This document shows, one piece after another, positions 1-64,000 of a stretch of 64,000 nucleotides of DNA (position 1 is the first letter of the stretch; each line of letters begins with the position of its first letter). The DNA is from Thermoplasmata archaeon (GTDB taxonomy: Archaea > Thermoplasmatota > Thermoplasmata > Lutacidiplasmatales > UBA184), in contig JAKAVQ010000006.1 in assembly GCA_021817245.1 (NCBI GenBank), positions 66,001 to 130,000 of the forward strand. Reading direction: 5' to 3'. The notes under the pieces were generated by a model, which was not told the origin of the DNA, made no database searches, and saw only the letters and a program-made list of their open reading frames with translations. The position numbers were made by a program, and so were the translations under genes.

Positions 1-380
1 TCACGCTGATCGCCTACCACCAACCGATCCTGCAGAGCGTGCTCGTCCGCATGATCGGCGAGGTCGCGTACGAGGAGGTCCAGCACCTGCGCGGCCTCGG
101 GCTCGTACGCACCGACCCGAAAGGCGCGACGCTCGAGCTGACGACCACGCGCCGCTTTGCCGAATACTTCGGGATCGCTTCGAGCCGCCCGGAGGAGATC
201 CGCCGTTACCTCGAGCAGAAGCTCGGGGTCGCCCCGGGCGCGCCGCCCTCCCTCGACGCGGCAGCGGTTCCGCCGGGCAGTGCCTCCGCGCCCGCCTCGC
301 CCTCGCCGGAGGTCGACGAGTCCGCCCCAGCGCCCGCTCCGGCCGAGCCTGCGAGCGTCTCGGAGCCCCCCGCGGCGTAG
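1..380 (+). CDS. scpB: Segregation and condensation protein B (ScpB), C-terminal part; start lies outside the window
   Basis: Frame 3 reads TLIAYHQPILQSVLVRMIGEVAYEEVQHLRGLGLV... (ScpB winged-helix region) followed by a Pro/Ala/Ser-rich tail; ORF runs from the window edge to the stop at 380. Confidence 0.5.
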   Translation, partial: TLIAYHQPILQSVLVRMIGEVAYEEVQHLRGLGLVRTDPKGATLELTTTRRFAEYFGIASSRPEEIRRYLEQKLGVAPGAPPSLDAAAVPPGSASAPASPSPEVDESAPAPAPAEPASVSEPPAA

Positions 381-675
381 AGCGACCCCCTCGTACGGCG
401 GGCCCGCACGGCCCATCCCCCCGGACCGGGACCGAGAGGCGAGGGGTCCTCCTCGATCTCGGGACGGGTCCCCCCCGGCCGGGTAGTGGGAACCGACTCC
501 GGGACCCGGGTCTCGGCCCTGGCGGGAAAACACGGTCCGGGCCTTGCGCTCCGGCTCCCGTGGCCTCGCCCGTCCCTGGAATGGGACCGGCCCCCCGATA
601 CCGCGAACTCCGACCGGATAACCCACGGAGCGCCGCGAGGGAGAGGACCCTGCCTTCGGGTCGGCGCGCGGGAAG

Positions 676-3036
676 CTACGGGGCCCCGCAGCCGGGGCAC
701 CGTCCGGCTTCCGCGGGTCGCACAGCGCCACAATACGGGCAGAGAAAGGTAGCGCCCGGATAGATTCCCCCCTGGACCCCGGGCCCGTACGGCGCCCCGG
801 GAAGCCCGTGAACGCCGGCAGGGATCATCGAGGGTCCCGTCCGGCGCGAGGGCCGCAGCATGAGGACGATCAGAACGATCCCCGCCACAAGGCCAACGCC
901 GAAGATCGCGAAGATCACCAGCCACGGCACCGAGGGAGACGGCGTCGACGCGGGGACCGGCAGCCCCGGGATCGGCCCGACGTACTGGTAGCTGCGGACG
1001 GTCGCGTTCTCGTCCGCCGCCAGGAAGAGGGGGGCGTCGATCCCGCCCCAGCCCGTGAGCGGATCCCAGCCCGGGGAGGCCGAGAAGACGTAGTTGTGAC
1101 CGGTCGTGACGCCGAGGAACGGATCCCGGGCCGGATCCGGGAAGGCGGCGTAATAGCTCGCGATCCGGTAGATCTCGGGATCCAGGAACCCGAGCGGTGC
1201 CCAGTCGGTGGCGTTGCGCGCGCTCTCTACGGCGATCACGTCGGCCAGCAGTCCCGCGAGCACCGGGCTCGCGATGCTCGTCCCTTCCAGGACCGCGAAG
1301 AAGATCGTGCCGGTCGCGTTTGCGAGGACGGTGGCGATCGTGCTGTTGCCGGCCATGGCGAGGTCCGGCTCGGCCCGGCCGAGGCTGGAAGCGCCCTGGA
1401 GGGCCGTGGCGTTGACGATCGCCGGCTGCGCCGCCGAGTGGAGCTGCCAGTACGGCTCCGGCGTCACCGTGCTCGCCCCCCCCTCGGTGCCCGCGATCGT
1501 CGAGGCACCGGGCGGTGCGTCGTACCAGGCCGTCTGCCCCGCGATCCCGGTCACGTTCGAGTCAAAGCTGAGGTTCAACGAGTTGTTGCCGTAGAAGCCG
1601 GTGGGAGAACCGCCCAGGGAGAGACTGACGCCCCCCACGGCGATCGGTCCCGAGACGTTCGTTGCGGCGGTCCCGGGCCACGTCGGCCAGGGACCGGTGC
1701 CCCGTCCGGTGAGCGAATCCGGTGCGTTCCCCTGGTCTCCGCTCGCGATCGTCACCGTTACCCCCATCGCCGATGCTTCGAGCAGGTCCGCGTTCCAGAG
1801 CGAGTTGTTGAGGTCGGGAAGTCCGAACGAGCCGGTCACCACGCCGAGGTGCTCGGGGGAGTAGTTCTGAGCGAGCGCGGAGGAGAGCGTAGCGGCGAAG
1901 TACCCCGCGATGGACTGGGCGTTCGGCGCCTGGGCCAAGAGGCTCCCTGCGAAGTAGAAGTTGTAGACCGACGCCCCGGGGGCGAGGCTTCCTGCCATCT
2001 CGAGGTCGAGGGAGTTCTCGAACTCGTCGAGGGTCGAGTCGTTCAGGCTCCCGAACGGGCCCGGAGGAGGCGGCGTCACCGTGCCGATCGTTACGGGGAC
2101 CCCGTGGATCGAGGGAGCGGGCCAGTTCGTCGGGAAGGTGGCGTTAAAGTAGGCGTCCACGACCGCCGGGTCGAACGCGGGGAGGTCCTGCTGCAGCGTT
2201 GTGTTGTACCCCCCGGCGAGCAGCGTCGCGATGGCGACGCCGGTCGGGAACGTCGCGTTCGCGACCGAGCCGCCCGGAAAGAGATCGGTCGCGTTGTAGG
2301 CCTGGGTGTAGTCGCTGCCGACGAACCAGTCCGACTGGGTCCGGTTGTCGTGGACGAACGAGGGTGCCGAGGCCAGCTGGCGGACGGGGCGGAGCGCGGA
2401 GGCCCGGAGATTGAACGAGAGCCGTCCCGACCCAAGGTCGCTGAGGCCGTTCACGGCGGCCACCGTCCCCGCAAGACCGCGCGGAAGTCTCGGGGTCCCG
2501 GTCGACGTGTAGAGCGGGACCGATCTTGCGTGCGCGAGGGCGACCAGGTGCACCCCGAGCAGCGCTTCGACCGCGCCGGTAGACATCGTGGCGAGGACCC
2601 CATTGCGGTCCGCGGTGACGGTGACGGAGGTGGCGCCTGCGGCCCGGAGCGCCTGGGTGACGACGGCGACCGACGCCGGGGAGGGGGCGTACTCGTGCTC
2701 GTACTCGGCCTGGGTCAAGAAGTGCCGGTACAGAGGAGACGCCGGGTCGTTGACCGATGCGACGAACCGGGCGAGCGCCGAAGGATCCCGTGGGGTCAGG
2801 GTGAAGCTCAGGTCGAGCGGATACGACGCGGCCAGGGGAGTCACGGAGGCCCCGGCGGGGATCGGGAGTGCGTCCGTTGTCATTGGGCCCGTGGCCAAGG
2901 CGACCGCGACCGGGGCGCGGCCGACCGGGCCCGTCGAAGTGGTCGTGACCAGACCCCCGGCCCAGGCTCCGGTGACCACGACGGAGACGAGGAGGACTGC
3001 GAGTGCACGGCGATCGCGAGCTCGACGAGCACTCAT
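676..3036 (-). CDS. Secreted sedolisin/S53-family serine peptidase (pro-kumamolisin-like) with C-terminal TM anchor and Cys4 zinc-ribbon tail
   Basis: 786 aa; N-terminal signal/TM (ALAVLLVSVVVTG); GTSIASP serine motif; many N-x-S/T sequons; C-terminal TM helix then CPYCG...CPGCG. Confidence 0.65.
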   Translation of the reverse strand: MSARRARDRRALAVLLVSVVVTGAWAGGLVTTTSTGPVGRAPVAVALATGPMTTDALPIPAGASVTPLAASYPLDLSFTLTPRDPSALARFVASVNDPASPLYRHFLTQAEYEHEYAPSPASVAVVTQALRAAGATSVTVTADRNGVLATMSTGAVEALLGVHLVALAHARSVPLYTSTGTPRLPRGLAGTVAAVNGLSDLGSGRLSFNLRASALRPVRQLASAPSFVHDNRTQSDWFVGSDYTQAYNATDLFPGGSVANATFPTGVAIATLLAGGYNTTLQQDLPAFDPAVVDAYFNATFPTNWPAPSIHGVPVTIGTVTPPPPGPFGSLNDSTLDEFENSLDLEMAGSLAPGASVYNFYFAGSLLAQAPNAQSIAGYFAATLSSALAQNYSPEHLGVVTGSFGLPDLNNSLWNADLLEASAMGVTVTIASGDQGNAPDSLTGRGTGPWPTWPGTAATNVSGPIAVGGVSLSLGGSPTGFYGNNSLNLSFDSNVTGIAGQTAWYDAPPGASTIAGTEGGASTVTPEPYWQLHSAAQPAIVNATALQGASSLGRAEPDLAMAGNSTIATVLANATGTIFFAVLEGTSIASPVLAGLLADVIAVESARNATDWAPLGFLDPEIYRIASYYAAFPDPARDPFLGVTTGHNYVFSASPGWDPLTGWGGIDAPLFLAADENATVRSYQYVGPIPGLPVPASTPSPSVPWLVIFAIFGVGLVAGIVLIVLMLRPSRRTGPSMIPAGVHGLPGAPYGPGVQGGIYPGATFLCPYCGAVRPAEAGRCPGCGAP

Positions 3037-3124
3037 GCGCCGGTCCAGAGACGGCCCCCTCTTAATGAGGGTGCGGTCCCGGGGCTCGGGAAATCTTTAG
3101 TCACGGCGGCGTCTCCGAGGGAGG

Positions 3125-3550
3125 ATGGCGATCCCGGACGGCGGGAAGGTCACCGCGTGCGTCTTCTGCGATATCGTGGCCCGCCGCGCCCCGGCGTGGA
3201 TCGTCTACGAGGACGCAACGACGCTGGCGTTCCTCGACATCTTCCCCTTCACCCGGGGGCACCAGCTCGTGATCCCGAAACGACACGGAGCGCGCCTGAC
3301 CGACCTTCCCTTCGATGACCAGATGGCGCTGATCCGTTCGCTTGACGAGGTCTGCCGACGGTCCGAACGGCTCTCCGCGGATTACAACGTCGCGCTGAAC
3401 GCCGGCGCGCGGGCCGGCCAGATCGTCTTCCACGTCCACTTTCACGTGATTCCCCGCTACGGCGAAGCGAACCCGTTCCGGTCGACCTCGCGCGCCCCGC
3501 TGGCCGAAGCGGAAGCCCGGTCGTTGGTCGCCGAGCTCTCCCGGACGTGA
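3125..3550 (+). CDS. HIT (histidine triad) family protein
   Basis: 141 aa; FCDIV...GHQLVIPKRH...HVHFHVIPR histidine-triad motif. Confidence 0.8.
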   Translation: MAIPDGGKVTACVFCDIVARRAPAWIVYEDATTLAFLDIFPFTRGHQLVIPKRHGARLTDLPFDDQMALIRSLDEVCRRSERLSADYNVALNAGARAGQIVFHVHFHVIPRYGEANPFRSTSRAPLAEAEARSLVAELSRT

Positions 3551-3557
3551 CCCGACC

Positions 3558-4421
3558 GTGGAGCGCTCGTTCCGGCCCCCGGCGGTCGCGGGCCAGTTCT
3601 ACGAGCGGGACGGGGCCTCGCTCGCCCATCAGGTCGAGCAGTGTTTCCGGGACCCTCGGGGCCCGGGTGGGATCCCGCCTCCGCATCGCGCTTCCGACCG
3701 GCGGGTGCGCGGCGCGGTCGTGCCGCACGCGGGGTACGTGTACTCCGGCCCCATCGCGGCCCACGCGTTCTACCACATCGCGGCGGAGCGTCCTCCCGAG
3801 TCGGTGCTCGTTCTCGGCGTCGACCATCGTGGCACCTCCCGGGGAGCCGCGCTCTCGGATCGCCCCTGGCTGACCCCGCTCGGCCCGACCGCGGTCGACC
3901 ATGACCTCGTCCGCGCGCTCGCACGGGGCCCGATCGAGGTCGACGAAGAGGCCCACCGCGGGGAGCATTCGATCGAGGTCGAGCTGCCGTTCCTCGAGTA
4001 CGTCCTGCCGAAGCCGAAGTTCGTGGCGCTGATGGTCGCCCACGGACCCCTCGAGCTCCTCGAGGAGGTCGGCCGGATCGTCCGCGACGCCGTCGGCGAG
4101 CGCGACGTGCTCCTCCTCGCGTCGACGGACTTCTCCCACTACGTTCCGGCGCCCACGGCGGACCGTCTCGATCATCTTGCGATCGATGCGATCCTCTCCC
4201 GCGACCCCGGCCGTCTCTACCGGACGGTGGCGCGGGAGCAGATCTCGATGTGCGGGATCGCTCCGACCACCGTGCTCCTCGCGGCGACGCGGGAGGAACC
4301 CCTCTCGGCCCGCCTCCTCCGATGGGGCCATTCGGGCGAGGCCGCTCCGATGGGCGAGGTCGTCGGCTACGCCTCGCTCCTCCTCGAGGACGTGCGCGGG
4401 GGTCCGCCCGCCCTTAAATAG
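3558..4421 (+). CDS. AmmeMemoRadiSam system protein B (MEMO1-like)
   Basis: 287 aa; QFYE...VVPHAGYVYSGPIAAHAFY...DFSHY pattern of the Memo family. Confidence 0.7.
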   Translation: MERSFRPPAVAGQFYERDGASLAHQVEQCFRDPRGPGGIPPPHRASDRRVRGAVVPHAGYVYSGPIAAHAFYHIAAERPPESVLVLGVDHRGTSRGAALSDRPWLTPLGPTAVDHDLVRALARGPIEVDEEAHRGEHSIEVELPFLEYVLPKPKFVALMVAHGPLELLEEVGRIVRDAVGERDVLLLASTDFSHYVPAPTADRLDHLAIDAILSRDPGRLYRTVAREQISMCGIAPTTVLLAATREEPLSARLLRWGHSGEAAPMGEVVGYASLLLEDVRGGPPALK

Positions 4422-4450
4422 GGAGGGGCGCTCGGCGCGCCCGTCCCGGC

Positions 4451-5026
4451 ATGATCCTCTCGGATAGCCGCATCCGCGCCGCGATGGCCGAGGGCCGGAT
4501 CGTAGTCCGTCCGTTCCGTGACGACTGCTTGGGCACGAACTCGTACGACGTGCACCTCGGGCCGTACATCTCGGTGTACCGGACCGCTGCGCTCGACGCC
4601 CGTCGGCCGAACCCGGTCGAGGAGTTCCGCATCCCGAAGGAGGGGTTTGTGCTGGTCCCCGGCCAGCTCTACCTCGGAGTGACCGAGGAGTACACCGAGA
4701 CGCACGGCTACGTGCCCTTCCTCGAGGGGAAATCGAGCGTCGGCCGTCTCGGCATCGACATCCACTCGACGGCCGGTAAAGGGGACGAGGGCTTCTGCAA
4801 CTACTGGACGCTCGAAATGAGCGTCAAGCTGCCGGTCCGAATCTACGCCGGGATGCCGGTGGGGCAGCTGATCTACTTCGAGATCTCGGGGGAGGTCGCG
4901 CGCAGCTACGGAGCGAAGCGTTCGGCGAAGTACCGTCGGGTCTCGCCACACCCGACCCCGTCGCGCATGTACCTCAACTTCCCGGCCCCCCGCTCCCGCC
5001 GCCGCCGCGGTCCTCGGAGCCCCTGA
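4451..5026 (+). CDS. dcd: dCTP deaminase
   Basis: 191 aa; MILSDSRIRAAMAEGRIVVRPF...GTNSYDVHLG...EGKSSVGRLGIDIH dUTPase-fold dCTP deaminase signature. Confidence 0.8.
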   Translation: MILSDSRIRAAMAEGRIVVRPFRDDCLGTNSYDVHLGPYISVYRTAALDARRPNPVEEFRIPKEGFVLVPGQLYLGVTEEYTETHGYVPFLEGKSSVGRLGIDIHSTAGKGDEGFCNYWTLEMSVKLPVRIYAGMPVGQLIYFEISGEVARSYGAKRSAKYRRVSPHPTPSRMYLNFPAPRSRRRRGPRSP

Positions 5027-5047
5027 CCGGGACGGCCGATCCGTGGC

Positions 5048-7948
5048 CTAGGAGGACGGGCCGGCGCCCGGCTTTACAAGGTAGAACGCGGGACGCCCCG
5101 GCCGCGCTCGCTCCCGGCGCCCCAGCGGGTCGCGGGAGGCCGCCTCTGCCTCGCGGAGTACGGAGACCGCGCGGAACCCGAACCGGGCGGCCAGGTACCC
5201 CTCCGCCGCCCGCAGGGTCCCGACCTCGTCGACCGCGGGTCCTTCCAACGGCGGCTCGGAGCGCAGGAGCGGGCCGATCCGTTGAACGTAGCGGGCCACC
5301 TCGGACCGGTGCGCGGCGACCTCGGGATCGGTCGTTCCCCGCTCGAGGATCGCTCGGATCGAGGGCGACTCGCCGCGCTCGACGGCCTCCCGCATCCACC
5401 GTTCGACATTCGACTTCCACGGCTCGGCGACATAGAAGAGCACCTCTTCGGGCACCCGCTCGCCCCGATCGGTGGCGAGTCGGACGACCGACCTTAGGTC
5501 GTCCTCGACGCGCTCGAGGTAGGCTTCGCGGGCCTCCGCGACCGGAGAGAGGGGGAAGTCCTCGGGCGACGGGAGCGGCTGGACCGCGACGAGCCCACCG
5601 AACCGGCCGGCCCCAAGCTCCTCCGCCAGATGTGGGACGATCGGAGCGACGAGTCGGAGCCACGCCGACCCGACACGGTCGCTCGCGCCCCCGGGCGTCC
5701 CGCCGCGGGCGTAGTACCGCTTGAGGAGCGTGGGAAGCGCGACGCACGTAAGCTCGGAGGCGCCGCGGAGGTCGCTCGCCGCGTACGCCGAGCGCACGTC
5801 GCCGATCAACCGGTGCATGCGGGAGGCGAGCCAGGCATCCAGTTCAGGGGGGCCCTCTCCATCGCCGCGACTCTCTCGGATCATGCGCTCGACCTCGTTC
5901 AGTCGGTCGCGCGCCGCGTCGACGAGCCCGGGGTCCCACGCCGCGTCGTGGGCCGGGGACGTCGCGATGAGGTAGTAGAGGCGGAGCGGGTCCGGCCCCC
6001 ACTCGGTGAGCGCCGCCTCGATCGAAGGGATCCGCCCCCCCTTCGCGCCGACGTCCTTCTTCGAGAGCTTGTCGCCCGCGGGTCCGGTGATCCAGTTGTG
6101 CACGAAGATCCCCTTCGGTCGGAGCTCCTCGGGAAGGAGCTTCGCGTGGGTGTAGAGGAAGACCGGGAAGTGGACCCGCTTGTGCTCCTTCCCACCGAGG
6201 TTGAGGTCGAGGGGATACCAGTACAGGAATTCCTCGCGGACCTCCTGCTGGAGCCGTCGGTCGACCGTCGGCTCACCCTCCCCGGAGCCGCGAAAGACGT
6301 AGTCGAAGAACGCCTCGCTGAGCTGTTCGGTCTTCAGGCGCCCGGTGCTGACGAACCGCCGGACGACGAAGTACGCCATGTAGAACGTGGAGTCGGCGAT
6401 CGGCTCGATGGTCCAGTCCGGGTCGAACGGGAACGGAGTGCCGAGCCACCGACCGCGGCGCGTGCACGGCCGGTCGTCATACCAGTCCAGGATCCCGGAG
6501 AGCTCGGCTCCGTACTCGGGGGGGACCGTGGTGAGCCGCTCGGCGAGCCCAAGGGTCGCTCGCTTCCAGTCCGGGTCTCCGTAGTGGAGGAACCACTGGT
6601 CCGGAACGCGGCGGATCACCACTTCGTGGCCATTGCGGCAGATCACGGGGATCGAGAACTCCTGGAGCTCGAACCCCCGCCCCTCCTTCGTGAGCTCGGA
6701 TGCGACCCTCTCCCGCGCCTCCCGGACCGGGACGCCCGAAAGCGGGGGGACGTTCATCCGGCCCCGCACGAACTCGAGGCGGTAGAGTCGCTCGGTCGCC
6801 GCAGCGAGCTGCTCGCGGTCGGCAAGTCTCATTACGCCGGTCGCCCGGAGCGCGCGCTCCGCGAGCGTGCCTTCCCCCGCCGTGAGCTCCCGCTCGGAGG
6901 GAGTGAGTCCCTCGGGCCGGGGGACCTCGATGAGGATCGGCGGAGGGCCAAGCTCCGCGCGCATCGGCTCCGGTAGCTCGGCGATCGCCGCGGCGTCGGC
7001 GGGCGCATGCGCCGGTACGCTCATCACGACCCCCGTGCCGATCGTGGGATCGACGAGCGGGCTCTCGAGCACCGGTACCGAAACCTCGCGCAGCGGGACC
7101 CGAACGCGCCGACCGACGATCTCGGCGGCCGGGACCTCGTGGCCGAGTCGGCCCCCGTGCTGCTCGACCAGGTGCTCCGCCCCCTTTCGCCCGACGAGGT
7201 AGGCGCGCTCTCCGTGATGCCAAACCACGAGCGTAGCGCCGGGCGCGACCCACAGGTTGGTCACGCCGTAGACCGTCTCGGGGCGCAGGGTCGCGGTGAG
7301 CAGCGCTCGGCCGTCCTCGAGCGGGAAGGCGACCGCGGTGTAACGCAGCGTTTCCGCGGTCCCGCCCGTGGAGAGGTCGGTCTCGGAGGGATCGACGGCG
7401 ACCGGTCCGCAGACCGGGCAGACCGGTGAGTAGTGAGTCCCCTGCACGAGGGCTCCTGCTGCGCGGAGGGCGTGGAACTGCCACCGCACGAACGCGCGGT
7501 AGTCCTCGTCGATGGTGGTGACGTACGTCGATTCGTCGACCAGCGCGCCGATCGAGCGCAGCACGCGCCGGTACGATTCGCCGAGGAAGCGGGCCGCCGC
7601 CTCGGGCTCTTCGAGGGCGGGCCAGTCCGAGGAAGGGACGTGCTCGATCTCGAGCAGGTGCACGGTCGTCGGGTCCCGGTCGCGCACCTTCCGCGAAAAG
7701 GTCACCGCCGGTATGCCGGAGGCGTGGACGCCGAACGGAAAGAGGACCTCCTGGCCGAGCATCCGGTGGTATCGGTGGAGGGCATCCGCGTACACGAGGG
7801 CGAGCAGATGGCCGACGTGGAAGAACCCGCTCGTGCCCGGATAGGCGACGAGCGCGAAGTACTTCTCCCGGCCGGGCACCCGGTGCCCGCTCGCGAGGCC
7901 GGCCTTCGCCCAGGCCTCTTGCCAGTGACGGGCCCTCGCGGGATCCAT
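5048..7948 (-). CDS. leuS: Leucine--tRNA ligase (archaeal type)
   Basis: Class-I aaRS HVGH (FFHVGHLLA) and KMSKS-like (KLSKKDVGAKGGRIPSIEAA) motifs; about 966 aa from the internal Met at 7948 (the ORF extends to 8035). Confidence 0.9.
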   Translation of the reverse strand: MDPARARHWQEAWAKAGLASGHRVPGREKYFALVAYPGTSGFFHVGHLLALVYADALHRYHRMLGQEVLFPFGVHASGIPAVTFSRKVRDRDPTTVHLLEIEHVPSSDWPALEEPEAAARFLGESYRRVLRSIGALVDESTYVTTIDEDYRAFVRWQFHALRAAGALVQGTHYSPVCPVCGPVAVDPSETDLSTGGTAETLRYTAVAFPLEDGRALLTATLRPETVYGVTNLWVAPGATLVVWHHGERAYLVGRKGAEHLVEQHGGRLGHEVPAAEIVGRRVRVPLREVSVPVLESPLVDPTIGTGVVMSVPAHAPADAAAIAELPEPMRAELGPPPILIEVPRPEGLTPSERELTAGEGTLAERALRATGVMRLADREQLAAATERLYRLEFVRGRMNVPPLSGVPVREARERVASELTKEGRGFELQEFSIPVICRNGHEVVIRRVPDQWFLHYGDPDWKRATLGLAERLTTVPPEYGAELSGILDWYDDRPCTRRGRWLGTPFPFDPDWTIEPIADSTFYMAYFVVRRFVSTGRLKTEQLSEAFFDYVFRGSGEGEPTVDRRLQQEVREEFLYWYPLDLNLGGKEHKRVHFPVFLYTHAKLLPEELRPKGIFVHNWITGPAGDKLSKKDVGAKGGRIPSIEAALTEWGPDPLRLYYLIATSPAHDAAWDPGLVDAARDRLNEVERMIRESRGDGEGPPELDAWLASRMHRLIGDVRSAYAASDLRGASELTCVALPTLLKRYYARGGTPGGASDRVGSAWLRLVAPIVPHLAEELGAGRFGGLVAVQPLPSPEDFPLSPVAEAREAYLERVEDDLRSVVRLATDRGERVPEEVLFYVAEPWKSNVERWMREAVERGESPSIRAILERGTTDPEVAAHRSEVARYVQRIGPLLRSEPPLEGPAVDEVGTLRAAEGYLAARFGFRAVSVLREAEAASRDPLGRRERARPGRPAFYLVKPGAGPSS

Positions 7949-8046
7949 GATCGGCGCTCGACGCGGCCGCCGTATTTGAGCCCGTTGCGCTGGCCGGCCG
8001 GACGGGGCGGAAACGCCAAGAGGCCCGGGCCCCACCGCCTTCCACG

Positions 8047-8676
8047 ATGCGGATCATCGAGGTCTTCCACTCAATCCAGGGAGAAGGTCCGTTCACCGGG
8101 TTCCGCACGACGTTCGTACGGACCGCGCGCTGCAACCTCCGCTGCGCCTGGTGCGACACCCCGTACTCCTTTGGGCCGGGGCGCGCCCGCTCGGTCGCGT
8201 CGATCGTCCGGGAGGTCGTGCGGAACCGCACCCGCCACGTCTGTCTCACCGGCGGCGAGCCCCTCCTCCAGGCGGAGTCGGTCGAGCTCCTGCGGGAGCT
8301 CGGACACCGGGGGGTGGAGAGCGTGGTCGAGACGGGCGGCTCGCTGGATGTCCGACCGTACCTCGAGCTTCCCCACGTCGCGCTGAGCGTCGACGTAAAG
8401 TGCCCCTCCTCCCGGATGGAGGACCGCAACCGCTGGACGAACCTCCCCCTCCTGCGGACCGGCGACATCGTGAAGTTCGTGATCGCGGACCGCACGGACT
8501 ATCTCTATGCGAAGCGCGTGCTCCGACGGTATCCTCTCGCGCCGACGATCGTATTTCAGCCGGTCTGGGGGACGGACGCGGGCCGTCTCGCGGACTGGGT
8601 GCTGCGCGACCACCTCGACGTGCGGGTTATGCTTCAGGAGCACAAGGTCCTCTGGGGCGACGTGCCCGGACGCTAG
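8047..8676 (+). CDS. queE: 7-carboxy-7-deazaguanine synthase (radical SAM)
   Basis: 209 aa; MRIIEVFHSIQGEGPFTG...CNLRCAWCDTPY radical-SAM CxxxCxxC. Confidence 0.85.
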   Translation: MRIIEVFHSIQGEGPFTGFRTTFVRTARCNLRCAWCDTPYSFGPGRARSVASIVREVVRNRTRHVCLTGGEPLLQAESVELLRELGHRGVESVVETGGSLDVRPYLELPHVALSVDVKCPSSRMEDRNRWTNLPLLRTGDIVKFVIADRTDYLYAKRVLRRYPLAPTIVFQPVWGTDAGRLADWVLRDHLDVRVMLQEHKVLWGDVPGR

Positions 8677-8741
8677 GGCGTGTCTCACGGCGGACCACCG
8701 GAAGCCTAAAGAGCCGCGTGTCTAGGTTCGGCCCCTCGACC

Positions 8742-9851
8742 ATGTCCGACGCTCGCACGCTCGCAACGGGGTGGATGCCGAGCGCGGAGAGCGTCTTCGG
8801 CAAGGCGAAGGGGATGGTCTTTCCCCGGATCGTGCTGGTCGGCCACGGGGTGATCGACGATCTCGCGCGCACCTGTCACCAGTTCGACTTTCCCCGGCGA
8901 GGGTTTGTCGTTACTGGACCGCGGACCGCCGAGCTCGCCGGCCACCGGGCGACCAAGATCCTCAACGAGGGCGGGTTCGAAGCCACCACCGTGATCGCTC
9001 ACGAGGCGACCGAAGCGGAGGTCGCTCGGGTCGAGAGCGAAGTGCGGGCCGGTGGAGGTCGGTTCGTGATCGGCGTTGGCGGGGGCAGCAAGATCGACGT
9101 GACCAAGGTCGTCGCGGCGCACCTCTCGATCCCGTTCGTGAGCCTCCCGACGTCGGCGGCGCACGACGGGATCTCCTCCCCCCGCGCGTCGCTGCACGGC
9201 GTGGGGAGCGCGACGAGCACCGAGGCCGCGGTCCCGATCGGTGTCATCGCCGACACCGAACTCATCGTCCAGGCACCGTTCCGTTTGCTCGCCTCGGGCT
9301 GCGCCGACGTCATCTCGAACCTCACCGCCGTTCTCGACTGGAAGCTCGCGGTCCGTCTGCGCAACGAGGAGTACTCGAGCACCGCCGCGACGCTGAGCGC
9401 GTACGCCGCCGAGGAGATCATGGAGCATGCGGACGCGATCAAACCGAACCTCGAGGAGTCCGTCTGGATCGCGATCCGGCCCATCCTCGTCGCAGGGATC
9501 GCGATGAGCGTGGCCGGTTCCTCCCGCCCCTGCTCGGGAAGCGAGCACCTCTTCAGCCACGCCCTCGATCGAGTTTCCGAGCATCCGAGCCTGCACGGCG
9601 AGCAGTGCGGCGTCGGAGCGATCATGATGATGTACCTGCACGGAGGCGACTGGCGCCGTCTCAAGGAGGCGCTGCTCGCGATCGGCGCACCCACGACCGC
9701 CCGCGAGCTCGGGGTCACCCCCGACGAGATCGTCCGGGCGCTCGTAATGGCCCACTCGATCCGACCGGACCGCTACACGATCCTCGGCGACAATGGGCTC
9801 ACCCAGCACGCGGCCGAACGGCTCGCGCGGGTGACCGGTGTGGTGGGGTGA
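8742..9851 (+). CDS. egsA: Glycerol-1-phosphate dehydrogenase [NAD(P)+] (archaeal lipid backbone)
   Basis: 369 aa from the ATG at 8742; GVGGGSKIDVTKV, SAAHDGISSPRASL, EHLFSHALD iron-ADH/G1PDH family motifs; archaeal hallmark. Confidence 0.85.
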   Translation: MSDARTLATGWMPSAESVFGKAKGMVFPRIVLVGHGVIDDLARTCHQFDFPRRGFVVTGPRTAELAGHRATKILNEGGFEATTVIAHEATEAEVARVESEVRAGGGRFVIGVGGGSKIDVTKVVAAHLSIPFVSLPTSAAHDGISSPRASLHGVGSATSTEAAVPIGVIADTELIVQAPFRLLASGCADVISNLTAVLDWKLAVRLRNEEYSSTAATLSAYAAEEIMEHADAIKPNLEESVWIAIRPILVAGIAMSVAGSSRPCSGSEHLFSHALDRVSEHPSLHGEQCGVGAIMMMYLHGGDWRRLKEALLAIGAPTTARELGVTPDEIVRALVMAHSIRPDRYTILGDNGLTQHAAERLARVTGVVG

Positions 9852-9860
9852 GCGGGACCG

Positions 9861-10289
9861 ATGGCCGAGATCACGTTGCTGTCGAAAGCGGAGGCACGCG
9901 AGGGATACGAGTTCGTCTACGAGGGGGGAGGCCCGGTGTGCCGGACCTGCCCGTACCGCCACGCCTGCCTTACGCTCGACCCCGGACGGCGGTACACCGT
10001 CGTGAAGGTCCGCTCGGTGGCGCACCCCTGCGCCCTCCAGGAGACCGAGGCGAACGTCGTCGAGGTGAAGGCCGTCCCGCGATCGCTCGTGGTCGACCAC
10101 CGCAGCGCGATCGTCGGGAGCTCGGTCGAGGTCGGACGGTATCCGTGCCGACGGCTGGACTGCCCGAACTGGTGGGACTGCGCCGGCCCATCGCTCCCCG
10201 CGAAGCAGCGATACCGGATCGGCGCGGTCACTCCCGGCACGGCCGAGTGCCGGATCGGCCGAACGTTGAAACGGGTCGAGGCCGTCTAG
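9861..10289 (+). CDS. UPF0179-family archaeal protein
   Basis: 142 aa; Cys-rich conserved archaeal protein (CRTCPYRHAC...PCAL...CPNWWDC). Confidence 0.7.
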   Translation: MAEITLLSKAEAREGYEFVYEGGGPVCRTCPYRHACLTLDPGRRYTVVKVRSVAHPCALQETEANVVEVKAVPRSLVVDHRSAIVGSSVEVGRYPCRRLDCPNWWDCAGPSLPAKQRYRIGAVTPGTAECRIGRTLKRVEAV

Positions 10290-10303
10290 TCCGACCGCGA
10301 TGC

Positions 10304-10412
10304 GGGGCTGTGGGGTAGCTACGGGCGCGAGGAAGGCGCCTCCGTCCGCTCTACTGGTCCATCCTTCGGGCTTTGGGAGCCCGGGACCCCGATTCAAATT
10401 CGGGCAGCCCCA
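10304..10412 (+). tRNA. tRNA-Pro (anticodon TGG) with a ~34-nt intron in the D-loop
   Basis: Acceptor GGGGCTG/CAGCCCC with discriminator A; anticodon arm CGGGC-TTTGGGA-GCCCG (TGG, G37); T arm CCCGA-TTCAAAT-TCGGG; exons total 75 nt; inserted block TACGGGCGCGAGGAAGGCGCCTCCGTCCGCTCTA lies between AGC and CTGGTCC of the D-loop. Confidence 0.7.
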
Positions 10413-10582
10413 TCGCCGCATCGAGACCGGTCCGTCGGCGTGAGTTCCCCGGTACGGGTGGAGGCTCTTTGGAAGGATCGAATACGACGCCGTCCACGAA
10501 CGACCGTCGGCCCGGGGGAGACGCTGATCCTTCGGGCGATGCGCTCGAGGGAGCGCGGGCGTTCTACGCTCGCCGACCTCCC

Positions 10583-11398
10583 ATGCCGATCGAGGTCGAG
10601 CTCGCGACCAAGCGCCTCCAGTTGCAAGAGGGCGGCCTCCTGACGCGCATCCTCGACGAGGCGGTGGCGGCGACCGGCATGGAATTAGGGACCGTCCTGG
10701 ACTTCGGTGGACGCTCGGGCGCGAACCTCCAGCTCCTTGCGGACCGTCAGCGAATCCAGCGACGGGTCTGCTTCGACTTCACGCCCCCCGCGACCCCCCT
10801 ATCGGGTATCGAGTACGTCTCCGGAGCCTGGACGGAGCTCGCGGCGCACGTCCCGCCCCATTCCGTGGACCTCATCCTCGCGGTGGAGGTCATCGAGCAC
10901 GTCTATGATCCCGACGCCATGCTCGCCTTCTGCCGCCGCCTTTTGCGCCCGGGCGGCGTCCTCCTCCTGACAACACCGAATCTTTCCAGTCTCGTGAGCC
11001 GTCTCTCGCTGCTCCTCGGGTGGCAGCCGCTCGACACCGAGGTGAGCACCGTGACGCGATTCGGGTTCCCGGGAGCGACCCGGTGGAGCGTCGTCGGACA
11101 CATTCGGGTGTTTACGTTCCGGGCCCTGCTCGAGTTCCTGAGGTTCCACGACTGGAGGATCGAGCGGGCGTACACGGTCGCCCAAGGCCGGACCGCGCCG
11201 ACCGGCGGGCGGCTCTCCGGCGCGCTCGGATTCTACGCGCGGCTCGACCGTTTCGCGGGCCATTTCGGCCGTCGCTTGGCGTCGCACTCGATCGCGGTAG
11301 TCCGACCGAACGACCCGCCCCCGGTCCGGGAGGGGACCGGACCAGTCGTTTCCGCGGATCCGCGCGAGCGGACGCCCCCTTCGCCAACGGGAGAGTAG
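10583..11398 (+). CDS. Class I SAM-dependent methyltransferase
   Basis: LDFGGRSGAN motif I; HVYDPDAMLAFCRRLLRPGGVLLLTTPN; the upstream part of the ORF overlaps the tRNA, so the start is placed at the internal ATG at 10583. Confidence 0.6.
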   Translation: MPIEVELATKRLQLQEGGLLTRILDEAVAATGMELGTVLDFGGRSGANLQLLADRQRIQRRVCFDFTPPATPLSGIEYVSGAWTELAAHVPPHSVDLILAVEVIEHVYDPDAMLAFCRRLLRPGGVLLLTTPNLSSLVSRLSLLLGWQPLDTEVSTVTRFGFPGATRWSVVGHIRVFTFRALLEFLRFHDWRIERAYTVAQGRTAPTGGRLSGALGFYARLDRFAGHFGRRLASHSIAVVRPNDPPPVREGTGPVVSADPRERTPPSPTGE

Positions 11399-11559
11399 CC
11401 GCGTCGCGACTCCCCCGGATGCGCGAAGCGAGCGCATCCGCACGTTACGGGCGCCCCGACGGGTGGGGAGCGGACACCGGAGGCTGCGACTTCGGTGGAA
11501 GGGAGCCTGTCGTGGTTTCAGGCCGGGGAAGTCGGACCGGGTCTCGAGGATCGGTCGCT

Positions 11560-12588
11560 CTACCGCTCGCCGTGGAAGCGCCGGTGAGACTGCCAGAGGC
11601 CCGCCAGCCGGACGGCGACTTTCGGCGCGAGCGGATAGCCGAACATCAGCAAGGTCGGTACGGTGAGTGGGCGACGGAGCCCGACCCCATCGAGCAGCGC
11701 CCGCATGGTCCTGCGGTACTCGTGGAACCCGGTCTCCCGAGTGTGGAACACGAGATGGAGGATCGCGTTCACGACCGCGGGATTCAGCGTAGCGTGCGCC
11801 CCGTCGGACTGCGAGTCCAGAAGGTCCAGCATCCACGCGATGTCCTGATTGGGGTTCCCCGGCCGCGCCCAGATCGAGTTGGCCGCCCGGGCGACCCCCT
11901 CCGACACGTTGAGGTGATAGCCGGTGAGAACGCTCTGGTCCATCGCCATCCGCCGGCGCTCCGTGACCGCCATCATGAACACGCTATGGTCGGCGATCGT
12001 CAATCGACGGAGATCGCCGAGCCAGGGAAGGATCGCCGTCCGGCGGACGGTGAGACAGCTGGCGATCACGGGCCGTAGGCCACGTCGGTACTGGTTGCCC
12101 GAGCGGGTGTCGAACACCTCCACCGGTCCGATCCTGCCCTGCGCGGGAGGAGCGTCCGCGAACGTCGCGTAGCGGTTCGCGTGGAAGACCACCTCAGGAT
12201 CGGAAAACACCTCCCGCACGCGCGCGATCTTTCCGGGGAGCAGGACGTCATCGTCGTCAAGGAATACGACCACGTCTCCCCGACAGTGATCGATGCCGTC
12301 CGCGAACTTGCCGCCGGGATACCCCTCCCGGGTGGGAAAGACCCGGGCGCCGAGCCGAACGAGCTCCGCATCGACCGACGGGTCCCGGGAGAACTCGACG
12401 ACGACGACTTCGTCCGGGAACTGGCGGGTCGCCGACTCCACCGCCCGCACGAGGTAGCTGAGCCGAGTGTGGGCGATCACGACGACGCTCACGCGAGGCT
12501 GCGGCACGTGCCCGTCCCCCCCGGGCACGGGCGGCGTCGAGTCGACGGACCCTGCGGGCTGGCCCTCCCGCGCCGCTGATCCGCTCAT
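11560..12588 (-). CDS. Glycosyltransferase family 2
   Basis: VSVVVIAHTRLSYLVRAVESA...VVFLDDDDVLLPGK (DxD) GT-A fold signature. Confidence 0.7.
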   Translation of the reverse strand: MSGSAAREGQPAGSVDSTPPVPGGDGHVPQPRVSVVVIAHTRLSYLVRAVESATRQFPDEVVVVEFSRDPSVDAELVRLGARVFPTREGYPGGKFADGIDHCRGDVVVFLDDDDVLLPGKIARVREVFSDPEVVFHANRYATFADAPPAQGRIGPVEVFDTRSGNQYRRGLRPVIASCLTVRRTAILPWLGDLRRLTIADHSVFMMAVTERRRMAMDQSVLTGYHLNVSEGVARAANSIWARPGNPNQDIAWMLDLLDSQSDGAHATLNPAVVNAILHLVFHTRETGFHEYRRTMRALLDGVGLRRPLTVPTLLMFGYPLAPKVAVRLAGLWQSHRRFHGER

Positions 12589-12644
12589 GCCGGAGTCGTC
12601 CGTGCGAGCCGTTCGGTCGATAAGGGCTGTTCGGTGCGCCGGCC

Positions 12645-13823
12645 CTACCGCTCCGACCTCGGCGCGGTCCGAAGGACGGAACGGTAGAGGTCGAGGTGAC
12701 GATCGACCATCCGCTCGGCGGAATAGGCCGGTATCGCGTCGCGGGCCGCCCGCGTGAACGTCTCCCGATGGTCCACCACCTCCGTCAGTCGGGCCGCCAT
12801 CTCCGAGTCCGAACCGACCACGAAGCCCGCCCCGGTCGCCGCGAGCTCGCGAGCCGCCCCGGCGTCGTAGGCCACGAACGGCAACCCGGCGGCCATCGCT
12901 TCGAGCAAGCCGATTCCGAACCCCTCGAACGCGCTGCCCTGCACGTACGCATCCGCCGCGCCGAGCGCGTCGAGCACGTCTTCTCGCGAAGTCGGTCCGA
13001 GGAAGCGAACCGGAACGCCGAGGTCACGCGCCAGCGCTTCGCAGTGGGCTCGATCGTAGGCCGAGCCGGGGACATCGACCCCCACGACCACGAGGCCCCA
13101 GTCGCCCCGCAGCCGCGCGATCGCACGCACGAGACGGTCGACCCGCTTGTTGTCGTAGAGCCCGCCGACGTAGACGGCGAGGTGCCGGGCCGTTAGCCCC
13201 CAGGAGGAACGGGTCGCCACAGGATCTCCGGACGGGAGTGCGAATTCGCCGAGGTCGATACCGTTCGGGATCGTGCGGAGGCGCTCGGGAGGGAACTTCC
13301 AGCCGACCACCTGACGGGCCTCCCCTTCGGTCAGCGCGATGTACCGATCGAACGCGCGCAGGCGGCCGGGAAAGTAGTGGTCGTAGTAGAGCCAGCGGAT
13401 CGTCCCGCGCCGCATCCAGTAGTGGTAGAAACCGTGCGGCGTGATCACCTGCGGCCAGTCGAAGGAGCGGGCGAACGGGAAGTAGTAGTCTGCACACCAG
13501 ATCCGGTTCCCGTGCAGGTGGAAGACGTCGGCGTCGAGGCCGCGCAGCCGACCGAGGTAGTTCCGAGGGACTCGGAAACCCCCAACATGCCGCATCCGGA
13601 GCCGAACCACCGACACGCCGCCGATCTGTTCTTCCGCCGGACAGCCCGGCTCCTCCTGGGTAACGACCGTGACCTCGTGGCCCCGGGCCGCCACTCCCTC
13701 GGCGAGAAGCTGCACGACCCGCGTGCTGCCGCCCAAGGCGGGCAGATATCGGAGGACCGCGAGGACGACCCGCACGACCGTGCCCTCGTTGCGTTCGGTC
13801 CCGGGAGCTATATCCTTTGGCAA
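12645..13823 (-). CDS. Glycosyltransferase family 4 (GT-B, group 1)
   Basis: N-terminal GG-S-R...L...GH-V-V region and C-terminal EGFGIGLLEAMAAGLPFVAYD motif. Confidence 0.75.
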   Translation of the reverse strand: MPKDIAPGTERNEGTVVRVVLAVLRYLPALGGSTRVVQLLAEGVAARGHEVTVVTQEEPGCPAEEQIGGVSVVRLRMRHVGGFRVPRNYLGRLRGLDADVFHLHGNRIWCADYYFPFARSFDWPQVITPHGFYHYWMRRGTIRWLYYDHYFPGRLRAFDRYIALTEGEARQVVGWKFPPERLRTIPNGIDLGEFALPSGDPVATRSSWGLTARHLAVYVGGLYDNKRVDRLVRAIARLRGDWGLVVVGVDVPGSAYDRAHCEALARDLGVPVRFLGPTSREDVLDALGAADAYVQGSAFEGFGIGLLEAMAAGLPFVAYDAGAARELAATGAGFVVGSDSEMAARLTEVVDHRETFTRAARDAIPAYSAERMVDRHLDLYRSVLRTAPRSER

Positions 13824-14126
13824 GCCCAGGGTCCCTCGGTGAGCCGCCGAAACGCCGCTCCGCCGGGTCGGATCCCGGCCGGCTCGCCGCGCCCCCTAAG
13901 GGGCGGGCGCCCCGGCTATCCTCCCGTATGCGGCGGTGTCCCGGGATGCTGGGAAGCGCTCCGCACGACAGACGTCAGAATCCGCGCGTGAGCCCCTCGG
14001 GTTCGCCACCGCCGTCGTGCAGCCGGCGCCCGGGCCGGTCGAAGAGGACGCGGTCGGCGCCCCCTCCACCGGGGACCACGGGGCTCGGCGGGAACGGTTA
14101 ATAATTCCGCCGGCCCGGTAGGGGAA

Positions 14127-15110
14127 ATGGCGCGGATCGGGATCACCGGGGCCACCGGCTTCGTCGGGGGGGCCCTCGTGCCCCGGCTGCTGCGGCAGGG
14201 GCACGACCTACTCCTGCTGGACGACCGGTCGGGCCCGGTCCGCGTCGAACCGGAGGGCGCGACGGCCCTCGACCTCGACTTCGCGAGCGACACGGCGCTG
14301 CGGGTCCTCTCGAACGCGGATGTCATTCTCCATCTCGGCGCCGTTTCGGGCGTGATGGTATGCGCGCGAGACCCCGAAGGGTCCGCCCGGAGGAACGTCG
14401 AGGGAACCCGTCGGCTCTACGCGATGTGCCGGGAGCGGAAGATCCCGGCGGCCTTCGCGAGCAGCCTGTCGGTCGTCGGCGCCCCCGACCGATTTCCGAT
14501 CGGGGAAGACACTCCGGCACGACCGACCCATGAGTACGCGAGGCAGAAGGCCGCCGGCGAGGCACTGACCCGCGAGCTGTCGGACCTCGGCGATGTGCCG
14601 ACGGCGGTGCTCCGACAGAGCAACATCTACGGGGGATACGAAGCCTCGGGAAGATGGATCACCAAGTCCAACGTCCTCGAGCTGTTCGCCCGGCAAGCCG
14701 CCCGCGGCGTCCTCGAGGTCAACGCACCCGGAACACAACGCCGGGACTTCGTCCACCTCGACGACGTGCTCTCCCACTGGGAGGCCACGGTCGATTTTCT
14801 GCGCCGTCCCTCGACTCCGGCCGCGGCCTCGGTGTTCAACGTCGCGAGCGGCGAGACCCGCTCGGTGCGGGAGCTGGCCGAGCTCGTGGCCCGGGCGTAC
14901 GCGAAGGCGCACCCGGACCGGGCTCCCCTCCGGATCGAGGTGGTCCCCAACCCGCGCGGAGGGATCGAGCTCGTCGAGCCCGATTTCGAGACCGCGCGGG
15001 CCATGACCGAGCGACTTCTGGGAGTGAAGATCCTCCACCATCTCCCCGACGAGATTCCCCGCATCCTCGACCTTGCCGGGCTCGGGGCCCGCGCACCCGG
15101 TGCCGCCTAG
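14127..15110 (+). CDS. NAD-dependent epimerase/dehydratase (SDR family)
   Basis: MARIGITGATGFVGGAL Rossmann GxxGxxG; YARQKAAGE catalytic YxxxK. Confidence 0.8.
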   Translation: MARIGITGATGFVGGALVPRLLRQGHDLLLLDDRSGPVRVEPEGATALDLDFASDTALRVLSNADVILHLGAVSGVMVCARDPEGSARRNVEGTRRLYAMCRERKIPAAFASSLSVVGAPDRFPIGEDTPARPTHEYARQKAAGEALTRELSDLGDVPTAVLRQSNIYGGYEASGRWITKSNVLELFARQAARGVLEVNAPGTQRRDFVHLDDVLSHWEATVDFLRRPSTPAAASVFNVASGETRSVRELAELVARAYAKAHPDRAPLRIEVVPNPRGGIELVEPDFETARAMTERLLGVKILHHLPDEIPRILDLAGLGARAPGAA

Positions 15111-15210
15111 ATCCCCTCTCCCGGGGGTGCGGTTCGGATCGCACCGGGGGCGCCCCCGGGCGAATGGGCGGGCGGAGAAGCGTAAAGTGCCCTAGGAGCA
15201 GCTACGGTCC

Positions 15211-16056
15211 GTGTCCGCGCCGGAGGGACCAGGGACCGCGCCGGAGGGGGCGGAGACGCCTCCGCGCCGAGCGCTACCGCCGCGTTTGCACGCCGCTCAG
15301 ATCCTCTGCGACACCTGCGGGCGACCCACCCTGCACCGTATCGTTCGGTGGAACCAGCGGGTCTCGGGCGGAGCGGGGGCGGGAAGCGGTCTTGCACGGT
15401 GCCGAGAGTGCGGCTGGACCCATGCGTTCGAGGTGCGGCCCCCGGCCGAGGTCGAGGTGGACCTGATCGTCTCGCGGGGTGCGTCCTCGGAACGGTCTCG
15501 GCAGCGCTTTCCGGCATCGACGCGCATCGCCGTCGGCGCGGCGCTCCCGGGCTCCGAGCCCGCGCTCGAAGTGCGAAAGATCGAGTCCGCTCAGGGACGC
15601 TCGGTGGGGGCGGCCTTGGTCTCCGAAACCCGGACGGTCTGGGCGGTCCCGGAGAGCGAGCCGCGTCTACCGGTTTCGATCGTGGAAGGGAGCCGTACGA
15701 GGAGCGTCCGCTGGCCGTTCGACCGGGACGCCTTCGTGGGCGTCGGAGACCGGCTCGTCGTGGACGCGCAGCCGCTCGAGGTCGTCGCCGTTCGGGCTCG
15801 GGGTCGCACCTGGCGGGTGCTGGGGGACCGGTTCGCCGTCCTCGAGATCCAGCGGATCTATGGGCGACGGACCGTGAGTCCCCCCGCGGGCAGGAGCGAT
15901 TGGAGGAGGGTTCGCGGAACGCCGAACTCCTGGACCAGCTCCACCTCCCGAGCCCCCCGTTCGCGCTCGTCGCCCGGAGCGAGGAGCGCCAGGACGGCTC
16001 CCTGGCGCCGCAATGCGTCCGGCGGGGCGACGGTCCACCGGGTCTCTCCCGCGTAG
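15211..16056 (+). CDS. HVO_0476-family zinc-finger protein
   Basis: CDTCGRPTLHRIVRW...CRECGWTHAFEV zinc ribbon plus a conserved C-terminal region; the 3' end overlaps the convergent NFACT gene, so the true stop is uncertain. Confidence 0.55.
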   Translation: MSAPEGPGTAPEGAETPPRRALPPRLHAAQILCDTCGRPTLHRIVRWNQRVSGGAGAGSGLARCRECGWTHAFEVRPPAEVEVDLIVSRGASSERSRQRFPASTRIAVGAALPGSEPALEVRKIESAQGRSVGAALVSETRTVWAVPESEPRLPVSIVEGSRTRSVRWPFDRDAFVGVGDRLVVDAQPLEVVAVRARGRTWRVLGDRFAVLEIQRIYGRRTVSPPAGRSDWRRVRGTPNSWTSSTSRAPRSRSSPGARSARTAPWRRNASGGATVHRVSPA

Positions 16057-17807
16057 ACAATCGTCCCGAGCGCGAGCTCGGTCGGCAGGTCGTAAAAGAA
16101 GTGCTTCGTACCGTGGATCACCCAGGCGCCGCGGGCCACGAACTCTCCGCTGGCCCCGGACTTCGTCACCTGCTCCGGAGTCGCCCAGAACGCGGATGCC
16201 GAGGCTAAACCGGCTCGCCACGCCTTCGAGAACGCGACCGCCCACTGGCTCGCTTCCCGGTACGAGACCTCGGTGACCGGGGCGGCCCCGTCGGCCGCGT
16301 GCTTCACGATGACGCTCGCGGCGCCGTGGAGGTCGGCATGGACGTAGACGTCCCCGTCCTTCAGGTGCCGCTTCACGAGGAGGTCGTTGGAGGCGGCATC
16401 GCGACCCCCGACGACCACCGCCCCTTCGGAACTGATGAACCAGCGATACCGCTCAAACCAGTGCGTTCGCCCGCGCGCCGGCACGGTCCCCGCGGGGCCG
16501 CCGGCGCGGAGCGCCGAGGGGGCGATGGGCTCGGCGCGGCGTCGTGCGGTCTCGGCAAGTGCGGCCCGCGCTCCGGCGAGCTTGGACTGGACCCGCTTGA
16601 CCTCTTCGAACAGCGACTGGGCCGACTCCCGGGGGGAGCGGTCGGCCCATACGCTCACCGTTCGACCGCCGAGGATCACTTCGACCCGACGCTCCCGGGG
16701 CTCCCGTGCGACGGCGGCCACCGCCGCCTCCGCCTCGGCATAGTGGGCGAGGATCGCCTCGGCGTCCTCCCGACGGCGATCGGCCTCGGCCGCGAGATCG
16801 GCCACGGCTCGCTCCTGCTCGCCGGCGAGACGTTCGAGCTCCCGGCGGCGCTCCGAAGCGGCCGCTTCCTCGGGAGAGGGGGGGACCGAGGTGAGCGTCG
16901 CGAAGTACTCGTGGGCGGCGTCGCTGAACGTCGATCGCTCCGACTCCTCTGCGCCGTACGCACGCCATCGATGCGACGCGTAGGGAGTCGCGTCGACCGC
17001 GACGCCTTCACGACGGTAGACGTACCCGCGGGGCGTCGTTCCGATCTCCGCGAGCAGACCCGAAAGCTCGGCGTGCAGCCGCGCGGCCGAGCGCTCGGCT
17101 TCGTGGGCGGCGGGAGCTTCGGGAGCGAGGCCGGCTCGCGCGATCAGCTCTTCCGCGATCGGGCCCCCGAGTCCGAGTCGCGCCGCGAGCGTGCTCGCGA
17201 GGTCGGTCCGGGATCGTCGGAGTTCGGACTCCACCGCGTCGGCTCCGACGCTCCACGGGTCGATGCGCGAGGGAGGCCGGGCGTACGGCGCCCCGACGCG
17301 CACCGAGCGGTGGGCCCATTGCCGGGGATGGCTGACCGCCGCGATCCGTCCGTCCCGGGCAACGATAAGGTTCCCGCTCCCGAAGAGCTCGACCGCGAGC
17401 AACAGCTCGGTCGCCTCGTCGCCGCGGCCGAAGTGAAGCTCGAGGAACCGTTCGCCGCCGGGCTCGGCGACCCCACGGAGGATCGCTCCGGTCAGAAGTC
17501 GCCGAAGTTCGCGGGCGATCGGTGAGAGCACCTCGGCACGGCCGGCCGCCTCCGGCAAAAGCGCCGCGTATCGACCCGGAAAGATCAGGAGCTCGCGCCG
17601 GCCCTCGCCGGGCACTCGGAACGCGATCGACCATCCGCCGCCGACGAGGTCAAAGGCCTTGTCGACCCGGGGCCGCTCGAGGGCGCGCAGCTCTCGCACC
17701 ACCGCGAGCGTGTCGAGCGCCGTGAACCGGTCCTTCCGGGTGGGTATCCCGCTCCGAGCGACCGCCACAGCCTTCGCCCGTAGGACCCGGCGCCATTCCT
17801 TAAGCAT
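15858..17807 (-). CDS. NFACT-family ribosome quality-control protein (Rqc2/FbpA homolog)
   Basis: 649 aa; N-terminal NFACT-N (RFTALDTLAVVRELRAL), coiled-coil middle, NFACT-R region with ISSEGAVVVGGRDAASNDLLVKRHLKDGDVYVHADLHGAASV. Confidence 0.75.
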   Translation of the reverse strand: MLKEWRRVLRAKAVAVARSGIPTRKDRFTALDTLAVVRELRALERPRVDKAFDLVGGGWSIAFRVPGEGRRELLIFPGRYAALLPEAAGRAEVLSPIARELRRLLTGAILRGVAEPGGERFLELHFGRGDEATELLLAVELFGSGNLIVARDGRIAAVSHPRQWAHRSVRVGAPYARPPSRIDPWSVGADAVESELRRSRTDLASTLAARLGLGGPIAEELIARAGLAPEAPAAHEAERSAARLHAELSGLLAEIGTTPRGYVYRREGVAVDATPYASHRWRAYGAEESERSTFSDAAHEYFATLTSVPPSPEEAAASERRRELERLAGEQERAVADLAAEADRRREDAEAILAHYAEAEAAVAAVAREPRERRVEVILGGRTVSVWADRSPRESAQSLFEEVKRVQSKLAGARAALAETARRRAEPIAPSALRAGGPAGTVPARGRTHWFERYRWFISSEGAVVVGGRDAASNDLLVKRHLKDGDVYVHADLHGAASVIVKHAADGAAPVTEVSYREASQWAVAFSKAWRAGLASASAFWATPEQVTKSGASGEFVARGAWVIHGTKHFFYDLPTELALGTIVYAGETRWTVAPPDALRRQGAVLALLAPGDERERGAREVELVQEFGVPRTLLQSLLPAGGLTVRRP

Positions 17808-18964
17808 TGGTTCTCCTCCCCCGCGCCGTGACGGGGTCGACGCCCGACCTGTCCGCCGAGTGGAGGGAGCGGGCCCGTCGGTTCGCCGAACGGGAGGTCA
17901 AGCCCCGCGCGCTTTCGATCGACCGGGAGGACCGGGTGCCGGAGTCCCTGGTCCGGGCCCTCGCGCGCGAGCGGTTCGCCGGCCTCGGGGTCCCCGAGTC
18001 CTGGGACGGGGTCGGCGGGGACACCCGATCGACCGTGGCGGTGCTGGAGGAGCTCGCGTACGGGAGCGCGGCGGTGGCGGTCCTCCTCGCGGTGCACCTC
18101 TCCGTGTGCGCCGCACCGATCCTCGAGCACGGCACCGACACCCAGCGAGAGCGGTTCCTCCGCCCCCTCGCCCGCGGGGAGCGCATCGGGGCCTTCGGAC
18201 TCACCGAGCCCGGCGCGGGCTCGGACACGGCTCGGATCGCGACGCGCTACGTTCGCGGATCCGACGGCTTTGTACTGCACGGTACGAAGATGTTCACTTC
18301 GAACGCGGTGAGCGCCGGAGTGATCCTCGTCTTCGCAACCTCGGACCCCAAGCTCGGAAACCGCGGGATCTCCGCGTTCATCGTGCCGCCCGGGACCGCG
18401 GGATTCTCGGTCGCCCAGCGCATGGACAAGCTCGGACTGAGGGGGAGTGAGACGACCGAGCTCGTGCTCGACGACGTGCGGCTCCCGGCCGATGCGCTCC
18501 TGGGTGAGGAGGGCACCGGCCTTCGTATCGCCCTCGGGGCGCTCGCGGGGGGCCGCGTGGGGATCGCGAGCTGCGCCCTCGGGGTGGCCCGGGCCGCGTT
18601 CGAGGAGATGCGCCGGTCCGTCCGTCGGGTGGATGCCGAGTGGAAGCGGCCGCTCCTTGCGCGCGCCTACGCCGAGCTCTCGGCGGCGCGAGCCCTGGTG
18701 GAGCGCGCGGCCGCCCGCAAGGACGCCGGGGTGCCGTTCGTGCAAGAGGCCTCGGTCGCGAAGCTCGTGGCGTCGCGGGCCGCGGTCTCCATCGCGTCGG
18801 CCGGCGTGGACGTCGCGGGATTCGAGGGCGTCCGCACCGGAGCCGCCCCCGAACGGCTCCTGCGCGACGCGCGGGTCTTCCCGATCGTCGAGGGCACGAC
18901 CGAGATCCAGGAGCTCATCCTCGCGCGCTCGCTCCTGCGCGGCGAGCCCGGGCCAAGTCTATAG
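17807..18964 (+). CDS. Acyl-CoA dehydrogenase
   Basis: 385 aa; GAFGLTEPGAGSD, FTSNAVSAG, ALGALAGGRVGIAS and C-terminal PIVEGTTEIQ motifs. Confidence 0.8.
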   Translation: MVLLPRAVTGSTPDLSAEWRERARRFAEREVKPRALSIDREDRVPESLVRALARERFAGLGVPESWDGVGGDTRSTVAVLEELAYGSAAVAVLLAVHLSVCAAPILEHGTDTQRERFLRPLARGERIGAFGLTEPGAGSDTARIATRYVRGSDGFVLHGTKMFTSNAVSAGVILVFATSDPKLGNRGISAFIVPPGTAGFSVAQRMDKLGLRGSETTELVLDDVRLPADALLGEEGTGLRIALGALAGGRVGIASCALGVARAAFEEMRRSVRRVDAEWKRPLLARAYAELSAARALVERAAARKDAGVPFVQEASVAKLVASRAAVSIASAGVDVAGFEGVRTGAAPERLLRDARVFPIVEGTTEIQELILARSLLRGEPGPSL

Positions 18965-18987
18965 GCAACCCCGGGCTCGCCGGCTCC

Positions 18988-21291
18988 GTGCCGGCACGAG
19001 ACCCGGGGCGACGTACCGATCGGCGGCCGGTCGAGGAACCGAGCGCACCCGTACCGCTCTCCGAGACGGAGATCGACCCGGACTGGCGGCGGCTCCTCGA
19101 GCAGGACGGGATCACGAGCCTCTACCCTCCGCAGGCGATGGCCGTTGGGCCCGTCCTTGCCGGCGAGAGCCTCCTCCTCGCCTGTCCCACGGCGAGCGGG
19201 AAGTCACTGGTCGCCTACCTCGCGCTGCTCCGGGCGGCCCGCGCGGGACGCACCGGCCTCTACCTCGTCCCGCTCCGCGCGCTCGCCCACGAGAAGGCCG
19301 AGGAGCTCGAGAAGTTCGCCGAGCTCGGCCTCAAGGTCGGGCTCTCGATCGGCGACTACGATCTTCCCGCCGAGAAGCTCGAGAAGCTGGACGTCCTGGT
19401 CGCGACCAGCGAGAAGGCCGACAGCCTCCTGCGGCGGGGGAGTCCATGGCTCGATCGGCTGGGGGTCGTCGTCGCCGACGAGGTGCACCTCATGCGCGAC
19501 CCGGACCGGGGACCGACGCTCGAGGTCAGCCTGACCCGGCTCCGACGCGCGTACCCCCACCTCCAGGTCGTGGCGCTCTCGGCGACCGTCCGGAACTCCG
19601 AGGAGGTTGCCGAGTGGCTGGATGCACGCCACGTCGCGAGCCGGTACCGGCCCGTCCCGCTCAAGATGGGGGTCTATTACGACGGGCGGATTACCTACGC
19701 CGACCTCGCCGTGCGCGACGTCCCCGGACCGGGCGAGCCCGTCCCCCGACTCGTGCGGACGGTCGTCGAAGAGGGGGGGCAGGCGCTCGTCTTCGTGAAC
19801 AGCCGGCGTGCGAGCGAGCAGGTCGCCGAGTCGCTCGTCCCGACCGTTCGCCGACTCCTCCCGGACGAAGAGCGCCAACGTGCGCGCGCGGCCGCCGCGG
19901 AGCTCTCGGCCGTCTCGGACGAGGAGACCGAAGGGATCCGCCGGCTGAGCGGCCTGCTTCCCTACGGAGTGGCGTTCCACAACGCGTCGCTGACGAATCC
20001 GGAGCGCCGGGTCGTCGAGCGCGCCTTCCGAGACCGGGCCCTCAAGGCGCTCGTGGCGACCCCCACGCTCGCCGCGGGGATCAACCTCCCCGCGCGCCGG
20101 GTGATCGTCCGGGACACGAGCCGGTACGACGATCACCTCGGCCTCCAGGCACCGATCCCCGCCATGGAGGTGCAGCAGATGCTGGGCCGGGCCGGCCGCC
20201 CCCGCTACGACCCGGTCGGCGAGGCCCTCCTCGTCGCGCGGGGGCCGGACGACGAGGACCGGCTGCTCGACGACTACCTCTCGGCTCCCCCGGAGCCGAT
20301 CGTGAGCCGCCTCGCGGCCGAGCCGGCGCTCCGCATGCACCTGTTGGCGCTGGTGGCGAGCGGGGCGGTGGGCACCGAGTCGGAGCTCGAGGGATTCTTC
20401 GCGTCGACGTTCTACGGACGAACGCTTCCGTTGCCCGACCTCGAGTCGAAGATCGAGGGAGTCCGCCGCTTTCTCGAGGAGAACGACCTGCTCGAGCCCG
20501 GGGCCCGCTTGCGGGCGACGCGGTTCGGACGGCTGACGAGCGAGCTCTACCTCGACCCGCTGAGTGCGATCGTGCTCCGCAAGGTCCTCGAGCGCGCGCC
20601 GATCGGGGTGGCGCCGTTCCCGCTCCTCGCCGCGATCGCTGCGACGCCCGACCTACCGCCGATGTTCCTGCGGCGGGGCGAGGAGTCCGACCTGCTCGCG
20701 AGGTACACCGACGAGGCGGAGGAGCTGCTGGTGAAGCCCGAGGAGCCTCCGCTCGAGCTCGACCTCGATGGGTTCCTCGCGACGCTCAAGACCGCGACCG
20801 TCCTTGAGAGCTGGACGAACGAGGTCCCGCTCGTCGAGCTGACCGCGCGCCACGGCATCGGCGCCGGCGACGTCCGGGCCAAGGTCGAGGACGCCGACTG
20901 GTTGCTGTTCGGTCTCTCCCGTCTTTCGAGCCTCGAGCCACGACGTATCGGACGGAGCATCGACGACCTCGCGCTGCGGGTCCGCTACGGCGTTAAGGAG
21001 GAGCTGCTCGACCTCGTCCGGCTCCGGGGGATCGGACGGGTGCGGGCCCGGATCCTCTTCCGGGCCGGCTTTCCGGACCGCGAAGCGCTGCGCCAGGCTC
21101 CGCTCGACCGAGTCGAGCAGGCGCTCAAGTCCCGGAAGCTCGCGGAAATGGTGCTCAGTCAGGTGCGGCGCCGCGCGGGAGCTCCGTCGGGTCGGGACGA
21201 AGAGATCCCGGCCGGTCCTCCGCCGACCACCGCCCATCGTCGTCCCACGGTGCGAACGCTCGAGGAGTACCCGTCCGACGGTCCGCGGTGA
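18988..21291 (+). CDS. hel308: ATP-dependent DNA helicase Hel308 (Ski2-like)
   Basis: LYPPQAMAV, Walker A PTASGKSLVAYLA, DEVH box (VVADEVHLM), SAT (LSATVRN), HNASL, C-terminal HLH domain; GTG start at 18988 is tentative since the ORF opens further upstream inside the acyl-CoA dehydrogenase gene. Confidence 0.75.
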   Translation: MPARDPGRRTDRRPVEEPSAPVPLSETEIDPDWRRLLEQDGITSLYPPQAMAVGPVLAGESLLLACPTASGKSLVAYLALLRAARAGRTGLYLVPLRALAHEKAEELEKFAELGLKVGLSIGDYDLPAEKLEKLDVLVATSEKADSLLRRGSPWLDRLGVVVADEVHLMRDPDRGPTLEVSLTRLRRAYPHLQVVALSATVRNSEEVAEWLDARHVASRYRPVPLKMGVYYDGRITYADLAVRDVPGPGEPVPRLVRTVVEEGGQALVFVNSRRASEQVAESLVPTVRRLLPDEERQRARAAAAELSAVSDEETEGIRRLSGLLPYGVAFHNASLTNPERRVVERAFRDRALKALVATPTLAAGINLPARRVIVRDTSRYDDHLGLQAPIPAMEVQQMLGRAGRPRYDPVGEALLVARGPDDEDRLLDDYLSAPPEPIVSRLAAEPALRMHLLALVASGAVGTESELEGFFASTFYGRTLPLPDLESKIEGVRRFLEENDLLEPGARLRATRFGRLTSELYLDPLSAIVLRKVLERAPIGVAPFPLLAAIAATPDLPPMFLRRGEESDLLARYTDEAEELLVKPEEPPLELDLDGFLATLKTATVLESWTNEVPLVELTARHGIGAGDVRAKVEDADWLLFGLSRLSSLEPRRIGRSIDDLALRVRYGVKEELLDLVRLRGIGRVRARILFRAGFPDREALRQAPLDRVEQALKSRKLAEMVLSQVRRRAGAPSGRDEEIPAGPPPTTAHRRPTVRTLEEYPSDGPR

Positions 21292-22366
21292 CCCACTCGT
21301 CAATCGGCGTGAGGACCCGCAGAAGCGACACCGTACCGCCGTTCCCCCCGGCCCGGATCTCCCGACGCACGTAGCCGGCCTGCTCGAGCCGGACGATCCG
21401 TCGCCAGAGCGTCGTCGCGGGCAGGGGACGCGCGCCCTGAGAGCGCGCCAGCTCCGCCTCGATCCGCTTGACCTCGGCGAGGCGAGCGGCTCGCCCACCC
21501 GACGCGGTTCCGATCGCGCGGACGACGCGCGGCTCGATCGGGATCCCGTCGGGAAACGGCGCGGACGGAGCTCCGAGCCCGGCGAACGCCGACGCCCCCA
21601 GGAGGCGCCGCTTCAGCAACGCGACCGCACGAGCGGCACCGCCGCCCTCGGTGGCGGTCCGTTCGACCAGCGCTTCGACCTCCGCCGTGGGCAGGGGACG
21701 GCCCAGCGCCCGGTTCGCCCGGTCCGCGACGATCGCAGTAAGCTCCTCGGGCGAGTACGGGGGGAGCCGTACGAACGGCGCGAAGGTGAGCCGGCCGCCT
21801 TTCGGTCCCTCGACCGCGCGGAGCGATTCGGGCGTCCCCGCGACGAGGGTCCACCACGGCGGCAGCCCACTCTCGCCCTCCGGGAGGAAGCGGTCGGGGG
21901 AGCCCACCGCGACGAGGACCGGCGCGACGGAGGGCGCACCGGGCCCGACGTCGTCCAGAACGAGGATCGTCGGACGCCCCTCACGCCGGATCCGCCGCAA
22001 CACCCCTGCCAGGATCTCGTTCACGCAGAACCCCCGGCCGTCGAACCCTTCGTCGAGGCGCTGGAGCAGCGCGGTGGCGAGCCCATGTGGACCCCGCAGA
22101 GCCCCGACCCGCACGGCGAGGACGCGAGGTGGCGGACCCATGGCCTCGGCCCGGAGGCGGTCGGCGACCTCACGCGCCGCCCGCCGGGCGACGACGCTCG
22201 TCCCCGAACCGGCCGGTCCCTCGATCCCGATCGTCCACGGAGGAGGCGCGCGGGGCCGGGGCGCGTCGAGCCGCCGGACGACCTCGTCCACCGCCGCCCG
22301 TCGGGCGATCGCCACGGGTGGCAGCCAATCGTTCTGGAGAACTTCGGCGTGGGGCACCGGCTGCAT
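21155..22366 (-). CDS. Orc1/Cdc6-family AAA+ replication initiator
   Basis: 403 aa; Walker A GPAGSGTS, Walker B ILVLDDV, C-terminal winged-helix region; overlaps the hel308 3' end by about 137 bp. Confidence 0.65.
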   Translation of the reverse strand: MQPVPHAEVLQNDWLPPVAIARRAAVDEVVRRLDAPRPRAPPPWTIGIEGPAGSGTSVVARRAAREVADRLRAEAMGPPPRVLAVRVGALRGPHGLATALLQRLDEGFDGRGFCVNEILAGVLRRIRREGRPTILVLDDVGPGAPSVAPVLVAVGSPDRFLPEGESGLPPWWTLVAGTPESLRAVEGPKGGRLTFAPFVRLPPYSPEELTAIVADRANRALGRPLPTAEVEALVERTATEGGGAARAVALLKRRLLGASAFAGLGAPSAPFPDGIPIEPRVVRAIGTASGGRAARLAEVKRIEAELARSQGARPLPATTLWRRIVRLEQAGYVRREIRAGGNGGTVSLLRVLTPIDEWVTADRRTGTPRAFAPWDDDGRWSAEDRPGSLRPDPTELPRGAAPD

Positions 22367-22420
22367 AGGTCACTGTAGAACTATCGCTTATAAGAATACT
22401 GTTTACCGCGCCCACTGCCG

Positions 22421-23377
22421 GTGAAAAGTGCTATGGACCACGGCCTTTTCGGAGACGAAGTGGCGAACCCCGAGTCGCCGAGACCGCTGCGGATCCTTCT
22501 CCGAGACCTCGGGTTCGCCCTCGCCCTCGGGATCGCCACATACGTCGCGTTCCTGTTCCTGAACAACTACGCCCTCTCTCGGGGGTTCACCGAATACGAG
22601 CTCGTCCTGCTCGAGGCCGGGGCGATCGTCGCGGTCGCCTACCTCGTCGCGCGGGCGGTGACGAACGCGACCAACGCGGTCCTCCGGCGGCGGGGAGGCG
22701 CGTCCCGCGCCCACCTCGTCCGGATCTTCTTCAACCTGCTCATCGGGGTCGCCGCGGTCCTCGCGCTGTTCAAGCTGGCCGGGGTCTCGATCGAGTCGAT
22801 CTTCCTCGGGAGCGCGCTCGCCGGTATCGTGCTCGGCCTCGCGGCGCAGACGGTCCTCGCGAACGTGTTCGCCGGACTTTTGCTGGTCGTCGCGGATCCG
22901 TTCCGGCCGGGCGACCGGGTCACGTTCGTCTCGTCGAGCTACGCCGCGATCTGGCCGAGCTACCCGCACGAGCTGATGTATCCCGGGTACTCCGGAGTGA
23001 TCGAGGACGTCGGCCTCATTTACACCGTCCTGCGCGTCGAGACCGGAGGGCTCGCGAAGGTCCCGAACAGCGTGGTTCTCGGCGCGCTCGTCCTGCGCCC
23101 GGATCCCCGAGGCGGCCGCTCGCAGCGGGTCCGCATGACGTTCCCCCTCTCCGTCCCCGTCGCCACGGTCGAAGCCGCGGTGGGAGAGCTCGCCGAGGCG
23201 CTCGCGCGGTCGGATCCCGCCGCACCCCGCCCGCGGTTCGAGGTCGCGGACATCGCCGCCGCCACCTGGGACGGGGTCGTCGTACTGTGGACCACGTCGC
23301 TCGACGAGGCCGGGACTCGGGACGCCGTACTGCGCGCCGTGCTCGCGCACCTGCCCGAGGCGGTCGGCCGCGGATGA
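22421..23377 (+). CDS. Mechanosensitive ion channel (MscS family)
   Basis: TM helices then the conserved MscS beta-domain ([10 protein letters not shown]...[26 protein letters not shown]). Confidence 0.75.
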
Positions 23378-23438
23378 ACGGAACCGGCTCCGCCACTCCT
23401 TAAATCCGCCCGACGCTCGGCGCGGTCGCGAGGGGCTC

Positions 23439-24545
23439 ATGGTCTACCGCGTCACGCTGATCCCAGGGGACGGTATCGGGCCGGAGGTGACGGCCGCCGC
23501 ACGGCTCGTCGCCGACGCAACGGGTGTTTCCATCGATTGGGAGATCGCCGAGGCCGGCGAAACGGCGATCGAGCGTTCCGGCACCCCCCTTCCGGACGGC
23601 GTGCTTGCCTCGATCCGTCGGAACAAGATCGCTCTCAAGGGGCCGATCACGACCCCCATCGGCAGCGGATTCCGATCGGTCAACGTGGCGCTCCGGCAGC
23701 AGCTCGACCTCTACGCCTCGGTCCGACCGGCCCGGGCAATCGCGGGCGAGGGGACGCGGTTCCCCGAGACCGACCTCGTGGTCGTGCGCGAGGCGACCGA
23801 AGGACTCTATTCCGGCGTCGAGCACTGGGTCGATCGCGATCACGCCGCCGCCGAGACGGTGAACGTCATCACCCGGAAGGCGTCCGACCGGGTCATCCGG
23901 TTCGCCTTCGACCTGGCCCGGCGCGAGCACCGGCACCACGTGACCGCCGTCCACAAGGCGAACATCATGAAGACCACCGGGGCGCTCTTCCAGACCGCCT
24001 TCCGAGAGATGGCCGCGAAGTACCCGGATATCACCTCGGACGAGCGCCTGATCGACAACATGTGCATGCAGCTCGCGAAGAAGCCGGAGGAGTACGATGT
24101 GATCGTGACGACGAACCTCTTCGGCGACATCCTCTCCGATCTCTGCGCGGGGCTCGCCGGCGGCCTCGGGGTCGCCCCGGGCGCCCTCTACGGCGAGGAG
24201 CTCGCGGTCTTCGAGCCGGTACATGGCTCCGCGCCCAAGTACGCCGGCCAGGACAAGGCGGATCCGGTCGCGGAGATCCTGTGCGTCGAGCTCCTCCTCC
24301 GCCACCTTGGCGAGAAGGAGGCGGCCGAGCGGATCTTCCGCGCCGTGTGGGAGACGATCGCGGAGAAGAAGGTCGTCACCTACGACCTCGCGCTGCCCGG
24401 CTACACTCAGCGGCCGGTCCCGGCGTCGAGCTGCTCGGCGATGGCGAAAGAGATCGCGCGGAAGGTCCCGCGCGTCGACCTCTCCGCCCCCCTGCCGCGC
24501 CCCCGCGGGGCGGGCCACGCGGACGACCCCCACCTCGTGGCCTAG
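23439..24545 (+). CDS. Isocitrate/3-isopropylmalate dehydrogenase family enzyme
   Basis: 368 aa; [35 protein letters not shown] motifs. Confidence 0.8.
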
Positions 24546-24599
24546 CCGCGGTCGCCGGATGCGGGCGGGGGGGCCGCAACCTCGAGCCGGTGGGTCCGG

Positions 24600-25013
24600 T
24601 CAGGGGTCCCCGAGCACCTTCACGACGACCCGCTTCGGCCGCTGACCGTCGAACTCGGCGTAGAAAATCTGTTCCCACGGACCGAGGTCGAGGTCGCCTT
24701 TGGTGACGGGCAGAAGGACCTGGTGCCCGAGCAGGAGGTTCTTCAGGTGGGCATCCCCGTTCGTCTCCCCCGTACGATGGTGCGCGTACTCCCCCGGGGG
24801 CGCGAGTCGGTCGGCCCACGCCGAGATGTCCTCGAGAAGCCCGGACTCGTTGTCGTTGACGTAGACCGCGGCGGTGATGTGCATCGAGGAGACGAGGACC
24901 AGGCCCTCCCGGATCCCGCTGGCCCGGACCACGCGACGGACCGGCTCGGTCAGGTTGACGAACTCTCGGAGCTTCTCGGTCCGCATCACGAGGTATTCCG
25001 TACGGCTCGCCAT
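24600..25013 (-). CDS. yjbQ: Secondary thiamine-phosphate synthase enzyme YjbQ (UPF0047)
   Basis: 138 aa from the internal Met; ...[21 protein letters not shown]...[15 protein letters not shown]...[14 protein letters not shown]. Confidence 0.8.
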
Positions 25014-25076
25014 GCCGTCGGGAGGGGGCTCCCCACATTTTAAGGGCGGGAACCCCCCGTAAGTGACACGGAGACC

Positions 25077-25643
25077 GTGAGCGCGATCCCCCGGGCCGTT
25101 CGCATCCCTCGCTCGAGGCCCCCCCCCACGGTGGCGGTGGCCGGGAGGGGGCCGCCTCCTCCCCGGACCGGAGGGAGCGCGACCGCGAGCGGCGCTCGGG
25201 ATGCGCTGGTGCTCCGGCCGAACGTCGCCGGTCGGCAGCGCACCGGGCGCCTCGCGCTCCTCTATCTCGTCACGCTCACCCTCCTCTACGCCGGCTTCCT
25301 GGCCTTCGACCTCGCGAGCGCGGGCGGAGCCCGGCCCGGGGTCCGTTCCGATCTCCTCATCTTTGGTCTCGTCGCGGTCGTTCTCGGCGCGGGCGGAGCG
25401 ATCTACTCGATCGCACCGGCACCGCGTGCGGTGGGCATCGGTCCCCAAGGGCTCGTGCTGGTCGACCGATTCGGCCGACGGTCCGACTGGCCCCCCCTCG
25501 GGGTCACTTCGGTTCGGGTCGTCCGTCGTCACCCCGCGGGGAAGCTCGCGCGGGCCCCGGTGGAGTCGGTCGAGCTCTCGGCACCGGGGCGCCGCACGGT
25601 CGGCTGTCTCGTCGAAGAAGGACTGCTCCCGTCGAGCCGGTGA
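25077..25643 (+). CDS. Hypothetical membrane protein (two TM helices plus a PH-like C-terminal domain)
   Basis: Hydrophobic segments [19 protein letters not shown] and [18 protein letters not shown]; no recognised family. Confidence 0.35.
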
Positions 25644-25684
25644 GTTTCTGGCGCCCAAGCCGGTCCGATCGACTCGCCGGGGCG

Positions 25685-26059
25685 TTACTCGAGGAGGTCT
25701 TCGAGCTCGCTCGCCACGAGCGTCAAAAGCTGGTCGAGGGAACGATTCTTGAGCTCGGTGATGTGCCCCGCGTCGGTCTCGAGCCGGGCCATGAACTCGT
25801 CGCCGTCGCGCACGAAGGAGAGCGAGAGCACGTGGCGTCGTCCGCCCGGAAGCGGTACCTCGAGGGTCGGGGTCGAGGAGGCGGCGGAGGAGGAGCCGGA
25901 CGGTCGCGCCGTCCCCTTCGCCGGCCGTGCCGGTTTCGACGGCTTGGCGGGGGCCTTGACCGCCGGCTTGGTCGCTCCCTTGGCCCCCGGTTTCGGGTGG
26001 GGGACCGGGGACTTGCCCGGGCGGCGGGGCGGCGCTTTCTGACGGCGGGCGGAGGGCAT
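25685..26059 (-). CDS. Hypothetical protein with Lys/Pro/Ala-rich N-terminal tail
   Basis: 124 aa; N-terminus [27 protein letters not shown] followed by a compact C-terminal domain. Confidence 0.3.
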
Positions 26060-26185
26060 CGCAGCGTCCTTGAGTCGGCCGCACCAACCCCCCCTATTTA
26101 TGGGTTGGGTCTGCCGCGACCGTCAGGGCCCGAGCTTCGATCGTCCGGGGGCACGCCTATAGATGGGACTCCCTTTTCCGAGGCG

Positions 26186-28057
26186 ATGGGGAGGGCTCCG
26201 GTAGCGGTGGATGCGGCCCCGGTGGAACCGGCCCCGACTGCCCGGCCGCCTCCACCGATGCGGCCGGAGACCGCGCTCTTCCTCGTCGGGCTCGCGCTCC
26301 TGCTCGTCTTCGTCGCGCTCGAGCCGTACCTCTCGTTCGCGGTGTTCGGCTCGGACTCCGGAGAGTACTACCGACTCACGGCCGACCTCGTGACGACCGG
26401 CGCGCTGCCGCACGGAAGCGCGTACACCGGTTGGGGGTCGGCGTACCCGGACTTCCCCGGCATCTTCCTCCTCGCCGCCGCGGGGGCGGGCGCGCTCGGC
26501 CTCGACCCCTTCTCGGCGCTGACCCTCCTCATCCCGACGGTCGCGGTCCTGTCGGTCTTCCCGCTCTTCCTCCTCTTCCGGCGGCTCTATCCCCACGACC
26601 TGGTCGCCCTGCTGGGCGCCGGCTTCGCCTCCGTCGTGATGCCCCGGCTCTTCTCGATCGCGCACCCCGCCCCGCTCGCCCTCGGGGATTTCCTCTGCGT
26701 GACCGCGCTGTGGCTGTTCCTCGAAGGACGCCGGGACCCGCGTTGGTACGTCCCTCTCGCGCTGACGTCGGGGGCCCTCATCGTCACCCACCATTTCTCC
26801 TCGTACTTCTTCGCCGTGAGCGCGCTCGGGGGACTCCTGTTCCTCGAGATCTGGCGTCCCGGACTCTGGAGCCGTCGGTTCCCGCGGCGCGAACTCCTCT
26901 TCCTGGCGGCGTTCGTCAGCGCGACGTTCCTTTACTGGTTCTACGGAACCACGGCGTTCGTCGCGAAGGTCCTCCTTCCGAGCCTCGGCACCGGGGTCGG
27001 CTTCGCGGCGTTCGAGGCGATCGGACTGATCTCGATCGCCGCGGCCGGACTCTTGGTCCGATGGCGCCGGGCGCGCGCGCGGAACCGGCCCCGCCGGCGG
27101 TGGGTCCGGCTTCCGACCGACCGCAGCCTATTGCGCGACGCGGTGGCGATCGGGCTCATCGTGTTCGCGCTCATCGCCGTCCTCACCATCGTGCCGGTGC
27201 CCGGCACGGGGCAGACGACCCGCCCGGCGGCGATCCTCTGGTTCGCCCCGGTGCTCGGTCTCGGGATCGTCTGCGCCGGCAGCCGGCGGGCCCCGTCGCT
27301 CGCGCGCCTCGGTCCGCTCGCGCTCACCTGGACCGGCGCGCTGGGTCTCTCGGCGGGCGTGATGGTCGTGCTCTCGTTCCTCGGACCCGCGTTCCCGAAC
27401 GATCGCTGGGCGGCGAGCGCGACGAGCGTCGCCGACACGCTCTCTCCGGCCCGCCACGTCGAGTACCTCCTGATTCCGGTGGGCCTGCTGGTGGCGATCG
27501 GCGTCGCCCGCCTCGTGAGCCGCGCCGGGGCCGTTGGCGGCCGTCGGGCGCTCGTCGCGGCCGCCCTCGGGGCCGTCGTGCTCCTCGCGGCCAACGCGGC
27601 AATCGTCTACCCACCGCCCGCCGATTTCGGGAACTTCCAGGAAGGGTTGACGAACGGCGACGCGGCGCTGTGGCTGTGGGTGGGGGTGGCGGCCCCGCCG
27701 ACCTGGGCCGTCGCGAGCGACCACCGGCTGAGCTCGATGATCTTCGGTTTCGACGGAAATCCGGCGACGTGGGTGACCACCCCGGCCCTGTTCAACGGGA
27801 ACTCCTCGGATTGGCCGGCCGCGGAGGCCGAGTTGCGGCTCGCCGAGGCGCCGAACGGGGACCACCTCCACCCGATCGCGCTCGTCGCGATCGATTCCGT
27901 CATGTACTCGGGCGTCGCGTTGGACCCGGCATCGCTCGCCGAGCCGCTCAGCCCGGCCGCGATCGCCTGGTTCTCGGGGCTCCCGTTCGTCCCGCTCTAC
28001 GAGAACGGCCAGAACGTCGTCTACCTGGTCGACGCGCCGTACCTCTCGTACGGGTAA
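26186..28057 (+). CDS. Large polytopic membrane protein, possible glycosyltransferase (GT-C/GT39-like fold)
   Basis: About 620 aa from the ATG at 26186; more than 12 predicted TM helices plus a C-terminal soluble domain; sits among glycan-related genes. Confidence 0.5.
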   Translation: MGRAPVAVDAAPVEPAPTARPPPPMRPETALFLVGLALLLVFVALEPYLSFAVFGSDSGEYYRLTADLVTTGALPHGSAYTGWGSAYPDFPGIFLLAAAGAGALGLDPFSALTLLIPTVAVLSVFPLFLLFRRLYPHDLVALLGAGFASVVMPRLFSIAHPAPLALGDFLCVTALWLFLEGRRDPRWYVPLALTSGALIVTHHFSSYFFAVSALGGLLFLEIWRPGLWSRRFPRRELLFLAAFVSATFLYWFYGTTAFVAKVLLPSLGTGVGFAAFEAIGLISIAAAGLLVRWRRARARNRPRRRWVRLPTDRSLLRDAVAIGLIVFALIAVLTIVPVPGTGQTTRPAAILWFAPVLGLGIVCAGSRRAPSLARLGPLALTWTGALGLSAGVMVVLSFLGPAFPNDRWAASATSVADTLSPARHVEYLLIPVGLLVAIGVARLVSRAGAVGGRRALVAAALGAVVLLAANAAIVYPPPADFGNFQEGLTNGDAALWLWVGVAAPPTWAVASDHRLSSMIFGFDGNPATWVTTPALFNGNSSDWPAAEAELRLAEAPNGDHLHPIALVAIDSVMYSGVALDPASLAEPLSPAAIAWFSGLPFVPLYENGQNVVYLVDAPYLSYG

Positions 28058-28761
28058 GGTCGGATCGACCCGTCCCGGTCCCACAGGAGCACCGGCACCC
28101 GGGCATGGGCCGCCAGCAGCCCGAGCAGCTCGCCGGCCCAGCGAAGCTTCGCCAGCTTGCGCGCTCGCGTGGCCTCCGGCTCCTCGACCCGTTCGAAGTC
28201 GAACCCCCACAAAAGGAGGCGGGAAGATCCCAGGTGCTCCGCGAGAAAGGCCGCGCGGTCGCCGTCCGTGAACCCTCCGACGTCGACGAGCGCTTCCCGT
28301 GGGGGGCCCGCCCACGATCCGACGAGCTCCCCCGGGAACTCCGGGACCCACTCTCGGAGCGCGGTAGTGTTGTCCCCATGCGCGTGCACGACCACGAGGC
28401 TACCCCGCCGGTTCGCGCTGACCTCGCTCGCCACGGGGCCGTCGAGGTCGGTCACGACCAGATCGGGCACGAGGCCCGCCCCGAGGCAGGTCACGGCGGC
28501 GCCGTCCGCGGCGAGGATCGCGGGCGGGCGACCCCCCGCGGCCCGCCGCCAGAGCGGGGGGGGGCCGGCCGAGGGGGCCTGGCCGACGACGATCGCGTCC
28601 CTCCCCTCGAGCCGCGCCCTCAGGCGGCCGAGCGGGTCGGAGCGGGCGCGGGCGGGAAGGAGGGACTCGAGGAGGTCGGCCGCCGCGCGTTCCCGCTCCA
28701 TCGAGAAGCCGAACTCAGCCCGGAGGCGCTCGTACTGCGGGGCCCAGTCGCGGTACTCCAC
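28021..28761 (-). CDS. mptE: 6-hydroxymethyl-7,8-dihydropterin pyrophosphokinase MptE-like (archaeal DUF115)
   Basis: 246 aa; AIVVGQAPS...VVTDLDG...VVHAHGDN motif characteristic of MptE. Confidence 0.65.
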   Translation of the reverse strand: MEYRDWAPQYERLRAEFGFSMERERAAADLLESLLPARARSDPLGRLRARLEGRDAIVVGQAPSAGPPPLWRRAAGGRPPAILAADGAAVTCLGAGLVPDLVVTDLDGPVASEVSANRRGSLVVVHAHGDNTTALREWVPEFPGELVGSWAGPPREALVDVGGFTDGDRAAFLAEHLGSSRLLLWGFDFERVEEPEATRARKLAKLRWAGELLGLLAAHARVPVLLWDRDGSIRPYPYERYGASTR

Positions 28762-28786
28762 GGCCGTGCCGAAAAACGCCTAACGC

Positions 28787-28794
28787 TTTTATAA
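28787..28794 (+). promoter_or_regulatory. Archaeal TATA-box-like element (TTTTATAA) in the mptE/ftsZ divergent intergenic region
   Basis: AT-rich octamer in a GC-rich context about 35 bp upstream of the ftsZ ATG at 28829. Confidence 0.35.
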
Positions 28795-28828
28795 TGAAGT
28801 CTATGCTCCGCCCGAGAGGAGTTCCGCC

Positions 28829-29971
28829 GTGATGCGACCGCTCGCCCAGGAGATCCTCGCCCACCTTCCCGGAGAGTCCAAGCGTACCCCGGAGGCGCCA
28901 CCGCCGACCAGCGACGACGCCGAGCTCGAGGCGGTGCTCGCCTCCCTGAAGACGAACATCAAGGTCGTGGGCTGCGGGGGCGGCGGCTGCAACACGATCA
29001 ACCGGCTGGCCGAGGAGGGACTCTCGGGGGCCGAGATGATCGCGTGCAACACGGACGCGCAGCACCTCCTGACGATCCACGCGCCGCGAAAGATCCTTCT
29101 CGGACGGCGGTTGACCCGGGGGCTGGGGGCCGGGGCCCTGCCGCAGGTCGGCGAGCAGGCGGCGCACGAAGCCGAAGAGGAGCTGAAGAAGTCGCTCCAG
29201 AACTCCGACATGGTCTTCATCACGCTTGGGCTGGGCGGAGGCACCGGCACCGGTTCGGCCCCGGTCGTGGCGCAGCTGGCCAAGGACGCCGGCGGTGGCA
29301 ACCCCCTCACGATCGCGGTCTGCACCCTGCCGTTCGCGTCGGAGGGGCTCGTCCGCCAGGAGAACGCGATGTGGGGCCTCGAACGGCTCCGCTCGACGAT
29401 CGACACAGTGATCACGATCCCGAACGACCGCCTGCTCGAACTCGTCCCGCGCCTGCCGATCCAGACCGCGTTCAAGGTCGCGGACTCGGTCCTGGCCCGG
29501 GCGATCCGGGGCATCACCGAGATCATCACGCGACCGGGGCTCGTCAACCTCGACTTCAACGACCTGCGGACGATCATGAAAGGCGGAGGCGTCGCGCTGA
29601 TCGGCATCGGAGAGTCCGAGAGCGACAACCGGGCCGAGGACGCGGTGCTGGAGGCGATCAACTCCCCGCTCCTTCACGTGGATATCGCCGGCGCGACCGG
29701 GGCGCTCATCAACGTCACCGGCGGGCCGGACATGACGGTCAGCGAGGCGCAGAAGGCCGCGGAGGTCGTGCAAAAGGCGGTCAGTCCGACGGCCCGGATC
29801 ATCTGGGGCGCGGCCGTCGACCCCACGATGCAGAGCACGATCCGGGTCATGCTCGTCGTGACCGGCGTCAAATCCCCCCAGATTTTCGGTACTCAGCCAA
29901 CGGGTGGTACTGCGCGCCAAGGGGGGCGTCCGGGCGGTGGCGCCCGTGACGAGATCGAGACGGTTCGCTAG
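28829..29971 (+). CDS. ftsZ: Cell division GTPase FtsZ
   Basis: IKVVGCGGGGCN and tubulin signature GGGTGTGSAPVVA; 380 aa. Confidence 0.9.
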   Translation: MMRPLAQEILAHLPGESKRTPEAPPPTSDDAELEAVLASLKTNIKVVGCGGGGCNTINRLAEEGLSGAEMIACNTDAQHLLTIHAPRKILLGRRLTRGLGAGALPQVGEQAAHEAEEELKKSLQNSDMVFITLGLGGGTGTGSAPVVAQLAKDAGGGNPLTIAVCTLPFASEGLVRQENAMWGLERLRSTIDTVITIPNDRLLELVPRLPIQTAFKVADSVLARAIRGITEIITRPGLVNLDFNDLRTIMKGGGVALIGIGESESDNRAEDAVLEAINSPLLHVDIAGATGALINVTGGPDMTVSEAQKAAEVVQKAVSPTARIIWGAAVDPTMQSTIRVMLVVTGVKSPQIFGTQPTGGTARQGGRPGGGARDEIETVR

Positions 29972-30196
29972 CGACACGGGTGCGAGCGCGGTTCCTCGAG
30001 GACCCCTTGGTGGTCAGGACTTCCCGGTTTCCACTCGGAGGGCGCATCGCGCTCCATGCTCACGAGACTCTCCTCGCCGCGAGCCCGTTCGGACTTCGTC
30101 GCCCGGGGACGAAGCCCCTGAAGCGTTCCTTACCCCTTGGACCAAGGAAGGGAGGAAAGGGTTCGCGAACTCTCACCGACCGAGTCGGCCGCGGTC

Positions 30197-31837
30197 TTAG
30201 AATCCGAAGTGAACGACCTCCGTGCTCCAGACCGACGGGGCCTTGTCGAACTCGGTGACGCCCCACGCGGTCGGGTTGATCGAACCGCTCGGGAAGTAGT
30301 ATTGGGCCCCAGAGTAGTCCCCGTACCGTTGAGACGTGTCGTACGACACCCCCGAGAACACGAGGGTCGGGCCCCGGAAGGTACCGAACACGTCGGTGGA
30401 GAACTGACCCGTGACCGCGACGCTCGGGTAGCTAAGGGGACCCGAGAAGCCGACGATCATGAGGTACCCCGGGCCCAACCCGGGCAGCGCCGTGAGCGCT
30501 CCGTAGAAGAGGTAGTACCCGGCCACGCCGGTGTCCGTGTCCTGGGCCATGTAGTTGATATCGGTACTGATCTCGTCCACACGGACGCACGCCCGCGCGG
30601 TGTTGTCGCCCACGGGGATGCACGAGGTACTGTAGGTCACCCACAGAGAGCCACCGGATCCGGTGTGCGCCCAACTGACGGACTGCACTCGGCCATCATC
30701 GGTGGTGATGAGGGCGGCCGTCCCCGCCTGGGGAGCACCCGGAACGAACCCCGTATTCGCAATCGGATAGACGTAGATCGACTGGAGCGCCACCGACCCC
30801 GGAAGCCCGAACGTCGCGTACACCCAGAGACTCGTGGACCCGGAGACGCCGCCGGTGGTCGCCCAGTAGAGGAGGGGACTACCGGTGCCATTGTTCGTCA
30901 CCGAACGCGCGGGATGGACCGAGGCGTACGAGCTCCCGGTGGAGATGACGCCGACCTGGAAGCTAAACGTCCCTTTCATCATCTTCGCCGCGCCGAACAC
31001 CGATCCGATCGAGCCGTAGAACGTGGTGAACGTGGAGTCGTACTGATTCGTGTCGACCCCGATATCCTGCGTCGTGAAGCCGAAGACCGGTTGATCCATG
31101 TAGTTGGCGTATCCGTTGAAACCCTGGCCGTAGTAGTAGACCCAGCAGGACCCGACCGCCGAGTTGGCCTGCGAGATGGCGATGTAGCCCGTGTTCGTCG
31201 TGAAATCGACGGCGGTGAAGATGAACCGTCCCCCGCTGAAACTGTAGCAGAGCGCCTGGACGTCACTGACGCTGTCCGTCGTAGGGAGCGAGAAGAAGGC
31301 GTTGAGGGTCACGGGCCCGGCCAAGAGCTTACCGGTGAGTGTGGTCACCCGGAGCTCCGAGTTCACGACCTCGAGGACGGTCGTCTTGTTGACCGCCATC
31401 TGGGAGTCTGGGGGGTAAAAGCCGTCGTCGGCGATTCCGGTGAATCTGCTCTTCACGGCCGGGGAGGTCGTCGCGAGCGGCAGGGCAGCCGTGCCCGCTC
31501 CCCCGGCACTCGAGCCGGCCGCCTGGACCGTCCCCGAGCTCCCACCGACGGTCTTCGCGGCTCCGACCGGCGGAAGGGTCGTCGCCCCCAGGGGGAAAGA
31601 ACGCACGCCCTTTGCCCCGCCCTTCCCGACCGCTCGCGCCGTCGCTCCGAATGACCCCGGAGCGACGAGATGACCCCGTTCGTCCAAACCCCCGGCCTTC
31701 ACCGTGGACCGGGCGTGGATGCCGGCCGTGGCGACCACCAAGCCCCCCTGAAGGGGACCGGCCGTGGCCAGGAGACATCCCACGATCGCCACAGCGAGGG
31801 CGGCCACCAGCCACCGTCGCCTCACCTTGCCTCGCAT
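30197..31837 (-). CDS. Secreted/surface-anchored Thr/Ser/Gly/Tyr-rich protein (possible cell-surface protein)
   Basis: 546 aa from the internal Met with N-terminal TM/signal (WLVAALAVAIVGCLLATAG); low-complexity S/T/G-rich, beta-rich composition typical of archaeal envelope proteins. Confidence 0.5.
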   Translation of the reverse strand: MRGKVRRRWLVAALAVAIVGCLLATAGPLQGGLVVATAGIHARSTVKAGGLDERGHLVAPGSFGATARAVGKGGAKGVRSFPLGATTLPPVGAAKTVGGSSGTVQAAGSSAGGAGTAALPLATTSPAVKSRFTGIADDGFYPPDSQMAVNKTTVLEVVNSELRVTTLTGKLLAGPVTLNAFFSLPTTDSVSDVQALCYSFSGGRFIFTAVDFTTNTGYIAISQANSAVGSCWVYYYGQGFNGYANYMDQPVFGFTTQDIGVDTNQYDSTFTTFYGSIGSVFGAAKMMKGTFSFQVGVISTGSSYASVHPARSVTNNGTGSPLLYWATTGGVSGSTSLWVYATFGLPGSVALQSIYVYPIANTGFVPGAPQAGTAALITTDDGRVQSVSWAHTGSGGSLWVTYSTSCIPVGDNTARACVRVDEISTDINYMAQDTDTGVAGYYLFYGALTALPGLGPGYLMIVGFSGPLSYPSVAVTGQFSTDVFGTFRGPTLVFSGVSYDTSQRYGDYSGAQYYFPSGSINPTAWGVTEFDKAPSVWSTEVVHFGF

Positions 31838-32098
31838 GTTTCCTCTTCTTCTGCCCCCGTCGCCATCACACCGCGATCCCGGGGGGTCGGCAGTGCCAAC
31901 CTCCTTCGAGGGGCGGAGGCGACGGCAAAACCGGAACAACTCCCCCGTTCAAGCGGGTGCCGCCGACCGGCTCGGCAGAATGGGCGTTTTCTTCCTCCCG
32001 GGACCCGTTTCTAAGGGATTCCGAGGCAAAACCCTCAGAACGGCAACGGAGGCGACTTCGCGTAGGTTTTTGAGCCACGTATAACTCCCGGAGCCCCG

Positions 32099-32560
32099 AT
32101 GCTCGGGTCCGTGGACGCGGCCATCTACCGCGCCCTCTTCCGGGACTCGGAGGCTCGGTTCTGGGGTTCCCGAGCGGTCGTCGACCCTCGTCTCAGTCTT
32201 GCCGAGGTCTCCCGGCGTACGGGGATCGCCCGGACGACGGTGCAGGCGCGATTCTCCCTCTGGCGTCGGGGGGATTCTGGTTGGGTCATGAGGTCTGGGC
32301 GAACCCGGCGCTCTTCGGGGCCCGCGTCGCGACCGTGGACCTCGCGGTCGAGAGCCCTTCCGAGGTGGACCGCTTGATGTGCGACCTGTCCGAGGTCGAG
32401 GGGGTGCTCTCGGCCCGCGACCTGCAGGACGAGGGCGGACGGACCGTGCGGGTCCACCTGGTGGACGACGGGCCGCGCGAGCTCGCCCGGAGGCTCCGCC
32501 ACTTGCGGAGGCTGGCCGTGACGGGTCCCGGATCCGGTCGCGCAACCGTTCTGGGTGCCT
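32099..32560 (+). CDS. Lrp/AsnC-family transcription regulator interrupted by an apparent +1 frameshift in a G6 run (possible pseudogene or sequencing indel)
   Basis: HTH part in the frame of 32099 (LSLAEVSRRTGIARTTVQARF); RAM domain continues in the frame of 32281 (GFWLGHEVWANPALFGARVATVDLAV...RLAVTGPGSGRATVL); the two frames join at GGGGGG (32268-32273). Confidence 0.4.
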
Positions 32561-33196
32561 CGCCCCGCTCGGGAGTTGAGCGGCCTCGATTGGCGGGTCG
32601 TGGCGTGCTACCGCACGTTCCCCGGCGCTACGCTTACGGAGGCCGCGGCCAGCCTAGGGATCACGCCGAAGACCCTCGCGCAGCGACGCAGTCAGCTCGT
32701 CGAGCAGAACGCCCTCTGGTGGATGCTCAACACGAACACCTCGAAGTTCCCTACGGCGGCGTTCTACCTTCGCCTGCGCGATCCCGCGTTGCGGGAAGAG
32801 GTGAAGTCTCGGCTCCTTTCGGAGGTGGTGGGTTGGATACCGTGCGCCGACGATGGGTTCGGTCGGTCGCCAGGCCCCGAGCTCGACATGGTCGCCGGCC
32901 TGGCGCTCGTCGAGACCCCGGCCTCGGACGATGACGTCGCGCGACGGATCGCGGGGGTGAGCGGGGTGGCCGCGGTACGCTGGAGAATCCCGAGACGGTT
33001 CCGTTCGTATCCCGACTGGTTGGACCGGCAGCTGCGCGCCCAAATGACCGAGCGGACCCTCCGAACCATCCGGACTCGCGTTCCGGATTCCCCGCGGATG
33101 CTCGATCCCCTGGGAGTCCTCGCGGCGCCCCAGCGAGGACCGCGGGGACCCGGGCTGATCCCCCCGGCCGCGGCGGGACCCGCTCGACCGAACTAG
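32555..33196 (+). CDS. Lrp-like HTH transcription regulator (divergent)
   Basis: LDWRVVACYRTFPGATLTEAAASLGITPKTLAQRRSQLVEQNAL HTH_AsnC-like; start uncertain. Confidence 0.45.
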   Translation: MPRPARELSGLDWRVVACYRTFPGATLTEAAASLGITPKTLAQRRSQLVEQNALWWMLNTNTSKFPTAAFYLRLRDPALREEVKSRLLSEVVGWIPCADDGFGRSPGPELDMVAGLALVETPASDDDVARRIAGVSGVAAVRWRIPRRFRSYPDWLDRQLRAQMTERTLRTIRTRVPDSPRMLDPLGVLAAPQRGPRGPGLIPPAAAGPARPN

Positions 33197-33704
33197 GGAC
33201 CGAAGGATTCCGGTGGCTACTCACGCCATCACCACGACCTTCCGGCCCTGCTCGCTCGCCGTGAGGGTTCGGGGGCCGAGATTCAGGGGTCGGTGGCGAT
33301 ATTCGCTCCTGGCGGTCCCAGTGCCCGACGTTCGAGCCCGGGCCGGGGTCGTCGCGACGATCTTGCTACGACCCCTCCGCACCGGGAACGGCAAGGGCTC
33401 CAGGTTGAAGGAGTAGGAGCTGAACCCGCCCGTCGCGGAAGAGGGACTCGGGGAGCTCTGCGGGTCATTGACCGACGCGGCGGCCCGAATCCAACGGGAC
33501 CTGGACGCTTGCCCGGCGAGGGGACAAACCCCCATTCCCGACGGGCCGCGAAGGTCGAAGCTAAGTAGCGTTGCCAATACGGGAATCCTGATGAATCGGG
33601 TTAGGGCCTTAATATACCCCCAGATTTTCGGGGATTCCCGGAACGGCCCGGGCCCGGCACGCAAGTCCGGCCCCGAGCTCGACGTCGTACGTTAGGAAGA
33701 CCCC

Positions 33705-33950
33705 ATGGCATTCCTCGATCGAGCGCGGCGAGTACAGGACGAGTTCGACGGGCGTCTCAGGACCGTCGGGCACGGGAAGTACGGCCGCATCCTCCGCATG
33801 GCCCGTCGGCCGACCTCGGAGGAGTACGTGAAGGTGCTCCAGGTCACCTGGCTCGGCGCGATCCTGATCGGGCTCACCGGCTTCGCGATCTACATCTTCT
33901 TCACCCAGGCCGGCCCGTGGCTCTGGGCCAACTACCTCTCGGGCCTCTAG
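33705..33950 (+). CDS. secE: Protein translocase subunit SecE / Sec61-gamma
   Basis: 81 aa with a single C-terminal TM helix (LGAILIGLTGFAIYIFF); conserved position upstream of spt5. Confidence 0.8.
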   Translation: MAFLDRARRVQDEFDGRLRTVGHGKYGRILRMARRPTSEEYVKVLQVTWLGAILIGLTGFAIYIFFTQAGPWLWANYLSGL

Positions 33951-33971
33951 GGTCCGAGGAGGCTTTCACGG

Positions 33972-34976
33972 ATGACGAACGGAACCTCGGAAGAGGAGGG
34001 CATCGGCCTGCTCACCCCGCAGGCGGAGAAGCCCGTCCCGAAGCCGACGGTGGCGCCGCCCCCGGTCGCCCCCGCGGCGCCGGCCGCTCCGCCGACCCCG
34101 CCCGCGCCGCCGAAGGTCGATCTTACCGGCCTCCTTTCGCTCAAGGCCGCCGACGACACGACCCGCGAGGTCACCGCCGGCACGGTCACGACGCTGAGCG
34201 CGGTGCTGCTGAGCCGCGCCGCTGAGCCGGTCTCGGTCAGTCTCTCGATCGAGGTGGGGTACACCTCGACCTACCCCGGCGAGGGGGCCGAGTGGCCCGT
34301 ACGCTGGCTCCCTCCGGGCAAGCGGAGCTCGGTCGAGCTCTTTCCCCGCAAGGAGACCCACGCGATCTCCCTCGCCCCGAACACCGGCCAGCCGCTCTCC
34401 TTCGAGATCACCGCGCCGGTCGGCGTGCGCTACGGCGACCGGGTCGAGGTCCGGCTGGGCGTCACCGGTCCGAGCGGCGGCGCGCCGGTCCGGCTCACCC
34501 TCGCATGCGTCGCGCGGCAGGCCGTCCTCGCGATCAAGACCTCCCGAGGGTACGAGCGCGAGGTCGCCGACACGCTGCTCGCCCGCGCGGAGGAGAAGGC
34601 CGATGTCGTCTTTTCCCTCCTCGTCCCGTCGTCGCTGCGCGGGTACGTCTTTGCCGAAGGAATGAGCTTCGAAGGCGTCCGCGAGATGCTAAAGGGGATC
34701 CGCAAGGCGCGTGGCCTCGTCGAGGGCGAGACGACCCTCAAGGAGGTCGAGCCGCTCCTCGTCCCGAAGATCACGGTCGAAGGGTTCGTCGAAGGGGCGA
34801 TCGTGGAGCTGATCTCGGGCCCGTTCAAGGGCGAGAAGGCTCGGGTCAAGAAGATCGACCAGGCGAAGGAGGAGATCACGGTGGAACTGATCGAGGCCGT
34901 CGTCCCGATCCCGGTGACGGTGCGCGGAGACCACGTCCGCATGCTGGAGAGGGGAGGTGCGAAGGGTGGCGGTTGA
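33972..34976 (+). CDS. spt5: Transcription elongation factor Spt5 (NusG homolog) with an unusual ~180-aa N-terminal extension
   Basis: NGN domain (QAVLAIKTSRGYEREVADTLLARAEEKADVVFSLL...GYVFAEG) plus KOW (GAIVELISGPFKGEKARVKKID); a GGAGG Shine-Dalgarno-like site precedes the ATG at 33972. Confidence 0.7.
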   Translation: MTNGTSEEEGIGLLTPQAEKPVPKPTVAPPPVAPAAPAAPPTPPAPPKVDLTGLLSLKAADDTTREVTAGTVTTLSAVLLSRAAEPVSVSLSIEVGYTSTYPGEGAEWPVRWLPPGKRSSVELFPRKETHAISLAPNTGQPLSFEITAPVGVRYGDRVEVRLGVTGPSGGAPVRLTLACVARQAVLAIKTSRGYEREVADTLLARAEEKADVVFSLLVPSSLRGYVFAEGMSFEGVREMLKGIRKARGLVEGETTLKEVEPLLVPKITVEGFVEGAIVELISGPFKGEKARVKKIDQAKEEITVELIEAVVPIPVTVRGDHVRMLERGGAKGGG

Positions 34977-35433
34977 AGTGAGCATCCTGGTGGAAGGCGG
35001 TAAGGCCGCGGCCGGGGCGACCTTGGGCTCGGCGCTCGGGCCACTCGGCGTCAACGTCGGCCAGGTCGTCCAGAAGATCAACGAGGAGACCAAGCAGTTC
35101 CTCGGCATGCGGGTCCCGGTCATCATCCGGGTCGACCCGAACACGAAGGCGTTCACGCTCGCGGTGGGCCGTCCGCCGGTCGCCGCGCTCCTCCTGAAGG
35201 AGGCGAAGAAGGAGAAGGGAGCCGGCAAGCCGAAGACCGAGGTCGTCGGCGACGTGCCGCTGGAGGCGATCCGGAGGATCGCCGAGGCGAAGGGAGAGGA
35301 CCTCTACGGGCGGACGATCGAGGAACGGGTCAACCAGGTCCTCGGGACCTGCGTCTCGCTGGGCCTCTCCGTCGGCGGAGAGGACCCGCGGTCGGTCCTG
35401 AAGGCACGGATCTCGGCCCGGGGCGCCCGATGA
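34957..35433 (+). CDS. rpl11: 50S ribosomal protein L11 (uL11)
   Basis: VEVSILVEGGKAAAGATLGSALGPLGVNVGQVVQKINEET...; GTG start. Confidence 0.9.
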   Translation: MRRVAVEVSILVEGGKAAAGATLGSALGPLGVNVGQVVQKINEETKQFLGMRVPVIIRVDPNTKAFTLAVGRPPVAALLLKEAKKEKGAGKPKTEVVGDVPLEAIRRIAEAKGEDLYGRTIEERVNQVLGTCVSLGLSVGGEDPRSVLKARISARGAR

Positions 35434-35729
35434 TGGGAGCGCCGGGCGGGACTCCGCCCGACCTCTCCAACGCCGAGATCGTCGACTACCAGGTGATCGA
35501 GGGCGACGGGCGCGTGCGCCTGAAGCTCAAGGACGGATCGGTCGTCGAGATCCGCCTCGAGATCATGAACATCCTGAGGGCCGGCAACGACCCGAACACG
35601 GGCCTTCCCGCCTACATCGTTCAATCGGCGCCGCTCGTGCGGCTCGTCGAATGCCCTAAGGAGCTCCGGAGGCCCCCGCTGCGTCCCGGTGGAAAGCCGG
35701 ACGGCAAGGCGATCCCGGGGTTCGGTTAA
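35430..35729 (+). CDS. Hypothetical small protein
   Basis: 99-aa ORF translationally coupled to rpl11 (ATGA overlap); no recognised family. Confidence 0.3.
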   Translation: MMGAPGGTPPDLSNAEIVDYQVIEGDGRVRLKLKDGSVVEIRLEIMNILRAGNDPNTGLPAYIVQSAPLVRLVECPKELRRPPLRPGGKPDGKAIPGFG

Positions 35730-35815
35730 GACCCCCCGCCGACCGTCGGGAGTCCCCATAGACGAAAAACAGGGCTCCGGGAGCCCCAAGCCCCCGGAGC
35801 GGGGAAAGGGCCGTC

Positions 35816-36304
35816 CTACTGGACGGCGATCTTGACCTCGGAGCTCTGCGGCGTCGGGTGCTGCTTCGGCAGCTCGAGTTCGAGGAGTCCGTTCTCCACC
35901 TTTGCCTTCGCATCGGTCGCCACGACCGGTTCGGGGAGCTCGAGGCTGCGGTAGTAGCCGGCGTAGGCCCGCTCGCGGTGGACGTACGCCGCTTCCTTCT
36001 GCTCGGTCTCGGACGCGCTCTCGCCGCGGATCTCGACGAGGTTCCCACGGACCCGGATGTCGAGCTTCTCCTTCGGGATGCCGGGGATCTCGGCGACGAT
36101 CTTGTACGCCGAGCCGGTGTCGCTCACGTCGGTCCGGGCCGCGCGGAACAGGCTCGGCTCGGTGGCCCCGATCGCGGAGTACGGTCGCCCGAAGGGAGCG
36201 ATCTCCCAGCTCTCGAAGAACCGGTTCCGCATCTCGTCGAACCACTGGTCGAGGTCGGTCCACGGGTCGCGCGCCTTCTCACGCTTCTGGATCTCTCTCG
36301 TCAT
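35816..36304 (-). CDS. hsp20: Small heat shock protein (Hsp20/alpha-crystallin family)
   Basis: 162 aa; alpha-crystallin domain (YKIVAEIPGIPKEKLDIRVRGNLVEIRGE...AKVENGLLELELPK). Confidence 0.85.
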   Translation of the reverse strand: MTREIQKREKARDPWTDLDQWFDEMRNRFFESWEIAPFGRPYSAIGATEPSLFRAARTDVSDTGSAYKIVAEIPGIPKEKLDIRVRGNLVEIRGESASETEQKEAAYVHRERAYAGYYRSLELPEPVVATDAKAKVENGLLELELPKQHPTPQSSEVKIAVQ

Positions 36305-36344
36305 GGTACCCTCAAGGGCTCTCACTTCAGATATGTTTGCATTA

Positions 36345-36881
36345 CTATATAATAGATTGTAATGGCCCGGTCCCAACCGCCGTGGATGCCGGGACTCCGG
36401 CACTCCACTCGAGCAGGACAAAGCGCGCGAACGCACGCGCACAGTCGAGGGCCCCGGCGGAAAGCGGACCCTCGAGGGTCTCGACCTCGAGACGGAGCGG
36501 TCGTGGGTAGACGAACAGGCTACGCGCGCGGCAAGCCTCCTCGATGTCGCCGGCGGCCCCGGGCCGGATCCACCGTTCGGCACGCCGGCGCTCTTCGTCC
36601 GTGCGGCCGAGCGGCCCGTAGGTGTCGAACACCACAACGGCCCTCAGGTCCCCCGTGCCGGGTCCGAGACCCCGGACGAAGCGGGCGACCGGCCGGGTCA
36701 TCCGGCCGAGGTGCGTCGGGCCTCCGAGGAAGAGAAGTTCGGAGCCGGTCGGGACTCCCGATCCCTCCCGAAGGGGCCACATCTCGACCGCATGCCCTTC
36801 GTCCCGGACTTCCCCGGCGATCGCCTCGGCGACCGATCGGGTGTTGCCGTAGACGCTGTCGTAGGCGACCGCGACCTTCAT
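36345..36881 (-). CDS. Flavodoxin-family protein
   Basis: 178 aa; MKVAVAYDSVYGNTRSVAEAIA flavodoxin N-terminal signature. Confidence 0.6.
   Translation of the reverse strand: MKVAVAYDSVYGNTRSVAEAIAGEVRDEGHAVEMWPLREGSGVPTGSELLFLGGPTHLGRMTRPVARFVRGLGPGTGDLRAVVVFDTYGPLGRTDEERRRAERWIRPGAAGDIEEACRARSLFVYPRPLRLEVETLEGPLSAGALDCARAFARFVLLEWSAGVPASTAVGTGPLQSII
36346..36354 (-). promoter_or_regulatory. AT-rich TATA-box-like element upstream of hsp20
   Basis: TTTGCATTACTATATAATAGATTGTAATGG: the only AT-rich island in the region, 40-50 bp upstream of the hsp20 start on the minus strand. Confidence 0.4.
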
Positions 36882-37018
36882 CGCACGGTTCCGCGGTACG
36901 GAATCTCCCTTCGGAAAGAGCGGGGACCTACCTCTTGAGCGCCCCGTCAACCCCGGCTCACGCGACGGTCCATCGGAGTTTCGGACCCCGCGGCGGAAAG
37001 ACCATACCTCGAGCGGCC

Positions 37019-38227
37019 ATGCCGCTCGCGACGGCAACGCCGCAGGCCGGCTTCGGAGGGCAGGTCGTGGAGGAGGTGAGGGTCGGCGAGCGGCGCACGC
37101 TCGACCGGCAGCGGTTCTCCCGGCTGTTCGAGGCGCTCGCGGGCGCGGGGTACTCGATCGTCGGACCGACCGTGCGCGATGGGGCGATCGTCTACGACCA
37201 GATCCGGTCGGTCGAGGACCTTCCGATCGGCTGGACGGACCGCCAGAGTGGGGGGAGCTACCGGCTCGAGCGGCGGGGCGACGCGGCGCTCTTCGGCTAC
37301 ACGGTCGGCCCGTCCTCCTGGAAGAAGTACCTCTTCCCCGCGCGAGAGCGCCTCTGGACAGCGACCCGCATCGGCGACTCGTTCACGGTCCGCCCCGAGC
37401 CGGTCGAGCCCACCCGGCTCGCCTTTTTCGGGATGCGGGCGTGCGAGCTTTCGGCGCTCGCCGTGACCGACCGCGTGTTCGCGGGCGGCCCGGTGACCGA
37501 CCCCGGCTACCGGACCCGGCGCTCCTCGATCCTGCGCATCGCAGTGCAGTGCGGGCAAGCGGGCGGGACCTGCTTCTGCGTCTCGATGGGCACGGGGCCC
37601 GGCGTACGGGATGGGGCGGACCTCGTGCTGACCGAGATCCTGGACGCGGGGCCGCACCGCTTCCTGCTCGAGCCACGGACCGAGGAGGGGGCCGCGGTCC
37701 TGTCGCGGATCGCCTCGGAGCTCGTGCCCGCCGCGGCGGGGGAGGCCCGCATCGCGGAGGCGATCGTCGCCCGGACGGCGGCGTCGATGGGCCGCACGAT
37801 GGAGGCGACCGGTCTCCGCGAGCTCCTCCGGGAGAATCTCGAACACCCGCGCTGGCAGCTCGTCGCGGCTCGCTGTCTCTCCTGTACCAACTGCACCATG
37901 GTCTGCCCCACGTGCTTTTGCAGCGCGCAGGAGGAGGTGCCGGACCTCGACGTCACGAAGGTCGAGCGCTGGCGACGCTGGGACTCCTGCTTCAACCTCG
38001 CGTTCACCGAGCTCCACGGGGCGAGCGTCCGCAAGACCGGCCTCTCCCGGTACCGTCAGTGGCTGACCCACAAGCTCGGGACCTGGCACGACCAGTTCGG
38101 CACGTCCGGTTGCGTCGGCTGCGGCCGCTGTATCACCTGGTGCCCGGTCGGGATCGACCTCACGGAAGAGATCGGGGCGATCCGCGCCGGCCCAGGGCCG
38201 GCGGCCGCACCGGGAGGGAAGCCGTGA
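37019..38227 (+). CDS. [NiFe]-hydrogenase-associated iron-sulfur subunit (sulfhydrogenase beta / AsrA-like), multiple 4Fe-4S sites
   Basis: 402 aa; CGQAGGTCFC, CLSCTNCTMVCPTCFC, CVGCGRCITWCP cysteine clusters. Confidence 0.7.
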   Translation: MPLATATPQAGFGGQVVEEVRVGERRTLDRQRFSRLFEALAGAGYSIVGPTVRDGAIVYDQIRSVEDLPIGWTDRQSGGSYRLERRGDAALFGYTVGPSSWKKYLFPARERLWTATRIGDSFTVRPEPVEPTRLAFFGMRACELSALAVTDRVFAGGPVTDPGYRTRRSSILRIAVQCGQAGGTCFCVSMGTGPGVRDGADLVLTEILDAGPHRFLLEPRTEEGAAVLSRIASELVPAAAGEARIAEAIVARTAASMGRTMEATGLRELLRENLEHPRWQLVAARCLSCTNCTMVCPTCFCSAQEEVPDLDVTKVERWRRWDSCFNLAFTELHGASVRKTGLSRYRQWLTHKLGTWHDQFGTSGCVGCGRCITWCPVGIDLTEEIGAIRAGPGPAAAPGGKP

Positions 38228-38694
38228 GCTCCCGGACGACGGAGGACTTTCGCGAGGCGGTCCGTCGGCACCCATTCCTCGAGGGCCTCGACCCGGCGTT
38301 CCTCGACGCGATGGTCCGCCTTGGGGTCGAACGTCGGTTCCGGGTGGATGAGCATCTGGCGCGCGAAGGTGCGCCCGCGAACGTGCTCTACATCCTCCTC
38401 GACGGAAAGGTCGCGCTCGAGGTCGGGGCCGCGGACCATCCGGCCCTCACCGTCCAGACGGTCGGGGCCGGCGAGGTCCTCGGCTGGTCCTGGCTCGTCG
38501 CGCCGTACCGCTGGCGCTTCGATGCCCGTGCGGTGAAGCCGGTGCATGCCGTGGAGATCGAAGGGGGGGCGCTGCGTCGTCTCCTCTCCGAGCACCCGGA
38601 CTGGGGCTACCAGTTCCTGCTGCGATTCCTTCCCGTCCTGGCCGAACGCCTCGAGAACACGCGCATCCAGCTCCTGGACATCCATGCTCGCTGA
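38224..38694 (+). CDS. Cyclic-nucleotide-binding (CAP/Crp effector-type) domain protein embedded in the hydrogenase operon
   Basis: About 156 aa; cNMP-binding fold pattern (VLYILLDGKVALEV...GAGEVLGWSWLVAPYRWRFDARAVKPVHAVEI...LLRFLPVLAERL); GTG start overlaps the hydB stop (GTGA) and the 3' end overlaps the hydG start. Confidence 0.6.
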   Translation: MSSRTTEDFREAVRRHPFLEGLDPAFLDAMVRLGVERRFRVDEHLAREGAPANVLYILLDGKVALEVGAADHPALTVQTVGAGEVLGWSWLVAPYRWRFDARAVKPVHAVEIEGGALRRLLSEHPDWGYQFLLRFLPVLAERLENTRIQLLDIHAR

Positions 38695-39550
38695 CGTGGC
38701 CCCGGACCCCACCAGTTCCGCCGCCGCCGGCCACCCGCTCGCCCCCCTCCCGTACCGGGTGCGCGCCGTGGCGACCGAGACCGCGGACACCACGACCCTC
38801 ACCATCGAGCCCCGTTCGACCCGTAGCGTTCCGGCCCCCGCCCCCGGCCAGTTCGTAATGTTGTACGCGTTCGGCGTCGGGGAATCCCCGATCGGGGTCA
38901 GCGCGCACCGCGCCGACGGCACCCTGGTCCACACGGTGCGGAACGTGGGGAAGGTGACGTCGGCGCTCGCCCGCCTCACTCCCGGAGACACGGTCGGCGT
39001 CCGCGGTCCGTACGGGAGGGGCTGGCCGCTTCAAGAGGCCCGGGGCCAGGACCTCGTGATCGTCGCGGGAGGCCTTGGCCTCCCGCCGCTCCGACCGGTA
39101 CTGTACGAGGTCTTCGAGAACCGGGACCGGTACGGGCGGGTCGAGGTCATCTACGGGGCGCGGACCCCCAAGGACCTCATCTACTACGAGGAGCTCCAGA
39201 GCTGGCGGCGACGCAGCGATCTGCGAATCCAGGTCACGGTCGACGCGGCGGGGCGAGACTGGTACGGTGACGTCGGGGTCGTTACGACCCGACTTCCCGA
39301 CGTGCGGTTCGACGGTTCCCGCACGTCCGCGTTCATCTGCGGCCCCGAGATCATGATGAGACTCACCGCCCAGGCCGTGGTCGCGCGGGGGGTCCGCCCC
39401 GAGGCCACCTGGGTCTCGATGGAGCGGAACATGAAATGCGCGGTGGCCCTCTGCGGGCACTGCCAGTTTGGCCCCACGTTCGTCTGCCGGGACGGTCCGG
39501 TGCTGAGCTACCGGGCGCTCGAGCCGTTCCTCGCGGTCAAGGAGGTGTAA
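38684..39550 (+). CDS. Hydrogenase gamma subunit (FAD/NAD(P)-binding oxidoreductase with 2Fe-2S; AsrB/HydG-like)
   Basis: 289 aa; ferredoxin-reductase-type FAD/NAD-binding fold plus C-terminal [17 protein letters not shown]. Confidence 0.75.
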
Positions 39551-39554
39551 GCTG

Positions 39555-40352
39555 GTGCCGGCCCCCCTCCGTCCCCGGTTGGCGGTCTGGAAGTTCGCCT
39601 CCTGCGACGGTTGCCAGCTCTCGGTCCTCGACCTCGAGGACGATCTGCTCGCCATCGCCGACCGGCTCGAGATCGCGAACTTCCGCGAGGCGTCGAGCGC
39701 CGTCGTCGACGGACCGTACGATCTTTCGCTGGTCGAGGGCTCGGTGACCACCCCCGAAGACGCCCGCCGGATCCGCGAGGTCCGGGCCGAGTCGCGGGTG
39801 CTCGTGACGATCGGCGCGTGTGCGACCGCCGGCGGGATCCAGTCGCTGCGCAACTTCGCCGAGTTCGAGGAGTTCCGCCGGGCCGTCTATGCCCGGCCCG
39901 AGTACCTCGACACGCTCGCGACATCGACCCCGATCGCCGACCACGTGCCGGTCGACTTCGAGCTGCGCGGTTGTCCGATCTCGAAACACCAGCTCCTCGA
40001 GGTCGTCTCGGCGTTCCTCCAGGGGCGCAGCCCGAACACCCCGAACGAGAGCGTCTGCATCGAGTGCAAGCGACGCGGCACGGTCTGCGTCCTCGTCGCG
40101 CGGGGTACCCCCTGCCTCGGGCCGGTCACCCAGGCCGGGTGCGGGGCGATCTGTCCCGCATTCGACCGCGGCTGCTACGGCTGCTTCGGACCCCAGGGCT
40201 CGCCGAACATTCCCTCCATGGTTGGCCGGCTCCACGAGCTCGGCATGACGCCGGGCGCCGTGCAGCGCGTCTTCCGTACCTACAACGCGATGGCCCCCGC
40301 GTTCAAGGGCGCGGCGGACGCCGCCGGAGCGGAGAAGGGGACCGAACCATGA
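39555..40352 (+). CDS. [NiFe] hydrogenase small (delta) subunit
   Basis: [24 protein letters not shown], cysteine-rich C-terminus ([21 protein letters not shown]...CYGCFGP). Confidence 0.8.
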
Positions 40353-42163
40353 CGGAGAGCGAGCGGACGATCACCGTCGACTACCTCGCGCGGGTCGAAG
40401 GGGAGGGCTCGCTTCGGGTCCGGCTGAGGGGCGAGACCGTCGAGGACGTCGAGCTGCGGATCTTCGAGCCTCCGCGCTTCTTCGAGGCGTTCCTCCGCGG
40501 CCGCTCCTACCTCGAGGCACCCGACATCACCGCGCGGATCTGCGGGATCTGCCCGGTCGCCTACCAGATGAGCAGCGCCCACGCGCTCGAGCGCGCGCTC
40601 GGTGTCACGGTCGGGGGTGCCCTCCGTGACCTCCGGCGGATCCTGTACTGCGGGGAGTGGGTGGAGAGCCACGCGCTCCACATCTACCTGCTCCACGCCC
40701 CCGACTTCCTCGGATACTCCGACGCCGTCCGGCTCGCGAAGGATCACCCCGACGCCGTCCGTCGGGGCCTGGCCCTGAAGAAGGCGGGCAACCACCTGAT
40801 GCAGGTCCTGGGCGGGCGGGAGATCCACCCGATCAACGTCCGGGTCGGCGGGTTCTACCGGGCGCCGAGCCGGGCGGAGCTCGACGCGCTGCGGCCCGAG
40901 CTCGAGCAGGCGCTCGAGATCGCTGAAGAGACCGTACGATTCACCGCCGGCTTCGATTTCCCCGAGATCGAGGAGGACTACGAGTTCGTCGCGCTGCGCC
41001 ACCCGGACGAGTATCCGATGAACGAGGGGGAGGTCGTCTCGAGCCACGGCGTTCGCCTGCCGATGGACCGGTTCGAGGAGGTCTTCGAGGAGGTCCAGGC
41101 CCCGTACTCGAACGCGCTCCAGTCCGTCCACAAGGGGGAGGGCTCCTACCTGGTGGGGCCGCTCGCGCGCTACGCGCTCAACTCCGATCGACTCCCCCCG
41201 CGGGCGAGGACCGCCGCCCGGGCCGCCGGGCTCGCACCGGTCGAGCGGAACCCGTACCGGAGCATCGTCGTGCGGTCGGTCGAGGTCGTCCTTGCGCTCG
41301 AGGAGGCGCTCCGCCTGATCGATCGGTACCGGCCGCCGGACGCCCCGTGCGTGCCGCTCCCGGCGACGTTCCCCGCGACCGGTGCCGCCTGGATCACCGA
41401 GGCCCCCCGGGGGATGCTCTACCACCGCTACCGGCTCCGGGCGGACGGGCTCATCGAGGAGGCGAAGATCGTCGCGCCGACCTCCCAGAACCAGAAGCGG
41501 ATCGAGGACGACCTGCGCCACCTGGTGGGAAAGTCGCTTCGGTGGGACGACGCGGCGCTCACCACGGCGTGCGAGCGCGCGGTCCGCAACCACGACCCGT
41601 GCATCTCCTGCGCGACGCACTTTCTCACCCTCGAGGTCGAGCGCATCCCGGAGGGGACGGGGGAATCCCCGGAAGCGAACCGGGCGGCGCCGACGCTCGT
41701 CGTCGGGCTCGGGCAGGAGGATCGCGGAGACGACCGGGCCGGGATCGAGGTCGTGCGCGTCCTGCGCCGACGGTTCCGCGGGACCGAAGTCGAGTTCCTC
41801 GAAGGACCCGCGGATGTCGCGCTGCTTCTCGACCGCTGGTCCGGCCGCGAGCGAACGATCGTGGTCGACGCGGTGCGCTCCGGTCGACCCGCGGGCACGA
41901 TCCAGGTGCTGGAGGTCCTGGGCGACCGCCTGCCGCCGACCTACGGCGGCTCCTCGACCCACGGGCTCGGCCTTGCCGAGGCCGTGGCGCTCGGCCGGGC
42001 GCTGGACCGCATGCCCCGCCACCTCACGATCTGGGGGATTGAGGTCGGCACGATCCGGATCGGGAGCCCCCCCTCCGGGCCGGTCCTCCGGGCGGTCGAG
42101 GACGTGACGGACCGCCTGGCGCGCGAGCTCGGCGGCCCCCGGCGCGCCGCGCGGGAGACCTGA
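40349..42163 (+). CDS. [NiFe] hydrogenase large (alpha) subunit fused in-frame to a HycI/HyaD-type maturation endopeptidase domain
   Basis: N-terminal Ni-binding RICGICP (L1) and C-terminal DPCISCATH (L2) motifs; 24-aa linker; then protease-like [21 protein letters not shown]...[15 protein letters not shown]; no stop codon between the two (604 aa total). Confidence 0.75.
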
Positions 42164-42176
42164 CGGAGGGCGCTCG

Positions 42177-42503
42177 GTGCACGAAGAGGCGCTGCTGCGG
42201 GACCTCGTCCGCAAGGTGGAAGAGGTTGCCCGGGCCCATCGGGTCGAGCGCGTCGAACGGGTGCGGCTCTGGGTCGGGGCGCTCTCCCACCTGACCGAAG
42301 GGACCCTCCGCGCCCGGTGGTCGATGGCGACCATCGGTTCGGTGGCCGAAGGTTCGGGGCTCGAAGTGGAGAGCTCCCTCGACGTCCACGACCCGCGGGC
42401 GCAGGGAGTCGTCCTGCAGAGCCTCACTCCCCGGAGCCCGTGGAAAGGGAGCGGGCATCCGCCGTCCGTAAGGGAAAAGCCCCCGGTTTCCCCGTCGAGT
42501 TAA
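42177..42503 (+). CDS. hypA: HypA-like hydrogenase nickel-insertion protein lacking the C-terminal zinc finger
   Basis: MHEEALLRDLV...ERVRLWVGALSHL...GSVAEGSGLEVE aligns with the HypA N-terminal Ni domain (MHE motif); the C-terminal 43 aa contain no cysteine. Confidence 0.5.
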   Translation: MHEEALLRDLVRKVEEVARAHRVERVERVRLWVGALSHLTEGTLRARWSMATIGSVAEGSGLEVESSLDVHDPRAQGVVLQSLTPRSPWKGSGHPPSVREKPPVSPSS

Positions 42504-42565
42504 AGGGAAGGCGCTCGCATGCGGGATCGGTCGACCGAGAGGGGAACGCCTCCGACGGAGGAACC

Positions 42566-42874
42566 ATGTGCCTGACCGTACCGGGCCGGATCGTGTTGAT
42601 CGAGGAGAGAGGAACCGAAGGGCGCTCCGCCGAGGTCGACTTCGGCGCCCTGCATCGACGGGCGAGCCTCCTGTACGTTCCCGAGGCGGCCGTCGGAGAC
42701 TTCGTGCTGGTCCAGGCCGGCTTCGCGGTGCGCCGCCTCACGGTCACCGAAGCGGAGGAGTCGCTCGCCTACCACCGGGAGCTCTCCGCGCTCTCGGCGG
42801 AGCCGGCGCGGTCGACGACCCAGGGAAACGCGGCGCGGGACCCCGCCACGCCCCCGCACGCAGGCGATCGATGA
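42566..42874 (+). CDS. hypC: Hydrogenase assembly chaperone HypC/HupF
   Basis: MCLTVPGRIVLIEE...AEVDFGALHRRASLLYV...GDFVLVQAGFAV: HypC MCL(A/G)(I/V)P N-terminus and fold. Confidence 0.75.
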   Translation: MCLTVPGRIVLIEERGTEGRSAEVDFGALHRRASLLYVPEAAVGDFVLVQAGFAVRRLTVTEAEESLAYHRELSALSAEPARSTTQGNAARDPATPPHAGDR

Positions 42875-43824
42875 CCGATCGCGCGTCCTGGGTAGGACCC
42901 GGTGTCCTCCTCGTCTTCCTGACCGCGCTCGTGAGCGGGGTCTCCACGTTCGTGAACGCGTTCGCGGTCCAGGGGGCGAGCTCCGACGCCTTCGTCACGA
43001 TCCGCAATCTGGTCGTCGCGGCCGCCCTCGTGCCGGTCGCCCTCGTCACCCGCCGGGCGCTGCGCGCGCCGTCGCTGCGCCTCGTCGACTGGGCGCGGCT
43101 CGTCTCGATCGGACTTCTCGGCGGGGCGATCCCGTTCCTCCTCTTCTTCCACGGGCTCGAGCTCGCGGCCCGCGCCGGGGGCGCCGCCACGGCGTCGTTC
43201 GGTTACCGGACCCTGTTCCTCTGGGCGGGCGTGCTCGCCGCGGTCGGGCTCCGCGAACGACTTCCCCGCCGCGCCCTTCTGGCGGCGGGGCTCCTGCTCG
43301 CCGGGAACGTTCTCCTCCTCGCGCTCACGAGCCCGATCTGGACCGACGGGACCGCCTACGTCCTGGCCGCGACCGGGCTTTGGGCCGTCGAGTACACGCT
43401 GTCCAAGCGGACCCTGCGCGATCTCGCGCCCGCGACCGTCGCGGCCGGGCGGATGGGCTTCGGCGCGCTGTTCCTGGCGGGATACCTCGGGTTCACGGCG
43501 CAGTGGGGCCACGTCGCGGACTTCTCGGGCGGCGATTGGGCCTGGGTCGGGATCAGCGCGGCCTTCCTCCTCGCCTTCGTCGCGTGCTGGTACACCGGCC
43601 TCCAGCGGGTCGACCTGGGTTCCGCGACGAGCGTCCTCGTCCTCGGCTTCCCCATCACCTGGTGCCTCGGGGTCCTTGTCCAGGGGCAGGGACTGTCGCT
43701 CGAGTCCGCGCTGGGGGCGTTGGCCGTGGTGCTCGGCGCCGTGATCGCGGTCGGCTCCACCGCCTTCCGCGCGACCCGCCGGTACCTCTCCGGGGTGCTC
43801 CGTCCCTCGGTCGCGGCGACCTAG
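42871..43824 (+). CDS. EamA/DMT-family transporter
   Basis: 318 aa; ten TM helices arranged as two EamA repeats. Confidence 0.7.
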   Translation: MTDRASWVGPGVLLVFLTALVSGVSTFVNAFAVQGASSDAFVTIRNLVVAAALVPVALVTRRALRAPSLRLVDWARLVSIGLLGGAIPFLLFFHGLELAARAGGAATASFGYRTLFLWAGVLAAVGLRERLPRRALLAAGLLLAGNVLLLALTSPIWTDGTAYVLAATGLWAVEYTLSKRTLRDLAPATVAAGRMGFGALFLAGYLGFTAQWGHVADFSGGDWAWVGISAAFLLAFVACWYTGLQRVDLGSATSVLVLGFPITWCLGVLVQGQGLSLESALGALAVVLGAVIAVGSTAFRATRRYLSGVLRPSVAAT

Positions 43825-43825
43825 G

Positions 43826-44569
43826 ATGGCGGAGGACGGGGCCGCGCTCTGCGCCCGCTTCAGCCTCGCGACCAATCGGCTGCAGTACTGCGGCCCGAAC
43901 GATGCCGAGGGACCGCTCTACCGGGCGATCGTGGAGGGGACCGACCTCGACCGCGCCCGAAACGCGCTGCGGCGCTTCGAGGCGCTGTATCCGTATCTCG
44001 CGGCGATCGGGGAGCGGCACCAGCTTGACCCGTTCGACGCCCGGGTCGTCGAGGCGTACTGGATCGGAAACCGACTGCTCGACGACTTCGGGCGCGAGCG
44101 GTTCATCGCGCTCCTTCACACGCTCGGCCGTCGGGGCCTTCCCCCCCGCACGGTGGATCGCCTGGTGGCCCACCTCCCCGAGCGCCCGCTGCCGCATCAC
44201 GCGTTCCACGTGGCGTACGTCGGAGTCGGCGAGGTGACGGGTCATGTGCCGACCACGCTCGCGAACCTTGAGGCGTGCCGTCCGGCACCCGCCCGGGTGA
44301 CCCGGTGCTTGCCGGGAGAGCTCGAAGTCGAACGACGCCCGCTCGTGGTCGACGGAGGCCGACTGGAGCTGGGACCTCCGACGCGGGAGCGGCGGCCGTT
44401 CGACCCGCGCATCGTTCCGGAGCCGAGGGTCGGCGACTGGGTGGCCCTCCACTGGGGCCATCCGGCCCTCCTCCTGCACGAGGCTCAACGGGCCGCGCTC
44501 GAGGAGTACACCCGTCGGTCGATCGCCGCGGCGAACGAGGCGCTTCCGGCGCTACGAACGCTGCGGTAA
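43826..44569 (+). CDS. Conserved hypothetical protein
   Basis: 247-aa ORF translationally coupled to the upstream transporter gene; no recognised motif. Confidence 0.4.
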   Translation: MAEDGAALCARFSLATNRLQYCGPNDAEGPLYRAIVEGTDLDRARNALRRFEALYPYLAAIGERHQLDPFDARVVEAYWIGNRLLDDFGRERFIALLHTLGRRGLPPRTVDRLVAHLPERPLPHHAFHVAYVGVGEVTGHVPTTLANLEACRPAPARVTRCLPGELEVERRPLVVDGGRLELGPPTRERRPFDPRIVPEPRVGDWVALHWGHPALLLHEAQRAALEEYTRRSIAAANEALPALRTLR

Positions 44570-44629
44570 GCCGCCGGGCCCAGCGCTCCCCGGGAGGCAA
44601 CCGCGGCGGGCCGGGCGCGCGCCCGAGGA

Positions 44630-45940
44630 TCAGAAGGACAGTCGGGAGAGGCCCGGCAGGGTGATCGAGACGAGGCCGGCGACGACGAGCCCGAGCCCGT
44701 CCAGCGCCAGGAGCGGCTCGAGAGGCAGCCGGGCGGAGAGTTCGCCGACCACGAGGACCGCGATCGACCCCGAGACCCCCGTGAAGAGGTACAAGTTCGC
44801 GCTGAGTCGGCCGAGGAGCTCCGGCGCGTACGACCCCTGGACCCAAGTGTACTTCGCGGTGTACCGGACCGAGACCGCGGCGCCCGCTACCGCCACCAGG
44901 AACGCCGGGAGCGCGAGCGGCACGCCCGTGGGAAGGAGGGCGAGAAGGCTGACGCCGGCGAGGACCGGCGTCAGGATCAGCAGTCGACCGACGTGCCGTC
45001 GGGGATTGGCGTGACCGACGAGAATGCCGGCGAGGGAGCCCCCGAGCGCGAACGCCGTCACAAGGACCGCGTAGGCCGACGCCGGCGTGCCGAAGCGCTC
45101 GAAGGCGATCGCCGGGAGGAGCAGTGGCGGCACCGCCGAGAAGAATCCGAAGAGGACGTCCACGCCCGCCAGCGACCGCAACGATCGACCGGCCCGGCCG
45201 CGGAACGCGTCCCACCCCCGGCGGAACGTTTCGAGGAACCTCGTGTCGGGCGGATGCTCGACCCGCAACCGGAGCGGGAGCGCGATGAGGAACGCGCCGA
45301 GCAGGAGGACGGCGTAGGCGCTCGCGCCCCCGTAGGGCCCCACGAAGTAGAGGAGCGCGCCGCCGCCCGCGTAGCCGCCGACCTGGGTCCCGACGGACAC
45401 GACGCTGGAGAGCCCGTCGGCGACGAACAGCTGTCGCTTCGGGAGGACGAGCGGGGGGGCGATCATGAACGTCGCCCAGACGAAGTCCCAGAGCACCGCG
45501 AGGACCAGGACGAGACCGAGCAGTACCGGCACCGAGAGCGCGCCGCCACGGAGCTCGACCGCGAGCAGCGCTGCCGCGAGGGCCTGGATCGGATAGCAGA
45601 CGAGGAGGACGGTGCGCTTGTCGCGCGCCCGATCGACGAGCGGGGCGATGAGGAAGGTCAGCGTGTAGACTCCGTACTCGATGAACAGCACCGCGCCCGC
45701 GACGAGAAGGTTCCCCGAGAGCCCGTAGGCCAGGAAGAGAACGGAGACCGAGTAGACCGCGTAACCCGCCCCGGCCAGCGTCCCAGACCCGAGGAGCAAA
45801 AGGTAGCGGCGGTTACGGAGGAGCTCGGACCATCCCCCGGTCTGGTACTCGACCTTGTCGCTCCGTGGGGAAGGGCCCGACACCGTCGGCGGATCGTTGC
45901 CGGTCGATCGTGCCATCGACGGGCCTCTCCTCACCGACAC
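44630..45940 (-). CDS. MFS transporter
   Basis: 436 aa; 12 TM helices; major-facilitator-like architecture. Confidence 0.75.
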   Translation of the reverse strand: MSVRRGPSMARSTGNDPPTVSGPSPRSDKVEYQTGGWSELLRNRRYLLLLGSGTLAGAGYAVYSVSVLFLAYGLSGNLLVAGAVLFIEYGVYTLTFLIAPLVDRARDKRTVLLVCYPIQALAAALLAVELRGGALSVPVLLGLVLVLAVLWDFVWATFMIAPPLVLPKRQLFVADGLSSVVSVGTQVGGYAGGGALLYFVGPYGGASAYAVLLLGAFLIALPLRLRVEHPPDTRFLETFRRGWDAFRGRAGRSLRSLAGVDVLFGFFSAVPPLLLPAIAFERFGTPASAYAVLVTAFALGGSLAGILVGHANPRRHVGRLLILTPVLAGVSLLALLPTGVPLALPAFLVAVAGAAVSVRYTAKYTWVQGSYAPELLGRLSANLYLFTGVSGSIAVLVVGELSARLPLEPLLALDGLGLVVAGLVSITLPGLSRLSF

Positions 45941-46653
45941 CCGAGTTCCCCGGGACGGCCGCGTACCCAGAAGCGGCAGACCGGGTCCCCGGCGACCACA
46001 CGATGGCTCACCCGCACATCGGCGTCGAGAAGGTCCCCGAAGAGACGGCGTTCGACGTCGCAGGCTTCGCCGTACCGCTCGGCGATGGCCACGATCGGGC
46101 AGTTGTGCTCGAGGATCGCCTGTCCCCCCTTCGTCGGCCGACCGGCCGACGCCATGTATCCCTCCTCGTCGCGGATGCGGGCAAGCTCGCGGGTGCGGCC
46201 CACGAGATCGAGGCCGGCGAGCCGGCGGGAGTGGCGCGTCCGAAGCTCGGAGGCGCGCTCTTGGAGCATCTCGAGGACAGCGCGTCGCCCGTGCCGACGC
46301 TCGAGGAAGTCGAGCGCGCTCAGGGACATCTGGCGGTAGGCCTCGGGAAATATCCGTTGGGAATCTGCCGATAGGAAGTAGACCGCGAACGGGCGTCCCC
46401 GGCGCCCGTGCTGGTACTCCCGCTCCACGAGCCCCCTCCCCTCGAGCTCGGCGAGATGCTTCCAGGCGGCCGCGCGAGAGACCCCGAGCGCTCCCGCGAC
46501 CTTGACGAGCGAGGAGGGGGAGCGCTTCAGGAAGAGCAGGATCGCGCGCTTCCCGGCGGAGAATCCGGTGGGGATCCCGGGCGTCGCCGGGGCCGCGGGC
46601 AAGATGCAGGAAGGCGGCCCCGATTCATGAACCATGGGGTTGACAAAGTTCAC
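45931..46653 (-). CDS. Winged-helix (ArsR-like) transcription regulator with Cys-containing C-terminal domain
   Basis: LFLKRSPSSLVKVAGALGVSRAAAWKHLAELEGRGLV HTH; C-terminal C-x13-C...C pattern; 3' end overlaps the start of the downstream MFS gene. Confidence 0.5.
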   Translation of the reverse strand: MNFVNPMVHESGPPSCILPAAPATPGIPTGFSAGKRAILLFLKRSPSSLVKVAGALGVSRAAAWKHLAELEGRGLVEREYQHGRRGRPFAVYFLSADSQRIFPEAYRQMSLSALDFLERRHGRRAVLEMLQERASELRTRHSRRLAGLDLVGRTRELARIRDEEGYMASAGRPTKGGQAILEHNCPIVAIAERYGEACDVERRLFGDLLDADVRVSHRVVAGDPVCRFWVRGRPGELGCR

Positions 46654-46783
46654 AAAACGGCTCGTTCGGCAGCGCCCCTCCCAAAGACCGCCGGGACCGG
46701 GTCCACCGGGCGTAACGACTATACGGCCGCCGCGGGTGGGACCGCTCGTGGTCGACCTTCAGGAGACGCCGGCCGTTCCCCCG

Positions 46784-47065
46784 ATGGAACCGGGCGGGGA
46801 CGTGCGCGTCGGCTACTTCGCCGCGGGAAGCCTCCTGGTCGTTCTGGGCTGGGGGCTCGCGGTGGTGCTCAACCTTGTCCTCCATGCGCTCGCCGGATCC
46901 CAAGGAATGGTGTTGGGGCCGGTCCGCATCACCTCCGCGATCGGCGACTACGCCTGGGCGGTGTTCGGGCTCGGATTGTTCACGGGAGCGCTCGGCGTGG
47001 TCCTGATCGGCCTCGGGCGGTCGTCCCCGCGCGGACCGCTCGTGCTGCCCGGGTACGACTACTGA
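46784..47065 (+). CDS. Hypothetical small membrane protein
   Basis: Three hydrophobic helices; start placed at an internal Met; weak support. Confidence 0.2.
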   Translation: MEPGGDVRVGYFAAGSLLVVLGWGLAVVLNLVLHALAGSQGMVLGPVRITSAIGDYAWAVFGLGLFTGALGVVLIGLGRSSPRGPLVLPGYDY

Positions 47066-47274
47066 ATTCGGCCCGGGGCCGGCCGCGACCGGTGCACCCG
47101 TCGGGACGGTGGCTGGCGGGACTCGACCGTGCTCTGGCCGCGGCGCTGGGTCTGCAGGCAGTCGTTGCAGGTGCGCTCGTCCTCGTCGAGGCAGCCGTGG
47201 CAGAACGTGCGGCCGCACACCGTACAGGCGAGCGCCGCCGGTGAACCGCACCGAGCGCACTGACCAATGAACAC
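47059..47274 (-). CDS. Small Cys8 zinc-ribbon protein
   Basis: 71 aa; CARCG...CTVCGRTFCHGCL...CNDC. Confidence 0.4.
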   Translation of the reverse strand: MFIGQCARCGSPAALACTVCGRTFCHGCLDEDERTCNDCLQTQRRGQSTVESRQPPSRRVHRSRPAPGRIQ

Positions 47275-47300
47275 TGGCCCCTCCTCCGGGTAGGAATCGC

Positions 47301-48044
47301 TCAGGCGAGAAGTCCGCTGGCCTTAAGCCCTTCGACAAAGCCGGCGGCGTACGTCGCCCGGCTCACGTACCGAGCCGCCCGGCGAGCCCGAGGGCTGGCG
47401 GAGGCGAAGCTCACCCCGAAGCCGGCGGCGCGCAGCATGCGGACGTCGTTGTCGCCGTCGCCCAGGACCACGCACTGGGAGGTCGAGAGCCCGAGGTGGC
47501 CGAGGGCGCGCACCAGCGCCGGAAGCTTGCCGGCGCCCCGTTCCATGAGGTGGATCGCGAATCCGGTCGACTCCACTTCGACCGGGCAGCCCTTGAGGGC
47601 GCGACGGATCCGGGCGGCGGCGACCGTCGGCTCGAGCGCGACCTCGCTCTCGCGCCATCGGTCGGTGAAGAGACGCCGCACCGGGATCCCCCCGGCGCGG
47701 AGACTTCGATAGGCCCGGCGGGCCGGGGCCGGATCGGCGAGCCGCTCGACGACGTCCCGGCCCAAGCCGTCCCGCCGGTAGAGGATCCCGCCATTCTCGG
47801 CCACGATCGGTCCCGAGAGACCGAGCGACCGGTAGAGAGCGAGGGCGATCGGAAGGACGTTGCCGGTCGCAAGGAGGACGGGCACGCCGCGGTCCTCGAG
47901 CGCTCGGACGCAGCGGAGCGCCTCGAGGTCGAGGCGTCGGCTCGAGTCGGTAAGCGTCCCGTCCACGTCCGTGACCACCGCGCGGAACTCGGTAGGGCCG
48001 TGGGGCCGGCTCCGGAACCTCCGGTCGACCCGGGACCGGCTCAT
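47301..48044 (-). CDS. HAD-IIB phosphatase (phosphoglycolate phosphatase-like)
   Basis: VVTDVDGTLT motif I; GDGDNDVRML motif III; start ATG overlaps the gatE stop (ATGA). Confidence 0.7.
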   Translation of the reverse strand: MSRSRVDRRFRSRPHGPTEFRAVVTDVDGTLTDSSRRLDLEALRCVRALEDRGVPVLLATGNVLPIALALYRSLGLSGPIVAENGGILYRRDGLGRDVVERLADPAPARRAYRSLRAGGIPVRRLFTDRWRESEVALEPTVAAARIRRALKGCPVEVESTGFAIHLMERGAGKLPALVRALGHLGLSTSQCVVLGDGDNDVRMLRAAGFGVSFASASPRARRAARYVSRATYAAGFVEGLKASGLLA

Positions 48045-49927
48045 GATCCGGTGCCGGTGGGTGGCGCCTCGCCGTCGGCGATCCGCGCGATCGCTGCGCG
48101 GAGCGCATCGGCGACCTCCTTTCCGTCGCGGCGGCCCCGAACCTCTCGCATCACGTCGCCCATCAGCGCCGAGAACGCCTCCTTGCCCCGGCGGCGGACG
48201 AGCTCCTCGTTCGCCCGAACGACCCGGTCGACCAGCGCCGCCAGCTCCTCGGCCCGGAATCCCGAGAGCCCCGAGCGCTCGACCGCGGTATCGAGGTCGG
48301 GCGCCCCGGCGGCGAGCGCCGACAGGACGGCCGGGATCCCCTCTTTCGCAAATCGGCCCGACTCGACCGCGGTGAGCAAGGCGTCGAGCGTTACCGGTTC
48401 GAGCGCGAAGGGTCCGCTTCCCTCCGGGCGAGTGACCGACGGGAGTTCGTGGAGGAGGAGGCGGGCCACGAGCGCGGGAGCGTGGCCGTGCGCGGTGAGC
48501 TCCTCGAACGGCTCCTCGTCCTCGCTGTAGACGATCTGCCGGACCACCTCGGGGTCCAGCCCGTGCTCCCGGGCCAGGCGGGCGCGGCGCGCCTCCGGGC
48601 GCTCGGGCAGCGAGCGCTCGACGGACCGGATCCGATCCCTGCCGATCGGGATCGGCGGGATGTCGGTCTCGGGGTACATCCGGTCGCGGCCGGGAAGCGG
48701 TCGGGAGTAGCGGCTCCGGCCCTCCGCGAGGGGGTCCCGGGTCTCCCCGGGAACTCCCGACCGCGCCGCATTGGCCCGTTGGGCGACCCGCCGGAGGACG
48801 AGCTCGGCCCGATCCCTCGACCGCTCCGACACGAGCACGAACGCATCGCCGGCTCCGAGCATCAGGCGGGCCCGGATCTCCCGGACCCGCTCCTCCGTGA
48901 TTCCGTGCGCGGGGAGCTCGTCCGAGTGAAGGAGCCCCCGGACCCCCAGCGCCCGGGCCTGGTCGGCGAGCTCCCGTCCAAGCCGCTCCTCGGTCCCGGC
49001 GGGCGAGCGGAGGAGCCCGTCGAATCCGGGAAGGGCGAGGGCGAGCACCACGGTCGAACCTTTCCCGGCGCCGGCGAGCGGCCCGCTCGTGATGTCGTCG
49101 ACAAGCCCGGTCAGGTCGACCGGTCGGCCGTCGGGCGGCGGGGCGGACCGGCGGGCGAGTTCGTCCCGGATCTCGAGGAGGAGACGCTGCCGGGCGACCT
49201 CGCGGTCGACGTACTCCTGGATCTTGTTGAGCTCCTGGACCCCCTTGATCTCGATACGGTGACCACCGTCCGCGGAGACGTTGAGGTCCTCCCGGATCGT
49301 CCCGATGCCTCGGCGCACCCGCCGGGTCGCTCGCAGGAGCGCCCCGATCTCCTGGGCGACCGCGCGGGCCTCGCGTCCCGTGGAGATCTCGGGCCCGGTC
49401 GCGATCTCGACGAGCGGGATCCCGAGTCGATCGAGACGGTAGGTAACCTCTTCGCCACTCTCGCGGACCTTGCGTGCCGCATCCTCCTCGAGGCACACGG
49501 AAAGGATGGAGATCCGGCGCCCGTCCACGTCGAGATGGCCATCGGTCGCGATGAGCGCGGTCCGTTGGAATCCCGAGGTGTTCGAACCGTCGACTACGAT
49601 CTTGCGCATGACCGTGATCTCGTCGACCGGTCGAGCGTTCAAGAGGAGCGCGAGCGCAAGCGCCGTATCGAGCGCCGCGGGGTTCAAAGGATGGGGAGGC
49701 TCCTCGTCGAGCTCTACGAGACAGCTCGACGGAACGACCTCGTACCGGTAACGCAGCTCCCGGGAAGCCTGGAAGGCCGCGGCCGCATCGATCGCGCGAT
49801 CTTCTCCACCCGCCGGACGAAGCCGCCGCACGACGGTACCGAGGACCTCCTCGGAGAGCTCGGAGGGGCAGGCGCAGAACAGCTTCGAGAGCGAGAGCTG
49901 CTGGTGGACCTCGAGGCCGGCCTTCAT
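48041..49927 (-). CDS. gatE: Glutamyl-tRNA(Gln) amidotransferase subunit E
   Basis: 628 aa; MKAGLEVHQQL... GatB/E catalytic core and C-terminal YqeY-like tail; archaeal-specific. Confidence 0.85.
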   Translation of the reverse strand: MKAGLEVHQQLSLSKLFCACPSELSEEVLGTVVRRLRPAGGEDRAIDAAAAFQASRELRYRYEVVPSSCLVELDEEPPHPLNPAALDTALALALLLNARPVDEITVMRKIVVDGSNTSGFQRTALIATDGHLDVDGRRISILSVCLEEDAARKVRESGEEVTYRLDRLGIPLVEIATGPEISTGREARAVAQEIGALLRATRRVRRGIGTIREDLNVSADGGHRIEIKGVQELNKIQEYVDREVARQRLLLEIRDELARRSAPPPDGRPVDLTGLVDDITSGPLAGAGKGSTVVLALALPGFDGLLRSPAGTEERLGRELADQARALGVRGLLHSDELPAHGITEERVREIRARLMLGAGDAFVLVSERSRDRAELVLRRVAQRANAARSGVPGETRDPLAEGRSRYSRPLPGRDRMYPETDIPPIPIGRDRIRSVERSLPERPEARRARLAREHGLDPEVVRQIVYSEDEEPFEELTAHGHAPALVARLLLHELPSVTRPEGSGPFALEPVTLDALLTAVESGRFAKEGIPAVLSALAAGAPDLDTAVERSGLSGFRAEELAALVDRVVRANEELVRRRGKEAFSALMGDVMREVRGRRDGKEVADALRAAIARIADGEAPPTGTGS

Positions 49928-51246
49928 GCCGGCTCCCCCCGCGCGGGGTGGCGACCTGGGGACTCGCCGACCTGGTCCTCGCGCATGAGGCGGGTCACTT
50001 CGGCCGGGTCGTTCGACCGCCCGAGCGCCCAGACCAGCTTCGCGTACGCCGTCTCGGGCAGAAGGTCGCCGAGGTAGAGCACGCCCGCCCGCAAGAGGTC
50101 GCGGCCCGTGGCGTAGACATACGGGTCCGAATCTCCGGCGAGGCACTGGGTCGTCATCCCGACAAGGATCCCCCGCACCGTCGCGGCGCGGATCCAGCCA
50201 AGGTGGCGCAACGCGACATGTCCGAGGCCGGTGCCCGCGAGGATCACCCCGCGAAGCGGTCGGACGAACTCCTCCGCGCGATGGGGGTCCAGCCCGGGAT
50301 AGAACCAGAGGAGACCGGCGCGATCGTCGAGCGGCAGCTCTGCCCTCGCGGGACCCGCTGCCGCCGAACGCACCGGACCGCTCAGGTGGACCTCCCCGTT
50401 CTCGACCTCGCCGAGCACGGGCCCGTTCCGGCTCTCGAAGGCATCCCTCCGGCTTGAGTGCATCTTGCGCACCCACGTACCGCGGTGGATCGCGAAGCGG
50501 GTATCGGAGAGGCCGGCGTGCATCACCACCACCACTTCCCCGATTCGGCGGTCGCGGGCAACGGCCGCCGCTGCGGCGAGATTGCTCGAGCCGTCCGAGG
50601 AGGGGCGATCGGGGGAGCGCTGGGCACCGACCAGCACGACCGGTCCGGGCAGGTCGCGCACGAGGAAGCTGAGCGCGGCCGCGGTAAATCCCAGCGTATC
50701 GGTCCCGTGAGGGATGACGATCCCCTCGGCCCCGTCCCGGAACGCGTCGACGACCTTCTCGGCGAGCGTTGCCCAGTCGGCCGGCACGAAGTCTTCGCTC
50801 AAGCGATCGAAGACCGGAACGATCCGAACTCGACCGCTCTTCCCGAGGTCCGGATAGAAGGCGAGGATCTCCCGCTCCTCGCGAACCGGACGCACCCCCC
50901 CGGTCTCGTAGTCGATACGGGAAGCGATCGTTCCTCCGGTGGCGAGCAAGGTGATCCAGCGGCCGGCCGCGTGCGGTCCACCCTCCGCGGGCGATCGGGG
51001 CTCGGCCCTTCGTTCCGGAGTAGGCGTCGGCTCGAGCAGCCGGTAGGAGGCCTCGGCCCCGATCCGGACCCCGACGTTGTACCCGCTTTCGAGCTTCAAG
51101 ATCAAGATCCGTTCTCCCGAGAGCTCGTGGCGCGGCACGACGCTCCCGACGAAGACTCCACCTCGGCCGTCCGAAAGCTCGATCCGCTGGCCCATCGGGA
51201 GGCCCCGCAGCGCTTCCCAGGGATCTACGGCATCACGGACCGACAT
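49924..51246 (-). CDS. gatD: Glutamyl-tRNA(Gln) amidotransferase subunit D
   Basis: 440 aa; asparaginase-type domain (LATGGTIAS...HGTDT); stop overlaps the gatE start. Confidence 0.85.
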   Translation of the reverse strand: MSVRDAVDPWEALRGLPMGQRIELSDGRGGVFVGSVVPRHELSGERILILKLESGYNVGVRIGAEASYRLLEPTPTPERRAEPRSPAEGGPHAAGRWITLLATGGTIASRIDYETGGVRPVREEREILAFYPDLGKSGRVRIVPVFDRLSEDFVPADWATLAEKVVDAFRDGAEGIVIPHGTDTLGFTAAALSFLVRDLPGPVVLVGAQRSPDRPSSDGSSNLAAAAAVARDRRIGEVVVVMHAGLSDTRFAIHRGTWVRKMHSSRRDAFESRNGPVLGEVENGEVHLSGPVRSAAAGPARAELPLDDRAGLLWFYPGLDPHRAEEFVRPLRGVILAGTGLGHVALRHLGWIRAATVRGILVGMTTQCLAGDSDPYVYATGRDLLRAGVLYLGDLLPETAYAKLVWALGRSNDPAEVTRLMREDQVGESPGRHPARGEPA

Positions 51247-51333
51247 CGATCGTGCCCCCGCGCTTCCCCCTGCCGCGGGGAGGCGTCCCCGGTAATAAAG
51301 CGTCGGGCGGCCGCTCTCCCGTCGGGTCCGGCC

Positions 51334-51340
51334 TTTTATA
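51334..51340 (+). promoter_or_regulatory. TATA-box-like element (TTTTATA) upstream of tRNA-Arg
   Basis: AT-rich heptamer about 44 bp upstream of the tRNA 5' end. Confidence 0.35.
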
Positions 51341-51383
51341 CCGGACCATCCTCGGCGCGCCCGGTAGGTCCACCACTTCGGAT

Positions 51384-51492
51384 GCCCGTGTGGGGTAGCT
51401 ACGGGTCCGGGGCAATCCCCCCGGCTCGCTGCAATGGATTATCCTAGAGGCCTGCGGAGCCTCAGACCTGGGTTCGAATCCCAGCACGGGCG
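51384..51492 (+). tRNA. tRNA-Arg (anticodon GCG) with a ~35-nt intron in the D-loop; probable integration target
   Basis: Acceptor GCCCGTG/CACGGGC with discriminator G; anticodon arm GAGGC-CTGCGGA-GCCTC; T arm CTGGG-TTCGAAT-CCCAG; inserted block TACGGGTCCGGGGCAATCCCCCCGGCTCGCTGCAA sits at the same D-loop point as in tRNA-Pro. Confidence 0.7.
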
Positions 51493-51544
51493 TCTAACTC
51501 CTTCTTCGAATAGTTCATATCCCCGTTGAACCTACCCCTATCGA

Positions 51545-52840
51545 ATGGCGAAGCGGATTGACCACCGACCCCTGCTCATGGACAAGCAAATCCGCACATG
51601 GTACGACGAGAACTCGCTTCGGTCGAGGCTGACCGCAGAGGTTAACCTTCGGCAACTCGGCCTCTTCTGTCACGTCACAGAAACCGATCCTCGACGACTC
51701 GTCCAGCTCGGTCAGAGAGATCCCGAGCGGCTGCACGGAACCCTCGTTCGATACGCGAAGACGCTCCAAGGATCGGGCCGGCTTCCGAGTTACATCGCAA
51801 AGACGTTCGTGGGAATCAAGGGGTGGCTTCGTTTCAACCGCGTCGAGTTCGACCAGTTTCCCCGACTCCGAGTGGTCCAGGGCGAATCCATCCGAGAGGA
51901 GCGCGTCCCCACCCAGGAGGAGCTTCGAAGGATCCTCTCGACCTACTCGGCCAGGGGGCGCGTCGTTTCCCTGCTCATGGCGCACACCGGAGTCAGACCC
52001 GGCGTACTTGCAGCGATTGACGGTAGCGATGGCCTCCGGCTCTCCGATTTGAAAGACCTCGAGTTGGGTGCGGACCCCAAGTTCGGGCGTGTGCCCTTTC
52101 ACTTGGTCGTCCCGGCTCGGCTCTCCAAGACCTCGGTCGAGTACCACACCTTCGGGACGCCCGAACTCGCTGACGCGATCCTAGCGTACCTCGCCGAGCG
52201 GCGACAACGAGGGGAGGAACTCAGACCTTCGTCCCCGGTTGTTACCGTCGACGCGATGGGCGCCCGGACAAAGCTACGCGAGAAGTCGAAGACCGGTTTC
52301 ATCACGACGCCGATGATGATGCGCGCTCTCCGGGACGGCCTCAAGGCGATCCTCCCGAGCGCGCGGACCTACGTGTTCCGCGCCTACTGTTCGACCCAGA
52401 TGGTCTCGGCACGGATCGACCGAGACGTGCGCGAGGCGATCTTGGGTCACTCCCTCGGAGTGAGCGGCCGGTACAACCTCTCGAAGAAGCTACACCCTTC
52501 GGTGGTCGAAGAGCTCCGCCGGGAGTACGCAAGGGCCGTTCCTTACCTCGAGTCGGGCCGCCCCAAGGAGGATCGCGCGACTGTCCTCGAGGGAGTCCTC
52601 GCGGCGCTGCTCAAGGAGAAGGGGGTCAAGGACGACAAGATCAGCGAGGTCCTCGAGGGCAAGGTTGCGGGGGACGAACTCGAACGGATCCTGGGCTCAC
52701 GCAAGGCGGAGCCCATCCAAAGGGTGGTCCCGACGACGGGGGTTTCGGAGCTGCTCTTGCTAGGCTGGGAGTTCGTTTCCCCGCTCGGGACCGACCAGGC
52801 AGTTCTCCGGGCGCCCGCGAACGGCACGGCCCCCGTGTGA
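51545..52840 (+). CDS. int: Tyrosine-type site-specific integrase/recombinase
   Basis: 431 aa; catalytic-domain pattern LMAHTGVRPG (Arg), ILGHSLGVSGRY (His-x-x-Arg ... Tyr) with an N-terminal SAM-like domain. Confidence 0.8.
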   Translation: MAKRIDHRPLLMDKQIRTWYDENSLRSRLTAEVNLRQLGLFCHVTETDPRRLVQLGQRDPERLHGTLVRYAKTLQGSGRLPSYIAKTFVGIKGWLRFNRVEFDQFPRLRVVQGESIREERVPTQEELRRILSTYSARGRVVSLLMAHTGVRPGVLAAIDGSDGLRLSDLKDLELGADPKFGRVPFHLVVPARLSKTSVEYHTFGTPELADAILAYLAERRQRGEELRPSSPVVTVDAMGARTKLREKSKTGFITTPMMMRALRDGLKAILPSARTYVFRAYCSTQMVSARIDRDVREAILGHSLGVSGRYNLSKKLHPSVVEELRREYARAVPYLESGRPKEDRATVLEGVLAALLKEKGVKDDKISEVLEGKVAGDELERILGSRKAEPIQRVVPTTGVSELLLLGWEFVSPLGTDQAVLRAPANGTAPV

Positions 52841-52935
52841 GACCGCCACCCGGCTCCGGGGGACCCGCCATGAGCACCGACCTTCGGGCAGACGATTGTT
52901 ACCGAAACGGGTCAACGGTCCACCACTCAGTAGGG

Positions 52936-54225
52936 TTACTCGACTTTCCGTTCCCACCCCGCCCTCGAATAGATGCGCTGACGTTCGACCACTACCGTCC
53001 CGGTCGCTTGTCCAAGCCATCGGAGGTAGGAACGGACGCTCTTTGCCCTCCGTATGGGGGTCGAGCCTCGCAAGTGCGACGTGGCCTCGATGATGCGAGC
53101 TACTTCGGAGTCACTCACTCCCTCGGCCCCCCTCTCCCGCACGAGGCTGAACACGCGGTTGAGTAGAGGATTCTTGAGCAATCGTTCGGCGACAAGTAGT
53201 TCCCTTCTCTCTTGGGGAAGCCCCACGTACTGCCTTCCCTTGTCGGTGAGTGCGAACACTCCCTCTTCGAGCCGTACGAGCCCGAGTGCTTCCGCGGCTT
53301 CGCGGTAGTAACTCCCTTGACGGGTGGTGATCTTGTAGTGGTCCGCCCACCCCTTCGCCGTCGTGATTCCCGATTGGACGAGAAGGGGTAGCTCCACGAC
53401 CTTCCGCAAGTCATCGGCTTGGGGGACGATATCGACGCTCGGGTCGGGCGTGACGTCACTCAACCAATCTTGGGGAGCCTGCTCTTCGACGACCCGGTAT
53501 CGGGCCCTGCTTCGGCACCTGATACTCTCGTAGTCGTACGAGTCCGTCCACTCGTATTCCCACACCGAATAGGTCGAGACATCGGGTTCGGCAACGAAGA
53601 AGAACGAGCGGACGCTCTTGCCGGGCGACCACTCCCGGAACGTTCGGTAGGGAAAGTAGAGTTGCCGAACGAGAAAGTCGCGGCGGGTGTCGGCCTTTCC
53701 TTCGAAGAGCAGAACGTCACGCGGACCTTCGAACCCGGCGTCGAGTTCCATACCGGCTCCCCGAACGTCGAGATTCGGCGAGCCGTCGATTCGAAACGTG
53801 AACGTGCCGCTCCCCATCTTTCCCGAGATGGTTTGGTAGAGGGACGGGACGCCCGAGAAGTGGCTCAGGAGGCCCGTGTGGTAGGCGTGGAGGAGAAACC
53901 GGTTCTCCCCTTTACCATACGCAAGTGTCGTGAGCGAGATGGGCAGTCGGGCGCGGTAGGCTTGCGGCTCGCCGGGGTCTTCGAGTTCGTGGTAGCCCCT
54001 CCCACGAACTACGGCGTACCGAGATCGCGAGAGGGGGACCACGAACACGCCGTTATCGCGGAACAAGGTAGGGAGCTTGTCTTCGGAATCCATCGAAGCG
54101 AGCAGGCGGGGCTCGACACCGAGATGGATGTGGATGTCTTGGTTGGTGACGAAATTGACGGGGGCCGTGATGTCGAGATGGAGCTTGTCAATGAGTTCGG
54201 ACCATCGCTCGTGAAGTACGACCAT
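52936..54225 (-). CDS. Putative type II restriction endonuclease with additional C-terminal winged-helix domain
   Basis: 429 aa; directly downstream of, and co-oriented with, a Dam methylase; PD-(D/E)xK-like GMELD...LFEGK; C-terminal about 140 aa looks wHTH. Confidence 0.45.
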   Translation of the reverse strand: MVVLHERWSELIDKLHLDITAPVNFVTNQDIHIHLGVEPRLLASMDSEDKLPTLFRDNGVFVVPLSRSRYAVVRGRGYHELEDPGEPQAYRARLPISLTTLAYGKGENRFLLHAYHTGLLSHFSGVPSLYQTISGKMGSGTFTFRIDGSPNLDVRGAGMELDAGFEGPRDVLLFEGKADTRRDFLVRQLYFPYRTFREWSPGKSVRSFFFVAEPDVSTYSVWEYEWTDSYDYESIRCRSRARYRVVEEQAPQDWLSDVTPDPSVDIVPQADDLRKVVELPLLVQSGITTAKGWADHYKITTRQGSYYREAAEALGLVRLEEGVFALTDKGRQYVGLPQERRELLVAERLLKNPLLNRVFSLVRERGAEGVSDSEVARIIEATSHLRGSTPIRRAKSVRSYLRWLGQATGTVVVERQRIYSRAGWERKVE

Positions 54226-54229
54226 CGAC

Positions 54230-55060
54230 CTACCCGTAATTCATCACAAGCAACTCGTCAATCGCGCCGCGGGCCGTCCCCTTGGAGTTGATGGCTCGCT
54301 TTGCCTTCAACGCCTCAATCCGGAACCCGTCGTAGAGCGTCTTGACGAGCGGCGTCGCGGAGTTGGAGAGCATCACGAGGACCCCCCGCTTGTCGAGCCG
54401 GCGATAGGTTTCGGCAAGCTTCCTTTGCTCTCGGTTTCCGAAGTCCTCTTTGGTGTAGCTCGTGAACTTGGACGTTTCGCTCAACGGGTGGTAGGGGGGG
54501 TCCAAGTAAACGAAGTCCCCGATCTTGACCCTCGCACACACCTTCTGGTAGTCGGCGAGGACAATGTTCTTACCGCGGAGAAGGGCACTCGTCGCGGGCA
54601 AGTTCTCCCGGTCGTAGAGAGTTGGGTTCTTGTAGCCGCCCCACGGGACGTTGAAGTTGCCGTCGGAGTTTACCCGATACAAGCCGTTGAAGCACGTCTT
54701 GTTCAGGAAGATGGTTCGTGCGGCTCGCTCGACCGACGAGAGCGTAGATGGGTCCGTGGCTCGAACCTTGTAGAAGTAGGCTTCCTCGGTTCGTTGCGGG
54801 AGGTGTTCGTCGAGCGCCCGCATTAGGCCGCCGGGGTCATCGCGAACGATTGTGAACGTGTTGACGAGTTCGGGGTTCGAGTCGGACAACATGGCCTTCT
54901 CGGGCTGGAGATGGAAGAAGACGGCCCCTCCCCCGAGGAACGGCTCGAAGTACGTTCGAAAGTCCTTCGGGAAGAACGGCTCCATCTGGGGAATAAGTTG
55001 GGCCTTTCCCCCCGCCCACTTGAGAAAGGGGCGCGCCGGGAGGAGGGTCTGGGCCAGCAC
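54230..55060 (-). CDS. dam: DNA adenine methyltransferase (Dam/D12 class N6-adenine MTase)
   Basis: 276 aa; motif I FLKWAGGK...FEPFLGGGAVFF and catalytic DPPY (VYLDPPYHPLS). Confidence 0.85.
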   Translation of the reverse strand: MLAQTLLPARPFLKWAGGKAQLIPQMEPFFPKDFRTYFEPFLGGGAVFFHLQPEKAMLSDSNPELVNTFTIVRDDPGGLMRALDEHLPQRTEEAYFYKVRATDPSTLSSVERAARTIFLNKTCFNGLYRVNSDGNFNVPWGGYKNPTLYDRENLPATSALLRGKNIVLADYQKVCARVKIGDFVYLDPPYHPLSETSKFTSYTKEDFGNREQRKLAETYRRLDKRGVLVMLSNSATPLVKTLYDGFRIEALKAKRAINSKGTARGAIDELLVMNYG

Positions 55061-55410
55061 GCGGGGCCACCAGCAACGGACTACTTACGCGGAACGCTCA
55101 CCGCCACGTCGAACCCGTAGCCGGCGAGGAATCGGGCGGATCTACCCCCGAAAGAGCGCCGTGGAGCCTCTTTGACGGCCCTGTGAACGAAGGATCTGGG
55201 GGTATCGACGGGCGGCCCGTGGGAACAGGAGAGAGAAACGCTCGGGCCCCGTTTTCGGTTCCGACGCGAACTGGGACATGGGCGAGGGCACGATAAGCCT
55301 GCGAGGGTCGGGGGTGGCGGGGCGCAGTAAGGGGGGATGTGCGTAGGCATCACCCACTCTTGTGGATGCTCCCCGCAGGAAGCCATGTGTGTACGCGCGT
55401 TCGAACCGCG

Positions 55411-55522
55411 GCACCGGCCGGTGCCCGGGAAGCGTAGGCCGGTGTCGTCCGGTGCCGTCGGGGACCGCGCCCCGTGCCGCTTGGTGCCGCAACGGTGCCG
55501 AGCCGGCGTCGGTCCGGTGCCG
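55411..55522. repeat. Iteron-like cluster: at least 7 copies (4 perfect) of GGTGCCG / CGGTGCCG within about 110 bp
   Basis: Read directly: GGTGCCC 55420, GGTGTCG 55441, GGTGCCG 55451, GTGCCG 55474, GGTGCCG 55483, 55494, 55516; inverted copy GCACCGG at 55411. Confidence 0.5.
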
Positions 55523-55634
55523 TCGACAAACCCGGGCGATGTGACGCTCTCCGACACCAAGCCGGTTGCAGATCGCGAAGAGACGGGGGGCGGCACTGGG
55601 AGATGCGACGTTACCCGTTACTGTGGAGGCGGCC

Positions 55635-56134
55635 TGATGTGGCGCGCTCCAACGCGCGCGCGTGAGGACGGAACGGACCGGACCACGCGCTTCCTGCTTT
55701 CCAGCAGGCGGCGTGATGTGGCGCGCTCTCTCACGGGCGCGCGAGGGGGGGAGGATCCGGGCCGGACGAGGACGCGCCGGACGAGTGGGACGAGCCGGAC
55801 GAGTGCTCGCCCCGGACGACTCCCGTTGGCCGGCAGCTGGTCGCCTACCTGGACCGGGAGCAGGCGCTTTCGGCGGCAAAGGATCGCGCCGGGGCGGAGC
55901 GACGCAAGCCTCCCGTCTGCGAGGACTGCGGGGCACGATTCAGCCGGAGGGATGCGATGGAGCGCCACCAATGGAGCGTTCACGGGAATGGAGCGTGACG
56001 CCCGTGGTGGTGGTGGGCGGGGCGCCCCGCCATATATATATCCCGTGCGCGCGCGAGGACGGACCGGACCACGCGCTTCCTGCTTCCCAGGAGGCGACGT
56101 GAAGTGGCGCGCGCTCTCACGCGCGCGTGAGGGG
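55635..56134. repeat. Two ~75-bp imperfect direct repeats (55674-55750 and 56061-56134, about 90% identical) plus a partial third copy (55635-55667)
   Basis: GGACCGGACCACGCGCTTCCTGCTT(T/C)CCAG(C/G)AGGCG(G/A)CGTGA(T/A)GTGGCGCGC..CTCTCACG(G/C)GCGCG(C/T)GAGGGG; contains CCTGCT..AGCAGG and GCGCGC..GCGCGC inverted repeats. Confidence 0.6.
56031..56041. promoter_or_regulatory. (TA)5 alternating tract, strong TATA-box candidate just upstream of repeat copy 2
   Basis: CATATATATAT, the only pure AT tract in about 2 kb; flanked by CGCGCGCG. Confidence 0.35.
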
Positions 56135-56424
56135 AGCGAGGTCTTCCCCCGGACGAGGACGAGCCGAGGGACAACCTCGTGACACGTTACCAGTAGGAGC
56201 GGGCCGGATCGAGACACTCCGGGCACGGGTCGCCAAGTCGCATCGAGCCGCTGGGCGGTCCCGGGTCCCCGGTCCTGACGCGCGAGAACTACACGCGCGA
56301 GAGGGGGCGCGGGCTCGTCCGGGCGGGCGGGACGAGGGCGGGTCGCTCGCCCGCACACACAAACGGACACGGCCCGTTCCGGAACGTTGTCGGTGGAGGA
56401 AGAGAGCGGACGAGGACGAGTCGG

Positions 56425-56913
56425 TCATGCGCTCGCCCCTCCCGACGGTGCGCACCGCTTGAGATGGCGGCTCAGATTGTCCCGCCGAACCGAGAGGCCG
56501 CACCAGGGGCAGGGAGCGCGGTAGGCACCAGACCAGGCCGAGGGACGGTCAGGGGAGGTGGGCGTGGAGTCCTTCGCTCTCTTGGCCTCTCCTCGAGGCG
56601 GAAGGGGAGAGGGTGGCAGTGGTGGTGGGCGAATAGGCGCGGTACGTACCGTATCCGTTGCGGGGACGAGCGAGGGTCGGACGAGTCGGGGCCACCCCCC
56701 TCCCCGCTCACACATATGGGACACGGCCCGTTCCGTAACGTTTCCGGACCGGAGGGAATAGGCGGTCGCTCCGCTGCGCTCACAACCGGTGCCCGGTATA
56801 GGGCAGGGTCGTCCTCTCCGCGCGCACCGCGTGCACCTTGTGCGCAGACGTCTCCATGCCGTCCGCTCCCACGGAGAGTCCACTTCGTGCGTGCCTCTGG
56901 CGTGTGCGGTCAT
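56425..56913 (-). CDS. Candidate small zinc-finger protein (zinc ribbon plus C-terminal C2HC finger)
   Basis: C-terminal CPWCGLSVRRDNLSRHLKRC (C-x2-C-x12-H-x3-C) and upstream CTRC...CPIPGTGC; start assigned to an internal Met; speculative. Confidence 0.3.
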   Translation of the reverse strand: MTAHARGTHEVDSPWERTAWRRLRTRCTRCARRGRPCPIPGTGCERSGATAYSLRSGNVTERAVSHMCERGGGWPRLVRPSLVPATDTVRTAPIRPPPLPPSPLPPRGEAKRAKDSTPTSPDRPSAWSGAYRAPCPWCGLSVRRDNLSRHLKRCAPSGGASA

Positions 56914-57172
56914 GGGAACAGCCGCAGGCCGAGTGCAACCGGCGGTCGCACGCAGTCCCCGGCGGCGACGACAAGCGATAGACCCACGCGAGATGATGGT
57001 GTGAGCAAAGTCCCCGCCCGAGAACCGTCGCCCGAGTCTCGGTGTGACCCAGGGGGTACGACCGAAGGGCTGGGTCCGGGCCCGGGCGGGATCTCGCGCG
57101 ATCGGTGCCAAGGACCCGGGCCGAAGGAAGGATTTATCATTCAGCGACATATCCCATCCCTCCCGAGGGGAT

Positions 57173-57436
57173 ATGTCCGAGAAGAGTCGCCATCTGGTAG
57201 AATCCCGACTTGCGCGCATTGAAGGTCACATACACGCCGTCCACCGCATGGCCCATGAAGGAAGGAGTTACCCCGAGATCGTCCACCAGATCTCCGCTAT
57301 TCGATCTTCCTTGGATGCCGCGGTTCAAGCAATCGTTGACGATCTGGTTCGGAGCTGTATCCACGACGCGTCCGGCAACGAATCCATTGCCTCGACCGTG
57401 GAGGAACTTCAGGCCGTCGTCGCCAGCGCTCTCTAG
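57173..57436 (+). CDS. CsoR/RcnR/FrmR-family metal-sensing transcriptional repressor
   Basis: 87 aa; LARIEGHIHAVHRMAHEGRSYPEIVHQISAIRSSLDAAVQAIVDDLVRSCIHD matches the DUF156 helical-bundle pattern; His/Cys ligand positions present. Confidence 0.75.
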   Translation: MSEKSRHLVESRLARIEGHIHAVHRMAHEGRSYPEIVHQISAIRSSLDAAVQAIVDDLVRSCIHDASGNESIASTVEELQAVVASAL

Positions 57437-57468
57437 CGAGTACCCTCCCCCCTCCTTCCCGGGTACAA

Positions 57469-58374
57469 ATGCCGATCCTTCAGCACGGAGAGGGAGAAGC
57501 CGAAGCCCGCATACTGGTGGGGCTCCGCCTCGCTGTCCAGCTCAGCGTGGTGATTCTTGTGATGGAGGCCCTCGGTGCCTTCTTCTCTCGCAGTCTTTCG
57601 CTGACCGTAGACGCCGTTCACGACCTTCCCGACATCTTCGCGTTCCTGCTGTCCTGGGGGGCCTTGAGGTCGACGTCGAAGGGGCCTTCCGAAGGGTTCA
57701 CTTTCGGCTCGCACCGCTTGGAAACCTTCGCGGGCGTTCTCAACGCGGTGGTCGTTCTGATCGTGGGCGCCGCCTTCGGGGCGGAAGCGTTCTCTGCACT
57801 CTGGTCAAGAAGCACCTTCGCCGGCCCCGTGAACGCCGTCTGGCTTCTCGCCGCGGCGGTGCCCACCCTGGTGCTTAGGCTAATCGGTGTCGGCGTTCTG
57901 AACCGGCTCCCGGGAAAGGTCCGGGACCTGAATCTCGCGAGCGTTCTCCTCCACATGGCGAGTGATATCGCTATCACGGGGGCGCTTCTCGTCGTAAGCG
58001 CCGTCCTCTTCATCCAGCCTGCTTGGGGGGTGGCCGATCCCATTGCCGCCCTCGTCATCGCCGGAGTCCTTGTCTACGAGTCGATTCCACTGCTGCGAGA
58101 AGGGTGGAGAATCCTTACCGAACGTGCTCCGAGAGGTATCTCAGTGGAGGCGATTGAGCGAGAGGCCCTCAGCGTCCCGGGTGTTTCGGGACTGCACGAT
58201 CTCCACGTCTGGTCAGTTTGCAGTTCCCTCGTCTGCCTCACCGCGCATGTAGGAGTGAAGGAAATGTCGCTTCGAGACTGCATGTCGGTCGTCGCAGAGC
58301 TGAGGAGCAAAATGGAGCGCGAGTTCGGCATTGTCCACGCCACGTTTGAGATAGAGGGACAGTCGAGCGCGTGA
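57469..58374 (+). CDS. Cation diffusion facilitator (CDF) family metal exporter
   Basis: 301 aa; six TM helices with HD/HD-like metal site motifs (AVHDLPD; HMASDIAI) and C-terminal cytoplasmic domain. Confidence 0.85.
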   Translation: MPILQHGEGEAEARILVGLRLAVQLSVVILVMEALGAFFSRSLSLTVDAVHDLPDIFAFLLSWGALRSTSKGPSEGFTFGSHRLETFAGVLNAVVVLIVGAAFGAEAFSALWSRSTFAGPVNAVWLLAAAVPTLVLRLIGVGVLNRLPGKVRDLNLASVLLHMASDIAITGALLVVSAVLFIQPAWGVADPIAALVIAGVLVYESIPLLREGWRILTERAPRGISVEAIEREALSVPGVSGLHDLHVWSVCSSLVCLTAHVGVKEMSLRDCMSVVAELRSKMEREFGIVHATFEIEGQSSA

Positions 58375-58620
58375 GGAGGTCGTTCCTCCGGGGGCCATTT
58401 GGGGGTTGGCTCTTGGTTCGAAACGGATCGAGCCCGATGGGACCGAACCCTCACATCGTTCACCGACTTCGAGATCCTGCGGATGCTGAACCGTACGCTC
58501 CGGAGCGTCGGCGGCATGCCCTGTAGGGCAGTCGAGTGCGGATGAACTGACGGCCGGCGCGGTCCCTAGCCGAGTTCGATGGCGACAGATCTTGTCCGTC
58601 CGGTTTCGTATCAACTGGGG

Positions 58621-59241
58621 TCAACCGAGCTTCCTCAAGATGAACCGCCGCGAGAACGGCTTGGCTTTGCCTGGGATCACCTCCCACGAACGTCGCGAAA
58701 GCAACTCGCGGAATCGCCGCTCCGATGTCCGCAGGGCCCTACCGCGGCTGGTCAAGCCCGGACCAATCGTCACGAAGGTCACCAAGGCGCGGCCTCCCGG
58801 TTTGAGGATTCGCCACATCTCCTCCATCGCTCGCTCCTTGTCGACCAGGCAACAAAGGAGCCCGTTCGAAAGGATGTAATCCACACTGCCGGAGGGGATG
58901 GACGGCACCGAAGCTGCGGAGCAATGGATGAACTCCACCCGGTCCGTCACCTCCAAGGTGGTGGCGACCTGCCGCGCCAACGACAGGGCGTCGTCGTCGA
59001 GATCGACGGCGTAGATCCGTCCCGCTACCCCGATTCTCCGACTTAGCTCTGCGAGGAAAAACCCGCCTCCGGCACCGAGGTCCGCAACCACGTCCCCCGG
59101 CCTGGGCGGGCAGAAGTCAATCAGGCGGCCCGGCTTCTTGAACCACCGTCGAAGCGGGTTGTGGAAGAACCACGTCGGCAGGGTTCGGTCCCGAACACCC
59201 AAAGTCGACACGGTTCCGGGCGACCTTCCGAAGAGAGGCAC
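58621..59241 (-). CDS. Class I SAM-dependent methyltransferase (type 11)
   Basis: VVADLGAGGGFF motif I; ILKPGGRALV post-II. Confidence 0.6.
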   Translation of the reverse strand: MPLFGRSPGTVSTLGVRDRTLPTWFFHNPLRRWFKKPGRLIDFCPPRPGDVVADLGAGGGFFLAELSRRIGVAGRIYAVDLDDDALSLARQVATTLEVTDRVEFIHCSAASVPSIPSGSVDYILSNGLLCCLVDKERAMEEMWRILKPGGRALVTFVTIGPGLTSRGRALRTSERRFRELLSRRSWEVIPGKAKPFSRRFILRKLG

Positions 59242-59255
59242 GCGACGTTGGGAGG

Positions 59256-60116
59256 TTACGGCATGTTCATCGGGCCAGGTCCACCGCAGCAGTCCTCGAG
59301 GTTGATGACCGTGACCACCTGTTGCGCATCGTATCCATACTGCACGATCAAGGCCTTGGCCAAGCCCTCATGAGCATAGTAGGCCCAGCACTGGCAGCAG
59401 CACCAGCCGTTGTCGTTCGTGTTGCTAGCCGCCGTGTTGAAGATGGCTTGCTGGCTCGAGGTGAGCCCATCGCCGGCATGCGCCACGTCGGCTTTCGCCG
59501 TGTGCGCGACCACGTTGTAGGGGTCGGGCGGGATGAGGGAGATCGAAGCGTAGCTCGTGAGCCCCGGAATCTGGGACGAATAGTCCGGGGTGTAGTCCAT
59601 CGGACTGCAACACGAGCCTTGGATGTAGGTGGTGTCCGCCAATCCGTTGATCCAGTTGACGTACGCCGTTTCATCGCCGAGACTGACTCCCGTCCACACA
59701 CACGCGTCGGTGGACTGTTGGCTGAGGTAGTTGAATTCAACCTGGGTCCCTGCCGCTCCCGGACCCGGGTTGGTTCCCGGTTTCGGTGGGCCTCCGAAGA
59801 GAACGCCCGACGTGAAGATGAGGTAGAGCACCAGGATCAGCACGGTGACGGCGGAACCGCCGATAATGATTGAGCGCAATCGCTTCCGGCCGCCTCGGCC
59901 GGCTCGGTCTCCCCCGCGATCGGGACCTCCCGGAGCTTGGGGTCCCGAACGGCTGCTCCGGGAGCGACGCTGGAAATAGAGCGCCCGCAGGGCGCGGCCG
60001 GCGTCAGCGCCCGGAGGGGGGTGGAAGCCGGCCTTCCGATCCCTGGCCACCTTGTCCCAACTGACCCCGTCGGCGCGAAGCTGTTCGACACGCTCCCAGT
60101 CGGTCATGCGTCGCAA
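59256..60116 (-). CDS. Membrane-anchored Cys-rich extracellular protein (hypothetical)
   Basis: Single TM (AVTVLILVLYLIFTSGVLF) then a domain with 10 Cys (CC, CCCQC, CC). Confidence 0.4.
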   Translation of the reverse strand: MRRMTDWERVEQLRADGVSWDKVARDRKAGFHPPPGADAGRALRALYFQRRSRSSRSGPQAPGGPDRGGDRAGRGGRKRLRSIIIGGSAVTVLILVLYLIFTSGVLFGGPPKPGTNPGPGAAGTQVEFNYLSQQSTDACVWTGVSLGDETAYVNWINGLADTTYIQGSCCSPMDYTPDYSSQIPGLTSYASISLIPPDPYNVVAHTAKADVAHAGDGLTSSQQAIFNTAASNTNDNGWCCCQCWAYYAHEGLAKALIVQYGYDAQQVVTVINLEDCCGGPGPMNMP

Positions 60117-60318
60117 CTACCCGGACAACGGATATATAGATTGACCGCGCGCGGGCAACCGACGGGAACGGGCTGCTGGGCCACCCGGTGTCGACGGCCG
60201 GATTCTCCCTCCGGACGGTCGGGTTCTTGAACGGCCGCATCAACAAAATGGCAACGCAGGGCCCGACGAGCGTCGCCCCCGCGGTTCGTACCCCCCTGAC
60301 AAGTAGCGGGATGAGTGG

Positions 60319-60963
60319 TTGCACTCCCGAGGGAGACGTCCTACCATGACCGGCGTCGCGGAGCAAGGTGAGGGATGGATCCTCCGCCATCGTGGAGCGG
60401 TTCGTCGGTCGGCCCGTATGGTCTTCGGATTCGTCTGGGGAATCGATGCCGCGCTCGCGTTCTTCCCGCAGACTCCGTTTTGGTTCTCGGAGAGCGTTCT
60501 CGCCGCGAGCATCGGCCAGCCTTCCTGGCTCTCCGGCTGGTATGCCTTCTGGGTGGTCCAAGCCCAGCAGTACGCAGCACTGGACGTGGGGGTCGTCACC
60601 TTTCTCGAACTCGCGTTGTGCGTTTCGCTCATCGTGGGACTTTTGAGAAAGACCGCCTACCTCGGGGGGATAGGCCTGAGCTTGTTCATTTGGGCGGTTC
60701 CTAATGGGTTCGGAGGCCCGTACGACGTAGGCACTTTTGACGTGGGAGTGGGCGTCATTTACGCGATCGCGTTCCTGTTCCTGATGGTGCTTGACGCCGA
60801 CCCATCCGCCAAGGTAGGGACCGTCGACGGGTGGATCGAGCGCCGTTGGCCGGGTTGGGCCCGCTGGGCGGAGGTCTCTACTTCGGTATTCCGCGCTCAG
60901 GAGAGGGTCTCTCGCAGACCTCATGAGGTCCCAGCAACTCCTCCGGTCCGGCAGGACCCATGA
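60319..60963 (+). CDS. Integral membrane protein, paralog A of a three-member family (VPxGFGGPY motif; DoxX-like?)
   Basis: FIWAVPNGFGGPYDVGTFDVGVGVIYAIAFLFLM; stop overlaps the cupredoxin start (ATGA). Confidence 0.5.
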   Translation: MHSRGRRPTMTGVAEQGEGWILRHRGAVRRSARMVFGFVWGIDAALAFFPQTPFWFSESVLAASIGQPSWLSGWYAFWVVQAQQYAALDVGVVTFLELALCVSLIVGLLRKTAYLGGIGLSLFIWAVPNGFGGPYDVGTFDVGVGVIYAIAFLFLMVLDADPSAKVGTVDGWIERRWPGWARWAEVSTSVFRAQERVSRRPHEVPATPPVRQDP

Positions 60964-61682
60964 CAGCCGGCAAGGAGCATGCCGCAATCGACTCGCCGGC
61001 GACCGGCCAGCACCCTCCGGGTCGTCCTCTCGGGCCCGTCGTCGTCGTTCTGGTGGTGGCGATCCTCGTCGGTCTCGCGGGGACTGCCTTCGCCTTTATG
61101 ATCGTCGAAGCGCCGTCACTGGCTTCGGCAGGATGCCCCTCGGTCGCTCAGTACGACCCTACGGTCTCGACGATCAACAATCAGACGTTCACCGAAGATA
61201 ACTCCCTGCCCCCGGGGGTCAGCGAAACTCCGGCGATGAATTCGATTACGCTCACGGCGACCGGGGCGACGTTGCTCATCGAGGGGGCGCCCGGGTGGTA
61301 TCCTCACTCCGGGAACTACTTCCTGAGCTACGGACTCGTGAACCCGCAACTCTCCGTGCCTTCGGGAGAGCCGGTGCGGTTCGAATTCATCAACATGGAC
61401 AACGAGTCCCACGACTTCGCGCTGACCACCCAGCCGCCGCCGTATCCCTACATGCCGATGATGAGCGGGGGAGGGATGATGGGAATGGGTGGCGGGAGCG
61501 GCTGCTGGCTTTCCGTGGGGTCGATGATGGTCAATGGAATAACGGCACCGAGCGCAAACCCGGTCTACCAGACCACCGCTGCCACGCTCAGCTTCGCGGG
61601 CCCGGGGACGTTCTGGTATCTCTGTCTGATGCCGGGCCACGCTCAATCGGGGATGTACGGTCAGCTGACCGTCCGAGGCTGA
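60960..61682 (+). CDS. Membrane-anchored type-1 copper protein (sulfocyanin/plastocyanin-like cupredoxin)
   Basis: N-terminal TM; Cu ligands in FINMDNESHDFAL (His) and WYLCLMPGHAQSGMYG (Cys-x2-His-x4-Met), the canonical cupredoxin C-terminal loop. Confidence 0.7.
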   Translation: MTAGKEHAAIDSPATGQHPPGRPLGPVVVVLVVAILVGLAGTAFAFMIVEAPSLASAGCPSVAQYDPTVSTINNQTFTEDNSLPPGVSETPAMNSITLTATGATLLIEGAPGWYPHSGNYFLSYGLVNPQLSVPSGEPVRFEFINMDNESHDFALTTQPPPYPYMPMMSGGGMMGMGGGSGCWLSVGSMMVNGITAPSANPVYQTTAATLSFAGPGTFWYLCLMPGHAQSGMYGQLTVRG

Positions 61683-62325
61683 CGCCGGATTCCCGCGGTG
61701 GTGCGGCGGGCTGCGTCGGGGCCCGGGCTTGAACCAGCCGTTGCCACGCCGGCCATCGCCGTCCCACGGTCGTGTCGAGCGTGAACCGGGGCGGTCCCGA
61801 AATCGAGTCGAGATGGAGTAAGGCGAGGAAGACGACAGCGTACAGGATTCCGGTGCCCATGTCGGTGCTCCCGGGACCATAGGGTCCTCCGAAACCCTGG
61901 GGTACTGTCCAGAGGAAGATGCTGAGGACCAGACCGAGCAGGTACACGGGCCTGCGCAGCAAGCCTGTGAACAGGCAGAACCCGATTGCGAGTTCCACCA
62001 ACCCGAAACCGTACCACCAGAAGACCGGGTTCCCTGCGACGATGCCCGCCCAAGCGGAGAACCAGCCCATGAGCCATGGCGGTTGACCGTCTTCGACCAT
62101 GACCACCGTCCAGTACGAAAGCTGCGAGTAGGTCCCGGGAAGGAATCGGAGCAGGCCATCCGCCATCCAGACACTTCCGAAGAGGATCCGGAGGGCCGTC
62201 GTCCGAAGCGACGGGGAGAAGATCTCTCGGAACCGCCCGCCCCACGCGGCGGCCACGGAGGCGAAGACCGTCGCGCCGAGGAGTAGCAGGACGGCCACCT
62301 CGAGGGCCAGAGCGATCTCGCTCAT
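61588..62325 (-). CDS. Integral membrane protein, paralog B
   Basis: LWTVPQGFGGPYGPGSTDMGTGILYAVVFLALL. Confidence 0.5.
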   Translation of the reverse strand: MSEIALALEVAVLLLLGATVFASVAAAWGGRFREIFSPSLRTTALRILFGSVWMADGLLRFLPGTYSQLSYWTVVMVEDGQPPWLMGWFSAWAGIVAGNPVFWWYGFGLVELAIGFCLFTGLLRRPVYLLGLVLSIFLWTVPQGFGGPYGPGSTDMGTGILYAVVFLALLHLDSISGPPRFTLDTTVGRRWPAWQRLVQARAPTQPAAPPRESGVSLGRSADRTSPIERGPASDRDTRTSPGPRS

Positions 62326-63323
62326 TCGTAGATCAACCCCATGCTGTTGTCGGAGGGCGTGGAAACCACGGCTCGCTGGGAGGCTGGGGCTTTGTGTTCC
62401 GCCCCACGAAGGCGACGACTTCGCGCGGGCACGGAGGGGCGATCATCGGTCCGACGGACGCTGCGAAGCCAGTGCCACCGTCTCGGACGAAGGGAGGTCA
62501 AGGAGGGAGGGGCGGAGGAAGGGCTCCCCACATTGGGCGGAAGACCGGCACCTCCCGGGTCGTGGGAATCGTCCGGAGTCAGCCGACGAAAGGACGCGCC
62601 ACCGATGATTCGCCATGCCGGCCATCGGCGCTCGAGGGCGGGATCGCCCGCCAGTCGAGCCGGGCCCGATACCGAATCCATCCGGAGGAGGATCAGAAAG
62701 AGCACGGCGTACAGCAGGCCCGCGCCGATGTCGGTGTTGGGAGCGGCGTAGGGACCGCCGAATCCGTTCGGGACCGCCCAGAGCATGAGGCTGAAGAGGA
62801 ATCCCACGACGTACGCCAGTCGACGGGCGACCCCGAGGATGAGGCAAGCGGCAAGGAACGCCGTCAGTACCCCGGTGCCATACCACCAGAACCCGGGATC
62901 TGCGGCGATCACGCCGGCCCAATACGAGAACCACCCGGAGAGCGCGGGCTGTTCTTGGCCGGCTCCGACGACGAGCAGGTACGCCAATTGCGTGGGAGCT
63001 CCGGGGAGGAACTGGAGAGTCGCATCCACTGCCAGGATTCCCCCCAGCAAGAGGCGGAGGCAGGCAACGCGACTTCCCGGAGACCGCAGACGAAACGTCT
63101 CCGGAAACGCGAACAGCGCCCCGAGAACGATCGCGACGAGAGCCATGGTCATTGCCGCAAACTCGGCCGGTACGAACAGCTCCGACATTCCGGAAAGCAA
63201 CTGCCGGTAGACGTAGGTCGGCCGGAGACAAGAGGCCTGCTCCCCCGCGGAGAAGGTCTCCCCGTCGCTCCGAGCAACACCTAAAGTTAAGTGTCGGGTG
63301 CCGATGACAAGACCTTCCACCAT
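62322..63323 (-). CDS. Integral membrane protein, paralog C (start may be the internal Met near 63188)
   Basis: LWAVPNGFGGPYAAPNTDIGAGLLYAVLFLILL; stop overlaps the paralog B start (ATGA). Confidence 0.5.
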   Translation of the reverse strand: MVEGLVIGTRHLTLGVARSDGETFSAGEQASCLRPTYVYRQLLSGMSELFVPAEFAAMTMALVAIVLGALFAFPETFRLRSPGSRVACLRLLLGGILAVDATLQFLPGAPTQLAYLLVVGAGQEQPALSGWFSYWAGVIAADPGFWWYGTGVLTAFLAACLILGVARRLAYVVGFLFSLMLWAVPNGFGGPYAAPNTDIGAGLLYAVLFLILLRMDSVSGPARLAGDPALERRWPAWRIIGGASFRRLTPDDSHDPGGAGLPPNVGSPSSAPPSLTSLRPRRWHWLRSVRRTDDRPSVPARSRRLRGAEHKAPASQRAVVSTPSDNSMGLIYE

Positions 63324-63810
63324 GCAACCGGTCTCCGTCGACGCGATCCACGTCCCGACCCGCGGATCTCCGGTAGGCGCGACGATCCGTCACCCGGTCC
63401 TCGTGGCCCTGGTTTCGCTGGAACTCGGTTTGTTGGCCGTCCAGTTCGCGCTCGGAATGTTCGTCAATCTGTATGTGACGTTCCCGTCGCCCGTCTTCGG
63501 GATGTACGGCTTGATGCAACTGATGTTCCAGCCGGGAATGGGGACCGTAATGGCTCACATGATGACCGGCATGGTCTTGGGCGCCCTCACCCTGCTCACG
63601 TTCGCGGCCGCCGCCCTCTCCCGAAACACGCTCCTGATCGCCGCGACCGGGGGGACGTTCGCCGCTGTAGTGGCAGCGGGAATCAGCGGCATGGAGTTCT
63701 TGTTCTCCGGGCAGAATAACGCCTACTCGTACGGGATGTCACTGGGGTTCCTCTTGGCGTTTACGATGGCGTTTCTCAGTCTTCTCGTCGCATCGGGCCG
63801 GACGAGATAG
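63298..63810 (+). CDS. Met-rich integral membrane protein (possible Cu(I)-handling)
   Basis: 170 aa; four TM helices; MYGLMQLMFQPGMGTVMAHMMTGM Met-rich motif. Confidence 0.4.
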   Translation: MPMTRPSTMQPVSVDAIHVPTRGSPVGATIRHPVLVALVSLELGLLAVQFALGMFVNLYVTFPSPVFGMYGLMQLMFQPGMGTVMAHMMTGMVLGALTLLTFAAAALSRNTLLIAATGGTFAAVVAAGISGMEFLFSGQNNAYSYGMSLGFLLAFTMAFLSLLVASGRTR

Positions 63811-64000
63811 AGTACGACCCATCCCTCTCGGCGACCAACACGAGGCGGGGAACCTGCCGCCCACGCGCACCACGAAACCATGACTTCTGGGGTGGGTTTC
63901 GGGCCGGAGAACTCTCCGAACCCCCGTGCGGAAACGGCACGCGGAGCCGACTCGAGCAGCGTACGGCAGAGGCGCCCCCTCCTGACGGAGGCGAGTTCTC

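Follow-up and report, generated by a model that had tools for sequence, protein, structure and literature searches.

Two tRNA genes in a 64-kb window (the whole stretch of DNA analysed here, 64,000 nucleotides) are interrupted at the same place in the D-loop, which raises the question of whether the interruption is an intron, how it could be removed and whether it is mobile. The original prediction had placed a tRNA-Pro and a tRNA-Arg gene there, had proposed that both form cloverleaves only after removal of 34-35 nt, and had suggested a lineage-specific, possibly mobile class of intron processed through a motif known as bulge-helix-bulge (BHB). We found both genes exactly where they had been placed, as tRNA-Pro(UGG) and tRNA-Arg(GCG) (Table 1). 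We consider, with a probability of about 0.8, that they encode functional tRNAs, each with a short intron of the archaeal protein-spliced type, placed between nucleotides 17 and 17a of the D-loop, that is old and vertically inherited.

Table 1. Positions of the two tRNA genes, their predicted exons and introns and the elements of the predicted splice motif within the window
Feature	Position	Strand	Description and basis
tRNA-Pro(UGG) gene with D-loop intron	10304..10412	+	109 nt, no encoded CCA
tRNA-Pro 5' exon, nt 1-17, ending A14 G15 C16 U17	10304..10320	+	Splice-motif geometry; intronless tRNA-Pro with the same D-arm reads TAGC-T-TGG
tRNA-Pro predicted intron, 34 nt, A18..C51	10321..10354	+	58 distinct introns versus 5 mature sequences; position 51 is C or U
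tRNA-Pro intron hairpin h', closing pair C19-G45	10322..10348	+	MFE fold, covariation
tRNA-Pro 3' exon, starting U17a G18 G19	10355..10412	+	ARAGORN on the spliced form, intronless relatives, exon conservation
tRNA-Arg(GCG) gene with D-loop intron	51384..51492	+	109 nt, no encoded CCA
tRNA-Arg 5' exon, nt 1-17	51384..51400	+	Splice-motif geometry, ARAGORN on the spliced form
tRNA-Arg predicted intron, 34 nt, A18..A51	51401..51434	+	55 distinct introns versus 5 mature sequences
tRNA-Arg helix H, 5' strand (exon G12-G15)	51395..51398	+	Pairs with intron 51429-51432 (C46 U47 R48 C49)
tRNA-Arg 3-nt bulge C16 U17 A18	51399-51401	+	Directly 3' of the 5' strand of helix H
tRNA-Arg intron hairpin h'	51402..51428	+	Fold, covariation
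tRNA-Arg 3' exon	51435..51492	+	ARAGORN on the spliced form, exon conservation

Read by hand, both genes have an intact 7-bp acceptor stem, U8 and A14-G15-C16, an intact anticodon arm (UGG in tRNA-Pro, GCG in tRNA-Arg), a 4-nt variable loop and an intact T arm with UUCAAAU or UUCGAAU. The discriminator base is A in tRNA-Pro and G in tRNA-Arg. Some 34 extra bases separate A14-G15-C16 from U-G18-G19 in both genes. The identical 5' context and the TACGGG start of the inserts were as first described, with GTGGGGTAGC followed by TACGGG in each gene, and the window contains exactly two copies of the 14-mer GGGGTAGCTACGGG, against a chance expectation of 0.66 (at most two mismatches). Neither ARAGORN nor Rfam made any call on the unspliced tRNA-Pro. 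For the unspliced tRNA-Arg, both programs gave only a false, 5'-truncated tRNA at 51424-51492, which reached 29.6 bits against an Rfam gathering score of 29. Once 34 nt were deleted, ARAGORN folded both sequences into complete 75-nt cloverleaves with the conserved A14, G18 G19 and T loop. The cloverleaf, as proposed, forms only without the insert; the length first given as 34-35 nt is 34 nt in both genes. A structural search combining acceptor and T-arm elements found no further hidden tRNAs in the 64-kb window.

We examined the distribution of the insert in two ways. For the first, we started from UPF0179 proteins (75-85% identity), so that no intron pattern entered into the choice of loci. 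All 7 distinct tRNA-Pro(UGG) loci reached through this gene carried the intron, and the ends of their inserts were identical (AGCUACGG...CGCUCUAYUGG). A scan of one genome per species with the pattern AGCTACGG N16-34 CGCT NNNN TGG N33-39 TTCRAAT returned at least 119 loci; 115 of those listed were tRNA-Pro(UGG) or tRNA-Arg(GCG), and the other 4 of the 119 listed were chance bacterial matches. The 115 loci came nearly all from soil or peat Thermoplasmata MAGs of many independent projects, and the intron-bearing MAGs listed include Ca. Lutacidiplasma silvani, UBA184 and UBA61. Among the matches listed, the intron is specific to one lineage, of soil Thermoplasmata, in keeping with the lineage specificity of the original prediction. 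No tRNA type besides Pro(UGG) and Arg(GCG) appeared among the matches listed for the general intron pattern. The viral contigs that were searched gave no matches. Including the two genes of the window, at least 123 intron-bearing genes were collected (62 Pro and 61 Arg), all with the insert at the same non-canonical D-loop position that had been noticed in two different tRNAs. Since 123 genes share this arrangement and all seven loci reached through UPF0179 carry it, it stands far above chance. ARAGORN, when run on 60 related loci, made only false partial Arg calls and found no other tRNA.

Exons and inserts differ sharply in their variability. The 62 Pro genes comprise 5 distinct mature sequences versus 58 distinct inserts, and the 61 Arg genes 5 versus 55. 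The sole recurrent exon change is a compensatory replacement of a G-C by an A-U pair in the Pro anticodon stem. The exons are under very strong purifying selection. The inserts range from 31 to 36 nt across the sample and form a single hairpin. In a gapless alignment of 54 sequences, 6 of its 10 pairs vary on both sides and 93.7% of cells are paired, compared with 42-57% in slid controls; none of 500 shuffles matched the covariation. This combination of a variable sequence and a covarying hairpin is typical of a spacer whose fold matters and whose sequence does not, and selection clearly acts on the hairpin structure. A group I or group II core, which is a catalytic RNA of hundreds of nucleotides, is absent from these 31-36-nt hairpins, which had zero Rfam matches.

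The exon-intron junctions were folded with position 1 as the first nucleotide of each precursor. Exon G12-G15 pairs with intron positions 46-49 in a central helix (H), C16-U17-A18 form a 3-nt bulge with the 5' splice site, a hairpin (h') opens at the pair C19-G45, and A50-N51-U52, the 3' splice site region, lies immediately 3' of H. Neither the 3-nt bulge nor the closing pairs of h' vary across the sample. All 55 distinct Arg sequences have 4 of 4 bp in H, with a U-G (35) or U-A (20) pair at 13:48, and h' has a mean of 5.5 bp in register. The Pro precursors have 3 of 4 bp in H, with an invariant U13.C48 mismatch and a G12.U49 pair, and conform to the HBh' arrangement in part. In these precursors, a competing 5-bp helix (G11-G15 with 48-52) would bury the 3' site; because the energy model prefers it, the Pro precursor is less clear than that of Arg.

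An exhaustive scan of every pair of splice sites across 119 sequences found no sensible strict hBHBh' motif (two 3-nt bulges, 4 bp between them and outer helices of at least 2 bp). The reason is the outer exon helix h, which reaches only 0-1 bp: G11 and G10 face G53 and G54, so that this helix is missing. Strict matches in other registers lay within invariant exon and would remove essential tRNA parts. By hand analysis, an alternative Pro motif (h G9-G11/U55-C57, bulge U52 G53 G54) was likewise discarded as a coincidence, as it would delete G18 and is absent in Arg. Given the lack of a sensible strict motif, the predicted structure is best classed as relaxed HBh', or bulge-helix-loop, a type already described (PMC6379350) and one to which the modelled Arg precursors conform. 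The BHB motif originally expected is present in kind, inasmuch as the junctions fold into a structure of the bulge-helix-bulge type, but it is relaxed rather than canonical, the exon-side helix at the 3' site being missing.

The exact junction can be predicted from this geometry and from intronless relatives. The splicing endonuclease of archaea, EndA, cuts two nucleotides into each bulge, which, given the bulge positions, predicts splice sites at U17/A18 and N51/U52, a junction AGCU/UGG and a mature D-loop A14-G15-C16-U17-U17a-G18-G19. The spliced junctions would read GGGGUAGCU/UGGUCC and GGGGUAGCU/UGGAUU. The base that precedes UGG, at position 51, can be any of the four in Arg and is C or U in Pro, as fits an intron base beside invariant exons. 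Other registers lead to a 13-nt D-loop or to a variable mature base. One of them, with cuts at U17 A18/C19 and A50/N51, is just as well paired in Arg, yet its D-loop would have 13 nt and include a variable base; we favoured the first register over it because AGCUUGG is what intronless tRNA-Pro genes that share the D-arm contain. These genes were collected by scanning metagenomes for GTGGGGTAGC N0-3 TGGTCCATCCT, on contigs that are not tied to intron-bearing genomes. TAGC-T-TGG was present in 109 of the 120 intronless same-D-arm tRNA-Pro loci, and in 67 out of 69 on contigs of at least 62% GC; the loci include 42 tRNA-Pro(CGG) (GC 0.63-0.73) and 6 tRNA-Pro(GGG) (GC 0.68-0.72). The predicted mature D-loop, AGCUUGGUCCA, is the one found in these intronless genes, and some intronless tRNA-Pro(UGG) genes have a 5' half identical to the spliced product of the window. 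The junction first proposed, AGC/CUGG, has no bulge geometry behind it, does not match the intronless tRNA-Pro genes and lies one base too far 5', whereas AGCU/UGG fits both the motif geometry and the intronless relatives.

Seven tRNA-Pro(UGG) loci share the 5' half GGGGCTGTGGGGTAGCTTGGTCCATCCTTCGGGCTTTGGGA with the spliced product and have no D-loop intron: L143, L189, L194 and L226 (metagenome, GC 0.67-0.69), L168, L195 and L257. Four of them have an insert at the canonical position 37/38, directly after the anticodon loop, and three are intronless. Their 3' halves differ from that of the window's gene, and they presumably represent sister lineages with a different intron history.

We propose that, in the precursor, exon G12-G15 and intron 46-49 would form the 4-bp helix H, leaving the C16-U17-A18 bulge at the 5' site, a stable, GC-rich h' and a 3' site in A50-N51-U52, right after H and with no helix beyond it. 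EndA would then cleave each bulge two nucleotides in, 3' of U17 and of N51, and an RtcB-type ligase would join the exons into 75-nt tRNAs. From the structure, its conservation and covariation, the exon junction defined by comparison and an EndA gene in one related genome, we infer both the cleavage by EndA and the ligation of the exons.

To characterize the endonuclease, we searched with the M. jannaschii EndA (verified against PDB 1A79) as a seed and detected none in the window or the related tRNA loci; an A. fulgidus EndA fragment as query retrieved only short alpha-type proteins of other phyla. A profile search of protein cluster representatives yielded mostly two-repeat alpha'-type proteins of ~350 aa; filtering these by composition left candidates, none of them linked to a genome. 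A further search gave the EndA P0430 (353 aa), which contains PF02778 and PF01974 twice each. It is encoded at 159,941-169,002 of DASYYY010000021.1 (551,285 bp), a contig of a related MAG that also has an intron-bearing tRNA-Pro, in the stretch 344,001-352,000. In a hand-read alignment, the catalytic Tyr, His and Lys are seemingly kept in its C-terminal repeat only. At the graft site of the Crenarchaea-specific loop (CSL), also read by hand, 3P1Y (the CSL-engineered A. fulgidus EndA) has 22 residues, 1R0V (A. fulgidus) has GSEKGDLVTLSL and P0430 has GSRIGARLELSF, while the segment from DRV to LS(L/F)VEA counts 29 residues in P0430 versus 28 in M. jannaschii (1A79; hand count). The alignment at this site and the segment length argue against a CSL-size insertion, and P0430 appears to be a two-repeat alpha'-type EndA without a CSL/ASL-size loop. 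As judged from this one gene of one related genome, the enzyme is not of the broad-specificity kinds, (alpha-beta)2 with CSL or epsilon2 with ASL. The wild-type alpha'2 EndA of A. fulgidus hardly cuts even a strict BHB D-loop intron, and grafting the CSL gives it activity (PMC3241643); on the HBh' D-loop intron of M. kandleri, it cuts mainly at the bulge (PMC5829648). Set against these published assays, the alpha'-type P0430, one gene from one related genome, makes the enzyme of the lineage look mismatched to a relaxed D-loop substrate.

The genomic surroundings of EndA vary. In a high-GC Thermoplasmatota contig (L126; JBTSQI010000006.1), an alpha'-type EndA adjoins a class Ib aminoacyl-tRNA synthetase (Trp/Tyr type) and PheRS alpha, and in other EndA contigs (L127-L130, L131-L133) the gene follows CarS-like and phosphoribosyltransferase genes. 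These differing neighbours indicate that the neighbourhood of EndA is not conserved among these lineages.

The apparent mismatch bears on an alternative in which the intron is removed, but not by alpha'2 EndA alone. Its removal might then involve a paralogue or second subunit of the endonuclease, a helper protein, some modification, or another nuclease for the 3' site. A relaxed D-loop motif paired with an alpha'-type EndA devoid of a CSL/ASL-size loop would call for such help, given the published behaviour of the A. fulgidus enzyme. Nonetheless, the comparison involves one EndA gene from one related genome, whose specificity is not certain from sequence, D-loop introns are processed by the A. 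pernix EndA without a cofactor (PMC3241643), and no candidate factor was seen near the tRNA genes. We regard this alternative as unlikely.

Improbable, too, is the retention of the hairpin, which would give mature tRNAs with an extra helical arm in the D-loop. The hairpin structure is clearly under selection, the splice motif is incomplete, and the linked EndA belongs to a type reported to perform poorly on D-loop or relaxed substrates, all of which would suit a retained arm. However, exact removal of the insert leaves just the D-loop seen in intronless tRNA-Pro with the same D-arm, and in a retained arm the 3-nt bulge and the 4-bp exon-intron helix would have no role. Moreover, H occupies A14, G15 and half of the D stem, so that pairing of the insert in this way precludes the cloverleaf core. 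We know of no cytosolic tRNA with a 34-nt D-loop arm. Splicing by EndA remains the reading we prefer over both alternatives.

That the two genes are decaying, disrupted, redundant or an assembly artefact, with intact intronless copies doing the work, as their being missed by standard tools might hint, is very improbable indeed given that the same structure occurs in >100 MAGs from many independent studies and assemblers, that the exons show such strong purifying selection together with the compensatory stem change, that JGI metagenomes yielded no allele in which the exact tRNA-Pro(UGG) exons of the window stand without the intron (with a pattern requiring GAGCYCG in the anticodon stem, which excluded divergent intronless genes), and that GCG is the standard archaeal decoder for CGC and CGU, codons expected to be common in a genome of 70% GC.

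Whether the intron moves is a separate matter. The Pro and Arg introns share their position, their length and the boundary bases UACGG...CGCU..A (for most of the sample, ACGG and CGCU were prescribed by the search pattern itself), and their interiors are unrelated and not alignable. The boundary bases are shared partly because they pair with the shared exon UAGC. Active mobility would be expected to place the intron in many tRNAs or to leave a patchwork of presence and absence among close relatives; instead, just two tRNAs carry it among the matches listed, and it is present at all 7 orthologous loci. The suggestion of current mobility is not supported: the intron, limited to Pro(UGG) and Arg(GCG) among the matches listed, is fixed at orthologous loci in >100 species, and tRNA-Pro(CGG) and tRNA-Pro(GGG) with the same D-arm lack it (on similar high-GC contigs, not tied to the same genomes). 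A 2010 study by Fujishima et al. in Mol Biol Evol is said to have found, in Thermoproteales, that different tRNAs can have introns with related ends at one and the same position, which suggests intron copying between tRNA genes. In contrast to such transposition, only two tRNAs are concerned here, there is no sign of continuing spread, and the Pro and Arg interiors cannot be aligned beyond the boundary bases. A single copying of the intron between tRNA-Pro and tRNA-Arg, long ago, is plausible. In soil Thermoplasmata (Lutacidiplasmatales/TMEG and relatives), we take it to be old and vertically inherited, not an active mobile element.

The window is archaeal, with a GC content of 70%, and its host is a soil Thermoplasmata archaeon, Lutacidiplasmatales/TMEG-like. 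Its proteins are Arg-rich and not acidic, and the homologues of its UPF0179 protein are named Thermoplasmata or Ca. Lutacidiplasmatales; an origin in haloarchaea was rejected on these grounds. The Lutacidiplasmatales (formerly TMEG) have genomes of ~69% GC and ~2.1 Mb and live in acidic soil; the paper describing the order makes no mention of tRNA introns (PMC9287336). The window encodes a class I aminoacyl-tRNA synthetase, which we read as LeuRS, a glycerol-1-phosphate dehydrogenase-like Fe-ADH protein and a radical-SAM protein, which we read as QueE and for which Pfam backs the Radical_SAM superfamily alone. At 8047-10412, the gene order is radical-SAM (QueE-like), glycerol-1-phosphate dehydrogenase-like, UPF0179 and tRNA-Pro, an order kept in related contigs. 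Should the radical-SAM gene indeed be QueE, its product would supply the precursor of archaeosine, the modification of G15. This base lies two bases from the intron and is paired in precursor helix H; an influence of the intron on its modification is pure speculation. The UPF0179 stop codon lies 14 nt upstream of the start of tRNA-Pro, and no box comparable to that of tRNA-Arg was read within this 14-nt spacer; tRNA-Pro may share a transcript with UPF0179, or its promoter may lie within the UPF0179 gene. Upstream of tRNA-Arg, by ~44-50 nt, is a TTTTATA box (51334-51340), plausibly an archaeal promoter that would give this tRNA a short 5' leader. GatD and GatE adjoin tRNA-Arg.

Downstream of tRNA-Arg, an ORF at 51545-52840 (+), which starts 52 nt past the 3' end of the tRNA, matches the phage integrase PHROG_1 (E 7.8e-10) and weakly Pfam Phage_integrase. 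The next gene, at 52936-54225 (-), has DUF6996, DUF6997 and DUF7226, and GC falls from ~0.70 to 0.64 from 52 kb to the end of the window (52000-64000). This region looks like an integrated element for which tRNA-Arg served as the attachment site. The 3' end of tRNA-Arg is not repeated within the window, so that the far end of the element probably lies past 64 kb. Elsewhere, at 669-715 (+), the sequence AGCTACGGGGCCCCGCAGCCGGGGCACCGTCCGGCTTCC is similar to the intron (AGCUACGGG...CCGUCCG.CU) and is able to fold into a helix, a 2-3-nt bulge and a hairpin. We rejected it as a third motif, probably a chance one, because its fold is no better than that of shuffles (z = 0.24) and it lies within long ORFs on both strands.

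The main interest of these introns lies in their apparent conflict with the endonuclease type and in the genes being missed by common tRNA finders. Non-canonical D-loop introns have so far been described mainly where EndA has a specificity loop, and a relaxed D-loop intron together with a narrow-looking alpha'2-type EndA offers a testable case against the model of intron-endonuclease co-evolution. We put forward only tentatively, as a rather doubtful possibility, that a whole abundant soil archaeal order relies on a loop-less alpha'2-type EndA to excise relaxed D-loop introns from two tRNAs, one of them the decoder of CGC and CGU, common Arg codons. If so, the rule that only loop-bearing (alpha-beta)2 and epsilon2 enzymes handle such substrates would be incomplete, and either the alpha'2 enzyme would have gained broad specificity in another way or an unknown helper would exist. 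On a practical level, as ARAGORN and Rfam miss the Pro gene and mis-call the Arg gene in the window and at every related locus tested, the tRNA complements and quality scores of Lutacidiplasmatales-like MAGs will come out too low where they depend on such tools. The intron has been stable through the divergence of >100 species, making it a good system for dating its gain and for asking why it was kept; the dating is aided by other high-GC contigs in which tRNA-Pro(UGG) with an identical 5' half is intronless or has a 37/38 intron.

In the literature searched, non-canonical 17/17a D-loop introns whose BHB motif is relaxed are new for Thermoplasmatota, and introns of this kind are already known. 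Relaxed-motif introns at non-canonical positions outside Crenarchaeota also occur in ARMAN-2 (Ca. Micrarchaeum; Fujishima et al. 2011, PMC3239211), but there they lie in the T-loop region (53/54, 59/60) and are of hBH or strict type, and the EndA is a three-unit epsilon2 enzyme with a specific loop, whereas the linked EndA here has two repeats. The closest known cases are the D-loop introns of A. pernix tRNA-Thr2 and M. kandleri tRNA-Glu. The intron of A. pernix pre-tRNA-Thr2(UGU) is removed by EndA alone, as demonstrated experimentally (Hirata et al. 2011, PMC3241643). However, that precursor has a canonical BHB and meets a broad-specificity (alpha-beta)2 EndA with a Crenarchaea-specific loop, while the introns described here have a relaxed motif and P0430 shows no loop of that kind. 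The intron at 20b/21 in the pre-tRNA-Glu(UUC) of M. kandleri (Kaneta et al. 2018, PMC5829648) is, as here, a short euryarchaeal D-loop intron, and its motif is likewise HBh', with the 5' bulge, the central helix and the intron helix present and the exon helix of the other site missing. Its EndA, like P0430, lacks a CSL/ASL loop, but is (alpha-beta)2 rather than alpha'-type. In contrast to M. kandleri, the introns described here lie at 17/17a in two tRNAs, are not accompanied by a second, canonical intron in the same gene and are conserved across a whole soil order.

Follow-up and report, generated by a model that had tools for sequence, protein, structure and literature searches.

Organisation of the hydrogenase gene cluster

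In the window, i.e., the whole stretch of 64,000 nucleotides that was analysed, a [NiFe]-hydrogenase gene cluster was found on the forward strand, with an ORF coding for a small CNB-fold protein placed between the genes of the FeS beta subunit and the FAD gamma subunit, as indicated in the preliminary description. The features identified are listed below.

37019..38227 (+): hydrogenase beta subunit (FeS; HydB/AsrA-like), 402 aa; Fer4_22 with E=2.7e-31 and PDB 9nez_B (sulfhydrogenase 1 beta) with E=1.1e-29
38213..38217 (+): Shine-Dalgarno-like GGAGG, 6 nt ahead of the CNB start codon and still inside the beta gene (3' end); seen in the sequence itself
38224..38694 (+): protein of 156 aa with CNB fold (cNMP_binding-like), read from GTG over 156 codons to a TGA stop; recognised by Pfam PF00027, AF2 model, Foldseek and homologues
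38684..39550 (+): hydrogenase gamma subunit (FAD/NAD(P) and FeS; HydG/AsrB-like), 288 aa; NAD_binding_1 and DHODB_Fe-S_bind, with FAD_binding_6 just under threshold
39555..40352 (+): hydrogenase delta (small) subunit, 265 aa; Oxidored_q6 with E=9.4e-23
40349..42163 (+): [NiFe] large subunit (alpha) and HycI-type maturation protease in a single 604-aa ORF; Pfam NiFeSe_Hases and HycI, in-frame read-through
42177..42503 (+): HypA nickel metallochaperone, at the end of the cluster; Pfam HypA with E=1.5e-11

The best NCBIfam matches of the subunits were sulfhyd_ShyA/HydA, ShyB/HydB, HydG/AsrB and ShyD/HydD, all with scores under the equivalog cut-offs, so that the window subunits are to be considered relatives of the Thermococcales enzymes and not those enzymes themselves. 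The alpha subunit was closest to that of Pyrococcus furiosus sulfhydrogenase I (SHI; 9nez_D, sulfhydrogenase 1 alpha, E=6.5e-69; with 9e15 and 9e1j, E in the range of ~1e-68 to 1e-69), followed by the alpha subunit of the Thermococcus kodakarensis cytosolic NiFe-hydrogenase (5yxy, E=1.3e-65). Judged from these sequence matches, the enzyme is a group 3b [NiFe]-hydrogenase; of the "3b/3c" assignment originally proposed, the first part is retained and group 3c is dropped. The alpha subunit and HycI, joined in the window, are encoded by separate genes in all 58 related loci inspected (58/58) and in the relative L098. An HSP20 gene was also observed beside the hydrogenase operon.

The ORF of about 156 aa proposed between beta and gamma is a real gene. 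Its GTG start (38224-38226) and the TGA stop of the beta gene (38225-38227) share the sequence GTGA, exactly as described before, and the beta gene is called at 402 aa in the relative L088 as well. At the opposite end, the gamma ATG lies at position 38684 and the codon at 38681 is TCC, giving a CNB/gamma overlap of 11 nt; the 14 nt previously reported must be corrected, the same 11-nt overlap being present in the independent gene calls of L088, L098 and L001.

Since the window has a GC content of about 70% and long ORFs without coding function abound in every frame, a spurious ORF arising from the scarcity of stop codons was considered, as already envisaged in the preliminary description. This explanation can be regarded as refuted. 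The product matches a Pfam family, and its homologues (875 in the database, nearly all of 156 aa among the 120 listed) are full-length proteins of the same size; the codon-position GC of the ORF (0.79/0.44/0.85) is of the coding type and resembles that of the neighbouring genes, its synteny is shared by Archaea and Bacteria, and the antisense or alternative-frame ORFs overlying it matched no Pfam family. Only 4 differences separate the gene from that of L088 (99.2% identical), and the comparison of synonymous and non-synonymous changes rests on these 4.

Fold and phosphate-binding cassette of the CNB protein

HMM search assigned residues 37-124 of the protein to Pfam cNMP_binding (PF00027; E=3.9e-12; score 46.4 bits, gathering threshold 27.5), covering positions 2-89 of the 89 in the profile. 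The AF2 model (pLDDT 87.3, pTM 0.81) displayed a CNB-typical order of strands and helices and, together with Foldseek, an eight-stranded beta-roll with an N-terminal helix and B and C helices. Foldseek probability was 1.00 both to the cAMP domains of GlxR/CRP and to PDB 3mdp, with a TMq of 0.74-0.76 to the cAMP domains of GlxR and MtbCRP. No second domain and no HTH were detected by Pfam, the chain stopping at residue 156 with the C-helix; likewise, HTH families were absent from the Pfam and NCBIfam results, the CRP and FtrB models scoring far under their cut-offs, and NCBIfam holds no dedicated family for the protein. The earlier recognition of a CAP/Crp effector-type domain without HTH is therefore borne out by the fold and by the absent DNA-binding domain. 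The two portions of the protein discussed below are:

38470..38532 (+): equivalent of the phosphate-binding cassette, residues 83-103, GEVLGWSWLVAPYRWRFDARA; from HMMER alignments to cAMP-bound GlxR (3r6s) and PKG (3shr)
38596..38688 (+): long C-terminal helix, residues 125-155, from DSSP on the AF2 model; near-invariant motif PV.AERLENTR.QLLD

The protein shares its fold, including the long C-helix, with the effector domains of the CRP family (GlxR, 3r6s and 4cyd; MtbCRP, 3i54; E. coli CAP), at identities of 26-28% to GlxR and MtbCRP and of 18-22% to E. coli CAP (Foldseek); GlxR was also retrieved by sequence, with E ~1e-8. It differs from the regulators of this family in lacking the HTH, in having Trp instead of the cassette Glu and Arg, and in being encoded within an enzyme operon and not as a stand-alone regulator. 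Its identity as a CRP/FNR transcription factor was rejected, the C-terminal HTH that should follow the C-helix being missing. That helix, in which at least 77 of 84 sequences share R142, L143, T146, R147, Q149, L150 and D152, may represent a surface for dimerisation or docking.

In the canonical cassette, a Glu contacts the ribose 2'-OH and an Arg contacts the phosphate of the cyclic nucleotide. HMMER alignments to GlxR and PKG pair the canonical G-E with G87-W88 and the canonical R-[ST] with W97-R98, so that Trp88 stands in place of the ribose Glu and Trp97 in place of the phosphate Arg. Hence, the Gly-Glu plus Arg-Ser/Thr cassette of cAMP/cGMP receptors (CRP, PKA-R, PKG and CNG/HCN type) is not present. 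The substitution is a family trait: G83, E84, G87, W88, S89, W90, L91 and W97 (motif GE..GWSWL...W) are invariant in 84/84 sequences, and the motif is retained across the representatives of clusters at 50% identity. Residue 98 is variable instead (R in 31, H in 21, K in 16 and T in 4 of the 84 sequences).

These data bear on the hypothesis, put forward in the preliminary description, that the protein could be a genuine cAMP/cGMP receptor through which a second messenger gates the electron flow of the hydrogenase or its assembly. Pfam does place it over the cNMP_binding threshold, cAMP-bound GlxR and MtbCRP are its top structural neighbours, and two charged residues in or near the cassette are retained, E84 being invariant and R102 conserved in 72/84 sequences. 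Nevertheless, gating by a cyclic nucleotide appears quite unlikely, because the cassette Glu and Arg align with the invariant Trp88 and Trp97 in every profile alignment to cNMP-binding structures, and residue 98 is not fixed. Moreover, other CNB folds take other ligands or none, as exemplified among the structural matches by the cAMP-independent PKA regulatory subunits of trypanosomes, which bind nucleosides, and by the c-di-GMP-binding Clp. Both residues are also missing (G-V ... Y-T) in the closest solved relative, 3mdp. On the best reading of the cassette, the ligand of the CNB protein would not be a cNMP; E84 and R102 leave room for some nucleotide-like ligand.

The closest solved relative just mentioned is Gmet_1532 of Geobacter metallireducens (142 aa; E=9.7e-18 with the family profile, TMt 0.86), a structural-genomics entry named "putative cyclic nucleotide-binding protein". 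It is likewise a CNB-only protein, shares the ...L..PY....ARA.KP pattern and is devoid of the canonical Glu and Arg, but has G-V-S-S-L where the CNB protein has G-W-S-W-L, and a Tyr at the position of W97. No orthologue of the CNB protein was found in the PDB.

Gene order in relatives and fusions with the beta subunit

Relatives of the CNB gene were retrieved from at least 583 loci in species-representative genomes. Among the best 80 of these, the gene adjoins beta and/or gamma in 74, and wherever the contig reaches far enough the order is beta-CNB-gamma-delta-alpha, in Thermoplasmata as well as in many bacterial phyla. The same result was obtained starting from the hydrogenase, the CNB gene being present in 4/4 loci picked by beta similarity alone, and an annotated plasmid operon of Rhodococcus DK17 shows an identical gene order. 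The presence of a cNMP-type module in a hydrogenase operon, regarded at first as unusual, is in fact the standard layout of a hydrogenase clade occurring in hundreds of species, with a synteny that recurs in Archaea and Bacteria. Indeed, such a gene is already listed in group 3b gene clusters in two papers, and in the literature searched the function of the CNB protein in group 3b enzymes was not treated beyond passing mentions. The window gene is one more ordinary member of the CNB family, in a Thermoplasmata-like archaeal genome, and in this respect the result is modest; the non-canonical cassette and the beta fusion lineage described below are the two new results of the present analysis.

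Tight overlaps with both neighbours are kept across the family, the beta/CNB overlap being of 4 nt in 28/76 loci and of 14 nt in 17/76, and the CNB/gamma overlap of 11 nt in 22/76 and of 4 nt in 18/76. Such conservation makes co-expression and a role together with the enzyme very likely, in line with the co-translation initially suggested.

An exhaustive search of representative sequences, and this search only, brought to light natural beta-CNB fusion proteins, in which the CNB domain is covalently joined to the C-terminus of beta. They represent one old, diversified lineage, with 13 distinct clusters of 539-546 aa, diverged to 49% identity. The operons that carry the fused genes are intact and contain, ahead of gamma, another CNB gene that is free, thus providing two CNB domains per beta. 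These fusions support the "apparent subunit" status attributed to the protein in the preliminary description. AF2 modelling of a natural fusion (48-row alignment, 12 fused sequences) reached a pTM of only 0.64, the FeS region having a low pLDDT, and gave no fixed geometry for the docking of the two domains. Neither beta-CNB nor CNB-gamma fusions occurred among the 80 genome loci. One 720-aa member of the fusion clusters (P0284) was discounted as evidence, since it derives from a frameshift-ridden contig with fragmented genes.

A different interpretation is that of a free-standing signalling protein, merely co-transcribed with the hydrogenase and acting on other targets, e.g., in a hypoxia or stress response. 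Six of the 80 loci are indeed orphans, far from any hydrogenase; in Streptomyces NBC_01340 the operon is without a CNB gene, and a member of the family lies 12 kb away, beside CBS-BON and ATPase (P-type, hemerythrin-ATPase) genes; and universal stress protein genes occur at a distance of a few kb from the operon both in Rhodococcus DK17 and in a further relative (L095), to which the HSP20 gene adjacent to the operon in the window can be added. Tandem CNB-CNB proteins had been taken as a possible sign of a dimer in the hydrogenase, and were rejected as such since one of them (P0123) is encoded beside RND efflux genes and has no bearing on the enzyme; the contig of another (P0125) is too short to show its context. 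Orphans, the Streptomyces copy and efflux-linked tandems imply that the CNB domain is not exclusively a hydrogenase part. As an account of the operon-borne family, however, free signalling has a low probability: unless the protein acts directly at the enzyme, it is difficult to see why the gene should adjoin the hydrogenase in 74/80 loci, at a fixed place between beta and gamma and with overlapping codons, or why it should be fused with beta.

Known hydrogenases and putative role of the CNB protein

The window hydrogenase belongs to the same enzyme class as P. furiosus SHI (PDB 9nez, 9nf0 and 9e15) and M. smegmatis Hyd3/Hyh. Both of these are described as four-subunit enzymes, and no CNB gene is listed in their clusters, that of Hyd3 included; the window operon represents a five-gene variant, which is much more widespread than the four-subunit type. 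Two PDB searches with the CNB protein as query returned no chain of a hydrogenase complex, though the SHI entries hold beta and alpha chains.

The closest characterised parallel is HoxI, the dimeric, salt-labile and easily dissociated subunit of the soluble hydrogenase HoxHYFUI2 of Cupriavidus necator (Ralstonia eutropha) H16 (PMC3189943), described as regulatory (PMC12809855) and thought to bind NADPH (PMC12319191, citing Burgdorf 2005). Like HoxI, which belongs to a group 3d, NAD+-reducing enzyme, the CNB protein is a polypeptide of some 160 aa made of a CNB domain alone, and its gene is part of the structural operon of a [NiFe]-hydrogenase that is cytosolic and linked to pyridine nucleotides. 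The HoxI cassette is likewise non-canonical, with G-E retained and Arg replaced by His. On the other hand, the HoxI gene follows hoxW at the end of the group 3d operon, next to the Complex-I-type HoxFU, whereas the window CNB gene is inserted between AsrA-like beta and AsrB-like gamma of group 3b, and HoxI is without the GWSWL...W motif. Of the 46 records from the plasmid tblastn search (E<=1e-3), 30 were listed, and HoxI does not appear in these 30. Direct comparison gave 24% identity over 97 aa by BLASTP and 19% by hhalign (probability 95.9%), a similarity at the superfamily level only; with identity limited to 19-24%, orthology was rejected and the relationship is one of analogy.

Taken with moderate confidence, our preferred reading is that the CNB protein is an accessory, probably regulatory, fifth subunit of the cytosolic NAD(P)-linked group 3b [NiFe]-hydrogenase, having a non-cNMP ligand or none. 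It would be produced with beta (FeS) and gamma (FAD/NAD(P)) from one transcript and would bind to the beta-gamma electron-transfer module, attached to beta and probably as a dimer, on the model of the HoxI dimer in C. necator. There it might modulate activation, activity or stability of the enzyme upon a non-cyclic-nucleotide ligand, the first candidate for which would be a pyridine nucleotide, by analogy with the proposal made for HoxI; it could also act with no ligand at all. The role is expected to be accessory and not catalytic, because group 3b enzymes without the CNB protein exist.

The same observation would also suit an assembly or maturation chaperone of the beta-gamma module, engaged in FeS/FAD insertion or in keeping beta until gamma binds, and absent from the mature enzyme. 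The gene lies precisely at the junction of beta and gamma, with translational coupling on either side, and maturation genes are common in hydrogenase operons, HycI and HypA being present in the window itself. We nonetheless consider a chaperone unlikely: a covalent fusion with beta that has persisted through divergence to 49% identity points to a permanent association, and HoxI, the sole characterised analogue, is a subunit of the purified enzyme. In addition, the CNB fold is not known to have a chaperone role, which further counts against it.

Should the CNB protein prove to be a regulatory subunit responding to a ligand other than a cNMP, it would explain how group 3b enzymes are switched and would bear on attempts to produce active enzyme in foreign hosts. 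The hydrogenases of group 3b rank among the cytosolic H2-metabolising enzymes with the widest distribution, occurring in soils, sediments and some pathogens, and are under development for H2-driven cofactor recycling; the models of the class (P. furiosus SHI and M. smegmatis Hyh) have four subunits, and in the version common in the environment a conserved fifth gene is added.

A broader proposal, speculative and at present rather doubtful, is that the "GWSW" CNB proteins constitute a distinct and ancient clade and that, outside the Thermococcales, most group 3b hydrogenases of Bacteria and Archaea have in them a fifth subunit that senses a ligand. Their Trp-lined pocket would sense a non-cNMP signal, e.g., the NAD(P)H/NAD(P)+ state, and the subunit would work as an allosteric switch between H2 production and consumption, or between an active and a protected state. 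A sensing subunit of this kind would extend the CNB fold to ligands of a new class and would place cytosolic H2 metabolism under a general point of control. As to nomenclature, the annotation "cyclic nucleotide-binding" is probably misleading for the hydrogenase-linked CNB family.

Reality of the CNB gene and nature of its operon

Because the window is GC-rich (≈70%) and full of spurious long ORFs, the CNB ORF, encoding a cNMP_binding-fold protein within a hydrogenase operon, had to be checked. The genes concerned, assigned by Pfam in the case of the four hydrogenase subunits, are:

37019..38227, beta, FeS subunit (Fer4_22)
38224..38694, + strand, CNB gene, GTG start, 156 residues
38684..39550, gamma, FAD/NAD(P) subunit (NAD_binding_1 and DHODB_Fe-S_bind)
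39555..40352, delta, small subunit (Oxidored_q6)
from 40349, alpha, [NiFe] large subunit
42177..42503, HypA

The HMM search against PF00027, suggested in the preliminary description, gave a match above threshold (E = 3.9e-12; 46.4 bits against 27.5) covering the whole 89-position cNMP_binding profile, with no second Pfam domain found in the protein. Codon-position GC was 0.79/0.44/0.85, the same pattern being observed in the flanking genes, and antisense or alternative-frame ORFs overlapping the CNB ORF had no Pfam match. The proposed ≈156 aa ORF is thus real, an artefact of high-GC DNA being excluded, and the Pfam domains of its neighbours confirm its location between FeS beta and gamma. The GTGA shared by the CNB start and the beta stop was also correctly described, and a GGAGG is present 6 nt upstream of the GTG. 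On the contrary, the overlap at the CNB end, indicated as 14 nt, is of 11 nt, since the gamma ATG is at 38684; the same overlap was found in independent gene calls of the relatives L088 (near-identical), L098 and L001.

P. furiosus sulfhydrogenase I was the best match of both the large subunit (9nez_D, E = 6.5e-69) and beta (9nez_B, E = 1.1e-29). Sulfhydrogenase families were also the top NCBIfam matches of the hydrogenase subunits, with every score below the equivalog cut-off, and these matches together mark the enzyme, as far as sequence tells, as a group 3b relative. Genes for Spt5-NGN/KOW and ribosomal protein L11 lie upstream of the operon, and GatD/GatE-type genes occur in L001; these genes are indicative of an archaeon. 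The closest relatives are Thermoplasmata MAGs.

Predicted fold and ligand site

The AF2 model of the CNB protein is confident (pLDDT 87.3, pTM 0.81) and shows a beta-roll between an N-terminal helix and a C-terminal helix of 31 residues. In Foldseek the model matched GlxR and M. tuberculosis CRP in their cAMP-binding domains (TMq 0.74–0.76), as well as 3mdp (TMt 0.86). When the CNB protein and a 25-sequence family profile were aligned by HMMER with cAMP-bound GlxR and PKG, the canonical cassette F-G-E-L...R-T corresponded to L-G-W-S...W-R, with Trp88 in place of the ribose 2'-OH-binding Glu and Trp97 in place of the phosphate-binding Arg. Residues G83, E84, G87, W88, S89, W90, L91 and W97 were invariant (84/84) in a set made of the window protein and 83 locus-derived sequences, position 98 being variable (R/H/K/T and others), and the GWSWL...W motif was also kept across 50%-identity cluster representatives. 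The invariant E84 is equivalent to the acidic residue of the stretch G-D/E-x-F-G-E that is not critical. Such a position of E84, together with the Trp-substituted cassette, makes canonical cAMP/cGMP binding unlikely, and a true cNMP sensor, contradicted by Trp88 and Trp97, appears very improbable.

The CNB fold accepts ligands other than cAMP/cGMP, and the Foldseek hits include cAMP-independent trypanosome PKA regulatory subunits with nucleosides and the c-di-GMP-binding Clp. A near-invariant polar motif in the C-terminal helix (R142, T146, R147, Q149, D152) may represent a conserved protein-protein surface. A Cys pair (DGKCLRxKCE, alignment positions 116 and 121; 57/84 and 52/84 sequences, respectively), which might be redox-sensitive or bind a metal, was detected in most bacterial members and is missing in the window protein (A116, L121; nt ≈38569–38586) and in other Thermoplasmata members.

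Distribution, beta-CNB fusions and possible role

A word-indexed search retrieved 875 homologues of the CNB protein, the length being 156 aa in nearly all of the 120 homologues among the matches listed, and 387 clusters at E ≤ 1e-30 emerged when a profile was run exhaustively against 1.84 billion cluster representatives. By scanning one genome per species, at least 583 loci with a CNB relative were confirmed, and synteny, a comparison already proposed in the preliminary description, was analysed in the best 80 of them with the window proteins as tblastn probes. These 80 loci belong to archaea (Thermoplasmata, Bathyarchaeia) and bacteria (Acidobacteriota, Planctomycetota including anammox bacteria, Bacteroidota/Ignavibacteria, Nitrospinota/Nitrospirota, Actinomycetota, an alphaproteobacterium and a heliobacterium). 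The CNB gene adjoins beta and/or gamma in 74 of the 80, six are orphan CNB genes, and the order beta-CNB-gamma-delta-alpha was common to the loci wherever the contig was long enough. Four control loci (KSB1/Zhuqueibacter, a JGI bin, Fraserbacteria and Bipolaricaulia), picked by beta similarity alone so as to avoid selection on the CNB gene, all had it between beta and gamma, as did annotated plasmid operons of Rhodococcus, Burkholderia, Paraburkholderia and Pandoraea. With start codons assigned heuristically, 28 of 76 loci had a beta/CNB overlap of 4 nt and 17 one of 14 nt, while 22 had a CNB/gamma overlap of 11 nt and 18 one of 4 nt; tight junctions are a trait of the CNB family. Given this linkage, fixed order and tight junctions, the arrangement, initially regarded as unusual, is the rule for this hydrogenase clade.

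Some related operons are devoid of the gene. On the Streptomyces sp. NBC_01340 plasmid beta is directly followed by gamma, and only beta, gamma, delta, alpha and protease are listed for the M. smegmatis Hyd3 cluster (PMC2799521). Four subunits are reported for the P. furiosus enzyme of known structure, whereas the window-type operon carries the CNB gene in addition, and no hydrogenase-complex chain in the PDB matched the CNB query. Since related enzymes do without it, core catalysis cannot depend on the CNB protein. The Streptomyces strain (L087:5953-6429 and L085) has a family member 12 kb from the operon, with the GWSW motif kept; the gene of this member shares nucleotides with the beginning of a CBS+BON protein gene and lies 3' of a hemerythrin-domain P-type ATPase. 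Tandem proteins of 300–350 aa with two family-type CNB domains were also found (P0122, P0123, P0125, P0128); GWSW is present in both domains of all four, the later Trp being lost from the second domain of P0122, and the P0123 gene adjoins an RND/Cus-type efflux cluster and not a hydrogenase.

The exhaustive search further identified P0193 (542 aa), in which beta (Fer4_22) is fused to a CNB domain with an intact GWSWL motif; being present in independent assemblies, the fusion is no assembly accident. A P0193-seeded search led to 13 distinct 90% clusters (539–546 aa, down to 49% identity) having the CNB domain at the C-terminus of beta and a conserved VCKTC linker. Loci of this lineage (proteins P0193, P0270 and P0273-P0283) are:

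L089:2924-5110
L090:1739-3925
L092:7001-9184

A 148-kb contig carries the fusion, a free CNB, gamma, delta, alpha, HycI, HypF, HypC and HypD, the Trp motif of the second, free CNB being degenerated to GYCW...C. The AF2 model of the fusion, run to view docking, had a pTM of 0.64.

A long-lived fusion is a classic indicator of physical association, and two CNB domains per beta in the fusion operon fit a dimer. An assembly chaperone for beta-gamma is disfavoured by so stable a fusion and seems unlikely to us. Orphan loci and the Streptomyces copy could suggest a signalling protein merely co-transcribed with the hydrogenase, a role that fixed position and fusions render highly improbable. We rather favour, with some confidence, an accessory subunit that would be attached to beta, probably as a dimer, with a pocket either empty or filled by a ligand other than cNMP, and that would modulate the hydrogenase taking no part in catalysis.

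The only characterised analogue is HoxI, a CNB-domain protein that the C. necator soluble hydrogenase contains as a dimeric subunit, labile to salt and pH (PMC3189943); it is called regulatory (PMC12809855) and, according to a passage of PMC12319191 citing Burgdorf 2005, thought to bind NADPH. HoxI was rejected as an orthologue, being 19–24% identical to the CNB protein, encoded at a different operon position and part of a group 3d enzyme. The window gene is of a known kind, two recent papers listing such a gene in a group 3b cluster, one of them under the name HoxI. NCBIfam has no dedicated model for the family, the PDB no orthologue structure, and our literature search found no functional study of a group 3b CNB protein. 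At the family level, specialists may profit from knowing of the Trp-substituted cassette, the broad distribution and the fusions to beta.

Other features of the window

The large subunit is continuous in frame with a HycI-type maturation protease in a single 604-aa ORF (40349..42163, + strand), the junction (≈41640–41700) reading DPCISCATH/FLTLEVER, followed by a 16-residue linker and the protease. Alpha and HycI are encoded separately, a stop and an ATG lying between the two, in 58 of 58 related loci as well as in L098, the closest long relative. The ORF is either a real fusion or a sequence error; if real, the C-terminal extension would consist of the very protease that cleaves it off.

Just upstream of the operon, two divergent genes were found:

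35816..36304 and 36345..36881, - strand, HSP20 and flavodoxin-like genes

L088 and L098 keep both genes, and L001 keeps HSP20; near the Rhodococcus DK17 operon, too, there are genes for universal stress proteins and one for a flavodoxin-domain protein. These neighbours suggest a stress or hypoxia context. The Spt5 homologue (33972..34976, + strand; 334 aa) has a long N-terminal extension, its NGN domain beginning at residue 187, and was called as 332 aa in L001 versus 184 aa in the relative L002. GC falls from ≈0.70–0.73 to 0.63–0.67 across the last 14 kb (50001..64000), and strong AT-skew excursions were observed at 26001-28000 (-0.31) and 44001-46000 (+0.26).

Follow-up and report, generated by a model that had tools for sequence, protein, structure and literature searches.

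We analysed a 64,000-nucleotide stretch of contig JAKAVQ010000006.1 from a Thermoplasmata archaeon (hereafter the window). Its plus strand carries a [NiFe]-hydrogenase operon in which one open reading frame (ORF) of 604 amino acids (66.9 kDa, zero internal stops on translation) runs from 40349 to 42163. This ORF begins with an ATG that shares nucleotides with the small-subunit stop codon. The operon and the genes that follow the ORF are:

37019 to 38227, plus strand: hyhB-like iron-sulfur subunit (Fer4_22), first gene of the operon, from Pfam
38224 to 38694, plus strand: cNMP-binding-domain gene, 156 amino acids, within the operon
38684 to 39550, plus strand: hyhG-like NAD(P)/FAD and Fe-S subunit (NAD_binding_1, DHODB_Fe-S_bind), from Pfam
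39555 to 40352, plus strand: hyhS-like small subunit (Oxidored_q6), from Pfam
40349 to 42163, plus strand: group 3b [NiFe]-hydrogenase large subunit joined in one chain to a HybD/HycI-type endopeptidase, from the single ORF and Pfam
42177 to 42503, plus strand: hypA-like gene, 108 amino acids, zero cysteines
42566 to 42874, plus strand: hypC

The position of the cNMP-binding gene was taken from the coordinates of a second locus, L001, shifted by 34348. No second protease gene was found in the window. An antisense ORF of 715 amino acids (40280 to 42427) was dismissed as an artefact of the 69% GC content.

The original prediction was that a large subunit and a protease share one frame with no stop between them, and this is what the 604-amino-acid ORF encodes. 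Within the same chain, profile searches matched both NiFeSe_Hases (PF00374; E = 7e-26, 91.7 bits against a cut-off of 25.8) and HycI (PF01750; 37.8 bits against a cut-off of 23, with residues 466-590 covering profile positions 1-127 of 130). The window layout is a genuine fusion of hyhL with a maturation-endopeptidase gene. Its parts, all on the plus strand, are:

40349 to 41620, plus strand: large-subunit (HyhL-like) domain, residues 1-424, predicted mature subunit of 47.5 kDa
40535 to 40564, plus strand: N-terminal Ni-Fe ligand motif [10 protein letters not shown], with Cys65 and Cys68
41594 to 41620, plus strand: C-terminal Ni-Fe ligand motif DPCISCATH, residues 416-424, with Cys418, Cys421 and His424
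41621 to 41647, plus strand: 9-residue cleavable tail FLTLEVERI, residues 425-433
41648 to 41692, plus strand: 15-residue read-through linker [15 protein letters not shown], residues 434-448
41693 to 42160, plus strand: endopeptidase domain, residues 449-604, 16.8 kDa, Pfam HycI, HybD-like alpha/beta/alpha fold
41732 to 41734, plus strand: Asp462 in the GDD motif, first metal ligand, corresponding to E. coli HybD Glu16
41867 to 41869, plus strand: Asp507 (VVDAV), corresponding to HybD Asp62
41960 to 41962, plus strand: His538 (SSTHGLGL), corresponding to HybD His93

The predicted cleavage site, placed after PMC2865534 and PMC12134894, lies between His424 and Phe425. The residues that follow, FLTLEVERI, fit the FLxLxxxRx tail that precedes the stop codon of split relatives. 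In place of this stop, at codon 434, the window has CCG and another strain has GCG. The linker at residues 434-448 retains no start codon and is modelled by AlphaFold2 with low confidence, and the endopeptidase domain then begins with [14 protein letters not shown] at residue 449 (nucleotide 41693). A linker of 24 residues had been proposed between the two domains; the length is correct but the linker is not a single element, as its first 9 residues are the cleavable tail that is ordinary in this hydrogenase clade and the other 15 are new read-through. An internal translation start for the protease was considered and rejected. Across codons 416-480 the only in-frame ATG, GTG or TTG is GTG469, which lies past the GDD motif and would give a product without the first metal ligand, in agreement with the earlier view that no plausible start precedes the GDD region.

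Both Ni-Fe CxxC pairs are present in the large-subunit domain, in RICGIC (Cys65, Cys68) and in DPCISCATH. The best PDB matches by sequence and by fold are the Pyrococcus furiosus soluble hydrogenase I (SHI) alpha subunit and Thermococcus kodakarensis HyhL (Foldseek TM 0.88-0.91 with the AlphaFold2 model), with groups 3c, 3d and 3a ranking lower. HyhB-, HyhG- and HyhS-type genes lie directly upstream of the fused ORF, which is the layout of a group 3b operon. By its closest characterised relatives and its operon genes, the domain is a group 3b large subunit (HyhL/sulfhydrogenase alpha). SHI alpha (PF0894; PDB 9nez, 9e15), itself group 3b, is the best match among solved structures (E = 1e-68, TM ~0.9), and its mature chain stops at the residue equivalent to His424 of the window. 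A HybD-like protease must cleave the short tail of SHI alpha (PMC2865534), but this tail has 4 residues (VVRL) and the protease FrxA (PF0975) is made separately, from a gene at another genomic location. In T. kodakarensis the immature C-terminal tail is a beta-strand (PMC12134894), and our model predicts the same for window residues 425-433. T. kodakarensis HyhL (PDB 5yxy, 5yy0) and Tk-HybD (5ija) share the subunit homology and the protease fold (Foldseek TM 0.77 to 5ija), but, unlike the fused chain of the window, they are two separate polypeptides.

The protease domain departs from its family norm in not being a separate protein, with no stop or start codon between it and the subunit. HycI-family proteases are usually separate small proteins of ~150-170 amino acids; this is not part of the family definition. 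The family's metal ligands are Glu16, Asp62 and His93 in HybD and two Asp and one His in most members. E. coli HybD (1cfz) matched the window's domain with E = 4.6e-8 and all three ligands aligned, and Asp462, Asp507 and His538 are invariant in 56 protease homologues and 11 fused proteins. Because Foldseek with the full-length model returned large subunits only, residues 425-604 were modelled on their own (pLDDT 86, pTM 0.80); the top 10 PDB matches were then HybD, HycI and related hydrogenase maturation peptidases (TM 0.66-0.77). Measured against split relatives, the protease domain has a dN/dS of 0.42-0.48, inside the range of 0.36-0.59 among the split proteases themselves. The C-terminal 156 residues are an intact endopeptidase in sequence, metal ligands and predicted fold, so the complete protease-like domain that had been proposed is indeed there. 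E. coli HybC/HybD and Salmonella HydB-HydD/HyaD employ the same family of nickel-dependent endopeptidases. These are group 1 uptake hydrogenases with 15-residue tails, and their subunit-protease association is non-covalent, whereas the window encodes a single chain. Such non-covalent complexes can be stable, also without the C-terminal extension (PMC5299533).

Could the single frame be an error of sequencing or assembly, through a missed stop codon or an indel? The source is metagenome-assembled, and other database "fusions" do sit in frameshift-broken operons of low-coverage long-read assemblies. However, five distinct sequences with identities of at least 99% encode the same 604-amino-acid fusion; they lie on several contigs of NCBI and ENA assemblies, among them GCA_027316005.1, GCA_027315965.1 and ERZ27237336. 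Loci L001 and L002 differ from the window by ~0.5% over 13.8 kb, with 12 SNPs in the gene, and the frame is open in both. What sets the junction apart from that of split relatives is a large number of substitutions and a change of length in whole codons, not a frameshift, and the protease start codon is gone as well. Because five variants, several independent assemblies and two strains ~0.5% apart carry the fusion, we reject assembly error and consider an artefact an exceedingly remote prospect.

Split operons of hyhBGSL and protease with the gene order of the window were found in related Thermoplasmata (L003 and L004 from soil metagenome PRJEB21930, L006 from GCA_021816865.1, and L007). The shared order is Fer4_22, cNMP-binding, NAD/FAD, small subunit, large subunit, protease, hypA, hypC, EamA and DUF6390. 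In these four syntenic relatives a subunit of 431-435 amino acids is followed by a separate protease gene of 166-171 amino acids; the nearest have 431 and 166 amino acids and a spacer of ~12 nt. Their large subunits are 79-83% identical to that of the window and their proteases 51-58%, and they have the same DPCISC..H motif and 9-residue tail. Their stop codon falls 9-13 residues after the His, and the protease starts 6-12 nt downstream or with a 4-nt overlap; in L003 and L006 the protease gene is in frame with the subunit gene, 6-12 nt past its stop. In the window, sense codons replace both the stop and the start signal. The fusion is thus a derived state, in which hyhL lost its stop codon and the protease gene its start codon, and the spacer and protease leader are read through; one protein is made because these two codons between adjacent genes are gone. 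The protease leader is hypervariable among relatives, which obscures the exact mutational path at the junction.

In this archaeal lineage the fusion is confined to one population whose members are at least 99% identical, and it is a young, lineage-specific event. Among species-representative loci, 78 of 80 are split and 2 are fused, and the 119 next-best large-subunit homologues measure 429-436 amino acids without exception. The suggestion that this arrangement is not standard for group 3 therefore holds. The nearest protease homologues all stand alone (53 of 53, in a protease-only search that missed the window's own cluster). A look at related genomes, as had been advised, thus finds the fusion in near-identical variants, split genes in the nearest relatives (at most 83% identical) and fused genes again elsewhere. 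The earlier account included neither the young, lineage-specific loss of codons between adjacent genes nor the same architecture in unrelated lineages.

On the subunit tree, fused ORFs appear in at least five separate places. Because each of them sits among split relatives, we conclude that the fusion arose independently at least five times. Fused ORFs outside the archaeal population were found in the gammaproteobacterial MAG Dive96_bin3.258 (L068), a Thiohalobacter MAG (L064), P0127/L090, P0151/L091 (GCA_028285285.1) and P0241. Like the window, they have a group 3b-type subunit (41-57% identical to the window's), a 9-residue tail, a linker of ~9-35 residues and a protease with the three ligands. 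Tether lengths in other fused proteins range from ~12 to ~43 residues, with ~24-25 in the gammaproteobacterial clade. Two fused gammaproteobacterial MAGs with subunits 78% identical have a dN/dS of 0.29 over the fused tail and keep the ligands. In this pair the fusion is old, conserved and under purifying selection, whereas that of the window is limited to one species-level population. The layout is therefore rare but not unique, and no cultured carrier was seen among the 80 loci. A word-indexed profile search for fused proteins missed the window's cluster, P0127, P0151 and P0241 and returned mostly fragments, making it unfit for counts. Several candidates were set aside: P0212 and P0278 (310-340 amino acids, subunit C-terminus plus protease) lie in frameshift-broken operons of long-read assemblies, one at 1.98x; P0202, P0217 and P0295 are frameshift-like garbage; and P0128, whose domains are in reversed order, appears to be a chimera. 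Indel artefacts may account for some of the database "fusions" that error-rich long-read assemblies of other lineages contain.

In the last step of [NiFe]-hydrogenase maturation a dedicated protease trims the large subunit in a nickel-dependent manner, and to our knowledge this step is structurally the least understood of all. We think it quite probable that the window encodes a 66.9-kDa precursor that is cut after His424 by its own protease domain, and that the fusion is a young event tolerated in this archaeon. The Hyp proteins would first load Fe(CN)2CO and nickel onto the precursor, and the protease domain would then read the nickel-loaded active site through Asp462, Asp507 and His538. Cleavage is nickel-dependent in the characterised enzymes, whose protease cleft contains two Asp and one His (PMC12134894), and the protease can dock without the C-terminal extension (PMC5299533). 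By homology with separate HybD/FrxA-type proteases, the cut is predicted to fall after His424. It would yield a normal 424-residue subunit of 47.5 kDa and a 19.4-kDa fragment in which the 24-residue leader precedes the protease. The freed subunit would close round its cofactor and pair with the small subunit. The fusion would also set the supply of protease at 1:1 and tie its production to translation of hyhL. It should cost little, because cleavage parts the two halves, and in the archaeal lineage it is most likely young and tolerated, possibly near-neutral.

In a stronger version of this route the tethered protease would act in cis: it would bind the nickel-loaded subunit of its own chain and cut that chain alone, once per molecule. 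Protease and scissile bond do lie on one polypeptide, with the His424-Phe425 bond 24 residues before the first strand of the protease, a tether that we estimate to be long enough for cis cleavage. The missing protease start codon makes the fusion the only route to the protease, and the repeated origins, together with purifying selection in a gammaproteobacterial clade with a similar tether, also speak for obligate cis processing under selection. However, our computed results do not establish the cis action and self-cleavage proposed earlier, as they do not separate a cut within one molecule from a cut made by another precursor or by protease that has already been set free. Tether length varies widely elsewhere, and the rarity of the layout (2 of 80 species representatives, 0 of 53 nearest protease homologues) is easier to explain by accidents that are tolerated now and then than by a strong advantage. 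We therefore regard obligate, selected cis-autoprocessing as possible but rather unlikely. The gains that would come with it, namely assured stoichiometry, maturation that is quicker or more accurate, and protection from pairing too early with the small subunit, are equally tentative, and it is doubtful that recurrence reflects selection for a 1:1 maturation checkpoint.

The fusion could instead be a recent lesion that blocks or impairs maturation, with the hydrogenase turning into a pseudogene in this population. Its youth and restriction to one population would fit such decay, as would the polymorphisms of the linker and protease, 5 of which are non-synonymous and 2 synonymous. These lean towards relaxed constraint, but the difference from the subunit domain (1 non-synonymous, 4 synonymous) is not significant (Fisher p = 0.24), and the pattern in the subunit domain itself argues against decay. 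In both strains, all the operon genes that we examined have undamaged ORFs and their Pfam domains. None of the four Ni-Fe cysteines has been lost, nor has His424 or any of the three protease ligands, and the fusion persists in two diverged strains and several samples. Given also the purifying selection on fused homologues elsewhere, we judge decay improbable. It is more improbable still that the protease-like domain stays on as a structural or regulatory appendage of a permanent two-domain subunit. Although the full-length AlphaFold2 model folds both domains confidently (pTM 0.76), the linker between them has low confidence, and retention of all catalytic ligands would be unexpected in a purely structural domain. 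In characterised enzymes an uncleaved tail blocks active-site closure and assembly (PMC12134894, PMC2865534). A tolerated fusion whose product is cut by its protease domain, in cis or in trans, is thus the reading that we prefer.

We found no report of a natural subunit-protease fusion in open-access full text, which does not prove that none exists, and neither "fused" nor "fusion" occurs in the 2025 maturation review PMC12134894. That review and PMC5299533 cover structures of proteases alone and an isolated protease-subunit complex, with no structure of the complex. If the self-processing reading is true, an active-site mutant of this natural single chain would trap the subunit-protease complex for structural work, and the fused chain with a mutated ligand is a ready-made construct for doing so. 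The same chain poses the question of cis versus trans cleavage in a form that simple mutants can answer. For annotation, "large subunits" of 600 amino acids with this layout should not be dismissed as errors, and the missing separate protease gene in genomes with the fusion is no gap. The biological consequence in this archaeon is probably small, because cleavage would restore the two usual proteins. The fusion also shows, at least in lineages that have conserved it, that a folded domain of 19 kDa can be carried on the tail.

One ORF, 604 codons long and closed by a stop, occupies window 40349..42163 (+). No internal stop interrupts it, which bears out the proposal that a [NiFe]-hydrogenase large subunit, here of group 3b, continues in one frame into its maturation endopeptidase. 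The sole in-frame ATG, GTG or TTG between codons 416 and 480 is a GTG at codon 469. Because this codon lies downstream of the GDD motif, translation begun there would leave out the first metal ligand, and the original prediction of no plausible start before GDD stands. No second protease gene was found in the 64-kb window by tblastn with five stand-alone proteases as queries. Substrate site and intact protease sit on one translated chain, and a stand-alone protease can no longer be made. A 715-aa antisense ORF (window 40280-42427, -) covers the entire fused gene; it has no family support, GC content is 69%, and base composition is the best explanation for it, so it was rejected as a real gene. 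Two landmarks define the chain:

Residues 416-424, DPCISCATH, ending in His424, the last residue of the predicted mature subunit
Residue 449, start of the protease domain sequence

The subunit half is an ordinary group 3b large subunit. It matches NiFeSe_Hases (Pfam, E 7e-26), keeps both Ni-Fe ligand pairs (Cys65/Cys68 and Cys418/Cys421) as well as His424, and has P. furiosus sulfhydrogenase I (SHI) alpha (E 1e-68) and T. kodakarensis HyhL as its best solved relatives. The mature SHI alpha chain (9e15) stops at residue 424, aligned to His424. A full-length AlphaFold2 model (pLDDT 88, pTM 0.76) aligns structurally with SHI alpha at TM 0.88-0.91.

The protease half is likewise an ordinary HybD/HycI-type endopeptidase. 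As anticipated, the C-terminal part aligns with maturation proteases: residues 466-590 cover positions 1-127 of 130 of the HycI profile (PF01750) at 37.8 bits (curated cut-off 23 bits), and E. coli HybD matches at E 4.6e-8, its Glu16, Asp62 and His93 aligning with Asp462, Asp507 and His538. These three positions are invariant in 56 aligned protease homologues and 11 fused proteins. When residues 425-604 were modelled (pLDDT 86, pTM 0.80), the top 10 PDB fold matches were HybD, HycI and related hydrogenase maturation peptidases (TM 0.66-0.77). Judged by sequence and models, both domains look functional.

A sequencing or assembly artefact is very improbable. In the 90%-identity cluster of the fused protein there are five distinct sequences, drawn from NCBI and ENA assemblies; each is 604 aa long, they are at least 99% identical, and none of these variants, which include two strains, has a stop or frameshift between the domains. 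Three loci were compared. Over 13.8 kb, L001 (GCA_027316005.1) and L002 (GCA_027315965.1) share 99.4-99.5% identity with the window, with 12 SNPs in the gene and the frame still open; in L005 (ENA ERZ27237336) the fused gene is identical. The open frame in all three indicates that the fusion is common to at least two strains and several independent assemblies.

The fusion was also sought in related genomes: the nearest relatives with the same gene order are split, and fused genes occur in other lineages. Among the matches listed, the 119 other large-subunit homologues (69-83% identity) are 429-436 aa long, and several carry the label Thermoplasmata archaeon. The nearest homologues share the window's operon order: Fer4_22 subunit, cNMP-binding gene, NAD/FAD subunit, small subunit, large subunit, protease, hypA, hypC, EamA, DUF6390. 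Same-order relatives encode the large subunit (431-435 aa) and the HycI-family protease (166-171 aa) as two genes. The protease starts 12 nt after the subunit stop in split relative L003 and 6 nt after it in L006, in the subunit's frame in both; in L007 there is a 4-nt overlap between the subunit and protease genes.

Alignment of the junctions, which read ...HFLKLDLDRA-TAG-GGGGGCGAAGCG-ATG... in the relatives, shows only sense codons in the window and a length one codon shorter. The 24 residues once proposed as a linker are correct in length but are not a uniform linker. FLTLEVERI is an ordinary 9-residue tail, matching FLxLxxxRx before the relatives' stop, and the next 15 read-through residues stem from the former stop codon, spacer and protease leader. 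Codon 434, the former stop position, is CCG in one strain and GCG in the other, and codon 441 is likewise polymorphic. The full-length model makes the tail (425-433) a beta-strand; low confidence at 434-448 is as expected of a flexible tether.

Side observations concern neighbouring genes:

Window 38224-38694 (+), cyclic-nucleotide-binding-domain gene (PF00027), 156 aa, between the hyhB-like Fe-S and hyhG-like NAD/FAD genes
Window 42177-42503 (+), HypA homologue, matching only positions 1-66 of 112 of Pfam HypA
Window 42871-44569 (+), EamA-family transporter and DUF6390 genes, after hypC (L001 8523-10221; L090 6084-7849)

The PF00027 gene lies outside the textbook hyhBGSL set and could be an extra subunit or regulator. 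It overlaps both flanking genes and holds the same position in every related operon examined (L001, L003, L006, L007 and the distant L090 and L091). The HypA homologue has no cysteine and hence none of the customary zinc-binding CxxC pairs; it retains the N-terminal MHE nickel motif (VHE in L003), and its counterparts (L003 7289-7615, L006 4835-5104; 89-108 aa) are alike. The EamA and DUF6390 genes come after hypC not only in the window and its relatives but also in the distantly related fused operon L090, suggesting that their association with the hydrogenase cluster is conserved. In L090, hypC (5854-6087) directly follows the independently fused gene with no hypA between, unlike in the window.

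As originally proposed, fusion is not the standard arrangement for group 3. In a GTDB scan with one genome per species, 78 of the best 80 loci with a group 3b-type subunit C-terminus beside a protease were split, 64 of the 78 with a tail of exactly 9 residues. The other two, L064 (Thiohalobacter MAG) and L068 (gammaproteobacterial MAG), are fused. The nearest protease-domain homologues were all stand-alone (53/53, 141-204 aa). We also searched 1.84 billion representative proteins exhaustively with junction-spanning residues 370-604. Among the top 150 matches inspected, both halves were covered in three full-length proteins, P0127 (620 aa; locus L090), P0151 (610 aa; L091) and P0241 (600 aa), and in about nine fragments. 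P0127 and P0151 lie within complete hyhBGSL-type operons. Fused genes occupy five separate positions in a neighbour-joining tree built from 80 subunit domains, and at each one the nearest neighbours are split; the window's pair is nested within split Thermoplasmata. The subunits of L064 and L068 share 78% identity and their tails 45% (tail dN/dS 0.29), with tethers of ~24-25 residues and all three metal ligands kept. Their divergence, ligands and dN/dS indicate that the fused layout persisted under purifying selection in that clade.

Some other database "fusions" were left uncounted as operons fragmented by frameshifts. In L088 and L089, two long-read metagenome assemblies (one contig at 1.98x coverage), the whole hydrogenase operon is in many short ORFs; such broken operons yield 320-340-aa "subunit C-terminus plus protease" entries and inflate the apparent number. 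P0128 (196 aa) has the reverse order, the first ~105 protease residues then the last ~90 large-subunit residues, and is probably a chimeric assembly or deletion product.

By family biochemistry, the 66.9-kDa precursor would be cut after His424 once nickel is placed, leaving a normal subunit of 47.5 kDa and a protease-bearing fragment of 19.4 kDa. Cleavage depends on nickel being in its correct place, two Asp and one His sit in the protease cleft (PMC12134894), and docking on the cofactor-loaded subunit does not need the tail (PMC5299533). Tail removal by a HybD-like protease is required for SHI alpha (PMC2865534); that the protease stays as a permanent appendage, never cleaved off, is a reading we consider highly unlikely. 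Because cleavage would give back the two usual proteins, stop-codon loss here should be easily tolerated, which fits rare, scattered, independent fusions and also a young, possibly neutral event in the window's lineage.

The cut may fall within a chain or be made by one chain on another; by estimate, the 24-residue tether should be long enough for cleavage in cis. Obligate cis-processing favoured by selection, a refinement that keeps the same fusion and cleavage and whose probability overlaps that of the main reading, is possible yet doubtful. Comparison with split relatives gives the subunit a dN/dS of 0.20-0.28 and the protease one of 0.42-0.48, values that average the whole branch, pre-fusion time included; the latter is inside the 0.36-0.59 range of split-protease pairs. 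Differences within the fused population are 4 synonymous and 1 non-synonymous in the subunit and 2 and 5 in linker plus protease, which hints at relaxed constraint in the latter, though on numbers too small for a conclusion (Fisher p = 0.24). Incipient decay of the hydrogenase is unlikely: in both strains the operon genes examined remain intact ORFs, and all ligands are kept.

What differs from known families is the joining of the two halves. Sequences with both Pfam domains were already in public databases, unremarked. We found no description of a natural subunit-protease fusion in the open-access full text searched, including a 2025 maturation review, where the words "fused" and "fusion" are absent. 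The finding is secondarily a caveat for annotation; its chief worth is that it offers a natural handle on the structurally unresolved protease-subunit step.
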